From: a virus | IMG/VR virus record: IMGVR_UViG_3300037467_001303 | Location: 32,001-96,000 of that record | DNA length: 64,000 nt | Direction: 5' to 3' (one strand) | Shown: positions 1 to 64,000 of the stretch, piece by piece | Numbering within the stretch: position 1 is the stretch's first letter | How the letters are laid out: each line of letters begins with the position of its first letter | The notes under the pieces: generated by a model | Database searches by the model: none | What the model was told of the DNA's origin: nothing | What the model saw: only the letters and a program-made list of their open reading frames with translations | Made by a program: the position numbers and the translations under genes

Positions 1-913
1 GCTCGGAAAGATGCGTCTCGATCAGCTTGTGCAGGCGGTCGTAGTCGAGGTTGCCGGAGACGCGCGCGCCGTCGCTGGTGACGACCAGGCGCACACCGTT
101 GCCCAGTTCCATGTCCTTCCTCGGCTTCCTGGCGCGCGGGTTCGCCTTGTCCTCGATCCAGGCCGGCACTGAGGCTTGTGTCAGCTTTTCCTGCGACAGC
201 AGGACCAGCGCGTCGAACACCAGATTGGCATGTCGCGGGCAGTAGGATTTGAGCTTGTGGGCGAGGTTGTAGCCGATCAGGTTCGGGTGGTCGTCGAGCA
301 GATCCTGGACGGCCTGCGGCAGCTCGCCGAAGCCATCGAGCATCTGGACGATGGTGCGGTTCTTGTTCAGCACCCGCGCCGCCTCGACGTTGCTGGCGAC
401 GGCGTTTTCTTTGCGCAGCATCACCAGGTGCTTGTAGAGTTCCCAGTCCCCCAGCCCCTTGCGGATGGTGTTCTCGCTGGTGAGCGCCCGCGCAGCCTCG
501 GCATCGGACAGGTGGCGCACGAAGCCGCGAATTTCGTCGCGGCCGAGGATGCCGAAGGCGTCCACGCGGTGGTGGCCGGCGACCAGCTCATACAGCGGAA
601 GGGCAGGATCGGGGGGTGTTATAGTATAACACTCAGCAATTTCAGTCCCGGCCGGCAGCGGGCGCACGATGATCGGATCGAGCAGGCCTTCGGCACGGAT
701 GCTTTCGACCAGGTTCTCCAGGTAGACCTCGTCGCGCTTGCCGCGCGACTGGAAGCGTGACCGCACCAGCTGGGACAGCTTGAGCATTTCCGCCGCGCCT
801 GCCTCCCGGCCCATCGTGCCCAGGACCGTGCCGCCAAGACCGGCGCCACCGGCTGCCGGCCCACCTCGACGCGCCACCTGTTCGGCCATTTGCTGTTCGA
901 GCTTACTCGGCAT
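1..913 (-). CDS. parB: ParB family partition protein (3' end runs off the window)
   Basis: Hand translation from ATG at 913: MPSKLEQQ...LVESIRAEGLLDPIIVRP...YELVAGHHRVDA...ENTIR, the ParB/Srx GxxR motif. Overlaps the parA stop; absent from the ORF track because it is truncated. Confidence 0.9.
   Translation of the reverse strand, partial: MPSKLEQQMAEQVARRGGPAAGGAGLGGTVLGTMGREAGAAEMLKLSQLVRSRFQSRGKRDEVYLENLVESIRAEGLLDPIIVRPLPAGTEIAECYTITPPDPALPLYELVAGHHRVDAFGILGRDEIRGFVRHLSDAEAARALTSENTIRKGLGDWELYKHLVMLRKENAVASNVEAARVLNKNRTIVQMLDGFGELPQAVQDLLDDHPNLIGYNLAHKLKSYCPRHANLVFDALVLLSQEKLTQASVPAWIEDKANPRARKPRKDMELGNGVRLVVTSDGARVSGNLDYDRLHKLIETHLSE
616..632. promoter_or_regulatory. parS-like palindrome, copy 1 (inside parB)
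   Basis: GTGTTATA-G-TATAACAC, perfect 8-bp arms, AT-rich within GC-rich DNA; same motif at 1774 and 2653. Confidence 0.7.
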
Positions 914-1700
914 GGGCAACCTCCTTCGCTTGCACGCCGATCTTCGCCATGACTTCGCGCGCCAGGTCGACCACGGCGCGCGTGACGGTGTGATCCTTGT
1001 CGAATTGCAGGATGGTCTTGTTCAGGATCTGACCCTTCTGGACATCGGTGCTGGCCGGAATGGTCGTCTCGAACACCTCGTCATACGAGGCGCGCACGCC
1101 GTTGGCGATGATGCGGCACACGGTCTTGCGGCCGTCGTGCATGGTCAGCAGAGCGCCGCCCAGTGTCAGCCGTGGGTTGATGTTGCGGGCCTCGCTGATG
1201 AAGGCCAGCGTGTCGTCGCTTCCGGTGAGGGAGAGCTTGGAACCGGACTCGACCGGCACGATCGCCATGTCGGCGGCGGCCAGCGCATTGGCGGTGAGGC
1301 CGCCCAGCGATGGCGGGCAGTCCAGGATGATGATGTCGTACACGTCCTCCACGCTCTTGAGCTTTTGCGAGAGCAGGCGCGTCGAGGTGAACGGGTTGTT
1401 CTGGATCGTGCGCTCCAGGTTGGCCAGCTTGATCGTCGATCCAAGCAGGTGGACCCCGCGAACGTTGGTCGACGTGATGATCCCTTCGGCGATCGTCGCC
1501 TCGCTGGACAGCACTCTCTCGATCGGCGCCGGCGGCGACTGCTCGAACGAATACACCAGCTTGGTGGCGTTGGCCTGCGGGTCCAGGTCGCACAGCAGGA
1601 CGTTCTGCCCTTCGCGGGCCAGTGCATCGGACAGGTTGACGCTGGTGAAGGTCTTGCCGACCCCGCCCTTGTGCGTGACTACCGCAATGATCTTTGCCAT
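903..1700 (-). CDS. parA: ParA/Soj family ATPase
   Basis: KGGVGKT deviant Walker A, DLDPQAN and IILDCPP motifs; directly upstream of parB. Confidence 0.95.
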   Translation of the reverse strand: MAKIIAVVTHKGGVGKTFTSVNLSDALAREGQNVLLCDLDPQANATKLVYSFEQSPPAPIERVLSSEATIAEGIITSTNVRGVHLLGSTIKLANLERTIQNNPFTSTRLLSQKLKSVEDVYDIIILDCPPSLGGLTANALAAADMAIVPVESGSKLSLTGSDDTLAFISEARNINPRLTLGGALLTMHDGRKTVCRIIANGVRASYDEVFETTIPASTDVQKGQILNKTILQFDKDHTVTRAVVDLAREVMAKIGVQAKEVAHAE

Positions 1701-1721
1701 GTGAGATCCTCTTGAATGAAC

Positions 1722-1754
1722 AAGCGGAAATTATCTCACGAAAAGCGGAAATTA
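1722..1754. promoter_or_regulatory. Direct repeat upstream of parA, candidate autoregulatory operator
   Basis: AAGCGGAAATTA at 1722-1733 and 1743-1754, 21-bp period. Confidence 0.5.
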
Positions 1755-1769
1755 CCTAGGAGACATTAT

Positions 1770-1794
1770 CGGGGTGTTATACTATAACACCCCG
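1770..1794. promoter_or_regulatory. parS-like palindrome, copy 2
   Basis: CGGGGTGTTATA-C-TATAACACCCCG, perfect 12-bp arms, upstream of parA. Confidence 0.75.
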
Positions 1795-1809
1795 TCGCCG
1801 CCGCGCCTG

Positions 1810-2475
1810 TCAGGCCGCGGTTGCCAGGTACATCGCGGTCAGGGTCTCGCGCAGGTTGTCGATGTCGCCGTTGACCAGCATCGGCTCCTGGCCGATCCCG
1901 CGCAGCAGCTGGACCGTCTTGGGATGGGCGTGGCGCGTCATGACGAGCACCTTGTGGTACAGCTTGAGCGATTCCAGTTTCGGCATGGCGTTGGCGTAGT
2001 CGAGCAGCATCAGCTTGAACTCGTTGCCGAACTCCTTCTCGATCGTGCGGTGGTGGATCACCGGCAGCGCGACCACGGCCACGCGGCGCCGGAACCCGCT
2101 GACCTTCTCCGATGCGGCACTGGCCAGCGCGGTGCGCGGGTGGCGCGCCGGTTCGGAAGTCGCTTCGGCGGACGGCGCACTGTCGACGATCGACAGGTGC
2201 GGCAGCTCGGCCTGCGCCGGCGGTTCCGGCGCGACCGGCACCGGCGCTTCGCCCTTGAGGCCGGCCAGCCAGCCGGCGTAGCCGCCCAGGCGCCACAGCT
2301 CCCACTTGGCCAGCAGGGTGGCCTGCGTGCCGTTGGGATCGCTGATCCCGTTCTCGGCCATGAACCGTTCGATGTCCTGCCGGACCGTCAGGTTGTAGTC
2401 GCAGAACTCGGCTTCTTCAAGATTGCGGTGGACCTGGCCGTCGGCGGACAGGTATGCAGTGATGGACGTGACCAA
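1810..2475 (-). CDS. Hypothetical protein
   Basis: 221-aa ORF with GC3-rich codons and AAGGAG RBS; flanked by two parS-like sites. Confidence 0.7.
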   Translation of the reverse strand: MVTSITAYLSADGQVHRNLEEAEFCDYNLTVRQDIERFMAENGISDPNGTQATLLAKWELWRLGGYAGWLAGLKGEAPVPVAPEPPAQAELPHLSIVDSAPSAEATSEPARHPRTALASAASEKVSGFRRRVAVVALPVIHHRTIEKEFGNEFKLMLLDYANAMPKLESLKLYHKVLVMTRHAHPKTVQLLRGIGQEPMLVNGDIDNLRETLTAMYLATAA

Positions 2476-2649
2476 TGCCTACTCCTTGGCGGGACGGGGA
2501 AGCGGCAGGCCCGCCCGCATCGGGCATGCCGGGGTTGGGCGATGCAATATTGAACAACCAGTATTGCATATTTGAAACCAACTGTGTGGCGCCAGGCGGG
2601 TTTTTTACGGGCTTTTTACGGGTCGTGCCGGATGGGGCAGGCAAAAAAA

Positions 2650-2672
2650 GGGGTGTCATACTATAACACCCC
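2650..2672. promoter_or_regulatory. parS-like palindrome, copy 3
   Basis: GGGGTGTCATA-C-TATAACACCCC, one mismatch to copy 2. Confidence 0.7.
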
Positions 2673-2678
2673 CCTGCA

Positions 2679-3221
2679 TCAGGCATGCTCGCGGTAGGCC
2701 CGCAACACCCGCTCCATGCCCGGCCTGCACTCCCTGAACTCGGGACAGATGCCGTTGCGGTACACGCACTCGGGCACCATGAAGCGCGCCAGGTCGGCGT
2801 CGACCTCCAGCATTTCCTTGCGCACGCGGCGCCAGGTGGCGACCGTCTTGCCGGACGCGTTGTAGCACAGGCGCTTGCGGCTCATGGTGATGATGGCCTG
2901 GGCGTTGAGCAGCATGCCGTGGTTGACCGGGGTGTTGCGGTTGACGACATCGTCGCCCGCCCCGCCCCGGTCGTCGCGCATGCTCTGCACGAAGTGCTCG
3001 ACGCCCTGCTTGTGGCGCACCAGGTGGACCGACACGAAGGTCGGGATCGCCGCCAGCTCGATCCAGAACATGCGCGCGCGGATCGGGCTGTGCTCGGTGC
3101 GATACCAGGCCTTCAAAGGCGCCTTCACCGGCTGGCCATGGGTCGTCATCTGGGCCGCGCGCTGCACCAGGGCCAGGTCGGTGACGGGCGTGATGGTGAT
3201 GGTGCGGCGCGTGCTCATCAA
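2679..3221 (-). CDS. thyX: FAD-dependent thymidylate synthase ThyX-like
   Basis: EHSP, HLVRHK...QSMR (variant of RHRx7SxR), KRLC..A, and C-terminal VPECVYRNGICPE. Confidence 0.75.
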   Translation of the reverse strand: MMSTRRTITITPVTDLALVQRAAQMTTHGQPVKAPLKAWYRTEHSPIRARMFWIELAAIPTFVSVHLVRHKQGVEHFVQSMRDDRGGAGDDVVNRNTPVNHGMLLNAQAIITMSRKRLCYNASGKTVATWRRVRKEMLEVDADLARFMVPECVYRNGICPEFRECRPGMERVLRAYREHA

Positions 3222-3484
3222 TTGCCCAGCTCGGTGCCGTCCGGTTCCACCAGGTACAGCTTCGCGCGCAGCTCGTCGAGCGACAGGCCGGTGAAGTCGT
3301 GCGCGGCGATCAGGAAGGCCGGGCCGACCGGCACGCGGAAGTGGCGGAACTTCGAGAGCACCGGCGGCGGCACGCCCATGGTGCGCGACAGCTGGGCGTC
3401 GTTCTTGAGCTTCAGGTGCTCGTGCAGGAAATCCAGGAATCCGTTCGGGTCCTGCGGGCGCGGCGGGTTGATGCGTTTCGGCAT
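3218..3484 (-). CDS. XRE-like HTH protein
   Basis: LKNDAQLSRTMGVPPPVLSKFRH helix-turn-helix pattern. Confidence 0.7.
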   Translation of the reverse strand: MPKRINPPRPQDPNGFLDFLHEHLKLKNDAQLSRTMGVPPPVLSKFRHFRVPVGPAFLIAAHDFTGLSLDELRAKLYLVEPDGTELGN

Positions 3485-3500
3485 GGTGATGCTCCTCTGG

Positions 3501-3893
3501 TTAAGTAAACTGCACGCCGAGGGTGCCCGCGGCGTAGGCTTCGACTTGCTGCATGAAATTGCTGAACTCCTCGACCCCCAGGTCGGTCGACGACATCGCC
3601 ATCGTCGCGCCGTCCGGCAGGTCGATCACGCCGATGAACTGGCGTTTGAACTGCTCGTGCCAGACCGTCTTGCTGTACTGGCGCCCGCCGACCCAGGCCT
3701 GTTCGGCAATGGCGCCGAGGACGGCCGGCCCGAAGTAGCGCCGGTTCTGCTCCAGCGAGCGGCGGCTCTTGTATAGCGTGACCGTCACGGCAAGGAACTT
3801 GCCCTCGCCGGCGAACTGCTGCCAGTTCGCCGACAGGAACGAGATCAACGACGCCAGGTGGGTCGCCTCGCGCAGGACGAACAGGCGGTTCAC
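3501..3893 (-). CDS. ninB: NinB/YbcN-like recombination protein
   Basis: RSLEQN, WHEQFKRQF and SSTDLGVEEFSNFMQQVEAYAA motifs. Confidence 0.8.
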   Translation of the reverse strand: MNRLFVLREATHLASLISFLSANWQQFAGEGKFLAVTVTLYKSRRSLEQNRRYFGPAVLGAIAEQAWVGGRQYSKTVWHEQFKRQFIGVIDLPDGATMAMSSTDLGVEEFSNFMQQVEAYAAGTLGVQFT

Positions 3894-4234
3894 TTGGGTT
3901 CCTGCTCCACCTGGTGCTGGGCGACCATCGTGCGCAGCATGTCGATGAAGCCGTCGAGCGCCCGTTCGATGTCGTTCGGGTAGATCTGCAGCAGCGTCGA
4001 GGCGATGCCGGCGGTCAGGAAGCCCCAGGTGATGGCGAAGCGGTCGTTGACGCGGGCCTCCTCCACCGGCAGCGCGGACGGGATGTCCTTCTGCAGCTCG
4101 TCGAGCATGCTGTCGGGCACCGCGTCGTGCATGGCCATGATGAAGTGCTCGACTACAGGAATGCCGTCGTCGTCGACCGGCACCAGGACGACGCCGTGGA
4201 TCTCCAGCGGGCTGGTGTGCGGATCGGTGCTCAT
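3890..4234 (-). CDS. Hypothetical protein
   Basis: GGAGG RBS before ATG 4234; coupled to neighbouring genes. Confidence 0.6.
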   Translation of the reverse strand: MSTDPHTSPLEIHGVVLVPVDDDGIPVVEHFIMAMHDAVPDSMLDELQKDIPSALPVEEARVNDRFAITWGFLTAGIASTLLQIYPNDIERALDGFIDMLRTMVAQHQVEQEPK

Positions 4235-4247
4235 GAAGCCTCCCGGA

Positions 4248-4613
4248 TCAGTGGACATGGGCGGCCGGCTTCTGCGCGAATTCGGCGGCGTACTCGACGA
4301 TCGCGCGCTGCATGCGCTTGTACATGCCGTCGGCGACCAGCTCGGGACCGCTGTAGGCCTCGACGATGAAGGCGGCCACGCCGTCGATCACGTAGGTCAG
4401 CGCCGCGGCGTGGCGGTGCGCGCGGTCGGCGATCTCGGGCGGCAGCTGGCTGTCGCCGGCCAGCTGGGCCAGCACGTCCTCGGGGATGGTGTCGGCCACC
4501 ATCTCGAAGAAGCTGCGAAAGTCCGGCATGCCCATGTCGTTGAGCGGCACCGGGGCGATGAACTGCTCGCTGGATTCCTCGTTGGCTGCGGCGTTGATGT
4601 CTTTGTCGGTCAT
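4248..4613 (-). CDS. Hypothetical acidic protein
   Basis: AGGA RBS; part of the leftward operon. Confidence 0.65.
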   Translation of the reverse strand: MTDKDINAAANEESSEQFIAPVPLNDMGMPDFRSFFEMVADTIPEDVLAQLAGDSQLPPEIADRAHRHAAALTYVIDGVAAFIVEAYSGPELVADGMYKRMQRAIVEYAAEFAQKPAAHVH

Positions 4614-4628
4614 GGTTTTCCTGTGGTT

Positions 4629-4877
4629 TCAGTTCTGGTTCGGGCCGAACACCGGCTCGTTCTCGATCTCCCGGCGCTGGCGCGAGGAGCGCGGGGCCGG
4701 CTTGTCGGCCCAGGCCTTCAGCACCGGGGCCTTCGGGATGTCCGGCAGCGGCATGCGGTCGTACTGCTCGCGCGACCGGGCCGCCACGATCGCGTGCATG
4801 GCCCAGTGCAGATCCTGCGGGTCGGCCGTGTGCACGATCGGCACCGGCTCGTCCTTGCTGCGGCGTCCTGGCTTCAT
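4629..4877 (-). CDS. Hypothetical protein
   Basis: AAGGAG RBS; part of the leftward operon. Confidence 0.6.
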   Translation of the reverse strand: MKPGRRSKDEPVPIVHTADPQDLHWAMHAIVAARSREQYDRMPLPDIPKAPVLKAWADKPAPRSSRQRREIENEPVFGPNQN

Positions 4878-4891
4878 CGCGTCTCCTTCGG

Positions 4892-5260
4892 TCAGTTCGG
4901 CCGGCCTTCGGGCTTGGCCGAGTGCAGCATCACCTGGCGCATCAGGCTCTGGCAGATCGCCTCGGCCACGCCGATCGCCTCGTCGCCGGCGATGTCGCTG
5001 ATGATGTAGGCCAGGCCGTCGGTGACGACCGAGAAGCTGGCACCGTGGCGGCGCGCCTCCTCGGCGACCTCGGCCGGCAAATCGTCGCCCGCGTCGACCC
5101 GTTCCAGCTCCTCGTCGGTGAACGAGTCGAACAGCGCCGTGAAGTAGCAGCCGAAGCAGGGCCGGCCATGGCGGTCGCGGCCGATCACGACCAGGTCCGT
5201 GTCCGCCATCAGCGCGTCGGGATCGTCCTCGTCCTCGTCGGCGTGGAAGTAGTCAGTCAT
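4892..5260 (-). CDS. Hypothetical acidic protein
   Basis: Overlaps upstream stop; coding-like codon usage. Confidence 0.65.
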   Translation of the reverse strand: MTDYFHADEDEDDPDALMADTDLVVIGRDRHGRPCFGCYFTALFDSFTDEELERVDAGDDLPAEVAEEARRHGASFSVVTDGLAYIISDIAGDEAIGVAEAICQSLMRQVMLHSAKPEGRPN

Positions 5261-5828
5261 CGACCGGACCCTCCGGCGCGAGACCGAAGATGGCGCGCAG
5301 GTCGGCGTACTGCTGCGCGCTGGGCAGCGTGCGGCCGGTTTCCCAGTGGCTGATGCAGGTGCCGGTCATGTCGAACTTTTCTCCGAGCGCGTCCTGGGTC
5401 ATGCGCAGGCGCTTGCGGTGCCGCATGATCTGCTTGCCGGTCATGTACAGCGGACCGGCGTTCAGGCCGCGCACCCAGGGCTTGACGGGCAGCGCCTGCT
5501 CGGGAGCGGTGGCCGGCAGCGTTTCCGCCTGCTCGTCCTGCGGCGGGGCCGGCGGCAGGTCGTCCTTCGGCACCGGGTCCGGGCCGATGCGGACCTGCTG
5601 CGGCTTGCCGGCGCGTACGTCGACCACCTTGTCGAGGAAGCAGCCGACCCAGGTCGAGAACTTCTCGGCCGACCGGATCTCGCCGACGAACAGGCCGCAG
5701 GCGGTGGCGACTTCCTCGATCAGGTAGGCCAGGGCCACCTCGAACAGGATCGGGTCAGGGTTGGCGGCGAAGATGGCCTGCATGCGTTCATGCAGGTATT
5801 GCTCGGTGCGGTTGCGTTGGCGGGTCAT
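5253..5828 (-). CDS. Protein with C-terminal XRE HTH
   Basis: RKRLRMTQDALGEKFDMTGTCISHWETGRTLPS. Confidence 0.8.
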   Translation of the reverse strand: MTRQRNRTEQYLHERMQAIFAANPDPILFEVALAYLIEEVATACGLFVGEIRSAEKFSTWVGCFLDKVVDVRAGKPQQVRIGPDPVPKDDLPPAPPQDEQAETLPATAPEQALPVKPWVRGLNAGPLYMTGKQIMRHRKRLRMTQDALGEKFDMTGTCISHWETGRTLPSAQQYADLRAIFGLAPEGPVDD

Positions 5829-5839
5829 CGTGGCCTCCG

Positions 5840-6277
5840 TCAGAACGGCACATCGTCATCGCTCAGGGGCGGCGCCGGGCGCGCGGTATTCTGCGGGCGC
5901 GACGGCGGGGCCTGGTGGCCGCCGCCCGCACCGGCGCCGTCGCTGCGGCCACCCAGCATCTGCATGTTCTCGGCGATGATGTCGGTGGCGTACTTCTCGA
6001 CGCCGTCCTTGTCCGTGTACTTGCGGGTCTGCAGGCGGCCCTCGACGTACACGCTCGAACCTTTCTTGAGGTACTGTCCGACGATCTCGGCCAGCTTGCC
6101 GAAGAACGAAATGCGGTGCCATTCGGTCAGTTCCTTGGCTTCGCCGGTGGCCTTGTCCTTGGTCTTGTACGAGGTCGCCACGGCGACGTTGGCGATCGCA
6201 TCGCCGCTGGGCATGTAGCGCATTTCCGGGTCGCGGCCGAGGTTGCCGACGATGATGACTTTGTTGACAGATGCCAT
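5840..6277 (-). CDS. ssb: Single-stranded DNA-binding protein
   Basis: [18 protein letters not shown]...EWHRI...[10 protein letters not shown] with acidic DDDVPF tail; true start at 6277. Confidence 0.97.
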
Positions 6278-6320
6278 GTCAGGGATTCCTTTGAGGTCGG
6301 GGGTGGGTGGATGAAAGGTG

Positions 6321-6662
6321 TCAGCCGGCCAGCTTGTGGCCCTTGGCGGCCAGGTCGGTCTTGATGTCGTTGAGGGTGCCGAGGCCCAGGTTGGGCAGCT
6401 TGAGCAGCTCGTTCGGGGTCTGGCGGCACAGCTTCTCGACGGTGTCGATGCCGGCCGCGACCAGGCAGTTGTGGGCACGCGCGGTCAGCTCCAGGAACGC
6501 CAGCGGGGTACGCGTCGAGGTTTCCGGGAAGTTGTCGAAGCGGGCGGCCTGCTCGGCGCGGCGCTGTTCGGCGCGGCGCGCCATGATGTAGTCGTGCAGC
6601 AGCACGCGCGCCTGGCGTGCCTCGTCGATGCTCGAAACGGTCAGGGTGATCGTCATGGCCAT
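6321..6662 (-). CDS. RNA polymerase alpha-CTD domain protein
   Basis: [22 protein letters not shown]...[16 protein letters not shown] matches the RpoA CTD pattern. Confidence 0.8.
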
Positions 6663-6666
6663 GGGG

Positions 6667-7404
6667 TCAGGTCTGGTATTTGTGGGCGATTTCGACGCGA
6701 TGGATGCGGCCGGCCACGTAGCTGCGCGAAGCCTCGACCTTGCGGATGATCTTCTGCTCCAGAAGCGGGTCGCGCTGGTACTCGACGATCGTGACGCGCA
6801 TTTCGAGCGGCAGGCGGTCCATCTGGTGCAGCTCGGGGTTCTCGTAGCCGATCAGTTCCTCGGGCGTGTCGACCAGGCAGTAGGCGACCTTGGCGCGCTC
6901 GCGGTTGCGCAGCATCATGTAGCCGCGCACCTGCCATTCGTATTCCGGCTTGTGGCCGTCCTCGGGCAGCTCGGGGAAGGTGGCCATCGACCACGACGAC
7001 TTGATGTCGATGATCTCTTCGCCGGTGTCGATGTCGGGTTCGCCGGTCAGCCACGCGTTGACGGTGCGGACCGTGTTCTTCCTGTGGCTGGTGAAGAACA
7101 GCTCGTTGTACAGCGCGATCGACTGGTCCTCGACGATGATGCCCTTCTGGGTGTACTTGCTGGACACCACGTTGTTGTAGCCGTACAGGTACTCCTTGGC
7201 CATGTCGTTCAGGACCGTCTTGGCGCCGCTGGACAGGGTCATGTCGAACAGCGGCGCCAGGATCGCCTTGTCCTCGTCGGTCTTGACCTTCTTCGCCGCG
7301 ATCGCGGCCAGCTCGGGGGTGTTGAGCAGGGCCGGGTCGATCGCCTTCGGGTCGGTCATGATGGCCGACAGGGCCGAGCAGCGGATGCGGAAGTCCGGGA
7401 TCAC
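6667..7404 (-). CDS. YqaJ/lambda-exonuclease-like nuclease
   Basis: IRCSAL, KG..VE, GEPD, DIKSSW and YEWQVRGYM (PD-(D/E)xK); GTG start overlaps upstream stop. Confidence 0.8.
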   Translation of the reverse strand: MIPDFRIRCSALSAIMTDPKAIDPALLNTPELAAIAAKKVKTDEDKAILAPLFDMTLSSGAKTVLNDMAKEYLYGYNNVVSSKYTQKGIIVEDQSIALYNELFFTSHRKNTVRTVNAWLTGEPDIDTGEEIIDIKSSWSMATFPELPEDGHKPEYEWQVRGYMMLRNRERAKVAYCLVDTPEELIGYENPELHQMDRLPLEMRVTIVEYQRDPLLEQKIIRKVEASRSYVAGRIHRVEIAHKYQT

Positions 7405-7946
7405 GCGGCCTCCGGTTCGGCGCCCGGGTCGTTCGGGGCCGCTTCCACGCCGGACGCCAGTTCCGCCTCGACCTGCGCCAGGCGTTCGGCCTGGGCGTCG
7501 GTCAGCGCGTATTTCACGCGCAGCGTGTCGGCCGCGAAGTCTCCCTTCTTCACCGCGGCCAGGGCCTTGTCCATGCGGGCGTCGGTCAGCGTTTCCTTCA
7601 CGTCCTGCGGGACCTTGGCGCGGATGCGCAGGCACTCGACCATGTCGCTGCCCAGCTTGGTCGTGCTGGCGTACAGCGTGATGCGGCGCCCGGCCCAGTC
7701 CTCGATGTAGGGGCCGTACAGCTTCTCGATCGTCTTGCTGTTGGTCGAGTTCAGGATCAGCGGCTTCGTTTCGACCAGGTAGGCGAGGCTATGGTCCTCC
7801 TTCTTCCCGCCCATCATGGTGATGGTCTCTTTCTGGACGTACTTGATCGTGACCGTCATGTCTTCGCCGTTGGGCAGCGCGTAGACGCCGACGAAGCGCG
7901 GGTCGACCAGCTGCTTCCAGTGGGTTTTCACCTGCGGCGCGCTCAT
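7401..7946 (-). CDS. Conserved phage protein, putative ssDNA-binding/annealing partner of the exonuclease
   Basis: THWK...KPLILNSTN...W.G..I.LY...LRIR; coupled to the exonuclease. Function inferred from position. Confidence 0.55.
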   Translation of the reverse strand: MSAPQVKTHWKQLVDPRFVGVYALPNGEDMTVTIKYVQKETITMMGGKKEDHSLAYLVETKPLILNSTNSKTIEKLYGPYIEDWAGRRITLYASTTKLGSDMVECLRIRAKVPQDVKETLTDARMDKALAAVKKGDFAADTLRVKYALTDAQAERLAQVEAELASGVEAAPNDPGAEPEAA

Positions 7947-8353
7947 GGGCGGCCCTCCACCGACAGCGCGGCCAGGCGCGGGATCATCAGGTCGAGCAGG
8001 CCGTCGTCCTGCTGCTCGCGCAGGCGCGCCAGCATCGCGTGCTCGATGTCGGCGATGGCGGCCTCCGACAGGTACTCGTAGATGTCGGCGCCGGCCTCGA
8101 TCAGGAAACGGCCGCGGTTGTTGGGCGCGGTCAGCACCAGCGGATGCGGCGAGAGGATGCGCTTGAAGTCGAAGTATTCCGACAGGCCCGGCTCGCCCGG
8201 GTCGCCATTGGGCAGCGTCGGGATCGCGGGATAGCCCGGGTCATGGGTGAACTCGACCTGCAGCTGGGCCGACGTGCGCAGGCGCACCGGCACGCCGTTG
8301 GGGCCGACCTCAAGCTCAAGGTGCGGCAGGGTGTAGGGAAAGGTGTGGTCCAA
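7943..8353 (-). CDS. Hypothetical protein, first gene of the leftward operon
   Basis: AGGAG RBS before TTG at 8353; the longer track start would run into the operator. Confidence 0.6.
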   Translation of the reverse strand: MDHTFPYTLPHLELEVGPNGVPVRLRTSAQLQVEFTHDPGYPAIPTLPNGDPGEPGLSEYFDFKRILSPHPLVLTAPNNRGRFLIEAGADIYEYLSEAAIADIEHAMLARLREQQDDGLLDLMIPRLAALSVEGRP

Positions 8354-8396
8354 GGCGGCTCCTGTTTTTTTTCCAGAGGAAACAGGAACCAGTGTA

Positions 8397-8454
8397 TTAA
8401 AGTCCAACTTTAATTTACAAGGGAAACTTTAATATTTTTTAAGCGGACCTTAGA
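8397..8454. promoter_or_regulatory. OL-like operator cluster
   Basis: TTAAAGT-cca-ACTTTAA (8397-8413), TACAAGG-gaa-ACTTTAA (8416-8432) and a weaker third site; same 7-3-7 form and 19-bp spacing as OR. Confidence 0.7.
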
Positions 8455-8578
8455 TTACAATTCGGTGAACTTGTTGCATCTGCGCAAATGTTGATATGTA
8501 TCAAGCTCCAATCGCGTCACAAGATGCAGTCTGAGGCGCCTCCAACGCTTCTGTGGCCACCTCGGAAATGTGGAGACG

Positions 8579-8606
8579 AAAAAAAAGCCGGCGCATGGCC
8601 GGCTTC
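8579..8606 (-). terminator. Intrinsic terminator after cI
   Basis: GCCGGC stem followed by a U-run on the minus strand. Confidence 0.75.
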
Positions 8607-8628
8607 TTCGGTGGCGTTCGACCCCCGG

Positions 8629-9261
8629 TTACAGGGTGCCCTGGAACGCCACCACTCTACCCAGCACGTGGACCGCCTCGGGAGGGACGATCTGCTCCGG
8701 GATGTCGGGGCGATCGGCCAGTACGCGCACCTTCTGGTCGAGTTGCACGAAGAGGCGGCGCACGATCGGGCCGCTCGGGGATTTGAGGACATACACGCGG
8801 CCGTTCTGGACTTCCTTCTGCTGCAGGTCGACCAGGAGCTGGTCGCCAAGCGTCATGCTGGTGTCGCCGCGGACCACCCGGCACCACTCGGGTTTCACCC
8901 CGAGCTGTTCGAGGAAATCGCGGCGGTAGGCGAAGCTGTTGCGGTCGTCCTTGAGTTCTCCGACCTCGTCGTGGTATTGCACGTCGCCGCCTCCTTCAGG
9001 TTCCGTCCCCAGTAGAGGGATCAGTGTGTAATTAGCGCCAGTTGGTACATTAACACTAATTCCGGCTGACAACCATTCAACTGTTGTTTCTAGCGCCTCG
9101 GCAATTTTCTTTAACCGATGGTATGCCGGTATCGCCCCTTTTTCCTCCCATCCGTGGACCGCCTGCTGTGTCACGCCGGATTCGATGCCGAGGTCATTGC
9201 GGCTCATTTTGAGTTCTTCGCGTCTCTGTTTGATGCGTGCACCGATGGTCGACATGGCCAA
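8629..9261 (-). CDS. cI: CI-like repressor (XRE HTH plus degenerate S24 domain)
   Basis: IGARIKQRREELKMS...VTQQAVHGWE HTH; RGDTSM..GDQLLVD S24-like region; divergent from cro. Confidence 0.9.
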   Translation of the reverse strand: MAMSTIGARIKQRREELKMSRNDLGIESGVTQQAVHGWEEKGAIPAYHRLKKIAEALETTVEWLSAGISVNVPTGANYTLIPLLGTEPEGGGDVQYHDEVGELKDDRNSFAYRRDFLEQLGVKPEWCRVVRGDTSMTLGDQLLVDLQQKEVQNGRVYVLKSPSGPIVRRLFVQLDQKVRVLADRPDIPEQIVPPEAVHVLGRVVAFQGTL

Positions 9262-9311
9262 TTCTCCGTCATTGGGAAGTATTCACGAGTAGCAACATAA
9301 CACAGCGCACA

Positions 9312-9367
9312 TTAAAGTGGCGCTTGCCCGTTTCAAGTTTTACTTGAAGTTTCAAGTAGGACTTGTA
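9312..9367. promoter_or_regulatory. OR-like operator cluster
   Basis: TTCAAGT-ttt-ACTTGAA (9332-9348), TTCAAGT-agg-ACTTGTA (9351-9367) and weaker TTAAAGT-ggc-GCTTGCC, between cI and cro. Confidence 0.75.
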
Positions 9368-9377
9368 AAATGCCCTC

Positions 9378-9653
9378 ATGAAAAAACTTTCCGCACGGAT
9401 GCTCGCCGCCCGCCTGCGCCGCGAACGCAGGCACCTCGACCGCGCCATCGAGCACGTCGGCTCGCAGTCCAAGCTGGCCCGCCTGCTGGGCGTGTCGCCC
9501 CAGGCCGTGCGGCAGTGGTACACCAACGAGACCGGCGTGCCGCCGCGCCGCTGCCCGCAGATCGAACGCCTCACGCGCGGCAAGGTCATGTGCGAGCAGC
9601 TGCGCGAGGAATTCGAGTGGGTGCGCGTCATCAGGAAAGGTGCCCGCGAGTGA
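9378..9653 (+). CDS. cro: Cro/YdaS-like regulator
   Basis: AIEHVGSQSKLARLLGVSPQAVRQW...VPPRRCPQIERLT. Confidence 0.88.
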   Translation: MKKLSARMLAARLRRERRHLDRAIEHVGSQSKLARLLGVSPQAVRQWYTNETGVPPRRCPQIERLTRGKVMCEQLREEFEWVRVIRKGARE

Positions 9654-10078
9654 AGCGCACGACGCCCATGAAACGCACCGGCTTCAAGGCCAGGGCGCCC
9701 GGCGACACGCCGGCCAAGGCGCCGTACCCGCGCGTCACGTTCGCCCGGAAGGAGGGCCTGAAAACCCGCCAGCGCGCCGTCACGCCCGAGGAAAAGGTCC
9801 TGTGGGACCGCCTGGCCAACGAGGTCGGCTGTGTCGCCTGCCTGGTGGCCGGCCTGCCGACCTCGAACCACGTCTCGATCCACCACATCGACGGCCGCAC
9901 CAAGGAAGGTTGCCACCGCAATGTCCTTCCCTTGTGCGCGGGCCATCACCAGCAGGGCACCGGCAACGACAAGAGCCTGGTGGCCGTGCACCCGAACAAG
10001 GCCCGTTTCGAGAAGCTGTACGGCACCCAGGAATACCTGCGTCTGTACGCGTTCAACCTGCTGGAGGTGCTGCCGTGA
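9650..10078 (+). CDS. Ref-like (RecA-dependent) HNH nuclease
   Basis: Basic N-terminus, GCVAC, IHHIDGRTK, LPLCAGHH, VHP.KARFE..YG. Confidence 0.8.
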   Translation: MKRTTPMKRTGFKARAPGDTPAKAPYPRVTFARKEGLKTRQRAVTPEEKVLWDRLANEVGCVACLVAGLPTSNHVSIHHIDGRTKEGCHRNVLPLCAGHHQQGTGNDKSLVAVHPNKARFEKLYGTQEYLRLYAFNLLEVLP

Positions 10079-10383
10079 GCGCCGGCCTGCCGATGGATGC
10101 CGAGCTGGTCGAGCTGGTCGACTCCCTGCGCGACGAGATCGACGTGCTGGAGGCCCAGCTGGCCGCGCTGGAGGCGGGCGAGCATGGCGAGGCGCTGAAA
10201 GCCGAGATCCGCAAGCGCTTCGGCATCGACCGCCGCCTGCAGCAGAGCATGGAACAGGTCAAGGCGATGGAAGCGACGATCCGCCGTCACGAAAAATGGC
10301 ACGAGAAGGTCGCCGCACTGGTCGGCACCCGCAATCGTAACGCCATCCTCGAGATCATCCAGGACCTGCGGGCGCGCCCATGA
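10075..10383 (+). CDS. Hypothetical coiled-coil protein
   Basis: GTGA/ATGA coupling on both sides. Confidence 0.6.
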   Translation: MSAGLPMDAELVELVDSLRDEIDVLEAQLAALEAGEHGEALKAEIRKRFGIDRRLQQSMEQVKAMEATIRRHEKWHEKVAALVGTRNRNAILEIIQDLRARP

Positions 10384-11891
10384 CCGAGCTGGCCGTGCCC
10401 GACATCTACGCCGGCCTGCGCGGCTACCAGATCGCCGGCATCGAGGCGATCCGCCACGCGATCGCGGCCGGCAAGCGCCGCATCTGCCTGGTGGCGCCGA
10501 CCGGCTCCGGGAAAACCAAGCTGGCCGCGTTCATGGTCCGCGAAGCGCGCCGCAAGATGAAGAAGGTCGCCTTCGTGTGCGACCGCATCAACCTGATCGA
10601 CCAGACCAGCCGCGTGTTCGACGCCGAGGAGATCCCGCACGGCGTGATGCAGTCCAACCACTACCGCGTGGTGCCGTGGGAGCGCGTGCAGGTGTGCTCG
10701 GTGCAGACCCTGGCCCGGCGCAAGTGGCCCGAGGCCCAGCTGGTCCTGGTCGACGAATGCCACTCGGTGAGCCGCACCGTCACCCAGAAGATGGCGGCCG
10801 AACCCGACACCATCTTCGTCGGCCTGACCGCGACCCCGTTCACGAAGGGCATGGGCAAGCTGTACGACGCCATGATCAACGTGGCCACCACCAACGAACT
10901 CATCAACACCGGGTTCCTGGCGCCGTACCGGATCTATGCCGCGCGCGAGCCGGACATGACCGGCGTGCCGGTCATCGGCGGCGAGTGGGAAGTGCGCGAG
11001 ACCAGCAAGCGCGCCCTGGCCGTGGTCGGCGACTGCGTGGCCGAGTACCTGAAGCTGGGACAAGGCCGCAAGTTCATCTGCAGCGCGGTCGACACCGCCC
11101 ACGTGCAGGAGCTGGAGCGCCAGTTCATGGCCGCCGGCGTCATCACCCGGGCCTACACCTACCGCGAGGACGACATCGAGCGCGCCGAGGTGGTCGAGGA
11201 ATTCCGCCGGCCCGACTCCAGCATCCGCGGCCTGATCACCGTGACCGCCGCCAGCAAGGGTTTTGACGTGCCCGACATCGGCGTGGTCATCATGGCGCGC
11301 CCGTTGCGCAACTCGCTGGCCGAATATATCCAGCTGTTCGGCCGGGGCCTGCGCATCAGCGAGGGCAAGGACGCCTGCATCGTGCTGGACCACTCCGGCA
11401 ACTCGGAGCGCTTCTGGGCGCGCTGGACCCGCTTTTTCGCCGAGGGCTGCCTGGAACTGGACAAGGGCAAGCAGGGCCGCAGCAGCAGTGCCAAGGCCGA
11501 CAAGGAAATCAAGCCGGTGAAATGCCCGTCGTGCGCGCACCTGCACGACCCGCTGCCGTACTGCCCGGCCTGCGGCCACGTGTACCCGCCCAAGCCGGCG
11601 CTGCTGCACAAGCCCGGCAGCCTGGTCGAGCTGGTCGCCACGCGTGACGCCAGCCTCATGGTGGCCGAGCTGTACCCGCAGATCGTCTCCGAGGCGATCC
11701 GCCTGGGCAAGGGAGAAAGCTGGGCCAAGGACAGGTACGCCCAGATCACCGGCCAGCCGCCGGGCGTGGCGTTCGCCGACGTGGTGCCGGTCGAGGCCGG
11801 GCGCGAGGTCAAGGGCAAGCTGCGCTCGATCAACATCGCCTGGGCCAAGGCGCGCATGAAGGCCGGCCAGCGCCTGCGGGGTGGTGCCTGA
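10380..11891 (+). CDS. SF2 helicase with C-terminal zinc finger
   Basis: APTGSGKT, DECH, TAT, GFDVP, QLFGRGLR and CPSC..CPACG motifs. Confidence 0.93.
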   Translation: MTELAVPDIYAGLRGYQIAGIEAIRHAIAAGKRRICLVAPTGSGKTKLAAFMVREARRKMKKVAFVCDRINLIDQTSRVFDAEEIPHGVMQSNHYRVVPWERVQVCSVQTLARRKWPEAQLVLVDECHSVSRTVTQKMAAEPDTIFVGLTATPFTKGMGKLYDAMINVATTNELINTGFLAPYRIYAAREPDMTGVPVIGGEWEVRETSKRALAVVGDCVAEYLKLGQGRKFICSAVDTAHVQELERQFMAAGVITRAYTYREDDIERAEVVEEFRRPDSSIRGLITVTAASKGFDVPDIGVVIMARPLRNSLAEYIQLFGRGLRISEGKDACIVLDHSGNSERFWARWTRFFAEGCLELDKGKQGRSSSAKADKEIKPVKCPSCAHLHDPLPYCPACGHVYPPKPALLHKPGSLVELVATRDASLMVAELYPQIVSEAIRLGKGESWAKDRYAQITGQPPGVAFADVVPVEAGREVKGKLRSINIAWAKARMKAGQRLRGGA

Positions 11892-12781
11892 TGGACTTCT
11901 ACAACACCCTGCTGGCCGCCGGCTTCCTGCCGCGCGAGGTCGCCCCGAACGGCAAGTGGTATCGCTGCGCCACGGCCGACAAGCCGAAGAAGAAGAACGG
12001 CGCCTACATGCTGCGCATCGACGGCCGCCGCGGCTACTACAAGGACTACGCGGTCGACGAGGAGTGGATCGAGTGGACCGACGACACCCCGGTCTCGCCG
12101 ATCGAGAGAAAGCGCATCGAGCGCGACAACGCGCAGCGCCGCCAGCGCGAGCGCGAGAAGGCCGCGCGCGCCTACCAGGGCATGGTCCGCTACTACCAGT
12201 CGCTGCCGCGCCTGTACGACGGCCACCCGTACCTGGCCCGCAAGGGCCTGTCCATGCTCGGCGGCGACAAGCTGCGCCTCGATGGCGAGGTGCTGGTCTG
12301 GCCGCTGTTCAGGGACGGGCGCCTCGCCACCGTCCAGCGCATCTGGCCGGACGGCACCAAGCGCAACTACACCGGCTGCTCGACCAAGGGCGTCTCGCTG
12401 CTGCTGACCCGCCCCGGCGCCGTCCTGCACGGCTTCGCCGAAGGGTTCGCCACCGGCCTGGCGCTGTTCCAGACCCTGGCCAACAGCCAGATCGAGATCT
12501 GCCTGGACGCCGGCAACCTGGTCGAGGTGGTTTCGCGTTCGACCGTGGCCGGCCTGGCCGTGGTGTGCGGCGACAACGACTGGGAGACCTGCGAACGCCG
12601 TGGCTTCAACCCCGGCGTCGAGAAGGCCACCAAGGCGGCCGAGGTGCTCGGCTGCGGCGTGGCCTACCCCGAGAACATCGTCGGTTCGGACTGGGCCGAC
12701 GCGCTGCTGGAGTGGGGAGAAGAGGGGCCGCGACGGCTGCGCATGGCGATCATGCGCGCGGCGAAGCCGGTGATCCGGTAG
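11891..12781 (+). CDS. TOPRIM DNA primase
   Basis: N-terminal KPKKKNGAY, HPYL.RKG, EGFATG, DAGNL, DND and DWAD motifs. Confidence 0.9.
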   Translation: MDFYNTLLAAGFLPREVAPNGKWYRCATADKPKKKNGAYMLRIDGRRGYYKDYAVDEEWIEWTDDTPVSPIERKRIERDNAQRRQREREKAARAYQGMVRYYQSLPRLYDGHPYLARKGLSMLGGDKLRLDGEVLVWPLFRDGRLATVQRIWPDGTKRNYTGCSTKGVSLLLTRPGAVLHGFAEGFATGLALFQTLANSQIEICLDAGNLVEVVSRSTVAGLAVVCGDNDWETCERRGFNPGVEKATKAAEVLGCGVAYPENIVGSDWADALLEWGEEGPRRLRMAIMRAAKPVIR

Positions 12782-12975
12782 CCGCACAGGCAGCGCACTG
12801 GTCGGGTCAGAAGACGACAGCGGTGCGTGGTGAGGCTCCTACTGTGGGAAGTGTCTGAAACAGGAGCGATGGGCGGCGAAGCCAGCACCCATGACACGCA
12901 AGGCTGGCGCGTCGTGCGGCTCCGTCGGAGAAGTGCGTAAAGGCAGGCGTCAGGGAAGGCTACGTCTGCCCACCA
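12781..12975 (+). ncRNA. Candidate structured RNA or ssDNA element downstream of the primase
   Basis: Several nested stems with G-U pairs and a possible pseudoknot (see findings); no credible ORF. Confidence 0.5.
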
Positions 12976-13056
12976 TCAGAGAAACGGGGTTGCGCAGGCG
13001 GCAGCACAGAGAGAAGCAGGAAAGCGGGCAGTACCTATAACCAGCAAGGGGAACAC

Positions 13057-13629
13057 ATGAAGATCGAGATCATCAGCATCCTGGACCGCAGCGGCTCGAT
13101 GTCGCACCTGCGCCACGACACCATCAACGGCTACAACGGCTTCCTGTCCGAGCAGAGGACCGTGCCCGGCCAGGCGCGCGCGACCCTGGTCCTGTTCGAC
13201 GACAAGATCGACACCCTGTACGAGGGTGTCAACATCGCGCACCTGGGCAACCTGACCAGCGTGCACTACGAGCCGAACGGCACCACGGCGGTCTGGGACG
13301 CGATCTGCCGCACCCTGCTGCGCCAGCGCGCGCGCATCACCGCCGAAGGCTGGGCCGACAAGGTGATCGTCAACGTCGTCACCGACGACGGCGACAACGC
13401 CAGCAAGGACTTCACCGAGGCCAAGACCCGCGCCCTGCGCCGCGAGGTCGAGCAGGAGAACGGCTGGATCGTGCGCTACGACGCCTGCGGCAAGAAGGCA
13501 GAGCTGGGCGGCCAGAACCTGGGCATCGACCCGAAGTACCTGCGCACCTTCGCCGGCAACGCGCAGGGCGTGGCCGACACCTACGCGACCATGAGCGCGT
13601 TCGCCACCAGCGTCCGCACCAGCGCCTGA
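13057..13629 (+). CDS. vWA domain protein
   Basis: MIDAS motif LDRSGSM, G.TA.WDAI, TDDGDNAS. Confidence 0.85.
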   Translation: MKIEIISILDRSGSMSHLRHDTINGYNGFLSEQRTVPGQARATLVLFDDKIDTLYEGVNIAHLGNLTSVHYEPNGTTAVWDAICRTLLRQRARITAEGWADKVIVNVVTDDGDNASKDFTEAKTRALRREVEQENGWIVRYDACGKKAELGGQNLGIDPKYLRTFAGNAQGVADTYATMSAFATSVRTSA

Positions 13630-14054
13630 TGCCGCGCCTGCCACGTCCTCCGATGCCGGTCGCGCCCGCGGTGCGCAAGATCCGGGTGACGCGCGAGTTC
13701 GAGAAGGATTTCAACAAGGTCGCCTGGTTCTACGACTGGGAGAAGGCCGACATCGACTTCGAGAAATCGCGCATCCGCGTCAAGCAGGCCGCCATGGACG
13801 ACATCCCGGTCCTGGCCCGCGTGATCCGGGCGCTGGAGGTGGTGGCAAGGCACTACGGCTGGACGGTCGAGGAGATGGGACAGTGGCGCAGTCCCCTGCG
13901 CCACCCCGGCCCCGACCGCGATTTCATCCTCACCCTGGCGATGGCCCTGCAGCACGGCTACCGCCAGACCCCTGGCAACAACCACCAGCGCCTGGGCGAA
14001 TGGCTGGCCGAGAACGGCCTGGACCCGGTCTATTCCGAAGGAGACGTGCGATGA
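13629..14054 (+). CDS. Hypothetical protein
   Basis: Coupled ORF with coding-like codon usage. Confidence 0.65.
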   Translation: MPRLPRPPMPVAPAVRKIRVTREFEKDFNKVAWFYDWEKADIDFEKSRIRVKQAAMDDIPVLARVIRALEVVARHYGWTVEEMGQWRSPLRHPGPDRDFILTLAMALQHGYRQTPGNNHQRLGEWLAENGLDPVYSEGDVR

Positions 14055-14452
14055 AGATGCCGAACCCGAACTCGTGTGGCCGCAAGATCACCAACCTGCT
14101 GCTGACCGGCGTTGCCATCACGCCCGAGGAAGGCATCCTGTTGCACGGCACGCTGCGCCTGACGCTGGCCGAGATCGGCGACCTGTACCGCGAGCTGGTG
14201 GTGCGCGGCTGCGCAGTCATGGTCAGCGAGATCGGCCCGCGCATCGAGGCCAGTGACGCGCTGCTGGACAAGTACGGCCTGATCGAGATCTCGGAGAAGG
14301 AAAAGGGCGAGAAGGTGCCGCCGCCGACCCGTCCGCCGTTCCGGCCGCTGTCGAACCGCTACCTGCCGTCCTCGCGTGGCCAGCGCGAAGGCAGCAACGA
14401 CATGCGCGACAAGCCCAGCCACTACGCCAAGCTGTCCGGGGTCCCTGCATGA
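14051..14452 (+). CDS. Hypothetical protein
   Basis: ATGA overlap and GGAG RBS. Confidence 0.6.
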   Translation: MKMPNPNSCGRKITNLLLTGVAITPEEGILLHGTLRLTLAEIGDLYRELVVRGCAVMVSEIGPRIEASDALLDKYGLIEISEKEKGEKVPPPTRPPFRPLSNRYLPSSRGQREGSNDMRDKPSHYAKLSGVPA

Positions 14453-14685
14453 GCGTGATCTATCTCGCCAACGTGCGCGCCGCGCGCGCCGCGCGCAACC
14501 TGGCCGAATCCCTGTCGAGCGACCCGGCGGTGCGCCGCGCCGCCCGCGTGCGCGCGATCGCCGCGATCAACAAGCGCGAGCAGCGCTGGAAGAACCCGCA
14601 GCCGGCCGAGGTGATCTACCTCGACACCCGGATCGCCGAGCTGGGCCGCGCATCCTGGAGCAGCAGCAACCCGAAGGATTACTGA
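14449..14685 (+). CDS. Hypothetical protein
   Basis: Coupled ORF. Confidence 0.55.
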   Translation: MSVIYLANVRAARAARNLAESLSSDPAVRRAARVRAIAAINKREQRWKNPQPAEVIYLDTRIAELGRASWSSSNPKDY

Positions 14686-15023
14686 TGCGCCGGCCCAAGT
14701 TCCATAACATCAAGACGATGGTCGATGGCATCCCGTTCGACTCGCGCGCCGAGGCCCGCCGCTGGAAGAACCTGGTCGCGCTGGAGCAGATGGGGTCGAT
14801 CTCGAACCTGCGCCGCCAGGTGAAGTTCGAGCTGATCCCGTCGGTGCGCATCCTCGGCAGCAAACGGGCCACGCCGGCCCTGCGCTACGTCGCCGACTTC
14901 GTCTACGACCAGGGCGGCAGGACGATCGTCGAGGATGTGAAGGGCCTCCTGACCCCGGTCTACAAGATCAAGCGCCACCTGATGAAGCACATTTTCAACA
15001 TCGACATCCTGGAGACCAAGTGA
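14685..15023 (+). CDS. DUF1064 family PD-(D/E)xK nuclease (putative resolvase)
   Basis: KFHN.KT.VDGI.FDS.AEA, YVADFVY and VEDVKG motifs. Confidence 0.85.
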   Translation: MRRPKFHNIKTMVDGIPFDSRAEARRWKNLVALEQMGSISNLRRQVKFELIPSVRILGSKRATPALRYVADFVYDQGGRTIVEDVKGLLTPVYKIKRHLMKHIFNIDILETK

Positions 15024-15211
15024 TTACCCAAGCCCAAGAGAACGAGCGCGATGCGCGCCGCTACCGCATGGTGCGCGAACTGCTGTGCGCCAGCGACGAG
15101 CGCCTGGACGAGATCGCGGACATGATCGACCCGATCCTGGGCAATCACCCGACCCCGCAGCTGGTCGACCGCGCCATCGACCACGTCCTGACCACCCTGA
15201 AAATCGTTTGA
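15020..15211 (+). CDS. Hypothetical protein
   Basis: Coupled ORF containing DARRYR. Confidence 0.55.
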   Translation: MITQAQENERDARRYRMVRELLCASDERLDEIADMIDPILGNHPTPQLVDRAIDHVLTTLKIV

Positions 15212-15218
15212 GGTTCCC

Positions 15219-15734
15219 ATGATCCTGGCCGAACGCTACGCCCGCGCCACCATTTCCGGCAACCTGCGCAACGACGCGCTGCACCACACGCCCGACGTGC
15301 TGATGGCCGTGGCCCTGGCCGGCGGCTTCAGTTCCCAGCTCATCCGCCTGAAATTCGGCAACGAGGCGCCCAGCTACCGTCGCGTGCTGCACGAATGGAC
15401 CTGGCTGGTCTCGACCAAGGCGGTGCGCCGCACCTGGCCGGACCACATCCCGGTCGACGCCGTCGCCCACTACTCGCTGCGTTACTGGCTCAACTCCGTG
15501 TGCCCGGCCTGCACCAGCCACGGCAAGGTCAAGGAGCTGGGCGCGCCGGTGCTGTCCGAGCGTGACTGCCCGCTGTGCGGCGGCAGCGGCCAGGCCGAAC
15601 TGCGCTGCGACACCCGCCTGCGCGACTATGTGCTCGACATGATCGAGGAACTGGAAGCGTATGTGCGCCGCGGCGTGTTCCGTGCAAAGAAGAAAATGCG
15701 CAGCGACCGCGAGGACGCCGAGGCCAGGCTCTGA
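15219..15734 (+). CDS. Q-like late antiterminator
   Basis: CPAC..HG and CPLCGGSG zinc finger; last delayed-early gene, followed by a sigma70 promoter. Confidence 0.7.
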   Translation: MILAERYARATISGNLRNDALHHTPDVLMAVALAGGFSSQLIRLKFGNEAPSYRRVLHEWTWLVSTKAVRRTWPDHIPVDAVAHYSLRYWLNSVCPACTSHGKVKELGAPVLSERDCPLCGGSGQAELRCDTRLRDYVLDMIEELEAYVRRGVFRAKKKMRSDREDAEARL

Positions 15735-15759
15735 ATTTGTTGCAGCCTGCAAAAATGGC

Positions 15760-15788
15760 TTGAAGTCGGCCGCCGGAATCCGTATTCT
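15760..15788 (+). promoter_or_regulatory. Late promoter (PR'-like)
   Basis: TTGAAG-17 bp-TATTCT directly after the Q-like gene. Confidence 0.65.
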
Positions 15789-16008
15789 GGCGGCACTGCT
15801 GAGCACATTGGGTTGTATTGGCTGAACACTGGCCCTTTCTGCTTTGCATAACTCGGGCGAATACCCGGTGTTATCCGGGTCTCAGCGACGAACCGTGCAG
15901 TAGCGGACGGCGACCCTGCTGGACCCCGTTCGTCCGTACCATTCTCCGGGGTGCAACACTGTAAGGCCCAGCCCCTCTATCCCGTCACCGACCCTATAGA
16001 GGAACATC

Positions 16009-16281
16009 ATGTCTGATGTCATGGTCTGCAAACTGCAACTCCACAGCGCCAGCCCGGCCCGATCGAGCAGCAACACCGGCGGCGAGCTGACCGGCGCCTA
16101 TGTGAAATTCGGCGCGGTCTGGGAAGGCACCACCGAGAAGCAGGCGATGAGCGAGAACGCCATCTTCGGCCACTGGACCCCCTGCGCGGAATTCAACGCC
16201 TCGATCCTGAACCAGGCCGTCGTCGACAAGCTCGTCGTCGGCAAGAAATACTACGTGACCTTCACCGAAGCGCCCGACTGA
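16009..16281 (+). CDS. Conserved phage hypothetical protein
   Basis: EN..F...TP...GKKYYVTFTEA; AGAGGA RBS. Confidence 0.7.
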   Translation: MSDVMVCKLQLHSASPARSSSNTGGELTGAYVKFGAVWEGTTEKQAMSENAIFGHWTPCAEFNASILNQAVVDKLVVGKKYYVTFTEAPD

Positions 16282-16347
16282 TTCCTGCGGAGGTACGGGG
16301 CCGCCCTGGCGCTTGGCGCCTGCCCGTCATCCGCAACCCTTTACGCA

Positions 16348-16373
16348 AACCCGCCACCCGGCGGGTTTTTTTT
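16348..16373 (+). terminator. Intrinsic terminator
   Basis: AACCCGCC-accc-GGCGGGTT followed by a T-run. Confidence 0.85.
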
Positions 16374-16422
16374 CGTCTCGACCCCTGTATGTCCGGCGTG
16401 AACGCTGGCGAGGAGATCTATC

Positions 16423-16842
16423 ATGGCCATGAACACCCAGCTTGCCGACGCCACCGTCAACGCCCAGGCGGACGCCCTGTCGGCCCTCCTGAACAACGGC
16501 TACCTGCGCATCTACAGCGGCACCCAGCCAGCCACCGCCAACACGGCGCTGTCCGGCAACACGCTGCTGGCCGAGCTGCGCTTTGCCGCCACCGCCGCGC
16601 CGGCCGCAGTCGGCGGCCTGATCACGTTCAACGCGATCACCGCCGATTCCAGCGCCGACAACACCGGCACCGCGACCTTCTTCCGCGCGTTCAAGAGCGA
16701 CGGCACGACCGTCGTGCTGGACGGCTCGGTCGGCACCAGCGCCGCCAACATGATCATCGCCACGACCAGCATCAGCTCGGGCCAGACCGTGTCTTGCTCG
16801 TCGTTCACGCATGATGTCCTGAACTCGTCGGCAGGCCTTTAA
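16423..16842 (+). CDS. Virion structural/decoration protein
   Basis: LRIYSGTQPATA...GTATFFR...DGSVGTS; paralog of 51263-52033. Confidence 0.65.
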   Translation: MAMNTQLADATVNAQADALSALLNNGYLRIYSGTQPATANTALSGNTLLAELRFAATAAPAAVGGLITFNAITADSSADNTGTATFFRAFKSDGTTVVLDGSVGTSAANMIIATTSISSGQTVSCSSFTHDVLNSSAGL

Positions 16843-16860
16843 GGCTGAGCTGGGGCCGCC

Positions 16861-19551
16861 ATGACCGTCTTTCTCATCGACCCGACGGTGACGGCCGGCT
16901 CCGACTTTCCGTACGACGCCTCCAGCAACGGCAGGACGCTGACGGTCCAGTCGACCGTCACCTCGGTCGGCGACAGTCCGAAGTTCGGGTATGGTTCGCT
17001 GGGGTTCAATCTGCCAGGGGCAACCACCGCCGCCAGCATCACGACGGTCGATTCGCCTGACTGGCTGTTCTCCGGCCAGTTCACGGTCGAGGCCTGGATC
17101 TACCTGCAGGCGACCAGCGGCGGCACGTCGCAGCAGGCGATCATGGCGCAGTCGTCTTCGACCGGCGCCTCCAACAGCGCGTGGATGTTCTCGCTCAACA
17201 CGGCCCAGACCGCCCTGCAGTTCCAGTATTCGACCAGCGGCACGGCCTTGACCATGCTGTCCGGCGCCAAGACGTTCGCCCTGAACACCTGGTATCACGT
17301 CGCCGTCGACCGTGATGCCGGCGGCGTGATCCGCATCTACTGCGATGGCGCGATGCTCAACTCGGCGACGATGGCGAGCAGCCTGTTCGACTCGACCACG
17401 GCCCTGTATGTGGGCAACCAGTCCAGCAGCAGCGGGCGCTTCCCGGGCCTGATCGAGGAACCGCGCATCACCAACGGCACCGCGCGCTACGCCAGCAATG
17501 CCGGCTACACGATCCCAAGCGCCGAATTCCCGACCAACGGCACCGACGACCCGTACTGGGCCAACGTCAAGCTGCTGGTGCGCGGCCCCGGCGGAAAGAC
17601 CATCAAGGGCCGGTTCCGCTCCTTCTCGGCGTTGAGCACGCTGCGCTGCGGCGCCGGCGACGAGGCCCGCCTGGCCGCCACGCCCGGCCCGGTCCAGATG
17701 GGCACCGCCACCTGGGCGAACGGCAGCCGTTTCCTGACGATGGATACGGCGCGCACCGCCAACATCGAGACCTGCGATGCCACCTGGACCGGCGTGTCCA
17801 CGAACGTCACCCAGGCCGCCAATACCGCGGTGCGCAAGCACAACACCGCGTGCCTGTCGCTGACCATCGCGTCCGCCTTCACCACCGGCAAGGTGGCGTA
17901 CAAGACCCTGCCGTCCACGCTCGACCTCTCAAGCTACCAGCAGGTCAGCTTCTGGTTCCGCACGTCGGCCGGCCCGGCCGTCGGCACGCTCGAACTGCGC
18001 CTGTGCAGCGATACCTTGGGCGACGTGCCGGTCCACACGATTCCGTTGACCGAGTTCAGCTTCTTGGGGAGCACCTGGCGCGCGATCGTGAAGGACTTCG
18101 GCGCCGCGCTGGCGAGCAACATCGCCTCGGTCTCGGTGTATGCCAGCGCCGACCCTGGCTCCCTGACGATTTACCTCGACAACATCATCGCCTGCAAGGC
18201 ATCCAGCAGCGCCGATGCGATCACGCACCTGTCGCTGGTCGGCAAGAACACGGCCGGGGAACCCGAGTGGTATCCGCTCCAGTCGATCGACGGCACCTCG
18301 GTCGAGCTGGGCAACTGGGCCGAGGCCTCGGTCGGGACCGCCGCGAACACCCCGAGACCGTATGCCGGCACCTCCGAGACGGTGGCGCTGTACCGGCTGC
18401 AGCCGCTCGACGCGGTCAACGGCTATACGTCGCCCGCGTCCTTGTCCCCTTCGCGCGTGATCGGGGCATCCGGCACGGATGGAACGCCGATCACGATCTC
18501 CGGCGGCTGGGACGCGACCTACACGAACCAGACCGGCGTGACGTGGCTGAGCGGTGCGCATGCCATGTCCGGCTTTCTCGACGCGAGCGGCAAAAGCTAT
18601 GTCAGCGTGTCGAAGATCGGCGCCGCGCACTTCATGGGCGCCGGGCCGGTCCTGACCAATCTCACCTCGACCGGCGTGCGCCTGCAGTACGAGGCCGTGG
18701 TCGGGTGCAGCAATACGTTCAACCAGTCGTTCCTCGCTTCGCTCTACATCAGCGCCGGGAATGTCGTGCACTGCCAGAACGGCTTCAATATCGGCGCCGG
18801 CAGCGGCGACTTCACGATCATCGCCCGCCGCGTGACCGGCTCGCTCGGCTACGGCTACAGCGGCGCCCCGAACGATGGCGGCATCGGGCGCGTCTACATC
18901 GACCAGATCGACAACTGCGGCACCTACGGCGTCTGGCCGAGTGCCACGACCGGCAAGGTGACGCTGTACAGCCCGACCCTGTCGAACAACGTCACCGCGG
19001 ACGTGTTCTTCCCTCAAGGGAATACGGTACTCATCAACGCGCTGTCGCAGTCGGCCACCAAGGTCCTGTACAGCGCGCCAGGCATGGGCGACACTGTCCG
19101 GTTCCAGAACTTCGGGCGCGATGCGACCGACCAGCGCACCTACTTCCAGTGGGGTACGGTGTTCTCGGATACGACCACGCGCCACACGGCCAGCGGCCTG
19201 GCCTGGAAGCTCTCGATCACGAACGTCACCTACATCAATTCGTCGCGTCCGGCGAGGCTGCCCCTGGTGCGCCGCCGCGTGCTCGCCGGCGTGGCCACCA
19301 CGATTGCGTGCTGGATGCTCCGCGACAATGCCGCCCTGAACTGCGGCATCCGGGTCGCGGGCGGGTCGCTGGCCGGGATCGGCAGCGCCGGCGTGCCCGT
19401 CAGCGCGGCGATGACGGCGGCCGCCAACACCTGGGAACAGGTGTCGATCACGTTCACGCCGAGCGAGGACGGGGTCGTGGAAGTGTTCGGCTGGGCCTGG
19501 ACCACCGCGACCACCTATTCGTGCTGGTTCGATGACCTGACCGTCGTGTAA
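16861..19551 (+). CDS. Fibre/receptor-binding protein with LamG domain
   Basis: FTVEAWIY...NTWYHVAV.R...IYCDG...FPGLIEEPRITNGTARY LamG pattern, followed by beta-rich regions. Confidence 0.75.
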   Translation: MTVFLIDPTVTAGSDFPYDASSNGRTLTVQSTVTSVGDSPKFGYGSLGFNLPGATTAASITTVDSPDWLFSGQFTVEAWIYLQATSGGTSQQAIMAQSSSTGASNSAWMFSLNTAQTALQFQYSTSGTALTMLSGAKTFALNTWYHVAVDRDAGGVIRIYCDGAMLNSATMASSLFDSTTALYVGNQSSSSGRFPGLIEEPRITNGTARYASNAGYTIPSAEFPTNGTDDPYWANVKLLVRGPGGKTIKGRFRSFSALSTLRCGAGDEARLAATPGPVQMGTATWANGSRFLTMDTARTANIETCDATWTGVSTNVTQAANTAVRKHNTACLSLTIASAFTTGKVAYKTLPSTLDLSSYQQVSFWFRTSAGPAVGTLELRLCSDTLGDVPVHTIPLTEFSFLGSTWRAIVKDFGAALASNIASVSVYASADPGSLTIYLDNIIACKASSSADAITHLSLVGKNTAGEPEWYPLQSIDGTSVELGNWAEASVGTAANTPRPYAGTSETVALYRLQPLDAVNGYTSPASLSPSRVIGASGTDGTPITISGGWDATYTNQTGVTWLSGAHAMSGFLDASGKSYVSVSKIGAAHFMGAGPVLTNLTSTGVRLQYEAVVGCSNTFNQSFLASLYISAGNVVHCQNGFNIGAGSGDFTIIARRVTGSLGYGYSGAPNDGGIGRVYIDQIDNCGTYGVWPSATTGKVTLYSPTLSNNVTADVFFPQGNTVLINALSQSATKVLYSAPGMGDTVRFQNFGRDATDQRTYFQWGTVFSDTTTRHTASGLAWKLSITNVTYINSSRPARLPLVRRRVLAGVATTIACWMLRDNAALNCGIRVAGGSLAGIGSAGVPVSAAMTAAANTWEQVSITFTPSEDGVVEVFGWAWTTATTYSCWFDDLTVV

Positions 19552-19561
19552 GGGGGCGACC

Positions 19562-21625
19562 ATGGCCCTCGACCTGCTGTCGCTCGACACTGCGTTCGAG
19601 GGACAACCCTTCGCCGACACCGGCCGGGAATCCAGCACCTCGCTTGACCTGGCCTTCGAGGGCCAGCCGTTCACCTGCTACGGCGGCGCGGTCGTCGACG
19701 CGACCGTCACCACCAGCCAGGCCCAGCACGCGATCGCGGCGCCGCCAGTCGTCGGTACGGTCGCCACCAGCCAGGGCCAGAGCAGCGCCGCCATTGTTGG
19801 TCTCGGCTGGAACGTCACGGCGACGACCAGTCAGGGGCAGAGCGCGCAGGCCCAGGCCAAGGCGCATACGCCCTGGCAGCTCGTCACCGCCGCCCATGGC
19901 GACAGCCGCAACGCCGATCCAACGATCCCCGCGTTCACGCTCGCCAGTGGAAACCATGTGGTCGTCAGCGTGTTCTGCGGCGCCTACACGAACCGTGCCG
20001 ACGGCACGGTGGACATGAGCACCAGCCGCGCCTGGACCCTTGCGGTCTCGGACTCGGCGGGCAACACCTACGTCGGGCTGACGCCGGTCCGCGACCAGGT
20101 TGTCGCATCGCCCCAGTTTTCGGTCTCGTGGCTGTACCAGTTCTATTGCGTCAACGCCGTCGGCAGCGCCGCCAACACCGTCACGGTGACGCCGGTCTCC
20201 GGGCCTTCGGATGCCTACAGCTCGGCCAGCCCGACCCTGATCAGCAGCGTGTCGGTGCTGTCCAGTTCCGGGGTTTCCGCCGAGTTCGATGCCATCGCGT
20301 CGGCGGGTTCGTCCAGCAACAACGCCGTCAGCCTGTCGCTGCCGGCAACGGTGGTGCAGCCCGGCGCGACCGTGCTGTTCGACTTCGCGGGCAACGGCAA
20401 CAATACCGAATCCGCCGGCAGCGGCTGGACGGTTGCGGATAACTACATCGACGCCTGGTTCACCTACTGGCGGCCGAACAACCAGCCCGCCACCCAGACC
20501 GCCACCGCCACCGGCAACGGCGGTATCCGGCTGCTGTCGGGCCTGTCGCTGCGCAACGCGCAGGGCATTGTCGGCACGACCCGGCAGGGACAGACCAGCA
20601 ACGCGTCGGTCGAAGCCATCACCACCGTTATTACCAGCTCGGCGACGACCGCGCAGGGCCAGCACGGTGCCGCGACGGGTGCGACTGCCGCCGACACCAC
20701 GGTCGGCACGGCGCAGGGCCAGCACACTGCGGCCAGCAGCGGCGCCACGCTGCAGGCAACGGGCACGACGGCGCAGGCGCAGGCGGCCAGCGCCCTGGCG
20801 GGCCTGTTCCAGCCGGCCAGCAGCGGCACCGCGCAGGCCCAGGCGGCGAGCGCGCAGGCGAACGTTGCCGTGGACGGCGCGACCGCTACCGCGCAGGTCC
20901 AGCAGGGCGATGCGCAGGGTGAACTGTCCCTTGATGTGGCCGTTACGGCCAGCCAGGCGCAGCAGCAGGGTGCCGTGCTCGACACGGGCGCGGCGCTGTC
21001 CGTACAAACCTCGACCGTCCAGCAGGCCACCGGCCAGCTCGCCAGCGCGTATGTCGCCGATGTCCTGACGGCGCAGCAGCAGGACACCGAAGCACTGGCC
21101 GGGGTCGCCATCGACGCGCAGGTGGACAGCGCACAGGCGCAGGGCGCAAGCGCCGATGCCGCGACCGGCGCCGATGCCGCCGTCGCCACGCGCCAGTACC
21201 AGCGCGTGCGTGCCCAGGCGCGCGCCGAGAGCGAGAACACGACTGAAACCGGCCAGACCCAGCGCGCCGCCGGCCAGCTGGGCCTGTCCTCGGACGCGCC
21301 AGCGGCCACCATGCAGGGCCAGCACGCCGATCTGCTGGCGGGCGTGGCGTCCGATGTGCAGGCAACGACCGGCCAGGCCGAACATATCGGCGACGGAAAC
21401 ATTCTGGTGGTCGGTGTCGTGCTGGGCATCACCACGACGCAGGCGGCGCAACACACGAAGGGCGCACTGGCGCAGTACGCGGCCCAGCCCGGCACGCTGT
21501 CGCTGGCCACGAAGCGGCTGCACCTGTCACTGGCGGGATCGGCCCAGGCCCAACCCGCGCTACAGGCGCCCAACCGCGTGCGCACCGCCCTCGGCGGGCG
21601 CGTTGATCTGAGGCCCGAACGATGA
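19562..21625 (+). CDS. Repeat-rich fibre/stalk protein
   Basis: Roughly 18 TxQxQ repeats of about 21 aa; tandem LDxAFEGQPF at the N-terminus. Confidence 0.65.
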   Translation: MALDLLSLDTAFEGQPFADTGRESSTSLDLAFEGQPFTCYGGAVVDATVTTSQAQHAIAAPPVVGTVATSQGQSSAAIVGLGWNVTATTSQGQSAQAQAKAHTPWQLVTAAHGDSRNADPTIPAFTLASGNHVVVSVFCGAYTNRADGTVDMSTSRAWTLAVSDSAGNTYVGLTPVRDQVVASPQFSVSWLYQFYCVNAVGSAANTVTVTPVSGPSDAYSSASPTLISSVSVLSSSGVSAEFDAIASAGSSSNNAVSLSLPATVVQPGATVLFDFAGNGNNTESAGSGWTVADNYIDAWFTYWRPNNQPATQTATATGNGGIRLLSGLSLRNAQGIVGTTRQGQTSNASVEAITTVITSSATTAQGQHGAATGATAADTTVGTAQGQHTAASSGATLQATGTTAQAQAASALAGLFQPASSGTAQAQAASAQANVAVDGATATAQVQQGDAQGELSLDVAVTASQAQQQGAVLDTGAALSVQTSTVQQATGQLASAYVADVLTAQQQDTEALAGVAIDAQVDSAQAQGASADAATGADAAVATRQYQRVRAQARAESENTTETGQTQRAAGQLGLSSDAPAATMQGQHADLLAGVASDVQATTGQAEHIGDGNILVVGVVLGITTTQAAQHTKGALAQYAAQPGTLSLATKRLHLSLAGSAQAQPALQAPNRVRTALGGRVDLRPER

Positions 21626-21945
21626 GCACCATCCATATTCTCTATATTGGCAACAACAGCATCGTGGACGTGACGGGCCTGAAGAACGAGAACAGCGGCG
21701 CGGTCGTGACCGATGCGCGCGTCTCGGTGGCCCTGTTCGACGCCGCCGGCCTGCCGGTCGCCGGGGCGCAGTGGCCCCTGGAAATGGCGTACCTGGCCGA
21801 CTCGAACGGTGTCTACCGCGCTACGCTGCCGTACACGCTCGACCTGGCCGAAGGAGGGCGCTACATTGCGCGCGTCGTGGCCGATGCCGGCGACGGCCTG
21901 CACGCGCAGTGGGACATGCCCTGCGTGGGCCGGCTGCGGACGTAA
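21622..21945 (+). CDS. Small beta-rich virion-associated protein
   Basis: Coupled to the fibre gene; GVYRATLP motif. Confidence 0.55.
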   Translation: MSTIHILYIGNNSIVDVTGLKNENSGAVVTDARVSVALFDAAGLPVAGAQWPLEMAYLADSNGVYRATLPYTLDLAEGGRYIARVVADAGDGLHAQWDMPCVGRLRT

Positions 21946-21966
21946 AAAAGCCGCCCGCAGGCGGCT
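21944..21966 (-). terminator. Terminator ending antisense island 1
   Basis: GCCGCC stem with U6 on the minus strand. Confidence 0.75.
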
Positions 21967-21985
21967 CGAACGGAACTGTGCCGGC

Positions 21986-22255
21986 TCAACTGCACCAGCC
22001 GCCGATCCGGTCCCACAGCAGATTCAGGTAATAGCCGATCTCATTGGTGTTGCCGACCATCGCCTCGGCGGCATCGTGCAATGAGATCATGCCGTCGAAC
22101 CCGCCGAAGAAGGCGGCGGTCTGGCCGATCAGGCGGATGTCGTGACAGATCGCCTGTCCGCGCGCACCGTTGCGCTGCTGCTTGTCCATCTGGTCCCACT
22201 CCCGCACCAGTTCGACGAGCACGTCTGCGATGGGGCGTTCGTTGCTGATGTCCAT
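21986..22255 (-). CDS. Hypothetical protein
   Basis: AAGGAG RBS. Confidence 0.65.
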   Translation of the reverse strand: MDISNERPIADVLVELVREWDQMDKQQRNGARGQAICHDIRLIGQTAAFFGGFDGMISLHDAAEAMVGNTNEIGYYLNLLWDRIGGWCS

Positions 22256-22267
22256 CTTGTCTCCTTG

Positions 22268-22483
22268 TTAGCGTGGGGAATAGCCCTGTTCGGCCAGCGC
22301 CGCCTGGACGGCCTCGATCCCGCGGATCATGCGGTAGGCCAGGGCGGTACGTTCGGCTTCGGGCAGGTGCGGTTCCGTCTTGTTGTAGAACGTCTGGAAC
22401 GTTGACCGCTTGCAGAACTGCGCCAGTTCCCACGCACAGTCGTCGTCCATGGTGGCGGTGATGGTGACGGGATCGTGGCTCAT
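22268..22483 (-). CDS. Small conserved mobile-element protein
   Basis: AWELAQFCKR...AYRM...LAEQGYSPR. Confidence 0.65.
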   Translation of the reverse strand: MSHDPVTITATMDDDCAWELAQFCKRSTFQTFYNKTEPHLPEAERTALAYRMIRGIEAVQAALAEQGYSPR

Positions 22484-22887
22484 GATGGCTCCGACTCGTT
22501 TACGATCGCCACGCGCAGCGCCATCATGGACTGAGCATACTCCCAGCGCCATTCGTAGTACGCCGCCGTCTTGCACATATGGTCGTAGTCCTTGCGCGCC
22601 TGATGGTAGGCGTTGACGGCGTCCTGGAACCACGCGTACTCGCCTTCGAGGTCGAAGCAGTCATCATTGATCCAGCTTTCGAGCATCTTGCGGTCCTCCT
22701 CGGGGATGCCCTCGGGGACCTTCGGGAAGGCCGGTCCATCGTATTTCGGCGTGCTCGGCTTGAACCAGTAGGGAATTTCGTGCGGCGCGTGCGCGGCGAA
22801 ATAGTCCAGCAGGGTAATCACCTGGCCATCGTCGTGGCCGGCTAGTGCGGTGTTGAAGCTGGCGTGGCGTCGGGTTCTGTTTTGCAT
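22480..22887 (-). CDS. Hypothetical protein
   Basis: TLLDYFAAHAP...WRWEYA; AAGGAG RBS. Confidence 0.65.
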   Translation of the reverse strand: MQNRTRRHASFNTALAGHDDGQVITLLDYFAAHAPHEIPYWFKPSTPKYDGPAFPKVPEGIPEEDRKMLESWINDDCFDLEGEYAWFQDAVNAYHQARKDYDHMCKTAAYYEWRWEYAQSMMALRVAIVNESEPS

Positions 22888-22897
22888 GGTCGCTCCT

Positions 22898-23350
22898 TTA
22901 GTGAAGGTGGTTGCGAAGGACGGGCTGCTGCTTGACAAGGGACGGCTCGAACCCGGAATCCCATGGCCATCGCCGATTCTTGTCAGGCCACACTAGTTGT
23001 AGCGCGGTGTAGTCGGGGAAACGGTGCAGGACGGCATACATGTACTGGTCGGCTTCGCTGCGCGGCGCCGGTACAAGGCGCGCGGGGAAGCCCTCGGCCA
23101 CGTCGTCCAGGTCGGTATCGAGCGCCGGTACGCCGCTGTTCGTGAAGCGCCTGCCCATGTCGTTCAGGAACCTGTGCGCGATCTCCATCGGCAGGCCGAA
23201 CATGATGATCTCTGGATAGCCCTTCGCGCTCAGGCCGACCGTGTACGAGAATGGCGGGCTGTTATCACTGCCGAACACACCCTGTACGGCCCATCCGTAC
23301 TTGGCGATCATGGCGTCGAATTCGGCTTCGACGGCTTTGCGGTCTTTCAT
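22898..23350 (-). CDS. DUF4262 domain protein
   Basis: I..YGWAVQGV...PFSYTVGL...PEIIMFGL...LQLVWPD..RWPWD. Confidence 0.8.
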   Translation of the reverse strand: MKDRKAVEAEFDAMIAKYGWAVQGVFGSDNSPPFSYTVGLSAKGYPEIIMFGLPMEIAHRFLNDMGRRFTNSGVPALDTDLDDVAEGFPARLVPAPRSEADQYMYAVLHRFPDYTALQLVWPDKNRRWPWDSGFEPSLVKQQPVLRNHLH

Positions 23351-23371
23351 GCTTGCTCCTTTTGGTGGTTG

Positions 23372-23395
23372 AAAAAAGGCAGGCCGAAGCCTGCC
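23372..23395 (-). terminator. Intrinsic terminator
   Basis: GGCAGGC-UUCG-GCCUGCC-U6 on the minus strand. Confidence 0.8.
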
Positions 23396-23399
23396 GGGG

Positions 23400-23576
23400 T
23401 TACTGTTTCGGTTTCGTTCCCTGTTCGGCCTTGTACGCCTTGTACAGGGGCGAACGGTAGATGGTGGACAGGGCGATCCCGACCTGCCTGGCGGCAGCGT
23501 AGGCCGACAGCGTGCCGCCACTCGCGCGCAGCAGGGCGACGGCCTTGGCGACTTCGGCGGACGGACGGCCGCTCAT
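23400..23576 (-). CDS. 58-aa HTH protein, Aca-like position
   Basis: Hand translation MSGRPSAEVAKAVALLRASGGTLSAYAAARQVGIALSTIYRSPLYK...; AAGGAG RBS; not in the ORF track. Confidence 0.75.
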   Translation of the reverse strand: MSGRPSAEVAKAVALLRASGGTLSAYAAARQVGIALSTIYRSPLYKAYKAEQGTKPKQ

Positions 23577-23608
23577 TGCTTGGCTCCTTGCATGGTTCTC
23601 TCCTTCGG

Positions 23609-23812
23609 TTACAGGCCCGCTTCGCGCGGGTCGATCAGGTCATACTTGCGCGCCCAGGCGTCAACCGTGGCTTCCACAGGCCGGTCGCCGGCATCGCACT
23701 CGTACAGTTCGGCCAGCATCAACTCGTCGTCCCAGCACCAGCGGTCGCTGGCGTAGGCCAGGATGCGCTGGAACAGGTGGTCGGTCGTGTCGTTCACGTC
23801 AGCCCCTTTCAT
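23609..23812 (-). CDS. Hypothetical small acidic protein
   Basis: In operon; start uncertain. Confidence 0.55.
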   Translation of the reverse strand: MKGADVNDTTDHLFQRILAYASDRWCWDDELMLAELYECDAGDRPVEATVDAWARKYDLIDPREAGL

Positions 23813-24126
23813 TTGTGCAGCAGCCCGTTGCGGTCGCCCGGATCAATCGGCGAAGCGGGATGGTAGTCGAACAGCTTGGCCCAGGGGATGCTGGCCAGTG
23901 CTCCGCGCAGGACCGGCAGGGTCTCGATGCAGCACGCTGCGAGCACCAGCACCGCGCTGGCCAGCACCAGCGGCCACGTCCTGCGCCCGGCCTGGACAGC
24001 GGTGACGGGCCGGTCGCGCATCCACTGGCGCTCGGCTGCGGTCGCCACCCACGGATCACGCGCCGGGGTGACGAACCGCCCGTCAGGCTTCGTCACATGG
24101 TGACGAACTTCGTCAGGGCGGGTCAT
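23809..24126 (-). CDS. Hypothetical membrane protein
   Basis: One hydrophobic segment, WPLVLASAVLVLAACC. Confidence 0.55.
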   Translation of the reverse strand: MTRPDEVRHHVTKPDGRFVTPARDPWVATAAERQWMRDRPVTAVQAGRRTWPLVLASAVLVLAACCIETLPVLRGALASIPWAKLFDYHPASPIDPGDRNGLLHK

Positions 24127-24128
24127 GG

Positions 24129-24545
24129 TCAGGCTCCGTCGTTGGCGGCAGCGGGCGCCATGATGGCGTCGGCGGTCTTGTCCAGCGCAGCACGCATGCG
24201 GCGCGCGAGGTCCTTGTCGTCGCGCACGCGGAAGAACGATTCGACGAGGTCGATCAGAATCTCCATCGCGTGCGCGTCATTGGGCAGCCCGTTGTACTCG
24301 ATGATGCTGTCGCCCAGCCAGTCGCCGAATTCCAGACTGACTTCGTACTCGAACACGCCGGGATAGTCTTCGCGCACGGCCTCGGCAGCCTCGCGCAGCG
24401 CATCAATGCGCGGCACCCATTCCATGGCGGCATCGACCAGCTCGATCATGCCTTGGTCGTACGCCTTGTAGACCTTGTCCAGGTCGGCCCTGTACAGGCC
24501 CTGCATCACGAATGCCGCCGTGATTGCGGTCTGACGCTGATCCAT
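24129..24545 (-). CDS. Hypothetical acidic protein
   Basis: AAGGAG RBS, preceded by leader repeat A. Confidence 0.7.
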   Translation of the reverse strand: MDQRQTAITAAFVMQGLYRADLDKVYKAYDQGMIELVDAAMEWVPRIDALREAAEAVREDYPGVFEYEVSLEFGDWLGDSIIEYNGLPNDAHAMEILIDLVESFFRVRDDKDLARRMRAALDKTADAIMAPAAANDGA

Positions 24546-24551
24546 TGCTAT

Positions 24552-24613
24552 CTCCTTGGGTTGCCGGGACAATTCCCGCACCAGCGCCCGCACATGGCAG
24601 GCGCTGATACTGG
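24552..24613 (-). repeat. Two-hairpin leader repeat, copy A
   Basis: CCAGTATCAGCGCC-loop-GGCGCTGGTGCGGG-AATTG-TCCCG...AAGGAG. Confidence 0.75.
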
Positions 24614-24618
24614 CGCTG

Positions 24619-24867
24619 TCACTTGGGACGGGTTTCGTCCTTGTACATGCCGCGCGCCTTGGCCAGGGCCGCATCGAAGTCGATGCCGAGCCGGTCGCAC
24701 CAGTGCATGAGATCGGCCAGCAGGTCGCCGAGCACGGTGGCGTTATCCTCTCCGGCCCGCACCATGCCGGTCGCATGCGCGAAGGTCATCACGCCCTGCG
24801 CGGCCCATCCGGCGCGCTGCTCGTTCATCCCGTCCGGGTCGGGCGGCAGGTTGGAGATCGTGTTCAT
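24619..24867 (-). CDS. Hypothetical protein
   Basis: PPDPDGMN..RA.WA...DLLADLMHWCDR. Confidence 0.7.
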   Translation of the reverse strand: MNTISNLPPDPDGMNEQRAGWAAQGVMTFAHATGMVRAGEDNATVLGDLLADLMHWCDRLGIDFDAALAKARGMYKDETRPK

Positions 24868-25295
24868 TGCCCGTCCTCCGGTTCGTACTCGATGTCGAAG
24901 CCGGCTTGACGGTTCGACACCCACATCCACGCCATCACATAGGCGCCGTCATCGTCGCCCTTCGAGACGACTGCGGGATTGTCCACCTCGATCTCACCGT
25001 CCTTGGCCATGCGCTGCGCTGCGGCCACGTAAGGGCTGTGCTGGGCCAGCTCGGCGAACATCGGCACGATGGCCGAGAAGTCCAGGCCGTGGTGGTTCAG
25101 GCTATCGCACAGCTCGCTGATGTCGTCGCCCTCCAGCGGTTGCAGCGTGCCGCAGTTGCTGGCAATGTCGTTGATGCCTGCTGGCAGATCGCCGAACGCG
25201 TCCAGATTCGACTGGTAGAAGCGCAGCGCGGCCAGCACGGTCGCGTGGGCTTCCTGGGTCAGCGCGTACAGCGCGGGTTTCTTGGTGTCGGACAT
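24864..25295 (-). CDS. Hypothetical acidic protein
   Basis: DGEIEVD..AVVS..DD.GAYVMAWMWV. Confidence 0.7.
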   Translation of the reverse strand: MSDTKKPALYALTQEAHATVLAALRFYQSNLDAFGDLPAGINDIASNCGTLQPLEGDDISELCDSLNHHGLDFSAIVPMFAELAQHSPYVAAAQRMAKDGEIEVDNPAVVSKGDDDGAYVMAWMWVSNRQAGFDIEYEPEDGQ

Positions 25296-25297
25296 GG

Positions 25298-25750
25298 TCA
25301 GGCTCCTTTCGTGGTGTCAAGTGAAGGGCAGTCGGCAGGCGCGGCAACGCTCCAGCCCCGCGCACGCATGATGCGGCCGACGATGTACAGGGTGTAGTGC
25401 GGCACGTCGCGGTCGGCGATCCCGATCACGGCGCCACACTCCGGGCAGCAGCCGGCCGGGGCAAGTTCCCCAGGTAGCACGCGGTCGTGAATGTGGTGGA
25501 TGTGGTGAATCCCGTTGATCTCGCTCATGGTGCCGGTCCAGTCGCACTCCTCGCACGCGTAGGTGGTCGGCGTGCCCGGCTTCTGCTTCGGCGCGGCCGG
25601 CGGCAGCGGTTCGACCAGGTGCCGGAACAGACCGTACAGCACGTTGTAGTCGTCGCCGGTCGGCGCACGTTCCTCGGCGCTCAGCCTCGCGTCGTAGTCT
25701 TGCATGGCCTTCACCAGCCGCTCCAGCGGGTCCTGCGGTGTCGTTGTCAT
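25298..25750 (-). CDS. Hypothetical zinc-finger protein
   Basis: CEEC...RV.PGE..PAG.CPECG. Confidence 0.7.
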   Translation of the reverse strand: MTTTPQDPLERLVKAMQDYDARLSAEERAPTGDDYNVLYGLFRHLVEPLPPAAPKQKPGTPTTYACEECDWTGTMSEINGIHHIHHIHDRVLPGELAPAGCCPECGAVIGIADRDVPHYTLYIVGRIMRARGWSVAAPADCPSLDTTKGA

Positions 25751-25756
25751 GGCATC

Positions 25757-25813
25757 CTCCTGTGATCGGGACTATTCCCGCGTCAGCGCCCCCTCTGGAG
25801 ACGCTGACACTGG
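25757..25813 (-). repeat. Two-hairpin leader repeat, copy B
   Basis: CCAGTGTCAGCGTC-loop-GGCGCTGACGCGGG-AATAG-TCCCG...AGGAGG. Confidence 0.75.
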
Positions 25814-25814
25814 C

Positions 25815-26090
25815 CTAGTCTTCGTAGCGTGTCAGTCCGGGGACCGTGTCGCCGTCGCTGTCAAAGCGCAGCAGCGCGATGCCCAGGCGTTGTGCGTAGC
25901 GCATGACGCCCGCCAGATCGTCGGGCAGGCTGGAAAGACTCTGTTCCATCACGTCCGGCACCGTCACGAAAAAGCCGTTCGGATAGGCGCCGATGCTCAT
26001 GGCGGGCCAATTGTTGTCGCCGCGTTGCATCTTGTCCATGGTGCGCTGTGTCAGGTAGCCTGTAGACAGGTCCAGGTAGGTATAGAGCAT
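25815..26090 (-). CDS. DUF5983-like protein
   Basis: LDLSTGYL...GFFV...LP.DL..V..YA...G...LRFDSDG...GL..Y. Confidence 0.65.
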   Translation of the reverse strand: MLYTYLDLSTGYLTQRTMDKMQRGDNNWPAMSIGAYPNGFFVTVPDVMEQSLSSLPDDLAGVMRYAQRLGIALLRFDSDGDTVPGLTRYED

Positions 26091-26099
26091 GGCGTTCTC

Positions 26100-26474
26100 C
26101 TAGAGTCGGGTTGCCACGCGGGCGTTGGCGCGCAGGATCGTCCAGTGCTCGATCTCGTTGTCGCAGTAGCGGATGTATGCCGCTTCGCGCTGCGCCTCGT
26201 CACTGCCGAACACGGCGAAATCGCGCTCGCTCGGGCCGGTCTGGAGCGCAGCGGCTGTTTCGCAATGGTCGTCCACGAACGCAATCAGGCCGTCCCACAC
26301 GACGCTGTAGTGAGCGTATGGCACGTCCTCGTTAAGGGCGATCTCCAGCAGGTTGCCGTTCAGGGTCCAGGTGCTGTATTCCTCGGGCTGGACCAGTTCG
26401 GCCAGCGCCTCGATAGCGGCCTCATGGCCGGGTTTGATGCGCAGCTCGCCGCGCAGGAACAGATTGGTGCTCAC
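26100..26474 (-). CDS. Hypothetical acidic protein
   Basis: AGGAGG RBS and GTG start, preceded by repeat C. Confidence 0.65.
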   Translation of the reverse strand: MSTNLFLRGELRIKPGHEAAIEALAELVQPEEYSTWTLNGNLLEIALNEDVPYAHYSVVWDGLIAFVDDHCETAAALQTGPSERDFAVFGSDEAQREAAYIRYCDNEIEHWTILRANARVATRL

Positions 26475-26479
26475 AGTGC

Positions 26480-26544
26480 CTCCTATAGGTGGTTGCCGGG
26501 GACTGCCCCCGCGTCAGCGCCCGTTGTCCAGGCGCTGACACTGG
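26480..26544 (-). repeat. Two-hairpin leader repeat, copy C
   Basis: CCAGTGTCAGCGCC-loop-GGCGCTGACGCGGGG-GCAGT-CCCCG...AGGAGG. Confidence 0.75.
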
Positions 26545-26545
26545 A

Positions 26546-26932
26546 TCAGTCGTCAGCCTGCTCGATCTGCGCCTCGACCCACTGCCAGTAACCGCGCAGG
26601 GTGTCGCCCTCGGCCACTTCGTGCCGCCAGTCGCGGCGCAGGTACTGCGGATGCTCGCCGTTGTCGCGCTCGGTGCTGTACTTCTCCTGTAGCTCGTCGG
26701 CGGCCAGCAGGCGGTCGGAGCGCGCCAGCTCGGGCCGGTAGGGCATGCCGTCCGGCGCGCCTTTCTTGATGTTGAAGTCCCACTCGGACACGGTCGCGTC
26801 CGTCATGGCCGTCAGGATGTCGTGTTGCCCGATGTGGTGCGCGGCGGATTCCAGGTTGTGGCCAAGCTGCGCCGCGTCGGATTCGTCCGCGTCGAAGGTG
26901 AAGTTCAGGATCAGGCGTCGTTTGATGAGCAT
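26546..26932 (-). CDS. Hypothetical protein
   Basis: GEHP.Y...DW..EV....T..GYW.WV; GGAGG RBS. Confidence 0.7.
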   Translation of the reverse strand: MLIKRRLILNFTFDADESDAAQLGHNLESAAHHIGQHDILTAMTDATVSEWDFNIKKGAPDGMPYRPELARSDRLLAADELQEKYSTERDNGEHPQYLRRDWRHEVAEGDTLRGYWQWVEAQIEQADD

Positions 26933-26945
26933 GGTCGCCTCCGTC

Positions 26946-27452
26946 TCACAGCAGGCCACATTCGGCCATCGAGCACGATGCGGCCGCGGTGACGATGATG
27001 TGGTCAAGCACGCGCACGTCGATCAGGGCCAGCGCCTGCGACAGCTGGTTGGTCAGCACCTTGTCGGCCTCGCTCGGTTCGACCTTGCCCGACGGATGAT
27101 TGTGCGCAAGGATCACGTGGGCGGCGTTGTGGTGCAGCGCGGCCTTGACCACTTCGCGCGGGTAGACCCTCGCGCCGGTCAGGTCGCCCCGGAACATTTC
27201 CTCGCGCGCGATCAGGCAGTTCTTGGCGTCCAGGAACAGCACCATGAAGACTTCGTGTTCCAGCTCGCCGGCGTACAGGCGCATGTACTCGCGCACCGCC
27301 GACGGACGGGTCAGCAGCTCGCCGGGCTTGCGCATGCGGTTCGAGAGGATCGACAGGGCGCGGCGGATCGTGGCGTCCTCGCGCTGCCTGCGGGTGTCCG
27401 GGCGCGGTTGAACCGGCTCGGTGTGAAGGGTAACGACGTTCGTGCGGGTCAT
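26946..27452 (-). CDS. radC: RadC/JAB domain protein
   Basis: [28 protein letters not shown] and VLDHIIV motifs. Confidence 0.93.
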
Positions 27453-27501
27453 GACAGGCTCCAGAGTAGGGCGCAGCCACATGGGCCGCGCCGTGGGTTC
27501 A

Positions 27502-27873
27502 TCAGGCAGGTTGGGCGGCTTCGTCTTGCAGGCGGTAGTATTCGCGCGCCTCGGCCAGCACCTTGTCGATCTCCAGCAGTGCCTGCGCATGGGTGTCGCG
27601 GATGGCCTTCTCGGTGCCGCGCTTGCCTTGTGCTACCAGCAGCACGCGCGACAGGTCGCCGCCAGTGCCGCCCAGGTTGAACCGATGCGACCGGAAATGG
27701 CCCTCCCGCTTGTGGCCCGTCACGCATGTCGCCACGCCGACCACACGGCCCCGCTGTGTGTGCTTGCCAGTGCGGAGCACGATCACGCGGCTGTTGCCGA
27801 TGTCGCACTCGGTCTCTGCTTCCCAATCGGCGTGCAGGGTCTTGCCGATCTTGGTCTGGTGCTGCTGTTCCAT
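27502..27873 (-). CDS. Hypothetical protein, first gene of island 1
   Basis: AGGAGG RBS. Confidence 0.7.
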
Positions 27874-27932
27874 GATGCCCTCCTATGGTTGAGTGATTGA
27901 CGGACAGTGCGGGCGCACAAGCCCACGAACAC

Positions 27933-27961
27933 AGTATATAGCATGATGCTACATAAGTACA
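27933..27961 (-). promoter_or_regulatory. Island 1 promoter with overlapping palindromic operator
   Basis: -10 TATACT (27933-38, minus strand); TATATAGCAT-G-ATGCTACATA inverted repeat at 27935-27955; -35 weak. Confidence 0.6.
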
Positions 27962-28007
27962 TGCACGATTGCGCACGGCAATGCGCGCATACCCAGGACA
28001 GAACACC

Positions 28008-28565
28008 ATGAGCACCCAATACGACTTCGCCGCCGCCGAGATCGACTACGCGGCCGGCGGCTATTCGATCAACGCACTGGCGATCAAGCACAACATTCCC
28101 GAGCCGACCTTGCGCAGGTACGCGAAGAAACAGGGCTGGATCAAGGGGACCAGCGATGTTAAGCGCGAACTCGTCCGCGAGGCAATGGCCGGGATGCCGC
28201 TTGACGAATCGTTGACGAACGAAATGACGAATGGCGAGGCGATTCGTCAGGTCCAGCTCGATGAAGCGACGCAGGACGTGGCCGACATGAACACCGGCCT
28301 GGCAGTGGCCCGTAGAAGCATGGGCAAGCTGCTGCAAATGGTCGACCAGGTCGATCACCCCAAGGACGTGAAGACCATCTGCGAGGCCAACAAGCTGGCA
28401 GTGGAGACGATCCGCAAGATTCGCGCACTGGACGACGACACCCCGCCCGAAGCCAGCGTGCAGGTCGAGATCAGCGACGGATTCGCCGAGCTGCGCGCCG
28501 CCTTCCACAAGCGCCTCCAGCAGCCCGTAGGAGCTGTCCAGGACGACGATGCTGGCACTGCCTGA
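28008..28565 (+). CDS. terS: Terminase small subunit
   Basis: N-terminal HTH (SINALAIKHNIPEPTLRRYAKKQGW); directly upstream of TerL. Confidence 0.75.
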   Translation: MSTQYDFAAAEIDYAAGGYSINALAIKHNIPEPTLRRYAKKQGWIKGTSDVKRELVREAMAGMPLDESLTNEMTNGEAIRQVQLDEATQDVADMNTGLAVARRSMGKLLQMVDQVDHPKDVKTICEANKLAVETIRKIRALDDDTPPEASVQVEISDGFAELRAAFHKRLQQPVGAVQDDDAGTA

Positions 28566-30165
28566 CGAATTCCGCGCCACGCTGCACAGCGCGCCGTTCG
28601 ACACGGTCGCGGACCTGTGGGAGCTGGTCGAGACCCGCTACGGCATCGAGGGCAAGGCATGGCTGGGACGCAACGACAGGTTCTACCTGCTCACGCGCCT
28701 GCTGCACCGGCTCGACGCGATCCACCCCTGGCTGTACGCGCGCTGCCGTGAAGTGGAAGCCGAACCCGACGGATGCCTCGACCTGTGGGCGCGCGAGCAC
28801 TACAAGAGCACGATCATCACCTTCGCCGGCATCATCCAGGAAATGATCGTCAATCCCGAGATCACCATCGGCATCTTCTCGCATACCAAGCCGGTTGCCC
28901 GGAAGTTCCTCTTGCAGATCAAGCAGGAGCTGGAAGCGAACAAGGACCTGCACAGCACCTACCCGGACGTGTTCTACACCGATCCACGCGGCCAGTCGCC
29001 GAAGTGGAGCGAAGAGAAGGGCATCGTCATCAAGCGCAAGAGCAACCCCAAGGAAGCCACGCTCGAAGCGCACGGCCTCGTCGACGGCCAGCCGACGGGC
29101 GCCCACTTTTTGCTGCGCGTCTACGACGACGTGGTGACGCGCGAGTCTGTCTCTACGCCGGACCAGGTGAACAAGACCACCACCGCATGGGAGCTGTCCG
29201 ACAACCTCGGCGCACGCGGGGAAGACGGGCGCATCCGGGCCTGGCACGTCGGGACCCGCTACTCCTACATGGACACGTACCAGGAGATCATCGACAGGAA
29301 GATCCTCAAGGTGCGGCTGTATCCGGCCACGAAGGACGGCACGCCGGACGGCGAGCCGGTCTTCCTGACGGCCCAGGCATGGCGCGACAAGAAGCTCGCA
29401 CAAGGCCCGTCCACGATCGCGTGCCAGCAGCTGATGAACCCCGCGGCCGGCAATGAGGCCATGTTCAAGAAGGAATGGCTGTCCTTCATCGACATCCGGC
29501 CCGCAACCCTGAACGTCTACATCATGGTCGACCCCGCCCACTCGAAGAAGAAGGGCAGCGACAACACCGCCATGGCCGTGGTCGGTATCGACGCCGGCGG
29601 CAACAAGTACCTCTTGGACGGCTACCGCCACAAGATGGGCCTGCGGGAGCGATGGGAAGCCTTGAAGGGCCTGCGCAGGTACTGGACCAGCCAGCCAGGT
29701 GTGCAGGCCGTGTTCTGCGGCTACGAACGCTACGGCATGCAGGCCGATCTCGAATACATGGAAGAACAGATGCAGCGCGACCGCGAGGCGTTCGAGATCA
29801 TCGAGCTGAACTGGACCAGCGACGGCGCCCAGGCCAAGGATGACAGGGTCCAGAGGCTTCAGCCCGACTTCATCAGCAAGCGGTTCTACCTGGCCGCCGT
29901 GGTGCAGGGCGAGACTGCCAACCAGCGCCGTATCCGTGAGCAGGGTCAGCCCTTCCGCATCTTCAAGCCCGTCATGCGCCGCGACCACGAAGGGAACATG
30001 TACAGCCTCAACAAAGGGTTCCTCGAAGAGTTCCTGACCTACCCATTCAGCGCCAAGAAGGACCTGATCGACGCCGTCAGCCGCATCTACGACATGTCGC
30101 CGGTCTCCCCGATCCTGATCGACGAGCGGGTGCTGGAGCCGGAAACCTACGCCGACGGGATGTGA
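28549..30165 (+). CDS. terL: Terminase large subunit
   Basis: AREHYKST Walker A variant, YDD Walker B, GTRY, VDPA..DNTA and DLIDA nuclease motifs. Confidence 0.9.
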   Translation: MLALPDEFRATLHSAPFDTVADLWELVETRYGIEGKAWLGRNDRFYLLTRLLHRLDAIHPWLYARCREVEAEPDGCLDLWAREHYKSTIITFAGIIQEMIVNPEITIGIFSHTKPVARKFLLQIKQELEANKDLHSTYPDVFYTDPRGQSPKWSEEKGIVIKRKSNPKEATLEAHGLVDGQPTGAHFLLRVYDDVVTRESVSTPDQVNKTTTAWELSDNLGARGEDGRIRAWHVGTRYSYMDTYQEIIDRKILKVRLYPATKDGTPDGEPVFLTAQAWRDKKLAQGPSTIACQQLMNPAAGNEAMFKKEWLSFIDIRPATLNVYIMVDPAHSKKKGSDNTAMAVVGIDAGGNKYLLDGYRHKMGLRERWEALKGLRRYWTSQPGVQAVFCGYERYGMQADLEYMEEQMQRDREAFEIIELNWTSDGAQAKDDRVQRLQPDFISKRFYLAAVVQGETANQRRIREQGQPFRIFKPVMRRDHEGNMYSLNKGFLEEFLTYPFSAKKDLIDAVSRIYDMSPVSPILIDERVLEPETYADGM

Positions 30166-30356
30166 GCATGCGGATCACCACCAGGAAGTACAGCGAAGCG
30201 GGCGGGCTGACGTTCTACCGCATGCGCTTGGGCGATCACGCCATCGAGCTGATGGCCACCGCCAAGGAAATGCAGGTGGAAGGGCGCCGCCAGGTAGTCG
30301 CAAGGCTGCTGTGGCGTGCCAGGGCCGAGCTGCGCCGGGCAGCAGCCGGCGCCTGA
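30162..30356 (+). CDS. Hypothetical protein
   Basis: GTGA-coupled to terL. Confidence 0.5.
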   Translation: MSMRITTRKYSEAGGLTFYRMRLGDHAIELMATAKEMQVEGRRQVVARLLWRARAELRRAAAGA

Positions 30357-30482
30357 CCGACACCTCGACTCGCACCAGCAACGCCGCTATACTCGATCCT
30401 GCATGGCTGTGGGGGCAATGCCAACGTCCTCGGTGCTGCAAGGTGCCGGGGACGTTTCTACGTCCGGCTCCGGCACTCAGCA

Positions 30483-30617
30483 TCATCGCTTCCACTTTGC
30501 CCCGAGCGCGGCCAGGATCGCGTCGTTGCCCACGCCGCGCACCGTGAACGACCGGAAGTGCTTCCACCGGCAGCGGCCAACGTAGCGCCCCTCTCTCTGG
30601 TTGCGGCTAGTCGTCAT
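30483..30617 (-). CDS. 44-aa SRNQREG-motif protein
   Basis: Hand translation MTTSRNQREGRYVGRCRWKHFRS...; GGAGG RBS. Confidence 0.55.
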   Translation of the reverse strand: MTTSRNQREGRYVGRCRWKHFRSFTVRGVGNDAILAALGAKWKR

Positions 30618-30870
30618 GGCCTGCCTCCTCCAGCACCACCTCGGCCATGATGCCCTTGCTGCGGTAGCGGATGCGCAGCGGCAGGACCGGCGGCACAGGG
30701 CTACGGGCGTTCATCGTCAGCCATGCGACCCCACTGTCAGGGAAGGGGATCGAGACCGGCAGCACCTCAACGTCGCCGACCATCAGCGCATCGAGCATGG
30801 CGCGGCGCCGGACATGCTTGCCGGCCCAGGTTCCGACGTACCAGCCTTCGCGCTGTCGCCGGCTGCTCAT
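30607..30870 (-). CDS. SRRQREG-motif protein
   Basis: MSSRRQREGWYVG; coupled to neighbours. Confidence 0.55.
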   Translation of the reverse strand: MSSRRQREGWYVGTWAGKHVRRRAMLDALMVGDVEVLPVSIPFPDSGVAWLTMNARSPVPPVLPLRIRYRSKGIMAEVVLEEAGHDD

Positions 30871-31031
30871 GCCGCTCCCTGCTGGCCGGTCAGTCTAGCC
30901 ACGGTCTCTTCCAGTTCGCGGACTTTCTCCAGCAAGGCAGCAGCACGCTGCTGTGCCCACTCGGCAGTCTCGAAGGGAAACTGTGCCCGGTAGATGTACT
31001 CCTGCAAGGCCGGGATAATGCTGTCGTTCAT
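30867..31031 (-). CDS. 54-aa hypothetical protein
   Basis: MNDSIIPALQEYIY...; ATGA overlaps on both sides. Confidence 0.5.
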   Translation of the reverse strand: MNDSIIPALQEYIYRAQFPFETAEWAQQRAAALLEKVRELEETVARLTGQQGAA

Positions 31032-31384
31032 AGCGCCCCCTGTCCATCGAGCATGCGGTTCGCCACCAGCGGCACGCCGAGTTCCCGCGCCATCCTGCGT
31101 GCGAGCTGGCCACGACGGAAGGCGCGAGCGAACTGCGCGTGCGGCCTCGGCACCAGTGGAGCGTAGCGGCGCACCGCCCTGCCATCCACATGGCCCATGT
31201 AGAAGCCCTCCCGCTGGTTGCGGCTGGTGGGCATGGTCCCCGGCAAGATACCCGACACGACCCAGGCAGCGTACTGGTTGCGGGTCAGGCCCAGGAACTC
31301 GCGCAGGGTCCGGCCCTCGCCCTCACCGGCATGCCAGCGTTCGGTGAGATCGTCGAGCTGTTCAAGGGATGGCAGTCGGGTCAT
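31028..31384 (-). CDS. Hypothetical protein with internal SRNQREG motif
   Basis: ERWH...L.EFLGLT..QY..WV followed by MPTSRNQREGFYMG. Confidence 0.6.
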   Translation of the reverse strand: MTRLPSLEQLDDLTERWHAGEGEGRTLREFLGLTRNQYAAWVVSGILPGTMPTSRNQREGFYMGHVDGRAVRRYAPLVPRPHAQFARAFRRGQLARRMARELGVPLVANRMLDGQGAL

Positions 31385-31671
31385 GCAGGCAGCTCGCCGG
31401 TATGCACCTGGCCAGCCTGCACCAGTGCAAGGTACTCTGGATCGTCGTAGATGCGCTTCGAGCCGACCACGGCGCGGTAGATGCGACCCTCGGCGTCCGA
31501 GAACAGGCACAGGTCGCTGTTCGAGACGGTGCGATTGCGCCCGCAGGCCTTGCCGTTGGAGACGACGTAGCGGACCGCGCAGCCGGCGTCCAGCGCCTTG
31601 CGGAACGCGTGCTCGTCCTTCATGCCGATCACGGTGTCGGCAATGCGTTGCGCCCTCTTGATCACGGCCAT
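31381..31671 (-). CDS. Hypothetical protein
   Basis: Coupled ORF. Confidence 0.55.
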   Translation of the reverse strand: MAVIKRAQRIADTVIGMKDEHAFRKALDAGCAVRYVVSNGKACGRNRTVSNSDLCLFSDAEGRIYRAVVGSKRIYDDPEYLALVQAGQVHTGELPA

Positions 31672-31672
31672 G

Positions 31673-31903
31673 TCAGAAGTCCTCGTAGTTCAGGGTTGGC
31701 TTGTCCAGGGCGACCAGCATCTTCGTCAGGCCGGTCCGCAGGTCCTCGACGCTGTCAAAGCTGGTCGTCATGGCGTTCTGCGTGATCGAGTGCGGCGCCT
31801 CGATGGGCGTGTCGTAGTGCGCTTCGTGGATCGCGTAGGACTCGTAGCGCACGCCTTCGACGATCTGCGTCGAGCGGACGACGCGGTAGTTCCAGGTGTT
31901 CAT
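31673..31903 (-). CDS. Conserved phage hypothetical protein
   Basis: WNYRV...YAIHE.HYD...L..M..ALDKP.L. Confidence 0.65.
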   Translation of the reverse strand: MNTWNYRVVRSTQIVEGVRYESYAIHEAHYDTPIEAPHSITQNAMTTSFDSVEDLRTGLTKMLVALDKPTLNYEDF

Positions 31904-32094
31904 TCGGATTGGTTCCTCGGCAGGGCGTGGAAGGTGTGGTTGCAGTGCGGGCAGGTGTAGATCACCAGGTTGAAGAACGGCTCGACCTCGACCGCATCGG
32001 GATGGCCCCACTGATAGCGGTCCTTGTCCTCCTTCGGCATCGGGTATTCGGCCGTGCAGTAGCGGCGGTGCAGCGGGATGTACGTGGCCTGCAT
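31900..32094 (-). CDS. Small zinc-finger protein
   Basis: W.HPDA...Y.CPHC.H.F. Confidence 0.55.
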   Translation of the reverse strand: MQATYIPLHRRYCTAEYPMPKEDKDRYQWGHPDAVEVEPFFNLVIYTCPHCNHTFHALPRNQSE

Positions 32095-32096
32095 CG

Positions 32097-32336
32097 TCAG
32101 TCCCGCTCCAGCACCCATTCGGCACGGCCGATGTACACCATTTCTTCCCACTGAGCGAAGTAGAACGCCGCGCCACCGGGCTGGCCGTTCTCTCCAGTCA
32201 TCTGGACGTAGACCATGGCGCCGAAGTCCTTCGGCTCGCGGACAGTGGCGAAGCAGCAGGCGAACATCGGGTTGCGGCACTCGGGCGAGAGCTGGACGAC
32301 ATCGCCCTCTTCGAGCTGGCGGGCGTCCGGCTTCAT
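32097..32336 (-). CDS. Hypothetical SH3-like protein
   Basis: GDVVQL.P...FA.CF..V.EPK.FG...YIGRAEW. Confidence 0.6.
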   Translation of the reverse strand: MKPDARQLEEGDVVQLSPECRNPMFACCFATVREPKDFGAMVYVQMTGENGQPGGAAFYFAQWEEMVYIGRAEWVLERD

Positions 32337-32557
32337 GCCTTGCGCTTCTCAAGCGCCTCGATCACGTCGCCGATGGCGCTGCGCAGGGCTTCCAGGTACT
32401 TATCGGCGGGCATGTCCTCGGGGTCCAGCATTTCGGTCAGGTAGGCCGCGATGTCCTCGTCGGTGTTCAGGTAGTCGGACGCCTTCCACGGTTGCAGCGC
32501 GGCGATCTTGTCCTGGTCGAACTGGATGTTGTCGTTGGTGTCGTTGGTGTCGGTCAT
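32333..32557 (-). CDS. Truncated addiction-module antidote-like protein (no HTH)
   Basis: WKASDYLNTDEDIAAYL...ALRSAIGDV resembles the N-terminal half of HI1420-family antitoxins. Confidence 0.6.
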   Translation of the reverse strand: MTDTNDTNDNIQFDQDKIAALQPWKASDYLNTDEDIAAYLTEMLDPEDMPADKYLEALRSAIGDVIEALEKRKA

Positions 32558-32567
32558 GGTTGCTCTC

Positions 32568-32906
32568 TCAGCGGTCGGAAATTCGGGTCATCTGCCCGCA
32601 CTTCTCGCACTTGGTGCGGGATCGTTCGCGCAGGCGTTGCAGCTGGTCATGGTAGCTGCGGCGGTAGTTGTGCCACTGCGTCTCCTGCCTGGCCAGTTCG
32701 CCCAGCACGTGCATCGGGTTCAATCTGGCATGGCAGGTGCCGCACTCGACCTCTGCCAGCTTCTCGTCGATCAGGTACGGCCCCTTGTGGCGGAACATGC
32801 AGGGGCTACGGTCCTTCGGCGCCAGCGTCAGCACCGGCGGATTGTCGGCATCAAGCGGCCCGCGATAGCGTACGCCAAGGGACACCACGTTGTCGTCTTC
32901 GATCAC
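32568..32906 (-). CDS. Zinc-finger phage protein
   Basis: C..H...IDE...VECGTC...LNP...RSRTKCEKCGQMTRI. Confidence 0.65.
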   Translation of the reverse strand: MIEDDNVVSLGVRYRGPLDADNPPVLTLAPKDRSPCMFRHKGPYLIDEKLAEVECGTCHARLNPMHVLGELARQETQWHNYRRSYHDQLQRLRERSRTKCEKCGQMTRISDR

Positions 32907-32908
32907 GG

Positions 32909-33046
32909 TCAGCCCCAGATCGCGTACAGGCCGCCGATCATCCCGATGATGCACAGGACACCATAGACAGGTTCGGCGAAGGCGATGAGGGTACAGCCAG
33001 CGCAGCAGGCCACGCTGGCGATGGCGCGGGCGGTCGGGTTGGTCAT
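32909..33046 (-). CDS. 45-aa membrane peptide
   Basis: MTNPTARAIASVACCAGCTLIAFAEPVYGVLCIIGMIGGLYAIWG, two hydrophobic segments. Confidence 0.5.
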   Translation of the reverse strand: MTNPTARAIASVACCAGCTLIAFAEPVYGVLCIIGMIGGLYAIWG

Positions 33047-33321
33047 GCTTGGCCCTCGGGATCGTCATCGAACGGGATCGGCCTCTCCACCTCGGACGGA
33101 TCGAGCCGGCGATAGGCGCGGAACACGTCGAACACATAGTCGTCTTCCGGGTCCTTGATCGACTCCAGAAAGACCTGGCCAAACTTGGTACGCCAGTGGA
33201 TGAACACGCCGCGCTCGCCGTTCCAACGGGCCACGGTGGCGTTGCGGCAGCGGCCCTCGTAGTAGGCGCCATGCACCAGCTCGGCGCGGGCGATGATCGG
33301 TCGTTCCTTGGGATGCGTCAT
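33043..33321 (-). CDS. Conserved phage hypothetical protein
   Basis: L.HGAYY.GRCRNATVARWNG...F.HWRTKFG. Confidence 0.65.
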   Translation of the reverse strand: MTHPKERPIIARAELVHGAYYEGRCRNATVARWNGERGVFIHWRTKFGQVFLESIKDPEDDYVFDVFRAYRRLDPSEVERPIPFDDDPEGQA

Positions 33322-33575
33322 TCGGTGCGTTCTCCTGGTCCATAAGGCCACGGCAGCGTTTCGACGGTGTAGCCGCAGCCGGCCTTGCAGCACCAGTGGC
33401 CCGGATGGGCGTGCAGCTCGGTCAGCTGCCACCAGCCCAGGTCGTGCCGGCAGCAGGCGCGGCAGATCGTGCTGTGGTTCTCGTCGTACATGTACACGCC
33501 CGCTCCCTTGCAGGTCGGGCAATCGGGCCGCGCATTCTCTGCCGCGTGCCGGAACACGTTGGTCAATTGTGGCAC
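33318..33575 (-). CDS. Cys-rich zinc-finger protein
   Basis: CPTC, CRACCRH and WCCKAGCG. Confidence 0.55.
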   Translation of the reverse strand: MPQLTNVFRHAAENARPDCPTCKGAGVYMYDENHSTICRACCRHDLGWWQLTELHAHPGHWCCKAGCGYTVETLPWPYGPGERTE

Positions 33576-34027
33576 TCCGGGTCCAGCAGATGGCGCAGCT
33601 GTCGATAGTCGCCCAGGCTCACGCCGAAGTCGGGGTTGGTCTGGACGAAGCGCGCCGCCAGCTCGGGATGCCCGTCGCAGATCGCCACGTCATCGACGAT
33701 GGCGAAGGTCGTCACCTCCGGGTGCCGGGCGAGCCAGGCCGCGATCTCCGTGCCCCGTGTGTCGTAGCCGCCATGGTCCGGCGTCTCGTCGATCACCGGC
33801 AGGTCCAGCGCCTCGGCGACAACGCCGGGACGGTGGTAGATGCGCCAGGTCGACGACAGCACGATCACCGCCCCGGTCACGCGGCACACGCGGCGGATCA
33901 GGCCGAGGGCGACGTGGTCGAACCTGGCCATGTCGGCTTCCGAGAAGTCGTGCGGATAGCCGCCCAGCGCAAGGCTGCTGCGCTCGCTGTTGACCACGCC
34001 ATCAATATCAAAGAACAGCACCTTCAT
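33563..34027 (-). CDS. HAD-family protein (Swiss-Army-knife RNA-repair-like HAD)
   Basis: FFDIDGVVN, IVLSSTWR, RG.EI..WL and AIVDD. Confidence 0.85.
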   Translation of the reverse strand: MKVLFFDIDGVVNSERSSLALGGYPHDFSEADMARFDHVALGLIRRVCRVTGAVIVLSSTWRIYHRPGVVAEALDLPVIDETPDHGGYDTRGTEIAAWLARHPEVTTFAIVDDVAICDGHPELAARFVQTNPDFGVSLGDYRQLRHLLDPECHN

Positions 34028-35616
34028 GCTTGGCCCTCGGTCTTCTGCATGCGGTCGGTGAAGTCCTGCACGCTGCGGTAGAACACTGCGCCGCTCTCGA
34101 CGCTGCGGTAGACCACCACTTCGGGCAGATCCCGGCTGGTGCCTGCACCCCTGGCGATCCCGGCCAGCTCGTAGTTCCCGCCCTTGCCGATGCAGGTGTA
34201 GAACTCGCCGGTGACGGTATTGAGCCGTCGGGCGATTTCCTCGGCATGGGCGCGTTCGCGCTCCACCGAGCCGAAGTCGCCGCTGATTTCCAGCGACACG
34301 TCGTGCGTGAAGTCGTCGGACTGGATCACGATGCGGCCCTGGCCCCAGTCGTTGACCTGCCACGGACCCTTTTCCGTGACTGTCACGGATTCGCGCTCCA
34401 GCGCTGCGCGCAGCTTCGGCAGCGCCTTCTCGGCTTCCTTGTACGCCTGGCCATCGTCGCCCTGCAGGATGTCGTCGAGCCGGTTGATCGCCACCCGCAG
34501 CGCGTCAATTCCCCCGAATTCGCGGGAATTGGCCAGCCCACTGCCGCCGCACGCCTTGCAGGTGTCGTCGCCACCAGGCGGCACCGGCGAAGTCTTGATG
34601 CCCTGGCCGACGCATTCCTTGCACCAGTCGCCCAGCATGGCCTGCGCTTCCGCATCGGCAGCAGCGTGGCCAGCTGGATCGGCGCGGCGCGAGGCGGCCT
34701 CGTAGATCGCGCCGTCGCCCGGGGCGTCTTCCTGATCGAGGCTGGCCAGAATCTTGCGGATGTCCTGGGCATAGACTTTTGCCACCGCATGGCTTACCCC
34801 GCCGAACTCGAACCGGCCGGCCAGGAATTCGAGCATGCCGCGCGCCGTCGTTGCCACAGGATCGTTGCAGCCGCAGTCGCAGTCCTTCCTGATCCTGGCC
34901 TCGGCCGCCGGACTGGCCGCCATCCGTTCGCGCAGCTCGATGCACTCCTGCGACTTCGCCGTAGCCCTGGCTTCGGCCCGGTCGGCGCGCAGCGTCTCGG
35001 CAGCAAGCCGGCGGTGCAGCGCGATGATCTCCTCGTCGGCCGTGATCGCGGTTCCCCAGCAGGTCCTGTTGATCTCGGCCTCGATCTCGGCATGGGTCCG
35101 CTCCGGGTAGGCCCGCACCATGTTGACGTGGAAGGCGGCGCGCAACTGGCGCAGCCTGGCCAGCACCGCCTCGGACACGAACATCGGCGGCACCCGCTCG
35201 TCGATCAGCCCCGCCTCGACCAGCTCCTGGCGAACCATGTCCATGCAGTCGGCCATGCCCTGCAGCGCCAGGCGCTCCGTATCGACCTCCGGGCGGTCCA
35301 GCAGCCGCGCGAAGGAGCGGTCAAACGCTTCCAGTTCGTGCTGCCAGTACGCGGCCGAATCGTGGTTGCGCCGTTCCGTCTCGGCGTTGATGCACTCCGT
35401 GATCGCGTCCCGCCATGCCGAGCGGTGCGTCGTGAAGTTCGCCGGGATGTACTGCTGCGCCGGATCGCCGGCGCGGGCCTGCTCCACCAGCGGCTTGAGC
35501 GCGGCACGCGCGTCCGCCGGCAGGATCTGCTCCCACTCGTCGTAGTAGTGCACCAGTTGCCGGTCGCGGCTCATGCCCCCGCCAGCGCCTTGTTCTGTTT
35601 CTTTTTGGATATCCAT
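34024..35616 (-). CDS. Large mosaic multidomain accessory protein
   Basis: Long ORF with GC3-rich codons; CKEC/CKAC zinc finger and a C-terminal KGG.Y...VVYR domain; start uncertain. Confidence 0.65.
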   Translation of the reverse strand: MDIQKETEQGAGGGMSRDRQLVHYYDEWEQILPADARAALKPLVEQARAGDPAQQYIPANFTTHRSAWRDAITECINAETERRNHDSAAYWQHELEAFDRSFARLLDRPEVDTERLALQGMADCMDMVRQELVEAGLIDERVPPMFVSEAVLARLRQLRAAFHVNMVRAYPERTHAEIEAEINRTCWGTAITADEEIIALHRRLAAETLRADRAEARATAKSQECIELRERMAASPAAEARIRKDCDCGCNDPVATTARGMLEFLAGRFEFGGVSHAVAKVYAQDIRKILASLDQEDAPGDGAIYEAASRRADPAGHAAADAEAQAMLGDWCKECVGQGIKTSPVPPGGDDTCKACGGSGLANSREFGGIDALRVAINRLDDILQGDDGQAYKEAEKALPKLRAALERESVTVTEKGPWQVNDWGQGRIVIQSDDFTHDVSLEISGDFGSVERERAHAEEIARRLNTVTGEFYTCIGKGGNYELAGIARGAGTSRDLPEVVVYRSVESGAVFYRSVQDFTDRMQKTEGQA

Positions 35617-35669
35617 CACGCCAGTTTCTCGCGTGCTGTTACCACCTGTCAAGAGTTCGGAGACCTCCC

Positions 35670-35933
35670 ATGAAGAAGTTCGTCACTCCTGTCGCAGTAC
35701 CGGAACAGGTCCCCAGCATGAAGGCGCCGCCGGCCCCGCCGAAAGCGGCCCAGCCGCCGCGCGTGCCGGCGCCGAACCCCGACGTGCCGTCGCCGATGGC
35801 GCGCCCGCCGGTGGCCAAGACCAGCCGCCAGGTCCCGAGCGTGCCGACCGGCCGCGGCGTGGTGCGCACCGACACCCATAACCAGGCCAACCAGATCCCG
35901 CATCACGCCAAGCACAAGGGCCGGGGTGTGTGA
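35670..35933 (+). CDS. Pro/Lys-rich hypothetical protein
   Basis: GGAG RBS; first gene of the head operon. Confidence 0.55.
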   Translation: MKKFVTPVAVPEQVPSMKAPPAPPKAAQPPRVPAPNPDVPSPMARPPVAKTSRQVPSVPTGRGVVRTDTHNQANQIPHHAKHKGRGV

Positions 35934-36053
35934 TGGCGACCGGCGCGTTCCCTCCCGCGCCGTTCCAGCCATCCCCCGACTTCGTGGCCTGGCTCGACAG
36001 CCTGCCGCCCAGCTCGCTACCACCGCAACCGCTGCCGATTCCCGAGGATTCCG

Positions 36054-38513
36054 ATGAGTGACGACCGTACCATCCCGCGCTATTCGACCCGCCTGTGGTC
36101 GGAAGAGGTCGGGATGGCCGATCCCGGCGCGAATTTCGACGCCCCGCCGGTGCTCGGCTACAGCTTCGGCGGCCGCACGCTCACCACCGATGTCAACACG
36201 ACCCTGTACGCCCCGATCCCGCCGATGCAGCCGGTGGTCGAGGCGGCCACGCGCCAGACCCAGATCGCCCAGGCCGTGGCCGAGGTCGTGATCCAGGCGC
36301 CGGAGTCGATCGTCACCAGCCAGTTCCAGTCCGTGCAGGCGGTCCTCGCCGCCGTCACCCCGCCGGCCCTGCTCGACGTGGCCACCGGCCAGGCCCAGTC
36401 CAGCCGCGCGATCGCGCCGGTCGACGGCACCCGCCCGCTGGCAGTGGCCAGCGCCACCACCCGCCAGGGCCAGCGCACCGTCGGCTACGCCAGCGCCGCC
36501 GCCGCCAGCGATCCGCCGCAGACCGGCACGCCGATCGACATGGGCGCCCAGATCACCACGCTCAAGCTGGAAAACACCACCACCAGCGCCGTCACCAACC
36601 AGGCCTTCGCGCTCGGCCACGTGTTTGCCCTCGGGAACCTGCCGGCGGCCGGCGCCGGTATCGCCCTGCAGCTGCCCGACGGCAGCAGCATCGCCTCCCA
36701 GCTCAACGTCAAGGCGCTGCACGCGGACGGTTCGGTGCGCCACGCCGTCATCAGCGGCGTGCTGCCCAGCCTGGGCGCGTCGGCCTCGCAGACGCTGTCG
36801 ATCCGGCGCGCGCCCGCCGCCGCCAGCGCACCCGCCATCGGCCTGCCGGCCACGCTGCCAAACGTGTCCATCACGATCAGCGGCGCGGTCTACACCGCCA
36901 GCGCACAGGGCGCCACCTACAGCACCTGGTTCGCCGGCCCGATCTGCTCCGACTACATCTTCAACGTGCCGTTCGTGGGCGCCGCCGGCCCGCACCCGAC
37001 CCTGACCGCGCAATTCTCGGTACGCGTGTTCAACACCGGCACCACCCGCGTCGACGCGGTCGTCGAGCACTGCAAGGCCTACGCCTCGACCACCGACATC
37101 ACCTACGACGTGACCGTCAGCGCCGGCGGCACGACCTACTACAGCAAGACCGGCCTGATCCATACCCCAGCGGCGCGCTGGAAGCGCACCTTCTGGATCG
37201 GCACCGCGCCAAAGCTGCACATCCGCCACGACACCGCCTACCTGATCGCCTCCAGGGCCGTGCCGAACTACGACCAGCGCATCAGGATCTCCGAATCCCT
37301 GCTGGCCGGCTACGCGACCGCGCTGGGCAACGGCAAGTTCGTGCCGATGGGCACCGGCAGCCTGCTGCCGGCGATGGAAACCACCGGCGGGCGCGCCGAC
37401 ATCGGCATCATGCCGGACACCCACGTCGCCCTGATCCTGTCGATGGACAAGCGCGCCAAGGACATCGCCCTGGGCAACGCCGACGCCGGCGGCACCTGGC
37501 CGGCCTGCCGCCGCGACGACAGCACCGGGCCGGGCGCCGGCTATCCGCTGTCGGTCCTGAACTTCCCGTATGCCACGGTCCTGGGCGGCGGCAGCGACGG
37601 CATCAACCCGACCACCGGCAAGAACGAGCACCTGCCTGCGCTCTCCACCGTCACCCAGGCGCACTGGGATTCGTCGCACCAGCCGGGCGTGTTCTACCTG
37701 CCGTACCTGCTGACGGCGGACCTGTACTACCTCGAAGGCCTGCACTTCTGGTGCGCCGCGAACATCTACCAGTCCAACCCGTACTACCGCAACAAGGCGC
37801 AGGGCCTGATCTCGCCGGACCAGGTGCGCGGCCAGGGCTGGAACATCCGCTCGCTGGCCGAGTGCGCCTACGTGACGCCGGACGACCACCCGCTGAAGTC
37901 CCACTTCGACTACTGGATCGGCACGAACTTCGCCTGGTACAACCAGAAATACACCGACGGCAACGACAACGTGCTGGGCATCATCACCGGCAGCGCGTTC
38001 GCCTACAACAACGGGCGCGGCATGGCGCCGTGGCAGGACGACTTCTTCACCCAGGCCCTGAGGCACGCCGTCGAGCTGCTCGACAACAGCGCCGCCAAGC
38101 GCCTCTTGATGTGGAAGGCGAAGTTCCAGGTCTCGCGCATCGTCGGCGAGGGCACCTGCATCATGGACGCCGCCAACTACGACCTGAACGCCCGCGACAG
38201 CTCCACGTCGCCGTACTACACCACCATCGGCCAGTGCATGGCGGCGACCATCCCGGCCACCATGAGCCAGTATCCGTGCAACTCGCCGCAGCGCCTGGCC
38301 ACCGCCAGCTCGCCGAACCTGCTGCCCGGCGACATCGACGGCTACCCGGACTCGACCCAGGGCTATCCGGCCAACATGCAGCCGGCGCTGGCCGCCGCGG
38401 TCGACATCGGCTACCCGCAGGCCGACATCGCCTGGGCCATGTTCGACGCGCGGCCCACGAAACCGGACTACTCGACCGGCCCGCAGTTCGCCATCGTGCC
38501 GCGCCCGCGCTAG
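36054..38513 (+). CDS. Putative polysaccharide-lyase-like (alpha/alpha toroid) enzyme with fibre-repeat N-terminus
   Basis: DGSVRHA, GGRADIG, D.SHQP...Y.PYLLT.D.YYLE.L.FW and QVRGQGW..R.L recall the PcRGLX/YetA-like family; four TxQxQ repeats upstream. Confidence 0.55.
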   Translation: MSDDRTIPRYSTRLWSEEVGMADPGANFDAPPVLGYSFGGRTLTTDVNTTLYAPIPPMQPVVEAATRQTQIAQAVAEVVIQAPESIVTSQFQSVQAVLAAVTPPALLDVATGQAQSSRAIAPVDGTRPLAVASATTRQGQRTVGYASAAAASDPPQTGTPIDMGAQITTLKLENTTTSAVTNQAFALGHVFALGNLPAAGAGIALQLPDGSSIASQLNVKALHADGSVRHAVISGVLPSLGASASQTLSIRRAPAAASAPAIGLPATLPNVSITISGAVYTASAQGATYSTWFAGPICSDYIFNVPFVGAAGPHPTLTAQFSVRVFNTGTTRVDAVVEHCKAYASTTDITYDVTVSAGGTTYYSKTGLIHTPAARWKRTFWIGTAPKLHIRHDTAYLIASRAVPNYDQRIRISESLLAGYATALGNGKFVPMGTGSLLPAMETTGGRADIGIMPDTHVALILSMDKRAKDIALGNADAGGTWPACRRDDSTGPGAGYPLSVLNFPYATVLGGGSDGINPTTGKNEHLPALSTVTQAHWDSSHQPGVFYLPYLLTADLYYLEGLHFWCAANIYQSNPYYRNKAQGLISPDQVRGQGWNIRSLAECAYVTPDDHPLKSHFDYWIGTNFAWYNQKYTDGNDNVLGIITGSAFAYNNGRGMAPWQDDFFTQALRHAVELLDNSAAKRLLMWKAKFQVSRIVGEGTCIMDAANYDLNARDSSTSPYYTTIGQCMAATIPATMSQYPCNSPQRLATASSPNLLPGDIDGYPDSTQGYPANMQPALAAAVDIGYPQADIAWAMFDARPTKPDYSTGPQFAIVPRPR

Positions 38514-38517
38514 GACC

Positions 38518-38667
38518 ATGGACCAGACCAGCCTGTCCTACCGCGACTACCAGGCCCTGCCCGAGTCGATCCGCGCCCTGTATTCGTTCGAGCAGTACCT
38601 GTGGCTGTCGGACGCCGAGAAATCCCGCCTGGTCCAGCTCGAATGCGAGCCGGACAGCTACGACTGA
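38518..38667 (+). CDS. 49-aa hypothetical protein
   Basis: YQALPESIR..YS.EQYLWLSD.EK. Confidence 0.55.
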   Translation: MDQTSLSYRDYQALPESIRALYSFEQYLWLSDAEKSRLVQLECEPDSYD

Positions 38668-38684
38668 CCACGAAGGACCCACAC

Positions 38685-39041
38685 ATGAGCAAAATCCTCG
38701 TCGGCCTGGATGACGACGCCGACCCGACCTGCGCCAACGACATGCTGCTGGCCAAGGAGATCGCCGACACCCTGCACAGCCACTACCACGGCCACCTGTG
38801 GGGCGTGCAGGTCAGCGGCAGGACCGGCATGGCCGACATCTTCCTGGTGCTGGTGTCGGGGAACATGGGTTTCAGGCTGAAACTCAAGAACATGTTCTCG
38901 GCCTCGGACTTCAAGAAGGACGTGATCCGCGCCGGCGGCGAGATCCTGGAGCGCTACAACCTGACCCGCGGCCGCTTCGACGAGGCCCAGTTCGCCCAGC
39001 TCAAGACCAACTTCGCCGGCGACTACCTGTATCACCGCTAA
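38685..39041 (+). CDS. Conserved phage hypothetical protein
   Basis: AK.IA..L..HY.GHLW.V...RAGGEILERY.L.RG. Confidence 0.65.
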   Translation: MSKILVGLDDDADPTCANDMLLAKEIADTLHSHYHGHLWGVQVSGRTGMADIFLVLVSGNMGFRLKLKNMFSASDFKKDVIRAGGEILERYNLTRGRFDEAQFAQLKTNFAGDYLYHR

Positions 39042-39057
39042 CACCCAAGGCCCCGAC

Positions 39058-42000
39058 ATGGACGACCAGACCCCAACCCCGAATCCGACCGACTGGGTCG
39101 GCCTGGCGCGTGACGCCTACAGTGCGTCCTCGAACTGGTTCGACAGTTCCGTGCGCGCGCAGGTCGAGGGAGACCTGCGCCAGTTCCAGGGCCAGCACCC
39201 GACCGGCAGTAAATACCTGGCCGAGGCCAACAAGGGCAGGTCGAAACTGTTCCGGCCCAAGACCCGCACCACGATCAGGAAAAACGAGGCCGCCGCAGCA
39301 CAGGCCTTCTTCGCCTCCAACGATGTCGTCACCGTCACCGCCGAGGATGCCGACAGCGCCGAGCACGAGGCCGCCGCCGCCGTCATGGGCGAGCTGCTGC
39401 AGTACCGCCTGACCAAGTCCATTCCGTGGTTCCTGACCCTGGTCGGCGCCTACCAGGACGCCCAGACCGTGGGCGTGGTGGCCAGCTACCAGTATTGGGA
39501 ATACAACGAGGCCAAGGGCATCGACCGCCCCGCGATCCGCCTGATCCCGGTCGAGAACCTGCGCCTGGACCCCGGCGCCGACTGGACCGACCCAATCAAC
39601 ACCAGCCCTTACGTGATCGAGCTGATCCCGATGTACGTCAAGGACGTGAAGGCGCGCATGCGCAACGTCGATCCCAAGACCGGCGAGCCGAAGTGGAACC
39701 AGCTGCCGGAAGCGACCATCATGGGCGCCACCAAGACCTACGGCGACACCATCCGCCTGCAGCGCGAGGCACCGCGCCCGGACAGCAAGTACCAGCAGCA
39801 GGCCAACAACAATTACTCGGTGGTCTGGGTCCACAAGAACATCGTCGAGGTCGAGGGCGTCGACTACTGCTACTACACGCTGGGCTGCGAACACCTGCTG
39901 TCCGACCCGGTGCCGCTGAAGGACATGTATTTCCACGGCCGCCGCCCGTACGCCATGGGCTGCGCCGTGCTCGAAGCGCACAAGCTCTATCCGTCGTCGG
40001 TGCCGCGCCTGACCCGCGACGTGCAGGCCGAGATCAACGAAGTGGCCAACCAGCGCATCGACAACGTCAAGCTGGCCATGAACAAGCGGTACTTTGCGCG
40101 CCGCAATAAACAGGTCGACCTGCGCAGCGTGACCCGGAACGTGCCCGGCTCGGTGACGCTGGTGCAGGACATCGACGACGTGAAGGTCGTCGAGTTCAAC
40201 GACGTGACCGGCTCCAGCTACAAGGAACAGGAAGTCCTGAACCTGGACTTCGACGACGTGGCCGGCACCTTCTCCGGCTCGTCGGTCCAGTCCAACAGGA
40301 AGCTGAACGAGACGGTGGGCGGCATGCAGATGCTCGACGCCGGCGCCAACCAGGTCTCCGGCTACCAGCTGCGCACCTTCGTCGAAACCTGGGTCGAGCC
40401 GGTGCTGCGCCAGCTGGTGCTGCTGGAGCAGTATTACGAGACCGACGACACGGTGCTGGCCCTGTGCGGCAAGAGCGCGCAGCTGTTCGAGCGCTTCGGC
40501 ATCGACCAGATCACCGACGAAGCCCTGATGGGCGAACTGACCCTGAACGTCAACGTCGGCATGGGCGCCGTCAACCCGGCCGACCAGGTGCGCCAGTTCG
40601 TCGACGCCATGAACGCGCTGGGCAACATGCTGGCCAACGGTTCGCTGGTGAACCTGGGCCTGAACATCGAAGAGGTCGTCAAGGAGCTGTTCGGCAAGCT
40701 CGGCTACAAGAACGGCGCGCGCTTCTTCAAGATGGACGGCACCGACCCGATGGTCAAGCAGCTGCAGCAGCAGATCGAGCAGCTGAACCAGCAGCTGGCG
40801 CAGAAGGCCGACCCGGCCCTGATCGCGGCCCAGATCCGCAGGATCGACGCCGAAGTCGCCAGCATGGCCGTCAAGGACCGGGTCGCCACCGCCGACGCCG
40901 TGAAAAAGGGTTCGGAGGCGCAGTTCTCGGCCATGCAGACCGCCGAGGTGATCGCCGCGGTGCCGGACGTGGCGCCGATCGCCGACGAACTGATGAAGGC
41001 CGCCGGCTACCGCCCGCCGACGCCTGGCGGCGTCGACCCGAACTTCCCGATGCCGGGCGCACCCGCCGCCGGCCTCGGGCTGGAAGCGGTCAAGAACCGC
41101 CGCACCGGGGTCGGCTTCATGCCCGGTGGCGGATCGACCACCCTGAATCCCCTGCCGTCGATGCCCCCGACGGCAGGGACGGGAGCACACGCCGGCATCG
41201 AGACCACCCGCCCGGATTCGCTTGGCGCCAACCTGATCGCCCAGGCCGCCTACGCCAACGGCGGCCTGCTGCCGTCCTACGCCGCCGACGAGCGCGCCGA
41301 CCAGATGGACCGGATGCGGATCGAGGCCGACAACGCGCGCCTCTACCGCGCCGAGCTGGGCGGCAGGGTCCCGGACCCGATCTCGAACCAGTTGAACGGT
41401 TTTACCAGCGACACCAACGAGGACCTGACCGGCCGCTCGCGCCTGCCGTACCCGCAAGGTGAGGGTTATGCCGACGGCGGCCTGGTCGACGCGCCCAATC
41501 CATTGCAACAGGCCTGGAACGGTGGCGTGGCGGCGCTGAGCAGCAGCGCCCGCCAGGTCGCCAGCCTGCCGGGCCGCGCCCTGGACCGCTACGACCAGCT
41601 CTCGAACGCCTACCCGAAGACCAAGCTGGCACTCGATGTGCTGCCGGGCACGAACGTCGCCACCTCGGCGCTGGACGTGGCCAGCGACCTGCACAAGGGC
41701 GACATCGCGGCCGCCGCCGGTGACGCGATCGGCCTGCTGCCGGGCTACAAGCTGCTCAAGGCACCGATGCACACGCCAATCCAGCGCGGCCTGGCCAAGC
41801 TGTCCAGGAACGCCCCGACGCTCGACACCGCGATCAACGCCATCCCGGAATACGCCCAGAAGGTCTACGGCCAGCAGCAGCCGCCAGGCTACGCCGACGG
41901 TGGCCTGATCCAGGGTCCGGGCACCGGCACCTCCGACTCGATCCCGGCCACCATCGACGGCCAGCAGCCGGCCCAGGTCTCGGACGGCGAGTACCTCGTC

Positions 42001-42207
42001 CCGGCCAACGTGGTCCAGGCCATCGGACAGGACTTCTTCGAGCACCTGGTGCAGCAGCTGCACACCCCGGTCCCGGGCGAACCCGGCCCGGTGGCCGATG
42101 TCGACCCGGTCGGCATGAACGGCGGCGACTTCGTGGTCCCCGCCGATGTCGTCGCCCAGCTGGGCCGCGACTACTTCGACAAACTCGTCCAGGACTACGG
42201 CGCATGA
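39058..42207 (+). CDS. Portal protein with long C-terminal extension
   Basis: Position between terL and scaffold; LFRPKTR, Q.EINE..NQRIDN, NETVGGM and FVETWVEPVL..L portal-like features. Confidence 0.8.
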   Translation: MDDQTPTPNPTDWVGLARDAYSASSNWFDSSVRAQVEGDLRQFQGQHPTGSKYLAEANKGRSKLFRPKTRTTIRKNEAAAAQAFFASNDVVTVTAEDADSAEHEAAAAVMGELLQYRLTKSIPWFLTLVGAYQDAQTVGVVASYQYWEYNEAKGIDRPAIRLIPVENLRLDPGADWTDPINTSPYVIELIPMYVKDVKARMRNVDPKTGEPKWNQLPEATIMGATKTYGDTIRLQREAPRPDSKYQQQANNNYSVVWVHKNIVEVEGVDYCYYTLGCEHLLSDPVPLKDMYFHGRRPYAMGCAVLEAHKLYPSSVPRLTRDVQAEINEVANQRIDNVKLAMNKRYFARRNKQVDLRSVTRNVPGSVTLVQDIDDVKVVEFNDVTGSSYKEQEVLNLDFDDVAGTFSGSSVQSNRKLNETVGGMQMLDAGANQVSGYQLRTFVETWVEPVLRQLVLLEQYYETDDTVLALCGKSAQLFERFGIDQITDEALMGELTLNVNVGMGAVNPADQVRQFVDAMNALGNMLANGSLVNLGLNIEEVVKELFGKLGYKNGARFFKMDGTDPMVKQLQQQIEQLNQQLAQKADPALIAAQIRRIDAEVASMAVKDRVATADAVKKGSEAQFSAMQTAEVIAAVPDVAPIADELMKAAGYRPPTPGGVDPNFPMPGAPAAGLGLEAVKNRRTGVGFMPGGGSTTLNPLPSMPPTAGTGAHAGIETTRPDSLGANLIAQAAYANGGLLPSYAADERADQMDRMRIEADNARLYRAELGGRVPDPISNQLNGFTSDTNEDLTGRSRLPYPQGEGYADGGLVDAPNPLQQAWNGGVAALSSSARQVASLPGRALDRYDQLSNAYPKTKLALDVLPGTNVATSALDVASDLHKGDIAAAAGDAIGLLPGYKLLKAPMHTPIQRGLAKLSRNAPTLDTAINAIPEYAQKVYGQQQPPGYADGGLIQGPGTGTSDSIPATIDGQQPAQVSDGEYLVPANVVQAIGQDFFEHLVQQLHTPVPGEPGPVADVDPVGMNGGDFVVPADVVAQLGRDYFDKLVQDYGA

Positions 42208-42512
42208 GCATCGAGATCGACTTTTCCCGCTTCCCCCCGGAAGTGCGCGAGCAACTGAAAACGGTGCAGTTCGGCCTGGACGTGGCCGCTTTCGCCGAGA
42301 CCGCCGTCGGCCAGTACCTGATCGGCCGCGCCGAGCAGGAGAGGGAAGCCGCGCTGGAGGCGATGGCCTACGGCAGCGCCAGCGACATCGACCGCATGCG
42401 CGAGCTGCAGCTGGTGGTGCGCCGCGCCGACAGCTTCGCCCAGTGGCTGGCCGACGCCCAGATCGCCGGCGAAGCGGCCGCCACCGAACTGCAACAACGC
42501 GAAGGAGAGTAA
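42204..42512 (+). CDS. Hypothetical protein following portal
   Basis: ATGA-coupled to the portal. Confidence 0.65.
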   Translation: MSIEIDFSRFPPEVREQLKTVQFGLDVAAFAETAVGQYLIGRAEQEREAALEAMAYGSASDIDRMRELQLVVRRADSFAQWLADAQIAGEAAATELQQREGE

Positions 42513-42781
42513 TGGATACCGCAATGCTCGACGAACTGCTGGAAGGCGACGAAGCGATGCTGCTCGATCCGCGCGAGGTGTTCGACGCCTGCGTGATCGG
42601 CATCGCCGAGCGCATCAACCTGCGCGTGGCCGCCTACGACGTGGACAAGGTGCTGCAGGCGCTGATGGACCACCACGGCATGGACGAGGACGACGCCCAG
42701 GAATACTTCGACTTCAACATCGCCGGCAGCTGGGTCGGCGAGGGTTCCCCGGTGTTCATCTACCCGTTCGGTGACGAATGA
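42512..42781 (+). CDS. Conserved phage hypothetical protein
   Basis: FD...IG...YD..K...GM..DA.EYFDFNI.G.WVGE..P.F. Confidence 0.7.
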   Translation: MDTAMLDELLEGDEAMLLDPREVFDACVIGIAERINLRVAAYDVDKVLQALMDHHGMDEDDAQEYFDFNIAGSWVGEGSPVFIYPFGDE

Positions 42782-43056
42782 CGGACGGCCGCAAGAACGA
42801 TGCCGGCAAGCTGCGCTACGAGCTGCTGCCGATGGCGCCGGTCGACGCGATCGTCGATGTGCTGACCTTCGGCGCCGCGAAATACGACGACGACAACTGG
42901 CGCCGCGTACCCGACGCCGAGAACCGCTACTACGCCGCCGCCATGCGCCACCTGTCGGCCTGGCGCCAGGGCGAGAACATCGACCCGGAATCGGGCCGCT
43001 CGCATTTGGCCCACGCGGCATGCTGCCTGGTGTTCCTGATGGAGCTGCACGAATGA
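42778..43056 (+). CDS. dATP/dGTP diphosphohydrolase domain protein (DUF5664)
   Basis: K.DAGK.RY.LLP, FGAAKY..NW, RHL..W..GE..DPESG..HLAHA.C. Confidence 0.85.
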   Translation: MTDGRKNDAGKLRYELLPMAPVDAIVDVLTFGAAKYDDDNWRRVPDAENRYYAAAMRHLSAWRQGENIDPESGRSHLAHAACCLVFLMELHE

Positions 43057-44210
43057 GCGCCGCCATAAACACTGTTACCTTGCGCCAGGGCGATTGCCTG
43101 GACTTGATCCGCACACTGGCGGACGCGTCGGTTGACGCGATCGTCACCGATCCACCCTATGAACTCGGATTCATGGGGAAAAGCTGGGACGCCTCGGGCA
43201 TCGCCTACAGTGTCGAAATATGGCGCGAGGCGCTGCGCGTGTTGAAACCGGGCGGGCACCTGCTCGCGTTCTCGGGCTCGCGCACCTATCACCGCATGAC
43301 CTGCGCGATCGAGGACGCCGGTTTCGAAGTCCGCGATCAGATCATGTGGGTGTACGGGTCGGGTTTCCCGAAGTCGCTAAATGTTTCAAAAGCATTGGAG
43401 GATAAGGCCGTTGAGCAGCTTTTCACCGGGCCGACGACTTCCGCGCTTGACGCCGCGCGCCAATGGGAAGGCTGGGGGACCGCCTTGAAACCCGCGCACG
43501 AGCCGATCTGTGTCGCCCGCAAGCCGCTGGCCGGCACCGTGGCCGCAAACGTCCTTGCGCACGGCACCGGGGCGCTCAATATCGACGGTTGCCGGGTGCC
43601 GACTGATGACAATGACCCGAATCACCGTCCGGGTGAAACCGAAATCACCACTGGAAGCGCATCAATGTTTGGCAATGCCAGTCGGCGTCGTGGGTCTTTG
43701 GGTGACGGCCGCTGGCCCGCCAACCTGATCCACGACGGCTCGCCCGAGGTGGTAGCGCTGTTCCCGGCCCAGGCTGGGGCCGCCGCGCCGGTCCACAAGC
43801 GGGGCGCCGACAAGGGCCGCAACGCCTACGGCGCCTTCGCCGGCAACATCGACGAAGACGGCAGCACGTTCCACGCCGACAGCGGCAGCGCGGCAAGGTT
43901 CTTCTACTGCGCCAAGACCAGCAAGGCCGATCGCGGCGAAGGCAACACGCATCCGACCGTGAAGCCGACCGACCTGATGGCCTACCTGGTACGGCTGGTG
44001 ACGCCGCCGGGCGGCGTGGTGCTCGACCCGTTCATGGGCAGCGGCTCGACCGGCAAAGCCTGCGTCCTCGAAGGCTTTTCCTTCATCGGTTTCGATCTCT
44101 CGCCCGAGTACGTGGCGATCGCCAGCGCCCGCATCGAGGCTGTGCACGAACAGGCGCGGGCTTCGGCCAACGCGCTCCCGCCACAAGCCGACCTGTTTAG
44201 CGAGGGTTAA
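43053..44210 (+). CDS. DNA N6-adenine/N4-cytosine methyltransferase (beta class)
   Basis: DPPY near the N-terminus; HPTVKP and DPFMGSGSTG near the C-terminus. Confidence 0.93.
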   Translation: MSAAINTVTLRQGDCLDLIRTLADASVDAIVTDPPYELGFMGKSWDASGIAYSVEIWREALRVLKPGGHLLAFSGSRTYHRMTCAIEDAGFEVRDQIMWVYGSGFPKSLNVSKALEDKAVEQLFTGPTTSALDAARQWEGWGTALKPAHEPICVARKPLAGTVAANVLAHGTGALNIDGCRVPTDDNDPNHRPGETEITTGSASMFGNASRRRGSLGDGRWPANLIHDGSPEVVALFPAQAGAAAPVHKRGADKGRNAYGAFAGNIDEDGSTFHADSGSAARFFYCAKTSKADRGEGNTHPTVKPTDLMAYLVRLVTPPGGVVLDPFMGSGSTGKACVLEGFSFIGFDLSPEYVAIASARIEAVHEQARASANALPPQADLFSEG

Positions 44211-44220
44211 TCAGACAAGA

Positions 44221-44448
44221 ATGAAAACCATCATCCACGTCCACCAGCAAAAGATCCGCGCCAACATCGGCAAGCCGGCCAGCGAGCAGGAGCCGGTGCT
44301 GACCGTGAAAACCTACAAGAGCAATACCTACGCGTTCGAGGTCGAGATCCTCGGGCCGTCCCGCCTCGTCTATTCCCCGGACAAGCCGCTCTCGTGCGGC
44401 GCCCGCGTCTGGCTGGAAACCGAGGGCGAGGTCCGGGTGGTGCGCTAG
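44221..44448 (+). CDS. Conserved phage hypothetical protein
   Basis: IHV.Q..IR.N...PVLTVK.YK.N.Y...YSPDKPLSCGARVW.ET. Confidence 0.7.
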   Translation: MKTIIHVHQQKIRANIGKPASEQEPVLTVKTYKSNTYAFEVEILGPSRLVYSPDKPLSCGARVWLETEGEVRVVR

Positions 44449-44469
44449 ACGCGCGCCCCCAGCCGCTTT

Positions 44470-44494
44470 ACCCGCCGCCCGGCGGGTTTTTTTT
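44470..44494 (+). terminator. Intrinsic terminator
   Basis: ACCCGCC-loop-GGCGGGT followed by a T-run. Confidence 0.85.
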
Positions 44495-44531
44495 CGCCCG
44501 CACCCCGCGGGCGCTGACCCAGGAGTAATCA

Positions 44532-45590
44532 ATGAGCGCTATCCAACCGGACGTGCAAAACGATGCAGCAGCACCCGCAGCACCCGCAGTCGACGCAATC
44601 CCGCAGCGCACCGCGCGCGAAGAGGCCCTGGAGGCCCTGGAAGCGCGCCACCAGGCCGAAATGGCCAAGGCCAACGGATGGGAACTGCCCACCGAGGACG
44701 AACCCGAGCCGGCCGCCGCGCCCGAACCCGCGCCCGACCAGCTGCAGCAGCAAATGAACGACCCGGCCCCCGAGCCGGAACCGGCCGCCAGCCAGCCGGC
44801 CAAGGTGAAGGTCAAGATCGACGGCGAGGAAGCCGAGGTCCCGGTCGACGACCTGGTGCGCCAGTACCAGAAGAACGCCACCGCCGACAAGCGACTGGCC
44901 GAGGCGACCCGCCTGCTGCGCGAGGCCCAGGAGGCCGAAGCCCAGCGCCTGCTGCGCGAGCAGCAGCACCAGCAGTACCTGCAGCAGCAGCTCGAACAGC
45001 AGCAGCTGCAACAGCAACCCGCAGCCCAGAATCCCGCAGGCGACGACAGCGTCGCCGCCCGCAAGGAGTTCCTCAAGGCCCTGTTCGAGGGCGACGAGGA
45101 CAACGCGCTCACCAAGCTCGACGAAATGTTGGCTGGACGGCAGCAGGCCCCCGCGCCCGCGCCCATCCTCGATGTCGACCAGATCGCCCAGACGGTGACG
45201 CAGCACGTGCAGCAGAAGCTCGTCGTAGAGAGTGTACTGACGCAGAATCGCCGCGACTATCCCGAGATGTACGCAGACCCCGACATGGAAGCCCTGGCCC
45301 TGGCCAAGATCCAGCGCATGCAGTCCGAAGAAGGAACCGATTTCTTCGCCGCGCTCGATACCGTCAGCAAGCAGATGGCAACCAAATTCGGATGGGGTGC
45401 TGCCGTGCCTGAACCGGGCCGCCGCGAAGATCCAGCACCGGCCACGAATCCCCGAGCGCAAAAGCTGGAAGCAAAGAAGACGATCGACAACGTCGCGTCG
45501 ATCAACACCAAGACCGCGCCCAACGAGCCGGCGCCCGAGGACGCATCCTCGATCATCGCCGCCATGAAGGCGGCACGCGCCGGTGGCTAA
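44532..45590 (+). CDS. Capsid scaffolding protein
   Basis: Acidic and Q-rich with VKIDGEE.EV..YQK; directly upstream of the capsid gene. Confidence 0.8.
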   Translation: MSAIQPDVQNDAAAPAAPAVDAIPQRTAREEALEALEARHQAEMAKANGWELPTEDEPEPAAAPEPAPDQLQQQMNDPAPEPEPAASQPAKVKVKIDGEEAEVPVDDLVRQYQKNATADKRLAEATRLLREAQEAEAQRLLREQQHQQYLQQQLEQQQLQQQPAAQNPAGDDSVAARKEFLKALFEGDEDNALTKLDEMLAGRQQAPAPAPILDVDQIAQTVTQHVQQKLVVESVLTQNRRDYPEMYADPDMEALALAKIQRMQSEEGTDFFAALDTVSKQMATKFGWGAAVPEPGRREDPAPATNPRAQKLEAKKTIDNVASINTKTAPNEPAPEDASSIIAAMKAARAGG

Positions 45591-45626
45591 AGCGCAATCC
45601 ATCTTTTACAATCAAGGAGCATCATC

Positions 45627-46571
45627 ATGGCAGGACAAGTCTGGTTGACCAATTCGCTCGGCGGCTACATGTGGTCGCCGAATCTCTCGAAGGTGCTGCG
45701 CATGTCCGTGCAGCCGCTGACCAAGTTCCGCCAGTTCGCGGACATCAAGGACGCGGCCGTGCAGGGCAAGGGCATCGGCGAGGCCTTCCACTGGAACGTC
45801 TACAGCGATGTCGCCACCCAGGGCACCACCCTGGCAGAGGGCACCGCCATGCCGACCACCAACTTCGTCATCACGCAGGGCACGATGACGGTGACGGAGG
45901 CCGGCAACAGCGTTCCCTACACCTCCAAGCTCGACGACCTGTCGGAGCAGCCGGTCAAGGAGATCATCGCCAAGGTCCTGAAGAACGACGCCAAGAAAGC
46001 GTTCGACATCATGGCCGAAGCGCAGTTCAACCTGACCCCGCTGCGCGTGGTCCCGACCGGCGGCACCTCGACCAACTCGGTCACGCTGTCGACCAACGGC
46101 ACCGCCGCCGCGGCCAACAACGCCGCCCTGGGCAAGGACCACGTCAAGGCGATCGTGGACGTGATGAAGGAACGTAACATCCCGCCGTACACCGGCGACG
46201 ACTACATCTCCCTCGCACACCCGACCACCTTCCGCAAGTTGAAGAACGACCTGGAAGCCGTCCACCAGTACGTGGACGCCGGTTTCCAGATGATCCTCAA
46301 CGGCGAGATCGGCCGCTACGAATCGGTTCGCTTCGTGGAGCAGACCAACATCGCCAAGGCCGCCTGGGCCTCGGGCGCCTCCAACTGGGCGTACTTCTTC
46401 GGTAACGACACCGTCGCCGAAGGCATCGTCATCCCGGAGGAAATGCGCGGCGCGATCCCGAGCGACTACGGCCGCTCGCGTGGCATCGCCTGGTACTACC
46501 TGGGCGGCTTCGGTCTGATCCACAACCAGCCGAAGAACGCCCGCATCATCAAGTGGGATTCGGCCTCGTAA
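45627..46571 (+). CDS. Major capsid protein (N4-gp56-like family)
   Basis: KFRQF, L.EG, E.GNSV, HP...L..D, GEIG....RFVE and DYGR..GIAWY; strong RBS and codon bias; followed by a terminator. Confidence 0.88.
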   Translation: MAGQVWLTNSLGGYMWSPNLSKVLRMSVQPLTKFRQFADIKDAAVQGKGIGEAFHWNVYSDVATQGTTLAEGTAMPTTNFVITQGTMTVTEAGNSVPYTSKLDDLSEQPVKEIIAKVLKNDAKKAFDIMAEAQFNLTPLRVVPTGGTSTNSVTLSTNGTAAAANNAALGKDHVKAIVDVMKERNIPPYTGDDYISLAHPTTFRKLKNDLEAVHQYVDAGFQMILNGEIGRYESVRFVEQTNIAKAAWASGASNWAYFFGNDTVAEGIVIPEEMRGAIPSDYGRSRGIAWYYLGGFGLIHNQPKNARIIKWDSAS

Positions 46572-46586
46572 GAGGTCCGGCCCATG

Positions 46587-46625
46587 AACGCCCGTCCCGC
46601 CTAGCGTGGGGCGGGCGTTTTTTTT
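46587..46625 (+). terminator. Terminator after capsid gene
   Basis: AACGCCCGTCCC...GGGGCGGGCGTT followed by a T-run. Confidence 0.85.
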
Positions 46626-46648
46626 GATGCGTACCACATGGAGGTCGT

Positions 46649-46900
46649 ATGACCATCGAGAACAGCGAGCTGAATAAAAGCGGCCCGCTCAAGTCGTCCA
46701 ACGACGGCCTGACCGGCGGCACCGGCACCGGCAACGATCCGTCCGTGTCCGATCTGGGCAAGGGTTTCAGCACGGTCGCGGCGCCCGAGAAGGTCCCGCA
46801 CTGGCTGCCGCAGAACGCCGACGACGGCGAGAACTACGTCGGCGACATCTTCGGCGAGCGCGGTGGCTTCGCCGGCCGCCCGCGTGGCAGCGAACGTTAA
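46649..46900 (+). CDS. Small Gly-rich protein (GTGTG-x6-DLG)
   Basis: GGAGG RBS. Confidence 0.65.
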   Translation: MTIENSELNKSGPLKSSNDGLTGGTGTGNDPSVSDLGKGFSTVAAPEKVPHWLPQNADDGENYVGDIFGERGGFAGRPRGSER

Positions 46901-46916
46901 TCATCAGGAGAACAGC

Positions 46917-47159
46917 ATGTCCGAATCGAACTACAAGCCGGACGGCACCGGCGTCGTCATGGGCGACACCCGCGCCGTTCCCGATCGCGGCACCGGCACC
47001 GGCATGACCGGCGTCCACACCGACCTGGGCGGCATGAGCATCGCCGTCGACGCCACCAACAGCATGGGCGCGGTCGGCGACACCGCCAGCGACCCGATGG
47101 ACCAGTGCTACGCGCCGGACCCGACCTTCGGCAAGACCGGCCACAGCTTCAAGGAGTAA
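46917..47159 (+). CDS. Small Gly/Thr-rich protein (GTGTG-x6-DLG)
   Basis: AGGAG RBS. Confidence 0.65.
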   Translation: MSESNYKPDGTGVVMGDTRAVPDRGTGTGMTGVHTDLGGMSIAVDATNSMGAVGDTASDPMDQCYAPDPTFGKTGHSFKE

Positions 47160-47163
47160 GCAC

Positions 47164-47355
47164 ATGGCCGAACTCGATCGCAACAAGCCCTACGCGCAGG
47201 TCGTGAACGACAGCGAAGGCCGCCACTTCGAGCAGGGCGGCAACTACTTCACCGCCGACGGCAAGCCCTGGCTTGATGGCACCGCGCCGGCGCCCAGCAA
47301 GCCGAAGAAGGGCGCCGCTTCCCAGCTCGACGCCCAGCTGCAGGAGCCGGCTTGA
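47164..47355 (+). CDS. Small hypothetical protein
   Basis: LDR.KPY..V...FEQ.G.YF..DG. Confidence 0.6.
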   Translation: MAELDRNKPYAQVVNDSEGRHFEQGGNYFTADGKPWLDGTAPAPSKPKKGAASQLDAQLQEPA

Positions 47356-48953
47356 GCTGGCGCCCGGATGACCCGATGGGCGACGAAGCCCGCAAGGTGG
47401 TCTGGGACGTAGTGCAGTACCTGCGCGGCACCGTGCTCGATCTCGGGTGCGGTCCGCGCAAGGTCCTGCCGCACGTGGTCGGCGTCGACAGCTGCGCCGA
47501 CACCCAGCTTTTCGGCATCCCGATCAAGCCCGACGTAAAGGTCGACGACTGCGCCGACCTGTCCGACTTCGAGGACGCCGCCTGTGACGCCGTGTTCTCC
47601 TCGCACCTGCTGGAACACATCGTCGACACCGAAAAGGCGCTGGCCGAATGGTGGCGCGTCCTGAAGCCGGGCGGCTACCTGGTGCTGTACCTGCCGCACC
47701 GCGACCTCTACCCCCGCATCGGCACCCCGGGCGCCAACCCCGACCACAAGCACGATTTCGCCCCCGACGACGTGCTGACCCACATCGCATCCGTGGCGGC
47801 CGCCAGCCAGACTGGCGTCGACGTGATCGTCAACCAGACCCGCGACGGCGGCATGGAATACAGTTTTCTCCTTGTCGTGCAAAAGCTCGAAGGCCTGAAC
47901 TGGCGCCTGAGCTGCAACGAGCCGAAACCCGTCAAGACCTGCTGTATCTCTCGCTTCGGCGGCTTCGGCGACATGCTGCAGATGTCGAACATCCTGCCCG
48001 AGCTGAAACGCCAGGGCTACCACATCACGGTCAACACCACGCCGGCCGGCCAGAGCATCATCCAGCACGACCCGCACGTCGACGACTGGCTGATCCTCGA
48101 CCCCGACCTGGTTCCCAACCACGAGCTGCCGGAATTCTGGGCCGCGCTGGGCCGCCGCTTCGACAAGTTCGTGCAGCTCTCCGAATCCATCGAGGGCACC
48201 CTGCTGGCGATGCCCGGCCGCGCGAACCACATGTGGCCCCAGGCCGTGCGCCAGGTGGTGCTGAACAAGAACTACCTCGAATGGACCAGTTTCCTGGCCG
48301 AGCTGCCGTACCACTCGGAGGCGCGCTTCTACGCCACCCCCGAGGAAGCCGGCAAGGCGCGCGGTTTCCTGACCGCGATCCAGACCGCGCGCGCCCCGGA
48401 CGAACTCCTGATCGGCATGCGCGGCCCGCAGGTGTTTTCCATCATGTGGGCGCTGGCCGGTTCCTCGGTCCACAAGTTCACCCCGCACATGGACGCCGTC
48501 ATCGCCCGCGTGCTGCTGGAGATCCCCGAGGCCGTCATCATCTTCACCGGCGACGAGGCCTGCCAGATCCTGGAGGCCGGCTGGGAGCTGGAACCGCGCG
48601 TGTACCGCGAATCCGGCAAGCAGACCATCCGCGAGACGCTGGCGCTGGCGCAGAAGGTGGACCTTGTCATCGGCCCGGAAACGGGCGTCCTGAACGCCGT
48701 CGCGTTCGAGGAAGACGTGGCCAAGATCGTCATGCTCTCGCACAGCAGCGTGGAAAACCTGACCAAGCACTGGTTCAACACCCAGTCGCTGGCGCCGGCC
48801 GGCACCGCCTGCTGGCCGTGCCACATGCTGCACTACGGTTCGGCGCACTGCCACACCGACAAGGCGACGGGTGCGGCCCAGTGCCAGGTCGACATCACGC
48901 CCGGCGAGATCTTCGACGCCATCAAGCGCGCCTACGACGACTGGAAGGAGTGA
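47352..48953 (+). CDS. SAM methyltransferase-glycosyltransferase family 9 fusion
   Basis: LDLGCG, VFSSHLLEH and EWWRVLKPGG, then R.GGFGD.L...LP.LK and LVIGPETG.LN. Confidence 0.85.
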   Translation: MSWRPDDPMGDEARKVVWDVVQYLRGTVLDLGCGPRKVLPHVVGVDSCADTQLFGIPIKPDVKVDDCADLSDFEDAACDAVFSSHLLEHIVDTEKALAEWWRVLKPGGYLVLYLPHRDLYPRIGTPGANPDHKHDFAPDDVLTHIASVAAASQTGVDVIVNQTRDGGMEYSFLLVVQKLEGLNWRLSCNEPKPVKTCCISRFGGFGDMLQMSNILPELKRQGYHITVNTTPAGQSIIQHDPHVDDWLILDPDLVPNHELPEFWAALGRRFDKFVQLSESIEGTLLAMPGRANHMWPQAVRQVVLNKNYLEWTSFLAELPYHSEARFYATPEEAGKARGFLTAIQTARAPDELLIGMRGPQVFSIMWALAGSSVHKFTPHMDAVIARVLLEIPEAVIIFTGDEACQILEAGWELEPRVYRESGKQTIRETLALAQKVDLVIGPETGVLNAVAFEEDVAKIVMLSHSSVENLTKHWFNTQSLAPAGTACWPCHMLHYGSAHCHTDKATGAAQCQVDITPGEIFDAIKRAYDDWKE

Positions 48954-48957
48954 CGCC

Positions 48958-49614
48958 ATGACCCTGCAGGACCTCATCACGCTGTTTCGCAACGAGGCCG
49001 ACGACGCCACGGAACCGTACCTGTGGAGCGACGAGGAAGTGATCGAGTTCGCCAACGACGCCGAGAACGAGGCCTGCCGCCGCGCCCGCCTGCTGGTCGA
49101 TTCGACCAGCGCGCTGACCCAGCTGCTGGTCGACCCGCTCGACGCCGGCGTGATCGCGCTCGACCCGGCGGTCGTGTTCGTGCGCCGCGCCAGCCTGGCC
49201 AACCGCCGCCCGCTGGCGCGCATGACGGTGCGCGACCTGGACGACCAGAATCCGTACTGGCAGGCCACTTCGCCCGGCACCCCGCGCGCCTTCGTCACCG
49301 ACTACCAGACCGGCGCGATCCTGCTGTACCCGGCCCCCGCCGAAGACGACATGCTGCTGCTGACCATCGTGCGCACCCCGCTGGTCGAAATGGCGAGCCT
49401 GGAGGACAGCCCGGAGATCTCCCCGCGCTTTCACCGCTCGCTGCGCTACTGGATGCTGTACCGCGCGTACAGCAAGCAGGACAGCCAGGCCAACGACCCG
49501 AAGAAGGCGGCCGACAGCCTGGCCCTGTTCGAGCAGGAGTTCGGCAAGAAATCGTCCGCCATCGACGAGAACTGGATCGCCCACGAACAGCTGAACGACG
49601 ACGGCACCTACTGA
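48958..49614 (+). CDS. Head-tail adaptor protein
   Basis: MTL.DLI..FR....D...PYLWSD.E...N.A..EAC.RA, LYPAP, PEI...H..L..W. Confidence 0.7.
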   Translation: MTLQDLITLFRNEADDATEPYLWSDEEVIEFANDAENEACRRARLLVDSTSALTQLLVDPLDAGVIALDPAVVFVRRASLANRRPLARMTVRDLDDQNPYWQATSPGTPRAFVTDYQTGAILLYPAPAEDDMLLLTIVRTPLVEMASLEDSPEISPRFHRSLRYWMLYRAYSKQDSQANDPKKAADSLALFEQEFGKKSSAIDENWIAHEQLNDDGTY

Positions 49615-49748
49615 CCCAGGCCTTCCGTCAAATTTGACAGAAGGCTCCCACCCAAGGAGGAACACCATGCAAGCGGTACTACGACCCAAGAAGAACTGTG
49701 GCTGCACCCTGGAACAGGCCGTGTTCCTCATCCTGCTCTGGAACGCCT

Positions 49749-49916
49749 ATGTTCGCGCGACTCGCTAAGGCCTGGGACCGCACGGTCGACAAGGTCCTGG
49801 ACTTCGTCTGGGACGTGACGCTGCCGGTGGCGACCCGCTGCCCGGTGTGCGCGTTCTGGCGCGGCGTGCTGCTGGGCATCCTGTGGACCCTCACCGTCCT
49901 CTGGGCCGTCCAGTGA
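49749..49916 (+). CDS. Small membrane protein
   Basis: CPVCAFWRGVLLGILWTLTVLW; coupled to the next gene. Confidence 0.5.
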   Translation: MFARLAKAWDRTVDKVLDFVWDVTLPVATRCPVCAFWRGVLLGILWTLTVLWAVQ

Positions 49917-51118
49917 AACCCGTCCTCATCACCGGGTTTCGCGGCGTGGTCAACACCGAGGCGCACGAGCGCCTGCAGGCGCTGCCCACCCGCGACGACC
50001 CGTTCGTCGACCTGGCGGACGCCGTCAACGTCGACATCGACGACAGCGGCCGGATCTCGCGCCGCGGCGGGCAGAGCCTCCTGATCCCGGGTCCGGCCCA
50101 CTCGCTCTACTCGGACGGATCGAACTGCCTGTTCGTCCAGGACGGCACCATGTACCGGCTCGACCGCAGCATGACGCCGACCGCCGTGGCGATGGGCCTG
50201 GACGACGTGCCGATCGCCTACGTCACCGTCGGCAACCGCGTCTACCACAGCAACGGACTGACCTCGGCGGTCTACGAGGACGGCTACGTGCGCAGCTGGG
50301 GCATCCCGCTGGCCGCAACCGGCGTGGCGGCCGCCGTCACCACCGGCCAGCTCCCGGCCGGCGTGTACCTGTGCGCGATGACGCTGCTGCGCGAGGACGG
50401 CCAGGAATCCGGCACCGGCCTGCCGGTGCGGATCGACCTGCCGGACAATGCCGGCGTCGTGTTCACCTGGGACGTGCCGTCCGACCCGGGCATCGTGCGC
50501 GCCGTCCTGTACCTCTCCCAGGCCGACGGCGAGACGCTGTTCAAGGCGGGAGAAGCCGACGTGGTGGCCGGCACCTATATCTATACCGGCGGCCCGCGCT
50601 CGCTGCCGCTGGCCACCCAGTGGCTGGACAAGCCGCCCGCCGGGCGTGCGCTGGCCCTGTACCGGGGCCGGATCTACATCGCCGTCGGCGAGCACCTGTT
50701 CGCCACCACCGCCCTGTCCTACGAACACTGCGACCTGCGCGACTACCGCGCCATCGACGGCAGCGAGATCCTGCTGCTGGCGCCGGTCGAATCCGGGATC
50801 TTCGTCGGCACGGCCAGCGCGATCTGGTTCCTCTCGGGCGCCAGTTTCGCCGACAACGCCCTGGTCCGAAAGCTGGACGGCCCGCCGATCGCCGGCACCG
50901 TCGCCTTTGGCGACATCGGCGACATCCTGGGCAACGACCAGCTGGCCGGCCAGCGCGGCGTGATGTTCGCCACCCCGCAGGGCATCGTGCTGGGCATGCC
51001 GGACGGCACGCTGCTGAACCTGACCGTCGACACCTACACGCTGCCGAAAGCCGGGCAGGGCGCCGCCCTGCTGCGCACCGGCAAGGCGCACCAGTACCTG
51101 CTGACCCTCGACGCCTAG
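49913..51118 (+). CDS. Tail nozzle/stabilisation-like structural protein
   Basis: F.G..N...L..AVNVDID.SG...RR.G, beta-propeller-like; follows the adaptor. Confidence 0.6.
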   Translation: MKPVLITGFRGVVNTEAHERLQALPTRDDPFVDLADAVNVDIDDSGRISRRGGQSLLIPGPAHSLYSDGSNCLFVQDGTMYRLDRSMTPTAVAMGLDDVPIAYVTVGNRVYHSNGLTSAVYEDGYVRSWGIPLAATGVAAAVTTGQLPAGVYLCAMTLLREDGQESGTGLPVRIDLPDNAGVVFTWDVPSDPGIVRAVLYLSQADGETLFKAGEADVVAGTYIYTGGPRSLPLATQWLDKPPAGRALALYRGRIYIAVGEHLFATTALSYEHCDLRDYRAIDGSEILLLAPVESGIFVGTASAIWFLSGASFADNALVRKLDGPPIAGTVAFGDIGDILGNDQLAGQRGVMFATPQGIVLGMPDGTLLNLTVDTYTLPKAGQGAALLRTGKAHQYLLTLDA

Positions 51119-51198
51119 CACATCCGCGCCACCCGGTTAAGTGCCCGTTTTCGCACGAAAACTGGCCTTTTCTTCACAGTAATCCCGCTTTCCCCAAG

Positions 51199-51227
51199 CA
51201 GCCCCGCCTCCGCGGGGCTTTTTTTTT
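51199..51227 (+). terminator. Intrinsic terminator
   Basis: AGCCCCGC-ctcc-GCGGGGCT followed by a T-run. Confidence 0.85.
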
Positions 51228-51262
51228 GCCCCGCTGACGGGGTTGACCCAAGGAGATTCACC

Positions 51263-52033
51263 ATGACGCTGCGCCTCTCGACTGCCGCCCGCGACTACAT
51301 CAACGGCGCCGGTTCCCTCAAATCGGCCTTCCAGGACGGCCAGATCCAGATCTATTCCGGCGCCCAGCCGGCCACCGCCGACAGCGCCCCGACCGGCACC
51401 CTGCTCGCCACCATCACCGCCATCTCGGTAGCGCGCACCGCCGAAGTGCTGGCCACCGGCACCGTCACCCTGTCCGGCTCGGCCGGTTCCGTCAACGGCG
51501 TCACTGTCGGCGGCGTGTCCATCATGGATGGCAGCGTGCCGTTCAATACCGACCTGAACGCCACCGCCGCCGCCGTCGCCGCCGCGATCAACGCCACCCG
51601 CTCGGTGCCGGACTACACCGCCACCGCCGCCGGCGCCGTCGTCACCATCAGCGCCCCGCGTGGCATGGGCGCGGCCGCCAACGGCCTGACCGTGGCCGCC
51701 GACACCACCACCCTGTCGGCCACCGTCGCCGCCATGGCCGGCGGCGTCACCGCCGCCAACGGCCTGAAGTTCGGCACCTCCAGCGGCGGCGTGGTCTCGA
51801 AGCTGGACACCCAGGTCTGGTCCGGGGTCGCGGTCGCCAGCGGCACCGCCGGCTGGTTCCGTTTCACCGGCAGCGTGGCCGATACCGGCGCGCTGGACAC
51901 CACGGCCACCCAGATCCGCATGGACGGCGCGATCGCCACCTCGGGCGCGCAGCTGAACATGTCGAGCACCGCCGTCACCTCGGGCGCCACGCAGACCATC
52001 GCGTCGTTCCCGATCACCCTGCCGAGCGCGTAA
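51263..52033 (+). CDS. Virion structural/decoration protein with inserted domain
   Basis: IYSGAQPATAD...GTAGWFR...DGAIATSGA; paralog of 16423-16842. Confidence 0.7.
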   Translation: MTLRLSTAARDYINGAGSLKSAFQDGQIQIYSGAQPATADSAPTGTLLATITAISVARTAEVLATGTVTLSGSAGSVNGVTVGGVSIMDGSVPFNTDLNATAAAVAAAINATRSVPDYTATAAGAVVTISAPRGMGAAANGLTVAADTTTLSATVAAMAGGVTAANGLKFGTSSGGVVSKLDTQVWSGVAVASGTAGWFRFTGSVADTGALDTTATQIRMDGAIATSGAQLNMSSTAVTSGATQTIASFPITLPSA

Positions 52034-52045
52034 GGGGAGTCCACC

Positions 52046-53317
52046 ATGGCGAACAACGGCAATGTCGACCTGGGCGACCTGAGCGGCCAGGAAACTCCGT
52101 TCCTGCTCGAAGGTTCCCTGGAACCGGCATTGCCGTTGCCGCTGTTCGCGGTCGACGCCTCCGGCACGATCGGCGCCCGGCTGGACGGCTACCCGTCCGG
52201 CCTGACGCTTCCCTCCTTTGGCCTGGCCAACGCCGGCATGGCCGACGGCATGCAGTTGCCCGCCTTCGGCGCCGCCGGCACGATGGAAGCCGGCAGCACG
52301 ATCGCCGGCCGCCTGGCGATGCCCGCCTTTGGCCTGTCCGGCTCGCTGGAGCCGCCGCTGGCCCTGCCGTTCCCGCAGCTGGCCGGCACCGCCGGGGCCG
52401 GCGCCCTGATCGCAGCGCCCCTGCTGCAACTGCCCGCGCCGCAGGTCTCGGCCACCGGCGGCGGCAACGCCACCATGCAGCCCGAACCGTTCGCGCTCGC
52501 CGCGTCGGGCCTGGCCGGCACCGTGGCCAGCGCCAACGTCGCGCTGCTGCCGTTCAGGAACGGCTCGACCGCCCTGCAGGACACGAGCGCCGACGGCCAG
52601 ATCACCCTCGGCCTGCTGCAGGTCAACGCCTGGGGCGGCGCCGACGCCCTGATCGAGGGCAATGTCACCCTCGACAGGTTCGCGCTGGCCGCGACCGCCG
52701 GCACCGGCCAGACCGCCACGGCGCTGCTGACCCTGCCGCTGTTCGAGGTGGGCGCGGGCAGCCACGACGAGGCGATCGGCAACGCCACCATCGTCCTGCC
52801 GGCCTTCCAGATGGGCGGCGCCGGGGCCTTCACCCTGACGCTGACCCGCCCGCACACGGTGGCCGTGGTCCTGAACACGCGCCTGAAAGGCGTGGTGCGC
52901 TACGACGGCGTGGCCGCCAACAGCTTCGCCCAGTTCGCCAGCATGCAGCTGGCCGCCACCAGTGACGGCATCGTGGCCCTGATGGGCGACACCGACCTGG
53001 GCGCACCGATCGCGGCCTCGATCGTCTCCGGCACCAGCGACCTGTCGGTGCCGCAAAGAAAACGCATCGAGGCGGGTTATGTCGGCTACCGCTCGCAGGG
53101 CGAGATGGAAATGACGCTCATCACCGACGAGCACCACGAGTACACCTACCGCCTGGTGCCGCGCCAGATCCCGGACGCGATCCACAGCACGCGCGTCAAG
53201 TTCGGACGCGGCGTCGACGGCAACTACTGGGCCTGGAAGCTGGCCAACGTCAACGGCGGCCGGTTCGACCTGGCCAGCATGCAGCTGAACGTCAACCCGC
53301 TGGGCAGGAGCGTATGA
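52046..53317 (+). CDS. Tail structural protein with LPxF repeats
   Basis: About ten LPxF/L..G repeats followed by a globular C-terminal domain. Confidence 0.6.
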   Translation: MANNGNVDLGDLSGQETPFLLEGSLEPALPLPLFAVDASGTIGARLDGYPSGLTLPSFGLANAGMADGMQLPAFGAAGTMEAGSTIAGRLAMPAFGLSGSLEPPLALPFPQLAGTAGAGALIAAPLLQLPAPQVSATGGGNATMQPEPFALAASGLAGTVASANVALLPFRNGSTALQDTSADGQITLGLLQVNAWGGADALIEGNVTLDRFALAATAGTGQTATALLTLPLFEVGAGSHDEAIGNATIVLPAFQMGGAGAFTLTLTRPHTVAVVLNTRLKGVVRYDGVAANSFAQFASMQLAATSDGIVALMGDTDLGAPIAASIVSGTSDLSVPQRKRIEAGYVGYRSQGEMEMTLITDEHHEYTYRLVPRQIPDAIHSTRVKFGRGVDGNYWAWKLANVNGGRFDLASMQLNVNPLGRSV

Positions 53318-55341
53318 GCGAGCCGATCTACACCGGCCCGCTGCCGATCCAGATCTCGGGCAACATCGAGCTGGGCAAGACCTACGAGCGGGAAGGGCGC
53401 CGCCTGCTCGGCAAGATGCTCGCCATCAACGGCGTGGACGAACGCATCGCCGCCGGCGAGCCGGGCGGCTTCTACAAGCAGCACCAGACCATGCCCGACG
53501 GCAGCCGGCTGACGGTGACGACCAACAACGGCAGCCATGTGCTGCGCATCGACAGCCCCTACACCAGCGCGAAGCAGGAGACGCGCAGCGAGCGCCACGA
53601 GACCGGCGGCGAAGCCCCGGGCGCGACCCTGCACACCACGGCCGAAGGCGGCTACATCCCGCCCGAGGTGCCGCTGCCGGGCCTGGCCGAGCGCCAGGTC
53701 GAACCCGAGGAAGAGGAACCCAAGCGCCAGGAAACCAGCCCCTACATGTGGGTCGGCATCCGCTACCTCAATTCCGGCGTGCGCTGGTACACGCCCAGCG
53801 CCATCATGATCGAGCCGGACACCGGGCCGGAATTCGCCGACAGCGGCCTGCCGCTGCGCGGCATCATCAGCAGCCAGGACTTCTGGTCTGCCACCAACCT
53901 GTTCCTGTCCGGCGCCGGGGACGACTGGGAGATCGGGTTCGCAACCTACGGGGGCGACACCCTCGACCAGGCTGTGCAGATCATGTACGACGGCTACCGG
54001 GACCGGATCGACGACGGCAACGATCACGCCGAGACCCACATCATCCGCGGCACCCACGCGATTCCCGTCTGGATGAACGACGAGGGCATCATGGCGGTGT
54101 CGGGCAACGGCCTGCGCTGCGAGTCGCTGCCGATGCAGTGGGATTGGCCGTTCACCGGCGAGTGGATCGGCTACGACCCGCTGTCCGACACCCAGTTCGG
54201 CGACGGCGTGCGCAGCGTCGGCGACCGGCACACCACGCGCAACGAGCCGCTGCCGCTGTGGGACATCGTCTACACGCTCGACCCGGACGAGGACGAGCAG
54301 ATCGACCCCTGCGACAACCGGCCTGCGATGCAGGGCGTGCGCAAGTGCCTGGAGCGGGATTTCGGCATCCAGACCCGCGTGCTGTCGGGCGAATACATCC
54401 TGGCGCTGCACTCCTACGACCACACGCCGGAGATTGCCTCGCGCCGCGCCGGCGAGAAGATCCCGCTGTACGACACCAAGGACGACGAGGAGAGCGGCTT
54501 GAACCGCCGCAGCGAACACAGCGACTATGCCTCGTTCATGGCGCCGGTCAGCACGACCAATGGCCTGCAGATGGAAGTCGAGGTGCGGCTCGGCCGCGGC
54601 GACAGCGCGACCACGTTCCACTTCTCGACCACGATCGCCGAATCGAACGACGACCTGTACGCCAACGTGCCCTACGGCAGCGACTGGCACAGCGCCTGCA
54701 GCCCGATCGGCGGGCCGAACCCGATCGGGCCGAACTTCGCCCCCAGCTTCATCGCCATCGACGTGAACGGTTACAACGCGCGCTGGATCGGCCACGACGA
54801 GGCGAACCTGTACCCGATCCTGGGCGGCGGCGTCTATTCCTACCAGAACGACACCCGCCGATCGCTGTACATCTACTTCGGCTTCCACCCCTTTTCCCAG
54901 CCCAGCGACGAGACCTGGCCCGAGTACGCCGGGCGCGCCCTGTGGAAGGTGATGGAGGCGGCCACCGCCGGCGTGTACGGCAACGTGTTCATCAGCGACC
55001 CCGGCGGCGAAGAGGGCTGCGTGGCCGTCTTCGCGGACACCAGCAAGAACTACATCTGGCGCTACGACGCCATGGGCGGGACGGTCGAGCCGGTCCCCCA
55101 CCTCGGTTCGATGGACGACTACCAGTACGACTGGATCGAGGACCCGACCTATGAAGAGGGCGGGTTCTGGAGTCCCTACGTGCGCGAACTGGCCTGGTAC
55201 TACCCGTACAAGTACATCGAACGGGACGCCTGCAACCAAAGCATCGGCGTCTCGGTCTGGGCCACCTACGACAATTACACCATTGCCACCGGCACCTCGG
55301 TCTACTTCGACGACCCGCCGTCCACTTCCGACTGCTGCTGA
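53314..55341 (+). CDS. Acidic tail-associated hypothetical protein
   Basis: 675-aa coupled ORF rich in D, Y and W. Confidence 0.6.
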   Translation: MSEPIYTGPLPIQISGNIELGKTYEREGRRLLGKMLAINGVDERIAAGEPGGFYKQHQTMPDGSRLTVTTNNGSHVLRIDSPYTSAKQETRSERHETGGEAPGATLHTTAEGGYIPPEVPLPGLAERQVEPEEEEPKRQETSPYMWVGIRYLNSGVRWYTPSAIMIEPDTGPEFADSGLPLRGIISSQDFWSATNLFLSGAGDDWEIGFATYGGDTLDQAVQIMYDGYRDRIDDGNDHAETHIIRGTHAIPVWMNDEGIMAVSGNGLRCESLPMQWDWPFTGEWIGYDPLSDTQFGDGVRSVGDRHTTRNEPLPLWDIVYTLDPDEDEQIDPCDNRPAMQGVRKCLERDFGIQTRVLSGEYILALHSYDHTPEIASRRAGEKIPLYDTKDDEESGLNRRSEHSDYASFMAPVSTTNGLQMEVEVRLGRGDSATTFHFSTTIAESNDDLYANVPYGSDWHSACSPIGGPNPIGPNFAPSFIAIDVNGYNARWIGHDEANLYPILGGGVYSYQNDTRRSLYIYFGFHPFSQPSDETWPEYAGRALWKVMEAATAGVYGNVFISDPGGEEGCVAVFADTSKNYIWRYDAMGGTVEPVPHLGSMDDYQYDWIEDPTYEEGGFWSPYVRELAWYYPYKYIERDACNQSIGVSVWATYDNYTIATGTSVYFDDPPSTSDCC

Positions 55342-55353
55342 CAAGGAACCATC

Positions 55354-57675
55354 ATGAGCTGCTCATTCTCTGTCAACTTTTCCCAGCTGCCGGCCGCGCC
55401 GGCGCCGCCGCCGATCCCGGACCTGCCGGCCCTGCCGCCCCTGCCCGACCTGTCCTTGATCGAGCCGTTCGAGCCGCTCCCGGCGCCGACCGACCTGCCC
55501 GACGCGCCCACTGCGCCGACCCTGCCGGACTACCAGCTGCAGCCGATCCCCGATGCAAACTGGGGCACCGGCGATGCCCCCGGCGTCGTGGCGAATGTGA
55601 TGACGAGCACTGGCCGACTGGCCTCGGTGAGCATGTCGGCCGCGATGACCTATCTGGTGTCGCTGGCGGACCTGGCCAACGGGTTCACGCCGATCACGGC
55701 GCCATTGCACCCCGGCACCGATGTCGACCTGCCGGACGCGGTCGAAGCACCAGCCGGGTTCGACCTGGCCCCGGCGTTCCCGCCGCTGCCCGAGGCCCCG
55801 GCAACCGCCACGCCGACCCCGTTCGTGATGCCCGAGGTGCCCGCCTACGACGCCGGCGAGCTGACCCTGGCCGACCTGGCGCTGCCCGACCCGGCAACGA
55901 TCCTGTTGCCGGCCGCCCCGGACCTGCTGCCGGTCTCGGCGCCGCCGCCGCCCGACTTCATCCTGCCACCCGCGCCGACGCTGGCCGAGCTGGTCATCCC
56001 CGACCCGCCGGTGCTCACCCTGCCGCTGTTCGAGGCCGAGCTGGGCGCGCGCCCGGACCTGCCGACGGTCGCATTCGCCTACGATGAGGTGGCCTACCAG
56101 TCCCAGCTGCTCACCGAAATGACCTCGGCGCTGGCCGGCCTCATCATGGACGAGCACGCCACCGGCCTGCGCCCCGATGTCGAAGAGGCCATCTGGAGCC
56201 GCGCCGCCTCCCGCGAAGCCCGCCTGACCGCGCGCGCCACCGGCGAAGCGGCGCGCGTGCTGCAGGCGCGCGGGTTCGCCATGCCGGCCGCGACCCTGGA
56301 CCGCATGGTGCAGCAGGCGCTGTCCGGCGGCCTGACCCGCGCCAGCGGCTTTGCCCGCGCCGTCGCCGTCGAGCGCGCCCAGCTGGCCCAGCAGAACCTG
56401 CGCTTCGCGCTGGAGAGCACGATCGCGCTGGAGTCGCGCCTGATCGACAAGCACAACGCCACCCAGGCCCGCGCGCTGGACGCGGCCAAGGCCATGCTGG
56501 CCCACGAGATCGCCATCTTCAACGCCCAGGTCAAACTGATGCAGGCCGACGTGGCCGCGTTCGCCATGAAGGCCGAGGTGTTCAAGGTCCGGCTCACCAG
56601 CGCCCTCGCGCAAATCTCGGTGTTCCGCGCCCAGATCGAGGCCCAGATCGCGCGCGGCGAGGTCAACGCCCAGAAAATCGCCATCTACCAGGCCCAGATC
56701 GGCGGCGTGCGCGTGATCGCCGACACCTACCGCAGCCAGGTCGAGGCGGCGCGCGAACTGACCGACGCCAACAAGGCGCGCGCCGACCAGTACCAGGCCC
56801 GGATCTCGGCGTACCAGGCCGAAGTGACGGCCAAGCAGAGCGAGTACGAGGCCTTCGGCGGCGCCGTGCGCGCCCAGGTCGAACGCGCCCACATGTTCGA
56901 GAAGCAGGTGGCCAGCTACCGTTCCAAGGTCGGCGCGTTCGACGCCCTGGTGAAAGCCAAGGTCGGGGTGCTGGACCTGCAGCTCAAGCAGACCGGCGAC
57001 TACCCGCTGGAGATGTTTCGCGCCAGGATCGACGCCTACCGCGGCGCCAGCGAAGCGACCGTCGAGCAGCTGCGCTCGTCCGCCAGCGTGTACGGCGCCA
57101 AGATCCGCGCCTATGTCGCGTCCGAGTCGGTCAAGACCGAGCTGGCCGACGCCAAGGTACGGGTGGCCCAGGCCAACGCCGAGCGGGCGCTGGCCGACGC
57201 GACTGCGCTGCTCGACGCCGGCCGCGCCAACCTGGCCAGCGCCGAAGCCTACGCCGCGACGGTCCAGAACAACGTGCGCACCGCCGGCCAGCTCGCAGGC
57301 CAGATCGCGGCGGCCGCCGTTGCCGCCCAGAGCGTGCACGCCTCGATCTCCGAGAGCGGCAGCATGGGCGTGTCGAACAGCCACGGCGAATCGAGCAGCC
57401 ACTCGGACAGCCAGGCCGCCGTCAACTCGACCAGCACCAGCAGCAGCCTCAACACCAGCTTCACGCAGATCTCGGGCAGCACCTCCAACAACGTGGTCTC
57501 CAACAGCTCCGGGCGCCACCGCAACAAGGGCACGAGCAAGTCCGAATCCGTCGCCTACAGCAACACCACCGGCAATTCGATGACCTCGCACTTCACCAAC
57601 TCGATCACGTCGAGCCTGTCCGACAACTTCTCGGAGTCGAGGGAGTGCATCGACCGCACCGTCCACTCCGACTGA
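55354..57675 (+). CDS. Virion protein (Pro-rich, coiled coil, Ser-rich tail), paralog 1
   Basis: Domain composition shared with the next gene. Confidence 0.65.
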   Translation: MSCSFSVNFSQLPAAPAPPPIPDLPALPPLPDLSLIEPFEPLPAPTDLPDAPTAPTLPDYQLQPIPDANWGTGDAPGVVANVMTSTGRLASVSMSAAMTYLVSLADLANGFTPITAPLHPGTDVDLPDAVEAPAGFDLAPAFPPLPEAPATATPTPFVMPEVPAYDAGELTLADLALPDPATILLPAAPDLLPVSAPPPPDFILPPAPTLAELVIPDPPVLTLPLFEAELGARPDLPTVAFAYDEVAYQSQLLTEMTSALAGLIMDEHATGLRPDVEEAIWSRAASREARLTARATGEAARVLQARGFAMPAATLDRMVQQALSGGLTRASGFARAVAVERAQLAQQNLRFALESTIALESRLIDKHNATQARALDAAKAMLAHEIAIFNAQVKLMQADVAAFAMKAEVFKVRLTSALAQISVFRAQIEAQIARGEVNAQKIAIYQAQIGGVRVIADTYRSQVEAARELTDANKARADQYQARISAYQAEVTAKQSEYEAFGGAVRAQVERAHMFEKQVASYRSKVGAFDALVKAKVGVLDLQLKQTGDYPLEMFRARIDAYRGASEATVEQLRSSASVYGAKIRAYVASESVKTELADAKVRVAQANAERALADATALLDAGRANLASAEAYAATVQNNVRTAGQLAGQIAAAAVAAQSVHASISESGSMGVSNSHGESSSHSDSQAAVNSTSTSSSLNTSFTQISGSTSNNVVSNSSGRHRNKGTSKSESVAYSNTTGNSMTSHFTNSITSSLSDNFSESRECIDRTVHSD

Positions 57676-57685
57676 AGGGCGCACC

Positions 57686-59818
57686 ATGACCAACGTTCCA
57701 GAACCGACCGAGATCAAGCTTGCGAGCGGGCTTGTCACCACCGTCCTGGGCGAGTCGCAGGCGCTGGCCAACCTGGCGCAGACCGGCGGCATCGCCGCGA
57801 TCGAGGCGCTGGCCACGCTCGACATCGAGATCCCGCCGATCGTTCCGCCCGACATCGACATCCCGGCGATCGCCGTGGCGCCGTCCGCCGCACTGCCGCA
57901 GGAGCCGGCCCTGGCGCTGCAGATGCCGGAGCTGCCGCAGGCGCCGGACGCGCCGGCCGCCGCCAGCCTGGACGTGGGCACGCCGCCCGCCTACGACCTG
58001 GTGCCGCCGCTTCTCATCGACGTGCCGCTGCCCGACCCGTTCGATGCGCTGGTGCCCGACGCGCCGGTGCTCGACGACGTGCAGGCGCCGGTCGAACCGG
58101 ATTTCACCCTGCCGGCCGTGCCCGACCTGGTGTCCCTGAACCTGCCCGACGCGCCCACCTACGAGGTGCCGACCTTCGCCGGCGAGGCGCCGACCGCGCC
58201 CATGGTGCCGGACCTGCAGTTCACCTGGAACGAAATCGAGTACCACAGCGAGCTGCTGGCCAGCGTCAACAACCGCCTGCTGACGTTCGTGCAGGGCGGG
58301 TTCTCGGCGCTGCCCGAGGAGGTCGAGCAGCGGATCTGGGACAAGGCCGTCGACGACGAGGTGGCCGCCACCTGGAGCGCGACCGACGCCGCAGCCCAGC
58401 AGGTCGCCGCGCGCGGTTTCAATTTGCCCGGCGGGGAACTGCTGCGCCTGGTGCAGGCGGCGCTGGACGCCGGCCTGAAACAGGACGTGCAGGCCAGCCG
58501 CGAGACCATGGTGGCGCAGGCCCGCATGCAGCAGGCCAATTTCGCCTTCGCGTTCTCGAACGCGATGCAGCTGGAAACCCAGCTCATCAACCTGTTCAAC
58601 CAGGTCCGGCAGCGCGCGCTCGACGCCGCGAAATACCGCGTCGAGTCAAGCATGCAGCTGTTCGATGCGCGGGTGATGCTGTACCAGGCGGACGTGCAGG
58701 CCTTCGGCGCCAAGGCCGAGGTGTTCAAGGCCCGCCTGCAGGCGGTGCTGGCCCAGCTCGACGTGTACAAGGCCGAGCTGGAAGCGGTGAAGGCACGCGG
58801 CCAGCTCAACCTCCAGCTGGCCCAGCAGTATGCGGCCCAGGTCGACAGCCTGAAAGTGATCGCCGACGTGTACCGCGCGCGCGTGTCCGCCGTCAGCCTG
58901 GCCGTGGCCAACAACAAGAACCGCACCGAACTGTATAAAAGCGCGATCGACGGCGCCGCCGCGCAGGCCAAGGGCGCCGCCCTGGCCGTGCAGGGCTACC
59001 TGGCCCAGGTACAGCAGGAATCCGGCAAGGCCGACCTGTTCGCCGCCCGCGTGGCCGGGTACGCCAGCCAGGTCGAGGCGTTCCGGGTACTGGCCGACGG
59101 CAAGCTGTCCGAAGCGGGCATGAATTTCCGCCAGCTGCAGCAGTTCCCGCTGGAACTCTACAAGAGCCAGATCGCGGCCGCGCAGGCCGCGACCCGCGCC
59201 GAGAGCACGCGCCTGAGCGCGACCGCCGAGCTGTTCAACAGCCGGGTCGACGCCTATGCGGCCCAGCAGCGCGTGATCAACAAGCAGGCCACCACCAAGG
59301 GCGAGGTCGAGAACCTGGAAACCCGTGTCTACGCCAGCCGCGCCCAGCTGGCCATCAATGCCGCCTCGATCACCCAGCGCCTGGAGCAGGCGCGCACCGA
59401 TACCGCCCAGGCCTCGCTGCGCGCCGCGGCGCAGCTGTCGTCGCAGCTGGCCTCGGCCGCGATGAGTGCGCGCAACGTCTCGGCCTCGATGTCGGGCAGC
59501 GTCAGCAATTCGGGCAGCTACAGCGTCTCGAACACCACTGCCAAGTCGACCAGCAACAGCAGCTCGATCTCGGTCTCGAACGCGACCAACTTCTCGGCCG
59601 GGACCTCGGACACCCGCGGCGGCGTGTCCAGCTACAACACCAGCCAGACCTACAGCGACAACGAGACCGTCAGCGAGTCGGTCAACCACTCCACCTCCGA
59701 AGTGGTCTCGCACTCGTCGATGTACGACAGCCGCGTCGACAACCGCAATACCCGCTCGTACGGCGTCAGCAAGCGCAACGAAGCGACCACGCAGGACATC
59801 TACAACCACAAAGCGTAA
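57686..59818 (+). CDS. Virion protein (Pro-rich, coiled coil, Ser-rich tail), paralog 2
   Basis: Shares VE..IW..A, ARGF..P and QADV.AF..KAEVFK.RL with paralog 1. Confidence 0.65.
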   Translation: MTNVPEPTEIKLASGLVTTVLGESQALANLAQTGGIAAIEALATLDIEIPPIVPPDIDIPAIAVAPSAALPQEPALALQMPELPQAPDAPAAASLDVGTPPAYDLVPPLLIDVPLPDPFDALVPDAPVLDDVQAPVEPDFTLPAVPDLVSLNLPDAPTYEVPTFAGEAPTAPMVPDLQFTWNEIEYHSELLASVNNRLLTFVQGGFSALPEEVEQRIWDKAVDDEVAATWSATDAAAQQVAARGFNLPGGELLRLVQAALDAGLKQDVQASRETMVAQARMQQANFAFAFSNAMQLETQLINLFNQVRQRALDAAKYRVESSMQLFDARVMLYQADVQAFGAKAEVFKARLQAVLAQLDVYKAELEAVKARGQLNLQLAQQYAAQVDSLKVIADVYRARVSAVSLAVANNKNRTELYKSAIDGAAAQAKGAALAVQGYLAQVQQESGKADLFAARVAGYASQVEAFRVLADGKLSEAGMNFRQLQQFPLELYKSQIAAAQAATRAESTRLSATAELFNSRVDAYAAQQRVINKQATTKGEVENLETRVYASRAQLAINAASITQRLEQARTDTAQASLRAAAQLSSQLASAAMSARNVSASMSGSVSNSGSYSVSNTTAKSTSNSSSISVSNATNFSAGTSDTRGGVSSYNTSQTYSDNETVSESVNHSTSEVVSHSSMYDSRVDNRNTRSYGVSKRNEATTQDIYNHKA

Positions 59819-59834
59819 CCCGAGGACCACGACC

Positions 59835-62747
59835 ATGCCGAATCCCGACGACCTGCTCGAACCCACCAGCCAGCAGCCGAATTTGCGTCAGCGCATCGCG
59901 GACGCCGCGCCGCAGCAGCAGGCCCAGGCGCGTGCCGTGGCCGACCGCCTCAAGCCGCCCACGCTCACCGATGTCGTCCGCCCGGGCAACGTCAACCCGG
60001 CGCTGCGCGACGACCTGGCGAAGACTTCGCTGAACGCGCAGGCCGACGCGAAAGCCGTGCAGGCCCGCCTGAACGGCAACGCCGCCGCCCCGGCCGCCGA
60101 GCCGGCCGCCTCGCCGCTGCGCGAGCGCCTGCAGGCGCGCGCCAGCGCGGCCCCGAGCGCGGCCGACCAGGCCCTGCGCCAGCGCATGGGAGGCGGTATC
60201 GCCCAGGCCGCCCAGCAGGCCGCTGGCGCGCCGCCGCAGCTGCCGGCCCCGGCCAGCCCGGCGCCCGCCGCTGCCGCGCCGTCGCCGGCCAGCATCCGCG
60301 TCGATGGCGCCGGCAATGCCGCCGCGCCCGGCGCGCCGCGCACCACCATGCCGGTGGCGCAGGGTCCGGCAGCGGTCCCGCCCAGCAGCTCGCGCGCGCT
60401 CGTGCCGGCCAGCACCCCGCGCCCCGGCGTCATGGTGCCGTCCGGCCCCGGCGCCACGCCGCCCAGCGCTTCGCGCGCGATGGTCCCTGCAGGTCCTGGC
60501 GCCACGCCCCCGGCCGCCGATCCGGCCGCCGTACCGAAGGCGCCGTACAGCAAGCCAGGCGCGCCGCCGGTGCGCCCTGGCGTCTCCGTCGTCAACGGCG
60601 CGGGTGACGCCACGGTGCCGAACCCGGGCCTGCGCGACCGCATCACCGTCAACGCCAACCAGGCGCAGGCCGACCTGAAAGCCGCCGCCGACCGCATGGC
60701 CGCGCACCCGACCAACGTCGGACCGCAAAACCCGAACGTGGCCAGCCTGCGCCAGAGCGTGGGCCTGCACCCGGTGCCGCCGGGCGCGGCCGGCGCCGCC
60801 GAACCGGGCGTGATCGGCAAGTACGCCGGCAAGATCCTCGGCTCGGGCGAAGACTGGGCCGCGCTGGGCAACAAGCTCAAGCCGGCCGGCATGAAACTGC
60901 TGAAAGCGACCGGCGCCCTGGCCATCGGCGACGGCGCCTACAACGCCTACGAGGGCATCCGCCAGGGCGACCTGGGCCGCGCCGCATGGGGTGTCGGTGA
61001 CGCCATCGCCGGCGTGGCCAGCTTCACCCCGGCCAAGCCGATCGCCGCCGCCTACCTGGGCGGCCGCGCCGCCTACGAGATCGGCCACGCGGCCAGCGAG
61101 GCCTTCGGCAGCGGCAAGAAACCGGCCGCCCCGGCCGCCGGGCCTGCCGCCAAGCCCGCCGCCGCCCCGGCCGCGGCACCCGCCGCCAAGCCCGCCGCCG
61201 CCCCGGCCGAGAAGCCGGCCGCGAAACCGGCGGCCGCCGCTCCGGCCCCGGCCATGGCCCAGCCGCGCCCGGACTACAGCAGCATGGCTGCCGCCGCGCG
61301 CGACGAGGCCCTGGGCGCGATCGACAACGAGGAAGCGTCCGACCCGCGCGCCGCCTACTACCAGACGGTCGACCACAACACCGGCACCACCACCTACGAC
61401 ACGCGCGACCGTGGCCAGATCGTGGTCAAGGATGGCGTGCCGCTCAGCGAGGACGACCAGAAGCGCGTCGACGCCTTCACCGCCCGCCAGCAGCAGCGCG
61501 ACGGCATCCACGAGCGCTACCAGCAGATGCTGGCCCAGCTGCAGGGAGAAGAGGAAGCCGGCGGTCCGGTGGCCGAGGCCGCCCGCGCCAGCGCCGGCGG
61601 TGGCGGCAACGCCAATGTCGCCGCCTTCGTGCAGCAGTACGGCGAAGCGGCCAAGGCCGCCGGCGACAAGCTCGGCGTCGACCCGAACCTGCTCCTGACC
61701 CAGTGGGGCCACGAGACGGGCTGGGGCAAGAGCGTGATCCCGGGCACCAACAACCTCGGCAACATCAAGGCCGTCAAGGGCCAGGCCGGCGTGGCCGCGA
61801 CCGACAACATGACCGGCTCGCGCGACCAGTACGCCCAGTACGCCAGCCCGCACGAGTTCGCCGACCAGTACGTGAACCTGGTCAACAGCCGCTATCCGGG
61901 CGCCGTCGGCGCCGGCAGCGACATGGGCAAGTTCGCCACCGCCCTGAAGGCCGGCGGCTATGCCGAGGACCCGGCCTACGTCAACAAGCTGCAGGCCGCC
62001 TATAAGACCGTGCTCGGCGCGGCCGGCGGCGCCCCGGCGCAGGCCCCGGCGGCCGCCGGTCCGCTGCCCTACGCGCGCGACCCGCTGGCCGGCGCCATCC
62101 CGGTGATGGACATGGCCAACGGCCGCACCTCCGTCACCATGCCCGGCATGGGAGAAGTGCGCGACGGCATCACGATGGACGCCTACAACGCCGCCCGCAC
62201 CGCGCTGAAGAACAACCCGTCGCTGGCGCAGCGCATGACGATCACCGACCAGGGTCCGGCCGTCGACGGCGTGCTGATGCCGCTGAATGTGTTGCTGGCA
62301 GGCGACGGTGCGATGGCGAAGTACGCGCGCAACGCCGAACAGGCCCAGCGCTTCGCCGCCAACCCGACCGCCGGCAAGCTGGCCGAGACCGCGCTGGCGG
62401 GCGAGTACGCCAGCCGCAACCAGGAGACCCAGGCCGGCGCCACCCGCTACACGGCCGACCAGCACCTCGAAGCGGCGAAGGTCGGCGCCTCGGCCGGCAA
62501 CAAGCGCTACATCGAAATGAAGGGTGGTGTCAACCCGAAGACCTACACCCCCGAACCCGATATGGTGTTCGACACGCAATCGGGGCAGTACGTGCAGCGC
62601 CCGGGTGCGGGCGCCGCGCCGCAGCAGGGACAGCCGCAGATCCCGCCGGCGGCGATCGACATGCTCAGGAAACAGCCGCAAACCGCAGCCCAATTCGACG
62701 CCCAGTTCGGCGCCGGCGCCTCCAAGCGCTACCTGCAAGGGAACTAA
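59835..62747 (+). CDS. Ejection/internal virion protein with GH73 (FlgJ-like) muramidase
   Basis: LTQWGHETGWGKS...NNLGNIKA...RY...GYAEDPAY; Ala/Pro-rich linkers. Confidence 0.8.
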   Translation: MPNPDDLLEPTSQQPNLRQRIADAAPQQQAQARAVADRLKPPTLTDVVRPGNVNPALRDDLAKTSLNAQADAKAVQARLNGNAAAPAAEPAASPLRERLQARASAAPSAADQALRQRMGGGIAQAAQQAAGAPPQLPAPASPAPAAAAPSPASIRVDGAGNAAAPGAPRTTMPVAQGPAAVPPSSSRALVPASTPRPGVMVPSGPGATPPSASRAMVPAGPGATPPAADPAAVPKAPYSKPGAPPVRPGVSVVNGAGDATVPNPGLRDRITVNANQAQADLKAAADRMAAHPTNVGPQNPNVASLRQSVGLHPVPPGAAGAAEPGVIGKYAGKILGSGEDWAALGNKLKPAGMKLLKATGALAIGDGAYNAYEGIRQGDLGRAAWGVGDAIAGVASFTPAKPIAAAYLGGRAAYEIGHAASEAFGSGKKPAAPAAGPAAKPAAAPAAAPAAKPAAAPAEKPAAKPAAAAPAPAMAQPRPDYSSMAAAARDEALGAIDNEEASDPRAAYYQTVDHNTGTTTYDTRDRGQIVVKDGVPLSEDDQKRVDAFTARQQQRDGIHERYQQMLAQLQGEEEAGGPVAEAARASAGGGGNANVAAFVQQYGEAAKAAGDKLGVDPNLLLTQWGHETGWGKSVIPGTNNLGNIKAVKGQAGVAATDNMTGSRDQYAQYASPHEFADQYVNLVNSRYPGAVGAGSDMGKFATALKAGGYAEDPAYVNKLQAAYKTVLGAAGGAPAQAPAAAGPLPYARDPLAGAIPVMDMANGRTSVTMPGMGEVRDGITMDAYNAARTALKNNPSLAQRMTITDQGPAVDGVLMPLNVLLAGDGAMAKYARNAEQAQRFAANPTAGKLAETALAGEYASRNQETQAGATRYTADQHLEAAKVGASAGNKRYIEMKGGVNPKTYTPEPDMVFDTQSGQYVQRPGAGAAPQQGQPQIPPAAIDMLRKQPQTAAQFDAQFGAGASKRYLQGN

Positions 62748-62750
62748 GCC

Positions 62751-64000
62751 ATGTCCGACGATACCCAGCCGAACCCGTACGCCCAGTTTGTCGACAAGCC
62801 GGCCGATCCGGCCGCCCAACCGGCCAACCCGTACGCGCAGTTCGCCCAGCAGCCGGCCGGCGCCAATCCGTATGCCCAGTATTCGTACGCGGGCGCGGAC
62901 CAGCAGCCGGTCAAGCAGCGCGGCGCACTCGGCGAGATCGCCAACCAGCTCAAGGCCGGTTTCATTTCCGACCTGCCGAAGATGGCCGGCCAGGCGCTGC
63001 AGTACGCCGTCGAGCCGGGCGACAAGCTGTACGACATCGGCAAGAGTATCGCGGACTACGGCCGTGCCCAGGCCCAGCGCCCGGACCTGCAGCCGCAGGA
63101 AAGCACCCACAACTTCGCCACCAACGCGCTGGCCTCCGGCGCGCGCATGATCCCGCAGTCGATCGTGCCCGCGATGGCGGTCGGCGCGGCGATCGCGCGG
63201 CCCACGTCGGCGCTGCCGATGGTGGCGCGGCTGGGCATCGGCTCGGTGGCCTCGTCGCTGCCGGCCGCCATGAGCCAGGGCCAGGAAACCCTGGACAAGG
63301 CCCATGAAAAGGGCGGCATCCCCGAAGACCAGGCGCGCGAAGCGGCGCGCATCACCGCGTTCGAGGAAGGCGCCGGCGAGTCGATCGGCACCTTCGCGCT
63401 GGGCAAGCTGTTCGGCATCGCCGGGCGCGCGCTCGGCAAGAGCCACGCCGGCACCGCCGCCGAGCAGGCCCTGGAAGGCGCGACCAACACCCAGGTCCTG
63501 AAACCCTGGCTGCGCCAGCTGCCCGAGACGATCGGCGTCGAGGTCGGCACCGAAATGGGCCAGAACGCCTCGGAAGCCGAGACCGAGCGCCGCTACGGCA
63601 TCGACGACCATTCGCCGTGGGACGCGGCCAAGGAAGCGATCGCCCCGACCGTCGGCATGACCCTGCTGCTGGCGCCGTTCGGCCTGGCCGGACACGGCAT
63701 CGACGCCGGCCGCACCAAGCAACGCAACGACATCTTCCAGTCGCCGGACGCCGACCAGCAGCAGCGGACCCAGGTCGCCAACGAGATCGCCAGCCAGATT
63801 GGCGAGGTCGACAAGACCGCCGAGCGCAACTTCCGCGCCAACGTCGCGCGCGCGATCTCGGCCAACGAGCCGCTGCCGATCGACGGCTCGCTGTTCGCCG
63901 ACCCGTCCCAGCCGCGCCAGGCCCCGGCCACCCCGGCCGCAGGCAGCGCGCCCGCCAACCCGGACGACCCGAGCGCAGGCGCCGCCGTCCCGGAGAACCC
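62751..64000 (+). CDS. Large ejection/internal virion protein (runs off the window)
   Basis: Hand translation MSDDTQPNPYAQF...; open to the window end with Ala/Gly-rich hydrophobic segments. Confidence 0.75.
   Translation, partial: MSDDTQPNPYAQFVDKPADPAAQPANPYAQFAQQPAGANPYAQYSYAGADQQPVKQRGALGEIANQLKAGFISDLPKMAGQALQYAVEPGDKLYDIGKSIADYGRAQAQRPDLQPQESTHNFATNALASGARMIPQSIVPAMAVGAAIARPTSALPMVARLGIGSVASSLPAAMSQGQETLDKAHEKGGIPEDQAREAARITAFEEGAGESIGTFALGKLFGIAGRALGKSHAGTAAEQALEGATNTQVLKPWLRQLPETIGVEVGTEMGQNASEAETERRYGIDDHSPWDAAKEAIAPTVGMTLLLAPFGLAGHGIDAGRTKQRNDIFQSPDADQQQRTQVANEIASQIGEVDKTAERNFRANVARAISANEPLPIDGSLFADPSQPRQAPATPAAGSAPANPDDPSAGAAVPEN

Follow-up and report, generated by a model that had tools for sequence, protein, structure and literature searches.

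The early operon of phage T7 (0.3/ocr and others) is read from a host promoter and encodes small, partly acidic proteins, with RNase III sites between the genes, the first of which act against restriction. Acr-aca operons, for which Aca regulators and intra-operon RNA motifs have been documented (PMC13551039), usually comprise a few small cargo genes followed by a small HTH gene of the same operon, and their intercistronic hairpins, in the case of Aca2, resemble the DNA operator. In the PeSL regions of T4-type phages (PMC2839356, PMC4122927), a stem-loop motif consisting of an early promoter and a terminator stem-loop is repeated between unrelated ORFans in a shuffled region. Finally, the accessory segments with RadC that occur on conjugative plasmids, in ICEs and in cryptic prophages (e.g., E. 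coli CP4-44, yeeS...yeeW) consist of small, acidic, co-oriented genes, and on some plasmids ardB/ardR lie nearby.

Here we compare with these systems a 6-kb minus-strand island that separates the fibre genes from the terminase genes in an uncultured phage (~99 kb, 67% GC) and is contained in a window of 64,000 nucleotides to which all coordinates refer. The island shares with acr-aca operons the small cargo genes followed by an HTH gene (g12), an inverted repeat at the promoter, structured RNA motifs in the leader and between genes, and its place within variable mobile-element DNA. However, it holds 16 genes, its HTH protein is HTH_7/HTH_23-like and encoded internally in most relatives, its intercistronic hairpins are unlike its own operator, and an Acr homologue was not found. 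As in PeSL regions, a stem-loop motif recurs between unrelated ORFans, the island is mosaic relative to the closest relative, and some breakpoints adjoin the motif, but this motif shows neither a promoter nor a U-tract. With the RadC segments it has in common the small, acidic, co-oriented genes as well as RadC-JAB, DUF5983 and DUF7706, the three families taken into the plasmid comparison. In contrast to these segments, among which leading-region anti-defence islands (PMC11541004) are counted, it resides in a lytic-looking phage, lacks ssb, psiB, ardA and klcA as well as an ssDNA promoter, and is unrelated to any transfer origin.

Gene content of the island

The initial annotation described 16 small, often acidic antisense ORFs with strong ribosome sites, among them RadC/JAB, DUF5983-like and DUF4262 genes, and all of this was borne out. 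For every one of the ORFs (58-168 aa, spanning 21986-27873), tblastn found homologues in three or more islands of related phages, and hence they are real genes rather than GC-rich shadow ORFs. AGGAG, GGAGG or GGAG is present 5-12 nt 5' of the start in 13 of the 16, and 12 of the proteins have a pI below 6, the four basic ones being g1, RadC, g10 and the HTH protein g12. All three families were recovered by Pfam. The genes and the terminator that closes the island are as follows.

27502-27873, minus strand: g1, 123 aa, basic, no family
26946-27452, minus strand: g2, short RadC-like JAB protein (Pfam PF04002, 1e-43)
26546-26932, minus strand: g3, 128 aa, acidic (phrog_11556)
26100-26474, minus strand: g4, 124 aa, acidic, no family
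25815-26090, minus strand: g5, DUF5983, YeeW-like (Pfam PF19419, 5e-17)
25298-25750, minus strand: g6, 150 aa, CxxC...CPxC conserved in an alignment of homologues, zinc-ribbon-like
24864-25295, minus strand: g7, 143 aa, most acidic island protein (pI 4.1, net charge -17; phrog_6739)
24619-24867, minus strand: g8, 82 aa (phrog_3963)
24129-24545, minus strand: g9, 138 aa, acidic, all-alpha (AF2 pLDDT 91)
23809-24126, minus strand: g10, 105 aa, basic, one hydrophobic segment
23609-23812, minus strand: g11, 67 aa, acidic
23400-23576, minus strand: g12, 58-aa basic HTH protein, candidate autorepressor (weak Pfam HTH_7/23/28)
22898-23350, minus strand: g13, DUF4262 protein (Pfam PF14081, 6e-33)
22480-22887, minus strand: g14, 135 aa, acidic, no family
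22268-22483, minus strand: g15, DUF7706 protein (Pfam PF24806, 1e-20)
21986-22255, minus strand: g16, 89 aa, acidic, no family
21948-21967, minus strand only: island terminator, hairpin and T-run

The DUF7706 gene was absent from the earlier list and was found by Pfam. Both flanks are on the plus strand, with a block encoding a virion protein and proteins of 896, 687 and 107 aa on one side and TerS/TerL on the other; GC3 is 0.84 in the island versus 0.93 in the large genes. Elsewhere, the same phage encodes a polyvalent protein of roughly 7200 aa with ART, InPase and helicase domains.

In g2, the JAB motif (HNHPSG...SxxD) is intact and the HhH half is missing, while the start at 27452 agrees with that of its relatives. 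The NCBIfam model of full-length RadC/YicR is matched only at positions 86-211 of 212, with 153.8 bits, below the cut-off of 180, and by these features g2 is the short, mobile-element form of RadC. Conservation of g3 is confined to its C-terminal half, and a PDB search with g6 gave no relative. The g9 model found no convincing fold match in the PDB, and its matches in BFVD are uncharacterised phage proteins (TM 0.66-0.70); about 170 relatives of g9 exist. The single hydrophobic segment makes g10 a probable membrane protein.

Mosaic structure among related phages

We compared the locus with 13 related IMG/VR phage contigs. In two of them (L024 and L025, TerL 80%), the fibre-side gene p107 adjoins terS, both being in one orientation and without an island, and in L022 and L023 another island occupies the site. 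Alignment with the closest relative gives 94-100% identity over most of the flanks, whereas in the island blocks of 95-99% identity alternate with replaced or deleted ones. Among the relatives' islands, homologues of g1 are found only in L002, L007, L022 and L023, g13 is gone from L002, L005 and L007, and at least 17 further gene families are present. The alignments thus show an island that is dispensable, mosaic and turned over much faster than its flanks, as would be typical of accessory or counter-defence regions.

Promoter, palindrome and the g12 protein

The gap between the island and the divergently oriented terS, together with the region 3' of g12, contains the following putative control signals.

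27956-27961, minus strand: candidate -35 (TGTACT, 3/6) of the predicted island promoter, 17 nt upstream of the -10
27935-27955: operator-like palindrome with 9-nt arms TATRTAGCA and TGCTATATA and a variable 3-nt centre
27933-27938, minus strand: candidate -10 (TATACT), overlapping the right arm of the palindrome
27909-27926, minus strand: GC-rich hairpin, found by folding, at the predicted 5' end of the transcript
23378-23395, minus strand: terminator-like hairpin and T6 directly 3' of g12

The palindrome, which can also be described, if one mismatch is allowed, as arms of 10 nt around a 1-nt centre, lies ~55 nt upstream of terS and is single-copy in the genome, where its half-site does not recur either. 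Judged alone, it does not go beyond chance, with 17 such palindromes in the window versus 10.7 +/- 2.3 in simulations; it draws its weight from its low GC content (29%), its intergenic position and its conservation. In 13 aligned phage loci, the arms are invariant, the centre varies and the flanks have diverged. The -10 is kept as TATACT or TATAGT in all 13, and the -35 position of the relatives matches the consensus at about 2-4 of 6 bases. Read by eye, TGTACT-17-TATACT agrees with the consensus at 8 of 12 positions. The palindrome would cover the -10 of this promoter, the sole plausible one for the island, along with its spacer. Of the original proposal that the palindrome overlaps the promoter, the 21-bp repeat itself and its place over the likely promoter hold up; the promoter was not called at this position by a sigma-70 consensus scan. 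A hairpin at the leader position is kept in the aligned relatives with different bases, and neither the leader nor the hairpin element discussed below had a match at E up to 1 in Rfam 15 (21900-28100).

The ORF of g12, which is read from 23576 to 23400 and had been noticed as an unannotated 58-aa HTH gene before the first terminator, is real and is followed by the hairpin and T6 at 23395-23378. It is the 12th among 16 co-oriented, tightly spaced genes and presumably co-transcribed with, and downstream of, cargo. The suggestion that the HTH gene is terminal, as Aca genes are, fits this phage only, for in most relatives the next gene (e.g., DUF4262) begins within ~0-30 nt or overlaps, without a terminator. 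The AF2 model of g12 is helical; its helices 3 and 4 (IALSTIYRSxLYKAY) are invariant, and the remainder drifts to 59% identity. It had no match among PDB sequences at E up to 10, and comparison of the fold returned generic HTH folds only (Z 4.3 or less). By these searches, g12 is a generic protein of the HTH_7/HTH_23 type, and no link to Aca families or solved regulators was detected in Pfam or in PDB sequence and fold searches.

The palindrome and g12 are both present in 11 contigs, nine of which have a complete island and upstream DNA, and both absent from four related contigs (L022-L025). This co-occurrence is confounded by shared descent: g11 tracks the palindrome nearly as well, being present in 10 of the 11 contigs with g12, and g9 is found in every complete island with g12. 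One could also ask whether the protein that binds the palindrome is a host factor or the product of a phage regulatory gene outside the island, the site then serving as an early/late switch in the island/terS gap and g12 having another job. We consider this improbable, even though the repeat lies between divergent units, no separate promoter is recognisable for terS, the wider relatives of g12 carry labels of transposase fragments, and a second palindrome family with three copies in the genome indicates that other regulators exist. The palindrome occurs only where g12 does and is absent from L022 and L023 despite a similar TerL (and, in L022, a similar TerS HTH); because the half-site is unique, no regulon is visible; and the invariant helices of g12 parallel the invariant arms of the palindrome.

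The proximity to terS (~55 nt) and the AT-richness of the palindrome would also suit a packaging (pac) site or a replication origin. This idea is scarcely credible and largely refuted, since the palindrome is identical in L027/L010, whose TerS is highly divergent (no tblastn hit, different HTH sequence), and missing from L022, where the TerS HTH type is unchanged; TerS type thus does not predict the palindrome, and relatives without the island lack it too. The candidate repressor at this site is g12, and the comparison lends good support to an accessory operon that is autoregulated in an Aca-like manner.

A two-hairpin RNA element

Three copies of a conserved element, the only ones in this genome, are located within the island.

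26491-26548, minus strand: copy 1, between the g3 stop and the g4 ribosome site
25761-25817, minus strand: copy 2, before g6
24558-24617, minus strand: copy 3, before g9

We found 39 strong copies in 15 sources, every one on the sense strand and inside islands, with 2-5 copies per island at cassette borders; within IMG/VR the element is almost confined to this lineage. A stop codon precedes it by 0-10 nt, a ribosome site follows immediately, and its stems measure 13 and 4-5 bp. The element covaries: 97% of cells are paired versus 41-53% with the partners slid, and helix 1 has double changes at 8 of 13 pairs. No promoter-like hexamers were found by a scan at the elements, and the stems are not followed by a U-tract. 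The element is independent of g12, since one copy is present in L023, which lacks g12. It most likely serves as a signal for RNA processing or stability, or for translational control. The element could also act as a recombination linker for cassette swapping, given that it is conserved over 60 nt while the genes on either side are unrelated. An identity breakpoint relative to L002 lies just downstream of copy 2. Repeated intercistronic hairpins and small, partly acidic proteins recall the T7 early operon, with the difference that cutting or stabilising is putative in the island, that its stems are shorter than typical RNase III substrates and that it is not known to be the leading DNA on entry into the cell.

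Possible role of the cargo

The initial annotation saw in the island an acr-aca-like architecture and a source of anti-CRISPR, anti-restriction-modification or other counter-defence proteins. As to the architecture, the inverted repeat at the promoter and the HTH gene in the same operon stand, while the terminal position of the HTH gene is peculiar to this phage. The second idea gained no homology to back it: searches of Pfam, PHROGs, PADLOC and NCBIfam with the 16 proteins returned no known family of anti-defence proteins, be it Acr, anti-restriction or other, nor did PDB profile searches with four core proteins or, in Pfam only, searches with 20 proteins from the relatives' islands. An anti-defence role may thus be argued by guilt by association only, though Acrs are so diverse that a new one is possible. 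The association itself, namely that radC travels with anti-restriction genes on mobile elements, was corroborated, as RadC, DUF5983 and DUF7706 are found on plasmids and in cryptic prophages, some of them near ardB; a counterpart of g15 (60% identical) lies ~2.3 kb from radC on a Janthinobacterium (Burkholderiales) plasmid.

The lack of anti-defence homology in the library searches would also fit an early gene set for host takeover or DNA processing without counter-defence, in which RadC-JAB and its partners act on nucleic acids, others redirect metabolism, and the HTH-operator pair limits dosage. Proteins like the polyvalent one of ~7200 aa already present in this phage have been proposed to function in early host conflict, which is in line with such a set. 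We nonetheless think this somewhat unlikely, because essential functions should not vanish from close relatives or be swapped at such a rate, and rapid exchange of small acidic ORFans is seen more typically in arms races.

It is very unlikely that the cargo instead benefits the infected or lysogenised cell, through superinfection exclusion, a toxin-antitoxin system or defence. One relative does carry, at the end of its island, a PIN (VapC-like) gene preceded by a small partner, DUF5983 accompanies the CbtA toxin in E. coli (its gene lying downstream of cbtA), and g10 resembles a membrane protein. However, no island protein matched a PADLOC defence family, no integrase or repressor was seen among ~50 ORFs scanned against family libraries, and the gene set resembles plasmid/ICE accessory genes rather than a defence island.

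For the island as a whole, our preferred reading, about which we are evenly divided, is that of a hyperplastic, reverse-oriented accessory operon in a new phage lineage, autoregulated through an HTH protein and its operator, equipped with RNA hairpins and carrying early counter-defence or host-takeover cargo. The island would have been inserted in reverse between the fibre-like module and terS. Host RNA polymerase would initiate at the promoter TGTACT-17-TATACT, with its weak -35 and good -10, until accumulated g12, binding as a dimer to the 9-3-9 repeat over the spacer and -10, switches off its own operon by the same logic as Aca regulators, while the two-hairpin element would act on the transcript before g4, g6 and g9. 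The 15 small, mostly acidic cargo proteins, including RadC-JAB, DUF5983, DUF4262 and DUF7706, would most likely act early on host proteins or nucleic acids, in counter-defence or host takeover; this is the least supported step. A more specific version, which we put forward only tentatively, is that g12 and the 9-3-9 operator represent a new Aca-like family of the HTH_7/23 type, that the island is an unusually long counter-defence operon in which a new, lineage-specific structured RNA element governs the expression of internal genes and perhaps the exchange of cassettes, and that several of the ~30 rotating ORFan families inhibit betaproteobacterial defences.

If the regulatory reading is true, the g12/operator pair would provide a search handle, as Aca genes did, for accessory and counter-defence cargo in the scarcely annotated high-GC phages of the environment. 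The site offers ~30 small protein families for screening, and its covarying intercistronic hairpin is a defined RNA element without a match in Rfam. Should the cargo turn out to be unrelated to defence, the locus would still show how a hyperplastic operon can be accommodated in reverse orientation, and kept under control, within a plus-strand fibre-terminase block.

Island anatomy and genomic setting

The features on which the following rests are, in window coordinates:

21986-27873, minus strand: the island, genes g1 to g16
23400-23576, minus strand: g12, the 58-aa HTH gene
23395-23378, minus strand: terminator-like hairpin with T-run, 3′ of the HTH gene g12
21967-21948, minus strand: terminator-like hairpin with T-run, 3′ of the last island gene
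27935-27955: palindrome (9-3-9 repeat) in the divergent gap between the island and terS

The island consists of 16 minus-strand ORFs with products of 58-168 aa. Their starts were picked by ribosome site, and 13 of the 16 have AGGAG, GGAGG or GGAG at the proper spacing. For each of the 16, translated searches found homologues in three or more related islands, so that none of them is a GC-rich shadow frame. Pfam matches were obtained for RadC-JAB (1e-43), DUF5983 (5e-17), DUF4262 (6e-33) and DUF7706 (1e-20). The anatomy given in the initial annotation, namely 16 ORFs, a palindrome, an HTH gene and genes for RadC, DUF5983 and DUF4262, is thus real, and DUF7706 is added to it. Twelve of the 16 proteins have a pI below 6, the basic ones being the HTH protein, g1, RadC and g10; g3, g4 and g7 are the most acidic.

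On the low-coordinate side, the island is flanked on the plus strand by a helicase and a primase, followed by a virion structural protein and proteins of 896, 687 and 107 aa, and on the other side by TerS and TerL. The T-run of the terminator at 21948-21967 is present on the minus strand only, such that transcription of the fibre-side genes on the plus strand may continue into the island, producing antisense RNA, and onward to terS. Directly past terL, ORFs of a second reverse-oriented small-gene cluster were seen on the minus strand (30600-35650), and terS-terL is therefore bracketed by two antisense units.

The source IMG/VR record, of which the window is bases 32001-96000, has 104,865 bp and a GC content of 67%. 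Its ends (genome 1-5436 and 98899-104865) overlap by 5.3 kb with 99.9% identity, including an indel of about 540 bp (genome 104175-104717 versus 5277-5288). The overlap gives a unit genome of about 98.9 kb, of which the record is a circularly permuted or concatemeric assembly carrying a population variant. Among 50,697 phage records, megablast detected no DNA-level match to the island. TerL shares no more than about 22-32% identity with terminases from VpV262-like, SIO1-like and other phages; by these comparisons, the phage is of an undescribed lineage. A single open frame of about 7200 codons runs from genome position 94751 across the contig join to 17452, its start lying inside window 62751-64000, and its product, a polyvalent protein, combines InPase, SNF2-type helicase, ART-PolyVal and LPD39 domains. 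AT-rich stretches (at most 34% GC over 30 nt), which are among the few in the genome, lie at window 8384-8479 and 9328-9392, the latter containing short repeats, and at genome 26443-26811, and are candidate promoter or origin regions.

Mosaic turnover among relatives

With the HTH protein and TerL as queries, about 14 independent contigs belonging to this lineage were recovered from IMG/VR; their TerL proteins are 79-99% identical. The order of fibre-side genes (plus), island (minus) and terS-terL (plus) is kept in all contigs with enough upstream DNA. The gene content of the island varies, with g1 occurring in four contigs, g4 in three and g16 in five, the DUF4262 gene being absent from three, and at least 17 further gene families occupying the same site in other phages. 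Two relatives carry a different, longer island that has only homologues of g1, RadC and g7-g9 in common with the present one, and in one contig (L005:9490-10067) the distal island end holds a 67-aa ORF and a PIN-domain (VapC-like) ORF. Two lower-GC relatives with 80% TerL identity, L024 (760-1300) and L025 (1195-1700), are island-less: in them, terS comes directly after the 107-aa gene in the same orientation, and L024 has an additional 121-aa gene.

In a comparison with the closest relative, whose TerL is 99% identical, most of the flanking sequence shows 94-100% identity, whereas the island consists of blocks of 95-99% identity interleaved with replaced, inserted or deleted blocks. Furthermore, GC3 is 0.84 in the island as compared to 0.93 in the large genes. 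The island-less relatives, the mosaic content, the identity blocks and the GC3 gap together show the island to be a dispensable, fast-turnover insertion within a run of plus-strand genes, the known ones having virion and packaging functions.

A conserved operator-like palindrome and its candidate repressor

Palindromes of comparable quality are not rare in the window (17 observed versus 10.7 ± 2.3 simulated), and the functional case for 27935-27955 hence rests on comparison with relatives. When the divergent gaps of 13 phages are aligned, the palindrome is the only strongly conserved block, the surroundings having drifted. Its 9-nt arms, TATRTAGCA and TGCTATATA, are invariant in these phages, while the 3-nt centre is variable, a pattern that fits a dimeric DNA-binding protein, but neither a -10 box alone nor a hairpin formed by the RNA. 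The half-site is absent elsewhere in the genome. A second palindrome family, GGGTGTTATA-N-TATAACACCC, was seen in three copies (window 614-634, 1771-1793 and 2650-2672) in a leftward small-gene block and probably serves a different regulator as its set of operators.

In the direction of the island, TATACT is made up of the right arm's last four bases and CT; three phages have TATAGT instead. The six bases directly upstream of the palindrome, 17 nt from this -10, match TTGACA at about two to four of six positions. The repeat would thus cover the spacer and the -10 of a putative island promoter with a weak -35 and a good -10. A promoter scan of the sequence did not call this promoter, and no comparable conserved -10 was found in the gap alignment in the direction of terS.

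Given its location next to terS, the palindrome was also considered as a pac site or TerS-binding site. However, its presence does not track the TerS type among the relatives: it is identical in one phage despite a highly divergent TerS (no tblastn hit, different HTH sequence), and it is absent from another that keeps the same TerS HTH type. The pac-site or TerS-binding reading is thereby rejected.

The palindrome is found in every contig with g12 and is missing from four related contigs without it. This co-occurrence is confounded by shared descent, and g11 and g9 co-occur with the palindrome almost as well. In g12 itself, the third and fourth helices (IALSTIYRSxLYKAY) are invariant among relatives, while identity in the remaining protein goes down to 59%. 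It is well motivated, from these comparisons, that g12 may autorepress the putative island promoter.

The initial annotation had likened the island to an acr-aca operon with a terminal HTH gene acting as Aca. The terminal position before a terminator is not conserved, since in most relatives the next gene lies about 0-30 nt away from g12 or overlaps it. Nor was g12 recognisable as an Aca in the Pfam, PDB and fold searches made. Its predicted model (four short helices, pLDDT 78) had no closer matches in Foldseek and VIA than HTH domains of a generic kind (TetR, AraC and transposase types; Z at most 4.3), and its wider sequence relatives are HTH_7/HTH_23 proteins of 43-65 aa that carry the source label transposase. 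When 185,579 bacterial genomes were searched with g12 for guilt by association, three weak hits were all that came up, so that g12 is almost absent from them.

A covarying element between island genes

Three near-identical 58-nt elements, the only occurrences in this genome, are located before g4, g6 and g9, each in the gap that separates a stop codon from the following ribosome site. With a covariance model of these copies, 39 strong copies were found in 15 sources, all on the sense strand and within islands, with two to five per island. In the alignment, 97% of cells are paired, as compared to 41-53% when the partners are slid, and helix 1 shows compensatory changes in 8 of 13 pairs. Sequence conservation is seen in the second small hairpin and on either side of it. 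The element has no match in Rfam, and an exact-pattern scan of 2.9 million viral contigs places it almost solely in this lineage; once, it occurs in an island without g12.

We read the element as a signal that works at the RNA level, in processing, in stability or in the tuning of translation. The closest precedents include the RNase III sites in the early operon of T7. Others are RNA motifs within acr-aca operons (PMC13551039) and the PeSL motifs of T4-type hyperplastic regions (PMC2839356, PMC4122927). Secondarily, the element may be a conserved linker for cassette recombination, a reading that comes from one identity breakpoint directly downstream of copy 2 in the comparison with the closest relative. 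Two other candidates were dropped: N4-like hairpin promoters for a virion RNA polymerase, because the giant protein is without a polymerase domain in Pfam and the elements abut stop codons, and attC-like recombination sites, because the R′/R″ core motifs are not visible in the element alignment.

Cargo proteins and the question of anti-defence

The g2 protein has an intact JAB motif and matches only the C-terminal half of the RadC model, and is the short, mobile-element form of RadC. According to the literature, the RadC domain found on conjugative elements and prophages probably processes nucleic acids, and one paper reports that it is often paired with a small neighbouring protein, as with RadC and DUF3085. 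In E. coli, DUF5983 is found downstream of the CbtA toxin. DUF7706 is an abundant protein of pOXA-48; on a conjugative plasmid of Janthinobacterium, a 60% identical copy and radC are about 2.3 kb apart, and on a plasmid of E. coli, DUF7706 and ardB/ardR are separated by about 6 kb. A search of phages with g13 (DUF4262) hit three jumbo or large phages only, all of them distant. The mention of "DUF4262" in a Shedu preprint is presumably a slip for DUF4263, which makes that mention irrelevant here.

The g9 gene is present in every complete island. Its predicted fold has seven helices (pLDDT 91) and gave generic helical matches without a convincing counterpart in the PDB (Foldseek, VIA); it resembles uncharacterised proteins of Pectobacterium, Aeromonas and Stenotrophomonas phages, the two best of which reach TM scores of 0.66-0.70. 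About 170 proteins are related to it in sequence, some of them in Nitrosomonadales and Gallionella MAGs, and it was found in one of 400 sampled genomes; tblastn against phages gave no match. g6 carries a conserved CxxC...CPxC signature, and ESM Atlas scores of 0.79-0.88 for g7 and g4 are leads only. PDB profile searches of g6, g7, g9, g12 and g14 returned nothing below E 0.1.

No named anti-defence family was found among the 16 island proteins with Pfam, PHROGs, PADLOC and NCBIfam, nor in four PDB profile searches, nor, with Pfam only, among 20 proteins tested from the islands of relatives. PADLOC matched no defence family in the island, RadC was the sole NCBIfam match, and apart from RadC, PHROGs assigned "unknown function" families only. 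Of the acr-aca-like reading, the regulatory half is strengthened by the comparison with relatives, whereas for the other half we can only infer an anti-defence role from the turnover, the small acidic ORFans and the plasmid-type neighbours.

We read the island as a putative autoregulated hyperplastic accessory operon. The most solid new items are the pair of operator and HTH protein and the covarying intercistronic element.

Follow-up and report, generated by a model that had tools for sequence, protein, structure and literature searches.

The early mRNA of phage T7 carries a series of RNase III signals (R0.3, R0.5, R1, R1.1 and R1.3), irregular intercistronic hairpins that RNase III cuts, leaving 3' hairpins on the products. 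The Bs-RNase III sites of the Bacillus phages SP82 and SPO1 are the counterpart of these T7 processing signals, and an RNase III substrate needs about two helical turns. Hairpins between genes can also act in DNA: integron attC sites have R''/R' cores (RYYYAAC ... GTTRRRY), are used by the IntI tyrosine recombinase and fold in the bottom (non-coding) strand, and elements of the REP/RAYT and IS200/IS605 types have a cognate Y1 HUH transposase and occur genome-wide in both orientations. In T4-type phages, the PeSL is a short conserved motif that recurs in a hypervariable region, between accessory genes of small size, and combines a strong sigma-70-like promoter with a functional terminator (PMC2839356, PMC4122927). 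Lastly, the SAS/ESAS of Cluster K mycobacteriophages is a repeated motif at a fixed distance upstream of some start codons, sometimes accompanied by an upstream inverted repeat, and any function it has is putative (PMC3203893).

The window analysed here (the whole 64-kb stretch of DNA) has on its minus strand three copies of an element that forms the linker between a stop codon and the next start codon (26551-26475, 25820-25751 and 24620-24546). The order of motifs in each copy reads as an earlier note on this DNA had described: CCAG (starting at 26544, 25813 and 24613, minus strand) is followed by a stem of 10-14 bp, CGGG-loop-CCCG, a C/A-rich spacer, AGGAG and a start codon. Exact matches to the 13-mer CAGTRTCAGCGYC occur at the three element sites and nowhere else in the window, and a composite pattern run over the whole 104,865-b record gave three reverse-strand and no forward matches, with none for a reversed-pattern control. 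Each window copy folds better than its dinucleotide shuffles (z = -3.0, -4.2 and -3.2). The elements lie in an island that is an accessory, anti-defence-like operon, with the following features:

27874 to 27968, no strand: divergent intergenic region, AT-richer, between the island and a small-terminase-like gene; contains the palindrome TAGCAT-C-ATGCTA
26546 to 27873, minus strand: conserved operon head with a 123-aa ORF, RadC/JAB and a 128-aa ORF (gene calls)
27502 to 27873, minus strand: 123-aa ORF of the operon head
26946 to 27452, minus strand: RadC/JAB (Pfam RadC, E = 2.3e-43)
26546 to 26932, minus strand: 128-aa ORF, ending in copy C (gene calls)
26475 to 26551, minus strand: copy C, linker; long hairpin 26551-26501 (sequence, fold, CM R1 72.3 bits)
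26548 to 26546, minus strand: stop codon TGA, inside the basal helix of copy C (sequence)
26511 to 26497, minus strand: alternative small hairpin of copy C; then the SD AGGAGG and a GTG start at 26474
25815 to 26474, minus strand: cassette between copies C and B (ORFs, Pfam, synteny, blastn breakpoints)
26100 to 26474, minus strand: 124-aa ORF of the C-to-B cassette
25815 to 26090, minus strand: 91-aa DUF5983 protein of the C-to-B cassette (Pfam)
25751 to 25820, minus strand: copy B, linker; long hairpin 25820-25770 (sequence, fold, CM R1 80.1 bits)
25817 to 25815, minus strand: stop codon TAG, inside the basal helix of copy B (sequence)
25780 to 25767, minus strand: alternative small hairpin of copy B; then the SD GGAGG and an ATG start at 25750
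24619 to 25750, minus strand: cassette between copies B and A, with 150-aa (Cys-rich), 143-aa and 82-aa ORFs
24546 to 24620, minus strand: copy A, linker; long hairpin 24620-24568 (sequence, fold, CM R1 70.3 bits)
24621 to 24619, minus strand: stop codon TGA, sharing the first two basal-helix bases of copy A (sequence)
24578 to 24565, minus strand: alternative small hairpin of copy A; then the SD AGGAG and an ATG start at 24545
23400 to 23576, minus strand: 58-aa HTH-like gene (weak HTH_7 match)
23378 to 23395, minus strand: canonical intrinsic terminator (7-bp GC stem and T6) after the 58-aa HTH-like gene, ending the element-bearing operon
21948 to 21967, minus strand: second canonical U-tract terminator, at the island end

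We infer that the operon is one transcript, running from the promoter region to the U-tract terminator; the divergent region at 27874-27968 is the presumed promoter region of the island, and a consensus scan called no promoter there. Genes inside cassettes are separated by -4 to +10 nt, the tightly packed ORFs of the B-to-A cassette by a 2-nt gap and a 4-nt overlap. In PHROGs, these ORFs match families of unknown function only. By synteny and blastn, the position of the C-to-B cassette is occupied by unrelated genes in relatives.

A covariance model recovered 70 distinct copies of the element from IMG/VR, on ~50 contigs of 52-78% G+C. The elements are confined to one operon and one orientation, and never stand at the operon end, where U-tract terminators are found. 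In cellular genomes, at least 120 stretches matched a loose pattern, and the covariance model found no genuine element among the 80 of these loci that were scored; a strict pattern gave three matches, all due to chance. The novelty of the motif, which the earlier note had made dependent on finding no described counterpart, held up in Rfam: no family reached its gathering threshold in an 8-kb scan and two 111-nt scans, and the best scores for the element or island (7-19 bits, against thresholds of 39-110) are meaningless, so the element is uncatalogued there. A blastn search of INPHARED phages with the island returned a single irrelevant 83-nt match, and radC was the sole match in PLSDB plasmids. 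TerL is at most 32% identical to that of any cultured phage, and therefore no experimental relative exists. For locating related loci, an alignment query worked; a single-protein query yielded two relatives only. With 70 copies, strong covariation and no entry in Rfam, the element has good support as a candidate new family of cis-regulatory RNAs.

Stem changes among the three window copies are compensatory or wobble changes (A-U vs G-C, U-G vs U-A, C-G vs U-G), as had been claimed, and the larger alignment supports this: 8-10 pairs of the main stem have double changes and 95% of cells are paired, which 0 of 500 shuffles reach. A basal helix, in which GAC-N-N pairs with N-N-GUC, also covaries (AU 38, UA 8, CG 5, GC 2, UG 3 and GU 1; 0 of 5000 shuffles). 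In a divergent subfamily this helix is rebuilt from another sequence, and about half of the copies of the GAC-TGA class have one mismatched basal-helix pair. Once the basal helix is counted, the long fold is a single irregular hairpin of ~23 bp, consisting from the base of a 5-bp basal helix, a 2x2 internal loop, CC:GG, a conserved A-G mismatch and the stem of 10-14 bp. Pairs 3-5 of the stem are prone to mismatch: 29 of 70 copies have one there, whereas 7 of 70 have one among the seven pairs above.

The two-hairpin anatomy proposed in the earlier note is what RNAalifold returns, with the invariant CGGG/CCCG hairpin as the smaller of the two. By contrast, the long hairpin over the stop codon is the minimum-energy fold of all three window copies, and is more stable than the two-hairpin alternative in 68 of 70 copies (mean 4.2 kcal/mol). 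Nor is the small hairpin independent: in the minimum-energy fold, the nucleotides of its loop are paired to the region of the stop codon. Basal helix and small hairpin are mutually exclusive, with the CGGG/GUCCC nucleotides common to both folds, suggesting that the element is probably two-state. Since covariation and single-sequence energies favour the long hairpin, and RNAalifold the two-hairpin fold, both folds probably matter. G-U pairs far outnumber A-C pairs in the helices (198:12), which assigns the fold to the sense strand and, in the simplest case, to the mRNA. The sense strand is also the more stable of the two in 63 of 70 copies, its fold being better than that of the antisense strand by 5.7 kcal/mol. 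Of the functions offered in the earlier note, the pair counts, the sense fold and the strict geometry of the elements favour those at the RNA level (processing or stabilisation, enhancement of translation) over those in single-stranded DNA (promoter, attC-like site).

At the base, GAC, CCAG, the A-G mismatch, CGGG and GUCCCG do not vary among the 70 copies, and neither does a central G-C/C-G step; the conserved ends of the element read GAC(A/U)G ... GUCCCG. The upper part of the stem covaries and varies freely, unlike the base. That the base nucleotides are fixed over so wide a range of G+C content, while the remaining stem covaries, could mean that a sequence-specific RNA-binding protein, phage- or host-encoded, recognises the base of the hairpin, whether as a translational operator, an antiterminator loader or the substrate of a dedicated endoribonuclease. 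We consider this quite unlikely, since no candidate protein co-occurs with the element (flanking genes are diverse, and match unknown-function families or none), and the double pairing constraint of two folds would explain the conservation alone.

Each element fills the interval between the stop codon that ends one gene block and the SD that serves the following block. Relative to the helix base, the stop codon falls at -5 to +3 in 69 of 70 copies; in 69 of 70, likewise, an SD and a start codon are located 16-31 nt downstream of the element, in keeping with the claim that copies end at a ribosome-binding site. They do not begin a few nucleotides after the stop codon, as had also been stated; instead, the basal helix overlaps it (TGA 24619-24621, TAG 25815-25817 and TGA 26546-26548). 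A conserved, repeated motif at a fixed spacing before the starts of a subset of genes is reminiscent of SAS/ESAS, but that is a 13-bp box containing the SD, whereas the element, which differs in sequence, host group and phage type, has as its main feature a hairpin of ~50 nt that covaries and is anchored at the upstream stop codon.

This geometry raises the possibility that the element couples translation, or acts as a two-state sensor of ribosomes. On reaching the stop codon in the basal helix, a terminating ribosome would melt the lower half of the hairpin, allowing the small hairpin to form; the base of the intact upper stem would place the stop codon beside the next SD, and re-initiation or coupling would be kept across a portable linker of 75-85 nt. 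The position of the stop codon, the fixed spacing to the SD and start, the two mutually exclusive folds and the weak build of the lower half (internal loop, A-G, U-G, mismatch spot) are all consistent with such a role, and the packing of genes within cassettes indicates that coupling is the norm in this operon. Nonetheless, the SD of the window copies is sequestered in neither fold, all genes downstream of elements have strong SDs of their own, and the mismatch spot is uncorrelated with the position of the stop codon, contrary to the prediction of a footprint model (9/22 vs 16/41, p = 1). To our knowledge, no hairpin shunt of this kind is established in bacteria, and we regard coupling as rather unlikely. 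It is improbable, too, that the element is a bistable translation-sensing cistron linker, in which the ribosome and not a nuclease would flip the fold, setting re-initiation or stability of the next block; if true, phages could swap anti-defence cassettes without re-tuning expression. In a more radical version of the bistable-linker reading, an unrecognised hairpin-specific enzyme would move cassettes at the elements.

We tentatively favour a site of the T7 type, at which cutting by a double-strand-specific RNA nuclease would be followed by refolding of the RNA, and which would double as a homology patch for cassette shuffling. In this model, a phage operon of accessory, anti-defence-like genes would give a polycistronic mRNA of which the element is a structured, cis-acting part. 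A host RNase III-type endonuclease would cut the irregular lower half of the hairpin; the strong upper hairpin would remain on the upstream message and cap its 3' end, and the freed 3' strand (CGGG-AAUUG-UCCCG) would refold into the small hairpin, a few nucleotides before the next SD, as a 5' cap. Each block would thus be expressed from a stable message of its own, as happens in the early region of T7. In DNA, the ~60 bp of conserved sequence would serve as a portable homology patch for exchange, gain and loss of blocks, either incidentally or because selection also acts on this second role. We found no phage-encoded RNase III, so cleavage would need a host enzyme. Of the public sequencing runs listed as containing the sequence, none is of RNA.

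Like the sites of T7, SP82 and SPO1, the elements are several related irregular hairpins of about two helical turns with an internal loop, located between cistrons and just upstream of the next SD, with no U-tract; a 3' hairpin is similarly expected on the upstream message. The long fold has the length (at least ~20 bp) and internal loop of a T7-type hairpin, and 69 of 70 copies lie between cistrons of what would be a polycistronic phage transcript, if the operon is the single transcript proposed above. Unlike those sites, to which it has no sequence relation, the element overlaps a stop codon, has an invariant alternative small hairpin and marks cassette boundaries, and its cleavage is predicted. 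Moreover, RNase III needs no strong base conservation of the kind seen in GAC, CCAG, CGGG, GUCCCG and the central G-C/C-G step, which may instead reflect a sequence-specific protein or the need to maintain two folds at once. A processing site would not have to overlap the stop codon so strictly either, an arrangement that equally fits a translation-linked role, and the one-pair mismatch in the basal helix of the GAC-TGA class also argues against processing. If the processing model is correct, widespread uncultured soil phages of ~60-120 kb punctuate their most variable operon with a portable RNA module that sets message boundaries and stability and marks the exchange points of cassettes of probably anti-defence genes. 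The element provides a handle for locating accessory-gene cassettes in phage metagenomes and, being a compact natural combination of stop, hairpin and SD, is a candidate linker between cistrons in synthetic operons.

No U-tract follows the element in any of the 70 copies, and a terminator scan does not call the elements; hence we rejected an intrinsic terminator, in agreement with the earlier note. The canonical terminators of the island are instead at 23395-23378 and 21967-21948. A terminator or attenuator that lacks a U-tract, or a mimic of a CRISPR repeat (an RNA anti-CRISPR), would suit a stable GC-rich hairpin in an anti-defence-looking island with a terminal HTH gene, and the mimic has a precedent in Racr (PMC10651486). 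Both are highly improbable: the same island uses canonical U-tract terminators, the interval before the SD has neither the space nor the signals for a promoter that would restart transcription, the upper stem varies freely, unlike a copy of one repeat, and Rfam gave no match to a CRISPR-DR or other family. A consensus scan found no promoter-like site in or beside any window copy. The suggestion of a single-stranded DNA promoter fails in that the elements contain no promoter-like hexamers, and the better-folding sense strand could not template sense transcription. Readings as a MITE and as a put- or nut-like antiterminator were also rejected.

The elements do share with attC a conserved base, a variable top, mismatches and a hairpin that runs from each stop codon, and they separate blocks of one to three genes in arrays of promoterless small-gene cassettes. 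However, they have no RYYYAAC/GTTRRRY cores, it is their sense strand that folds better, and the fixed spacing and tight coupling to the SD argue for a role in mRNA. Five related records, of which three are 100% complete, lack a tyrosine recombinase (PF00589), and the control for this search was positive in 14 of 14 genomes; a Y1 HUH transposase (PF01797) is absent from the same number of related records, and only one of five has a serine recombinase. An attC-like reading is thus largely refuted, and we hold it, or any other hairpin-specific recombination site in single-stranded DNA, to be very doubtful. Absence of PF01797 from the five records, and copies in one operon and one orientation, led us to reject a REP/RAYT or IS200/IS605-type element.

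An alternative possibility is that the element is mainly a DNA homology linker for cassette shuffling, similar to a PeSL, with the hairpin selected only to keep the linker inert, by preventing Rho loading and nuclease entry and holding stop and start close together. As with PeSLs (PMC2839356, PMC4122927), the motif is where indels and replacements between relatives have their boundaries, as would be expected from homologous exchange between copies. Unlike a PeSL, the element has no promoter, with only 16-31 nt between it and the start codon, would by its sequence not be a terminator, and lies inside a single transcription unit. Identical blocks shared by the paralogous window copies are just 12-15 bp, many relatives have one copy in a conserved gene context with no apparent shuffling, and neither joints at elements nor mini-circles were seen in contigs of four DNA runs, in which cover is only fragmentary. 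We therefore consider a primarily DNA-level role unlikely.

For the processing site that we favour, exchange would be a secondary role, and gene gain or loss exactly at the repeats, as anticipated in the earlier note, is seen, though not at the repeats alone: cassettes differ exactly at element copies, but mosaic breaks also fall at ordinary gene borders throughout the island. Homology between relatives breaks inside the element on both genomes at 14 HSP ends. HSP ends are denser in elements (14.7 per kb) than at other gene junctions (8.0) or within genes (3.9), but the enrichment over other junctions is only 1.8-fold, in comparisons that are not independent events. The upstream neighbour is kept in 17% of pairs across elements and in 42% at other junctions, in a test weakened by crude gene calling and by single-linkage clustering that merged two protein families via fused members. 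Replacement, insertion and deletion of cassettes between relatives are found exactly between element copies; indeed, two relatives differ by exactly one cassette and one element.

Three minus-strand linkers of the window, copies A (24620-24546), B (25820-25751) and C (26551-26475), share a single layout, in which CCAG is followed by a stem of 10-14 bp with a variable loop and then by CGGG, a short loop and CCCG; each copy continues through a spacer rich in C and A to AGGAG and the start codon. The three-copy leader described in the earlier note was confirmed on this strand by the sequence itself, by pattern matching and by folding. The 13-mer CAGTRTCAGCGYC has three exact matches in the window, all at copies A, B and C; the composite pattern has three reverse-strand matches and no others in the 104,865-b virus record (control matches, 0); and every copy in the window, where G+C is 63-76%, is more stable than its dinucleotide shuffles (z -3.0 to -4.2). 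Genes within a block of the minus-strand operon are spaced by -4 to +10 nt, and the stop-to-start linkers with the element measure 73-80 nt. A terminase-like operon lies on the other side of the divergent region at the operon's start, running in the opposite direction. The features, in operon order, are:

27874-27968: divergent region, AT-richer, where the operon begins; its sequence holds the perfect palindrome TAGCAT-C-ATGCTA
Before copy C, minus strand: operon head, with a 123-aa ORF, RadC/JAB and a 128-aa ORF
Between copies C and B, minus strand: block of a 124-aa ORF and DUF5983
Between copies B and A, minus strand: block of 150-, 143- and 82-aa ORFs
After copy A, minus strand: block of 138-, 105- and 67-aa ORFs and a 58-aa weakly HTH-like protein (23400-23576)
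23395-23378, minus strand: canonical U-tract terminator, where the operon ends
21967-21948: second terminator, which closes the island

With its palindrome in the presumed divergent promoter region and its terminal HTH-like gene, the arrangement resembles an autoregulated anti-defence operon of the acr-aca type.

A strict pattern search of IMG/VR returned nine contigs with the same stop-hairpin-SD layout. Searching with a covariance model, which the earlier note had suggested and for which we built model R1 on the main stem alone, found 2-5 copies per record, always on one strand and clustered within ~3 kb; a looser pattern combined with R1 brought the set to 70 distinct copies, spread over about 50 IMG/VR contigs with 52-78% G+C. 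The same looser pattern produced chance matches alone in cellular genomes (0 of 80 loci scored were genuine), and no family in Rfam 15 matches the element. The copies make up a new RNA motif family with good support. The unusual features of the element are a stop codon inside the helix and a built-in alternative small hairpin. Three copies from related contigs (L096:13316-13401, L091:579-664 and L078:6454-6539) carry a terminal-loop insertion of ~20-25 nt, which in at least L091 and L078 has its own hairpin (CCGCA...TGCGG) and a GGAG inside, so added structure can be accommodated at the top of the element.

Covariation strongly supports the main stem, as had been claimed from the three copies. 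Both-sided changes occur at 8-10 pairs of a 23-copy alignment; in a 72-row alignment, 95% of cells are paired (slid controls, 33-45%), 134 are doubly changed, and the observed score was reached by 0 of 500 shuffles. Because G-U pairs outnumber A-C pairs in the helices by 198 to 12, and the sense strand folds better than the antisense by 5.7 kcal/mol (favoured in 63 of 70 copies), we infer that selection for the structure acts on the sense strand; taken with the stop and SD geometry, this points to mRNA, as against the DNA duplex or the template strand. The proposed two-hairpin anatomy stood only in part: RNAalifold does pick the small CGGG...CCCG hairpin, but single-sequence folding (3 of 3 window copies) and covariation at the base give one long hairpin. 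The small hairpin is invariant across copies, so covariation neither supports nor refutes it. The base of the long fold joins GAC-N-N, located at the upstream stop codon, to N-N-GUC, which is the second hairpin's "loop"; there is also a CC:GG pairing next to an A-G mismatch that is conserved. The covarying basal pair (AU 38, UA 8, CG 5, GC 2, UG 3, GU 1; mismatches 13) is 81% paired, compared with 49% in shuffles, none of 5000 of which was as good, and it is intact in all 46 copies that lack the T forced at the 5' base by a GAC-TGA stop. Folds forced to contain the basal helix came out lower in energy than those forced to contain the small hairpin (68 of 70 copies; mean difference, 4.2 kcal/mol). 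Mismatches are not placed at random, falling in main-stem pairs 3-5 in 29 of 70 copies and in the upper seven pairs in 7 of 70. The divergent subfamily of contig L260 (IMGVR_UViG_3300027911_000075; copies at 2277-2336, 2892-2951 and 3169-3228) is without GACAG/UUGUC; its basal helix is rebuilt as UGACCCC:GGGGCCA with no 2x2 loop, a tandem mismatch sits at main-stem pairs 3-4, and in one of the three the small CGGG/CCCG hairpin is gone and the stop-hairpin-SD layout retained. The long fold and the small hairpin share nucleotides and are mutually exclusive. They are most simply described as two states of one element, with the long one better supported by the comparative evidence.

The upstream stop codon begins at -5 to +3 from the G of GAC in 69 of the 70 copies (TGAC in 40; GAC-TGA, GAC-TAG or GAC-TAA in 22), and the SD and start codon follow 16-31 nt past the element, again in 69 of 70 (mode 16-21 nt). 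The element is a sense-strand covarying two-state hairpin tied to an upstream stop codon and a downstream SD. A translation-coupled switch or shunt would best fit the stop-codon overlap, but neither fold sequesters the SD, and a footprint prediction failed; we consider it unlikely. The invariant base of the element would fit the binding site of a sequence-specific RNA-binding protein, a distinctly unlikely reading for which no co-occurring candidate protein was found. The evidence bears out the earlier note's reading that these are not terminators: no U-tract follows any of the 70 copies, none lies at an operon end, and canonical terminators occur elsewhere in the island. A terminator is accordingly very improbable, as is a CRISPR-repeat mimic, given a stem that varies freely and has no Rfam CRISPR-DR match. 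No promoter-like site lies inside or adjoining any copy. T4-type PeSLs (PMC2839356, PMC4122927) are alike in evolutionary role, but their promoter and terminator have no counterpart in the element; with the Cluster K SAS/ESAS motifs (PMC3203893) it has nothing in common beyond a fixed position ahead of start codons.

Functionally most similar, by analogy, would be the RNase III signals of T7 and SP82, whose structural and positional features the element shares. The long form, with about two helical turns and an irregular lower half, resembles an RNase III substrate. RNase III cuts T7 early and SP82/SPO1 early messages at such substrates. We tentatively favour a cut-and-refold model, to which we give just short of an even chance. 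A cut would fall low in the 3' arm, in the part prone to mismatches, the strong upper hairpin would stay on the upstream message, and the freed CGGG-AAUUG-UCCCG would refold into the small hairpin a few nt ahead of the next SD. Such processing would explain why there are two folds, why they use some of the same nucleotides and why the SD lies at a fixed distance. It would require a host enzyme, since the phage encodes no RNase III.

The element is limited to one operon and coincides with some cassette boundaries. Elements flank the 124-aa gene and DUF5983 in both the window phage and related contig G007; a 136-aa and a 148-aa gene alternate with three elements in G009, and two elements flank the 148-aa gene in G005, a difference of exactly one cassette and one element. 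The segment common to contigs G001 and G004, 99.3% identical, ends inside an element. In comparisons that are not independent, BLAST homology ends have a density of 14.7 per kb within elements, against 8.0 at the other junctions between genes and 3.9 inside genes; both partners' homology ends inside an element in 14 cases, likewise not independent events. Conservation of the neighbouring gene, among non-independent pairs, is 17% across elements versus 42% elsewhere on the upstream side, and 36% versus 41% on the downstream side. Because of these rates, we regard the association with gene exchange as real but modest. Gain or loss exactly at the repeats, as the earlier note had envisaged, is seen in blocks swapped between copies, but mosaicism in this island extends to ordinary gene borders, and contigs of four DNA runs, with fragmentary cover, contained no joints at elements. 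Among lower-GC relatives, many carry just one copy, in surroundings that are conserved. An element serving chiefly as a recombination linker, with "inert" RNA, would fit the mosaicism but fits poorly with the single-copy relatives and short identical blocks, and is quite unlikely. Site-specific recombination, including the attC-like sites once suggested, is scarcely credible: core sites are missing, the wrong strand folds, tyrosine recombinase and Y1 transposase are absent from five records (three complete), and just one of the records has a serine recombinase. The genes that immediately follow copies B and A (25298-25750 and 24129-24545) form one cluster by single linkage, joined through relatives' 248-254-aa proteins that apparently carry both domains; the gene that comes after an element is very often one of its members (about 20 loci).

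DNA runs in which the stretch occurs carry soil and rhizosphere metagenome labels. A TerL search of INPHARED found no cultured relative, with identity to any record at most 32%. Among plasmids, the closest relatives of the phage radC are betaproteobacterial radC genes; the window gene (26946-27452, JAB domain) has ~70% DNA identity to radC of conjugative plasmids of Denitratisoma, Diaphorobacter, Alicycliphilus and Acidovorax. This likeness hints at the host group and at possible exchange with plasmid leading-region genes. Three related phages whose records are rated 100% complete (G000, G001 and G009) are probably not integrative, because none has a tyrosine integrase and one has direct terminal repeats. 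The 58-aa weakly HTH-like protein, last gene of the element-bearing operon, is present in 13 related loci, and a DUF4262 protein (22898-23350; E = 6e-33), first gene of a second small operon past the first terminator, is kept in 12.
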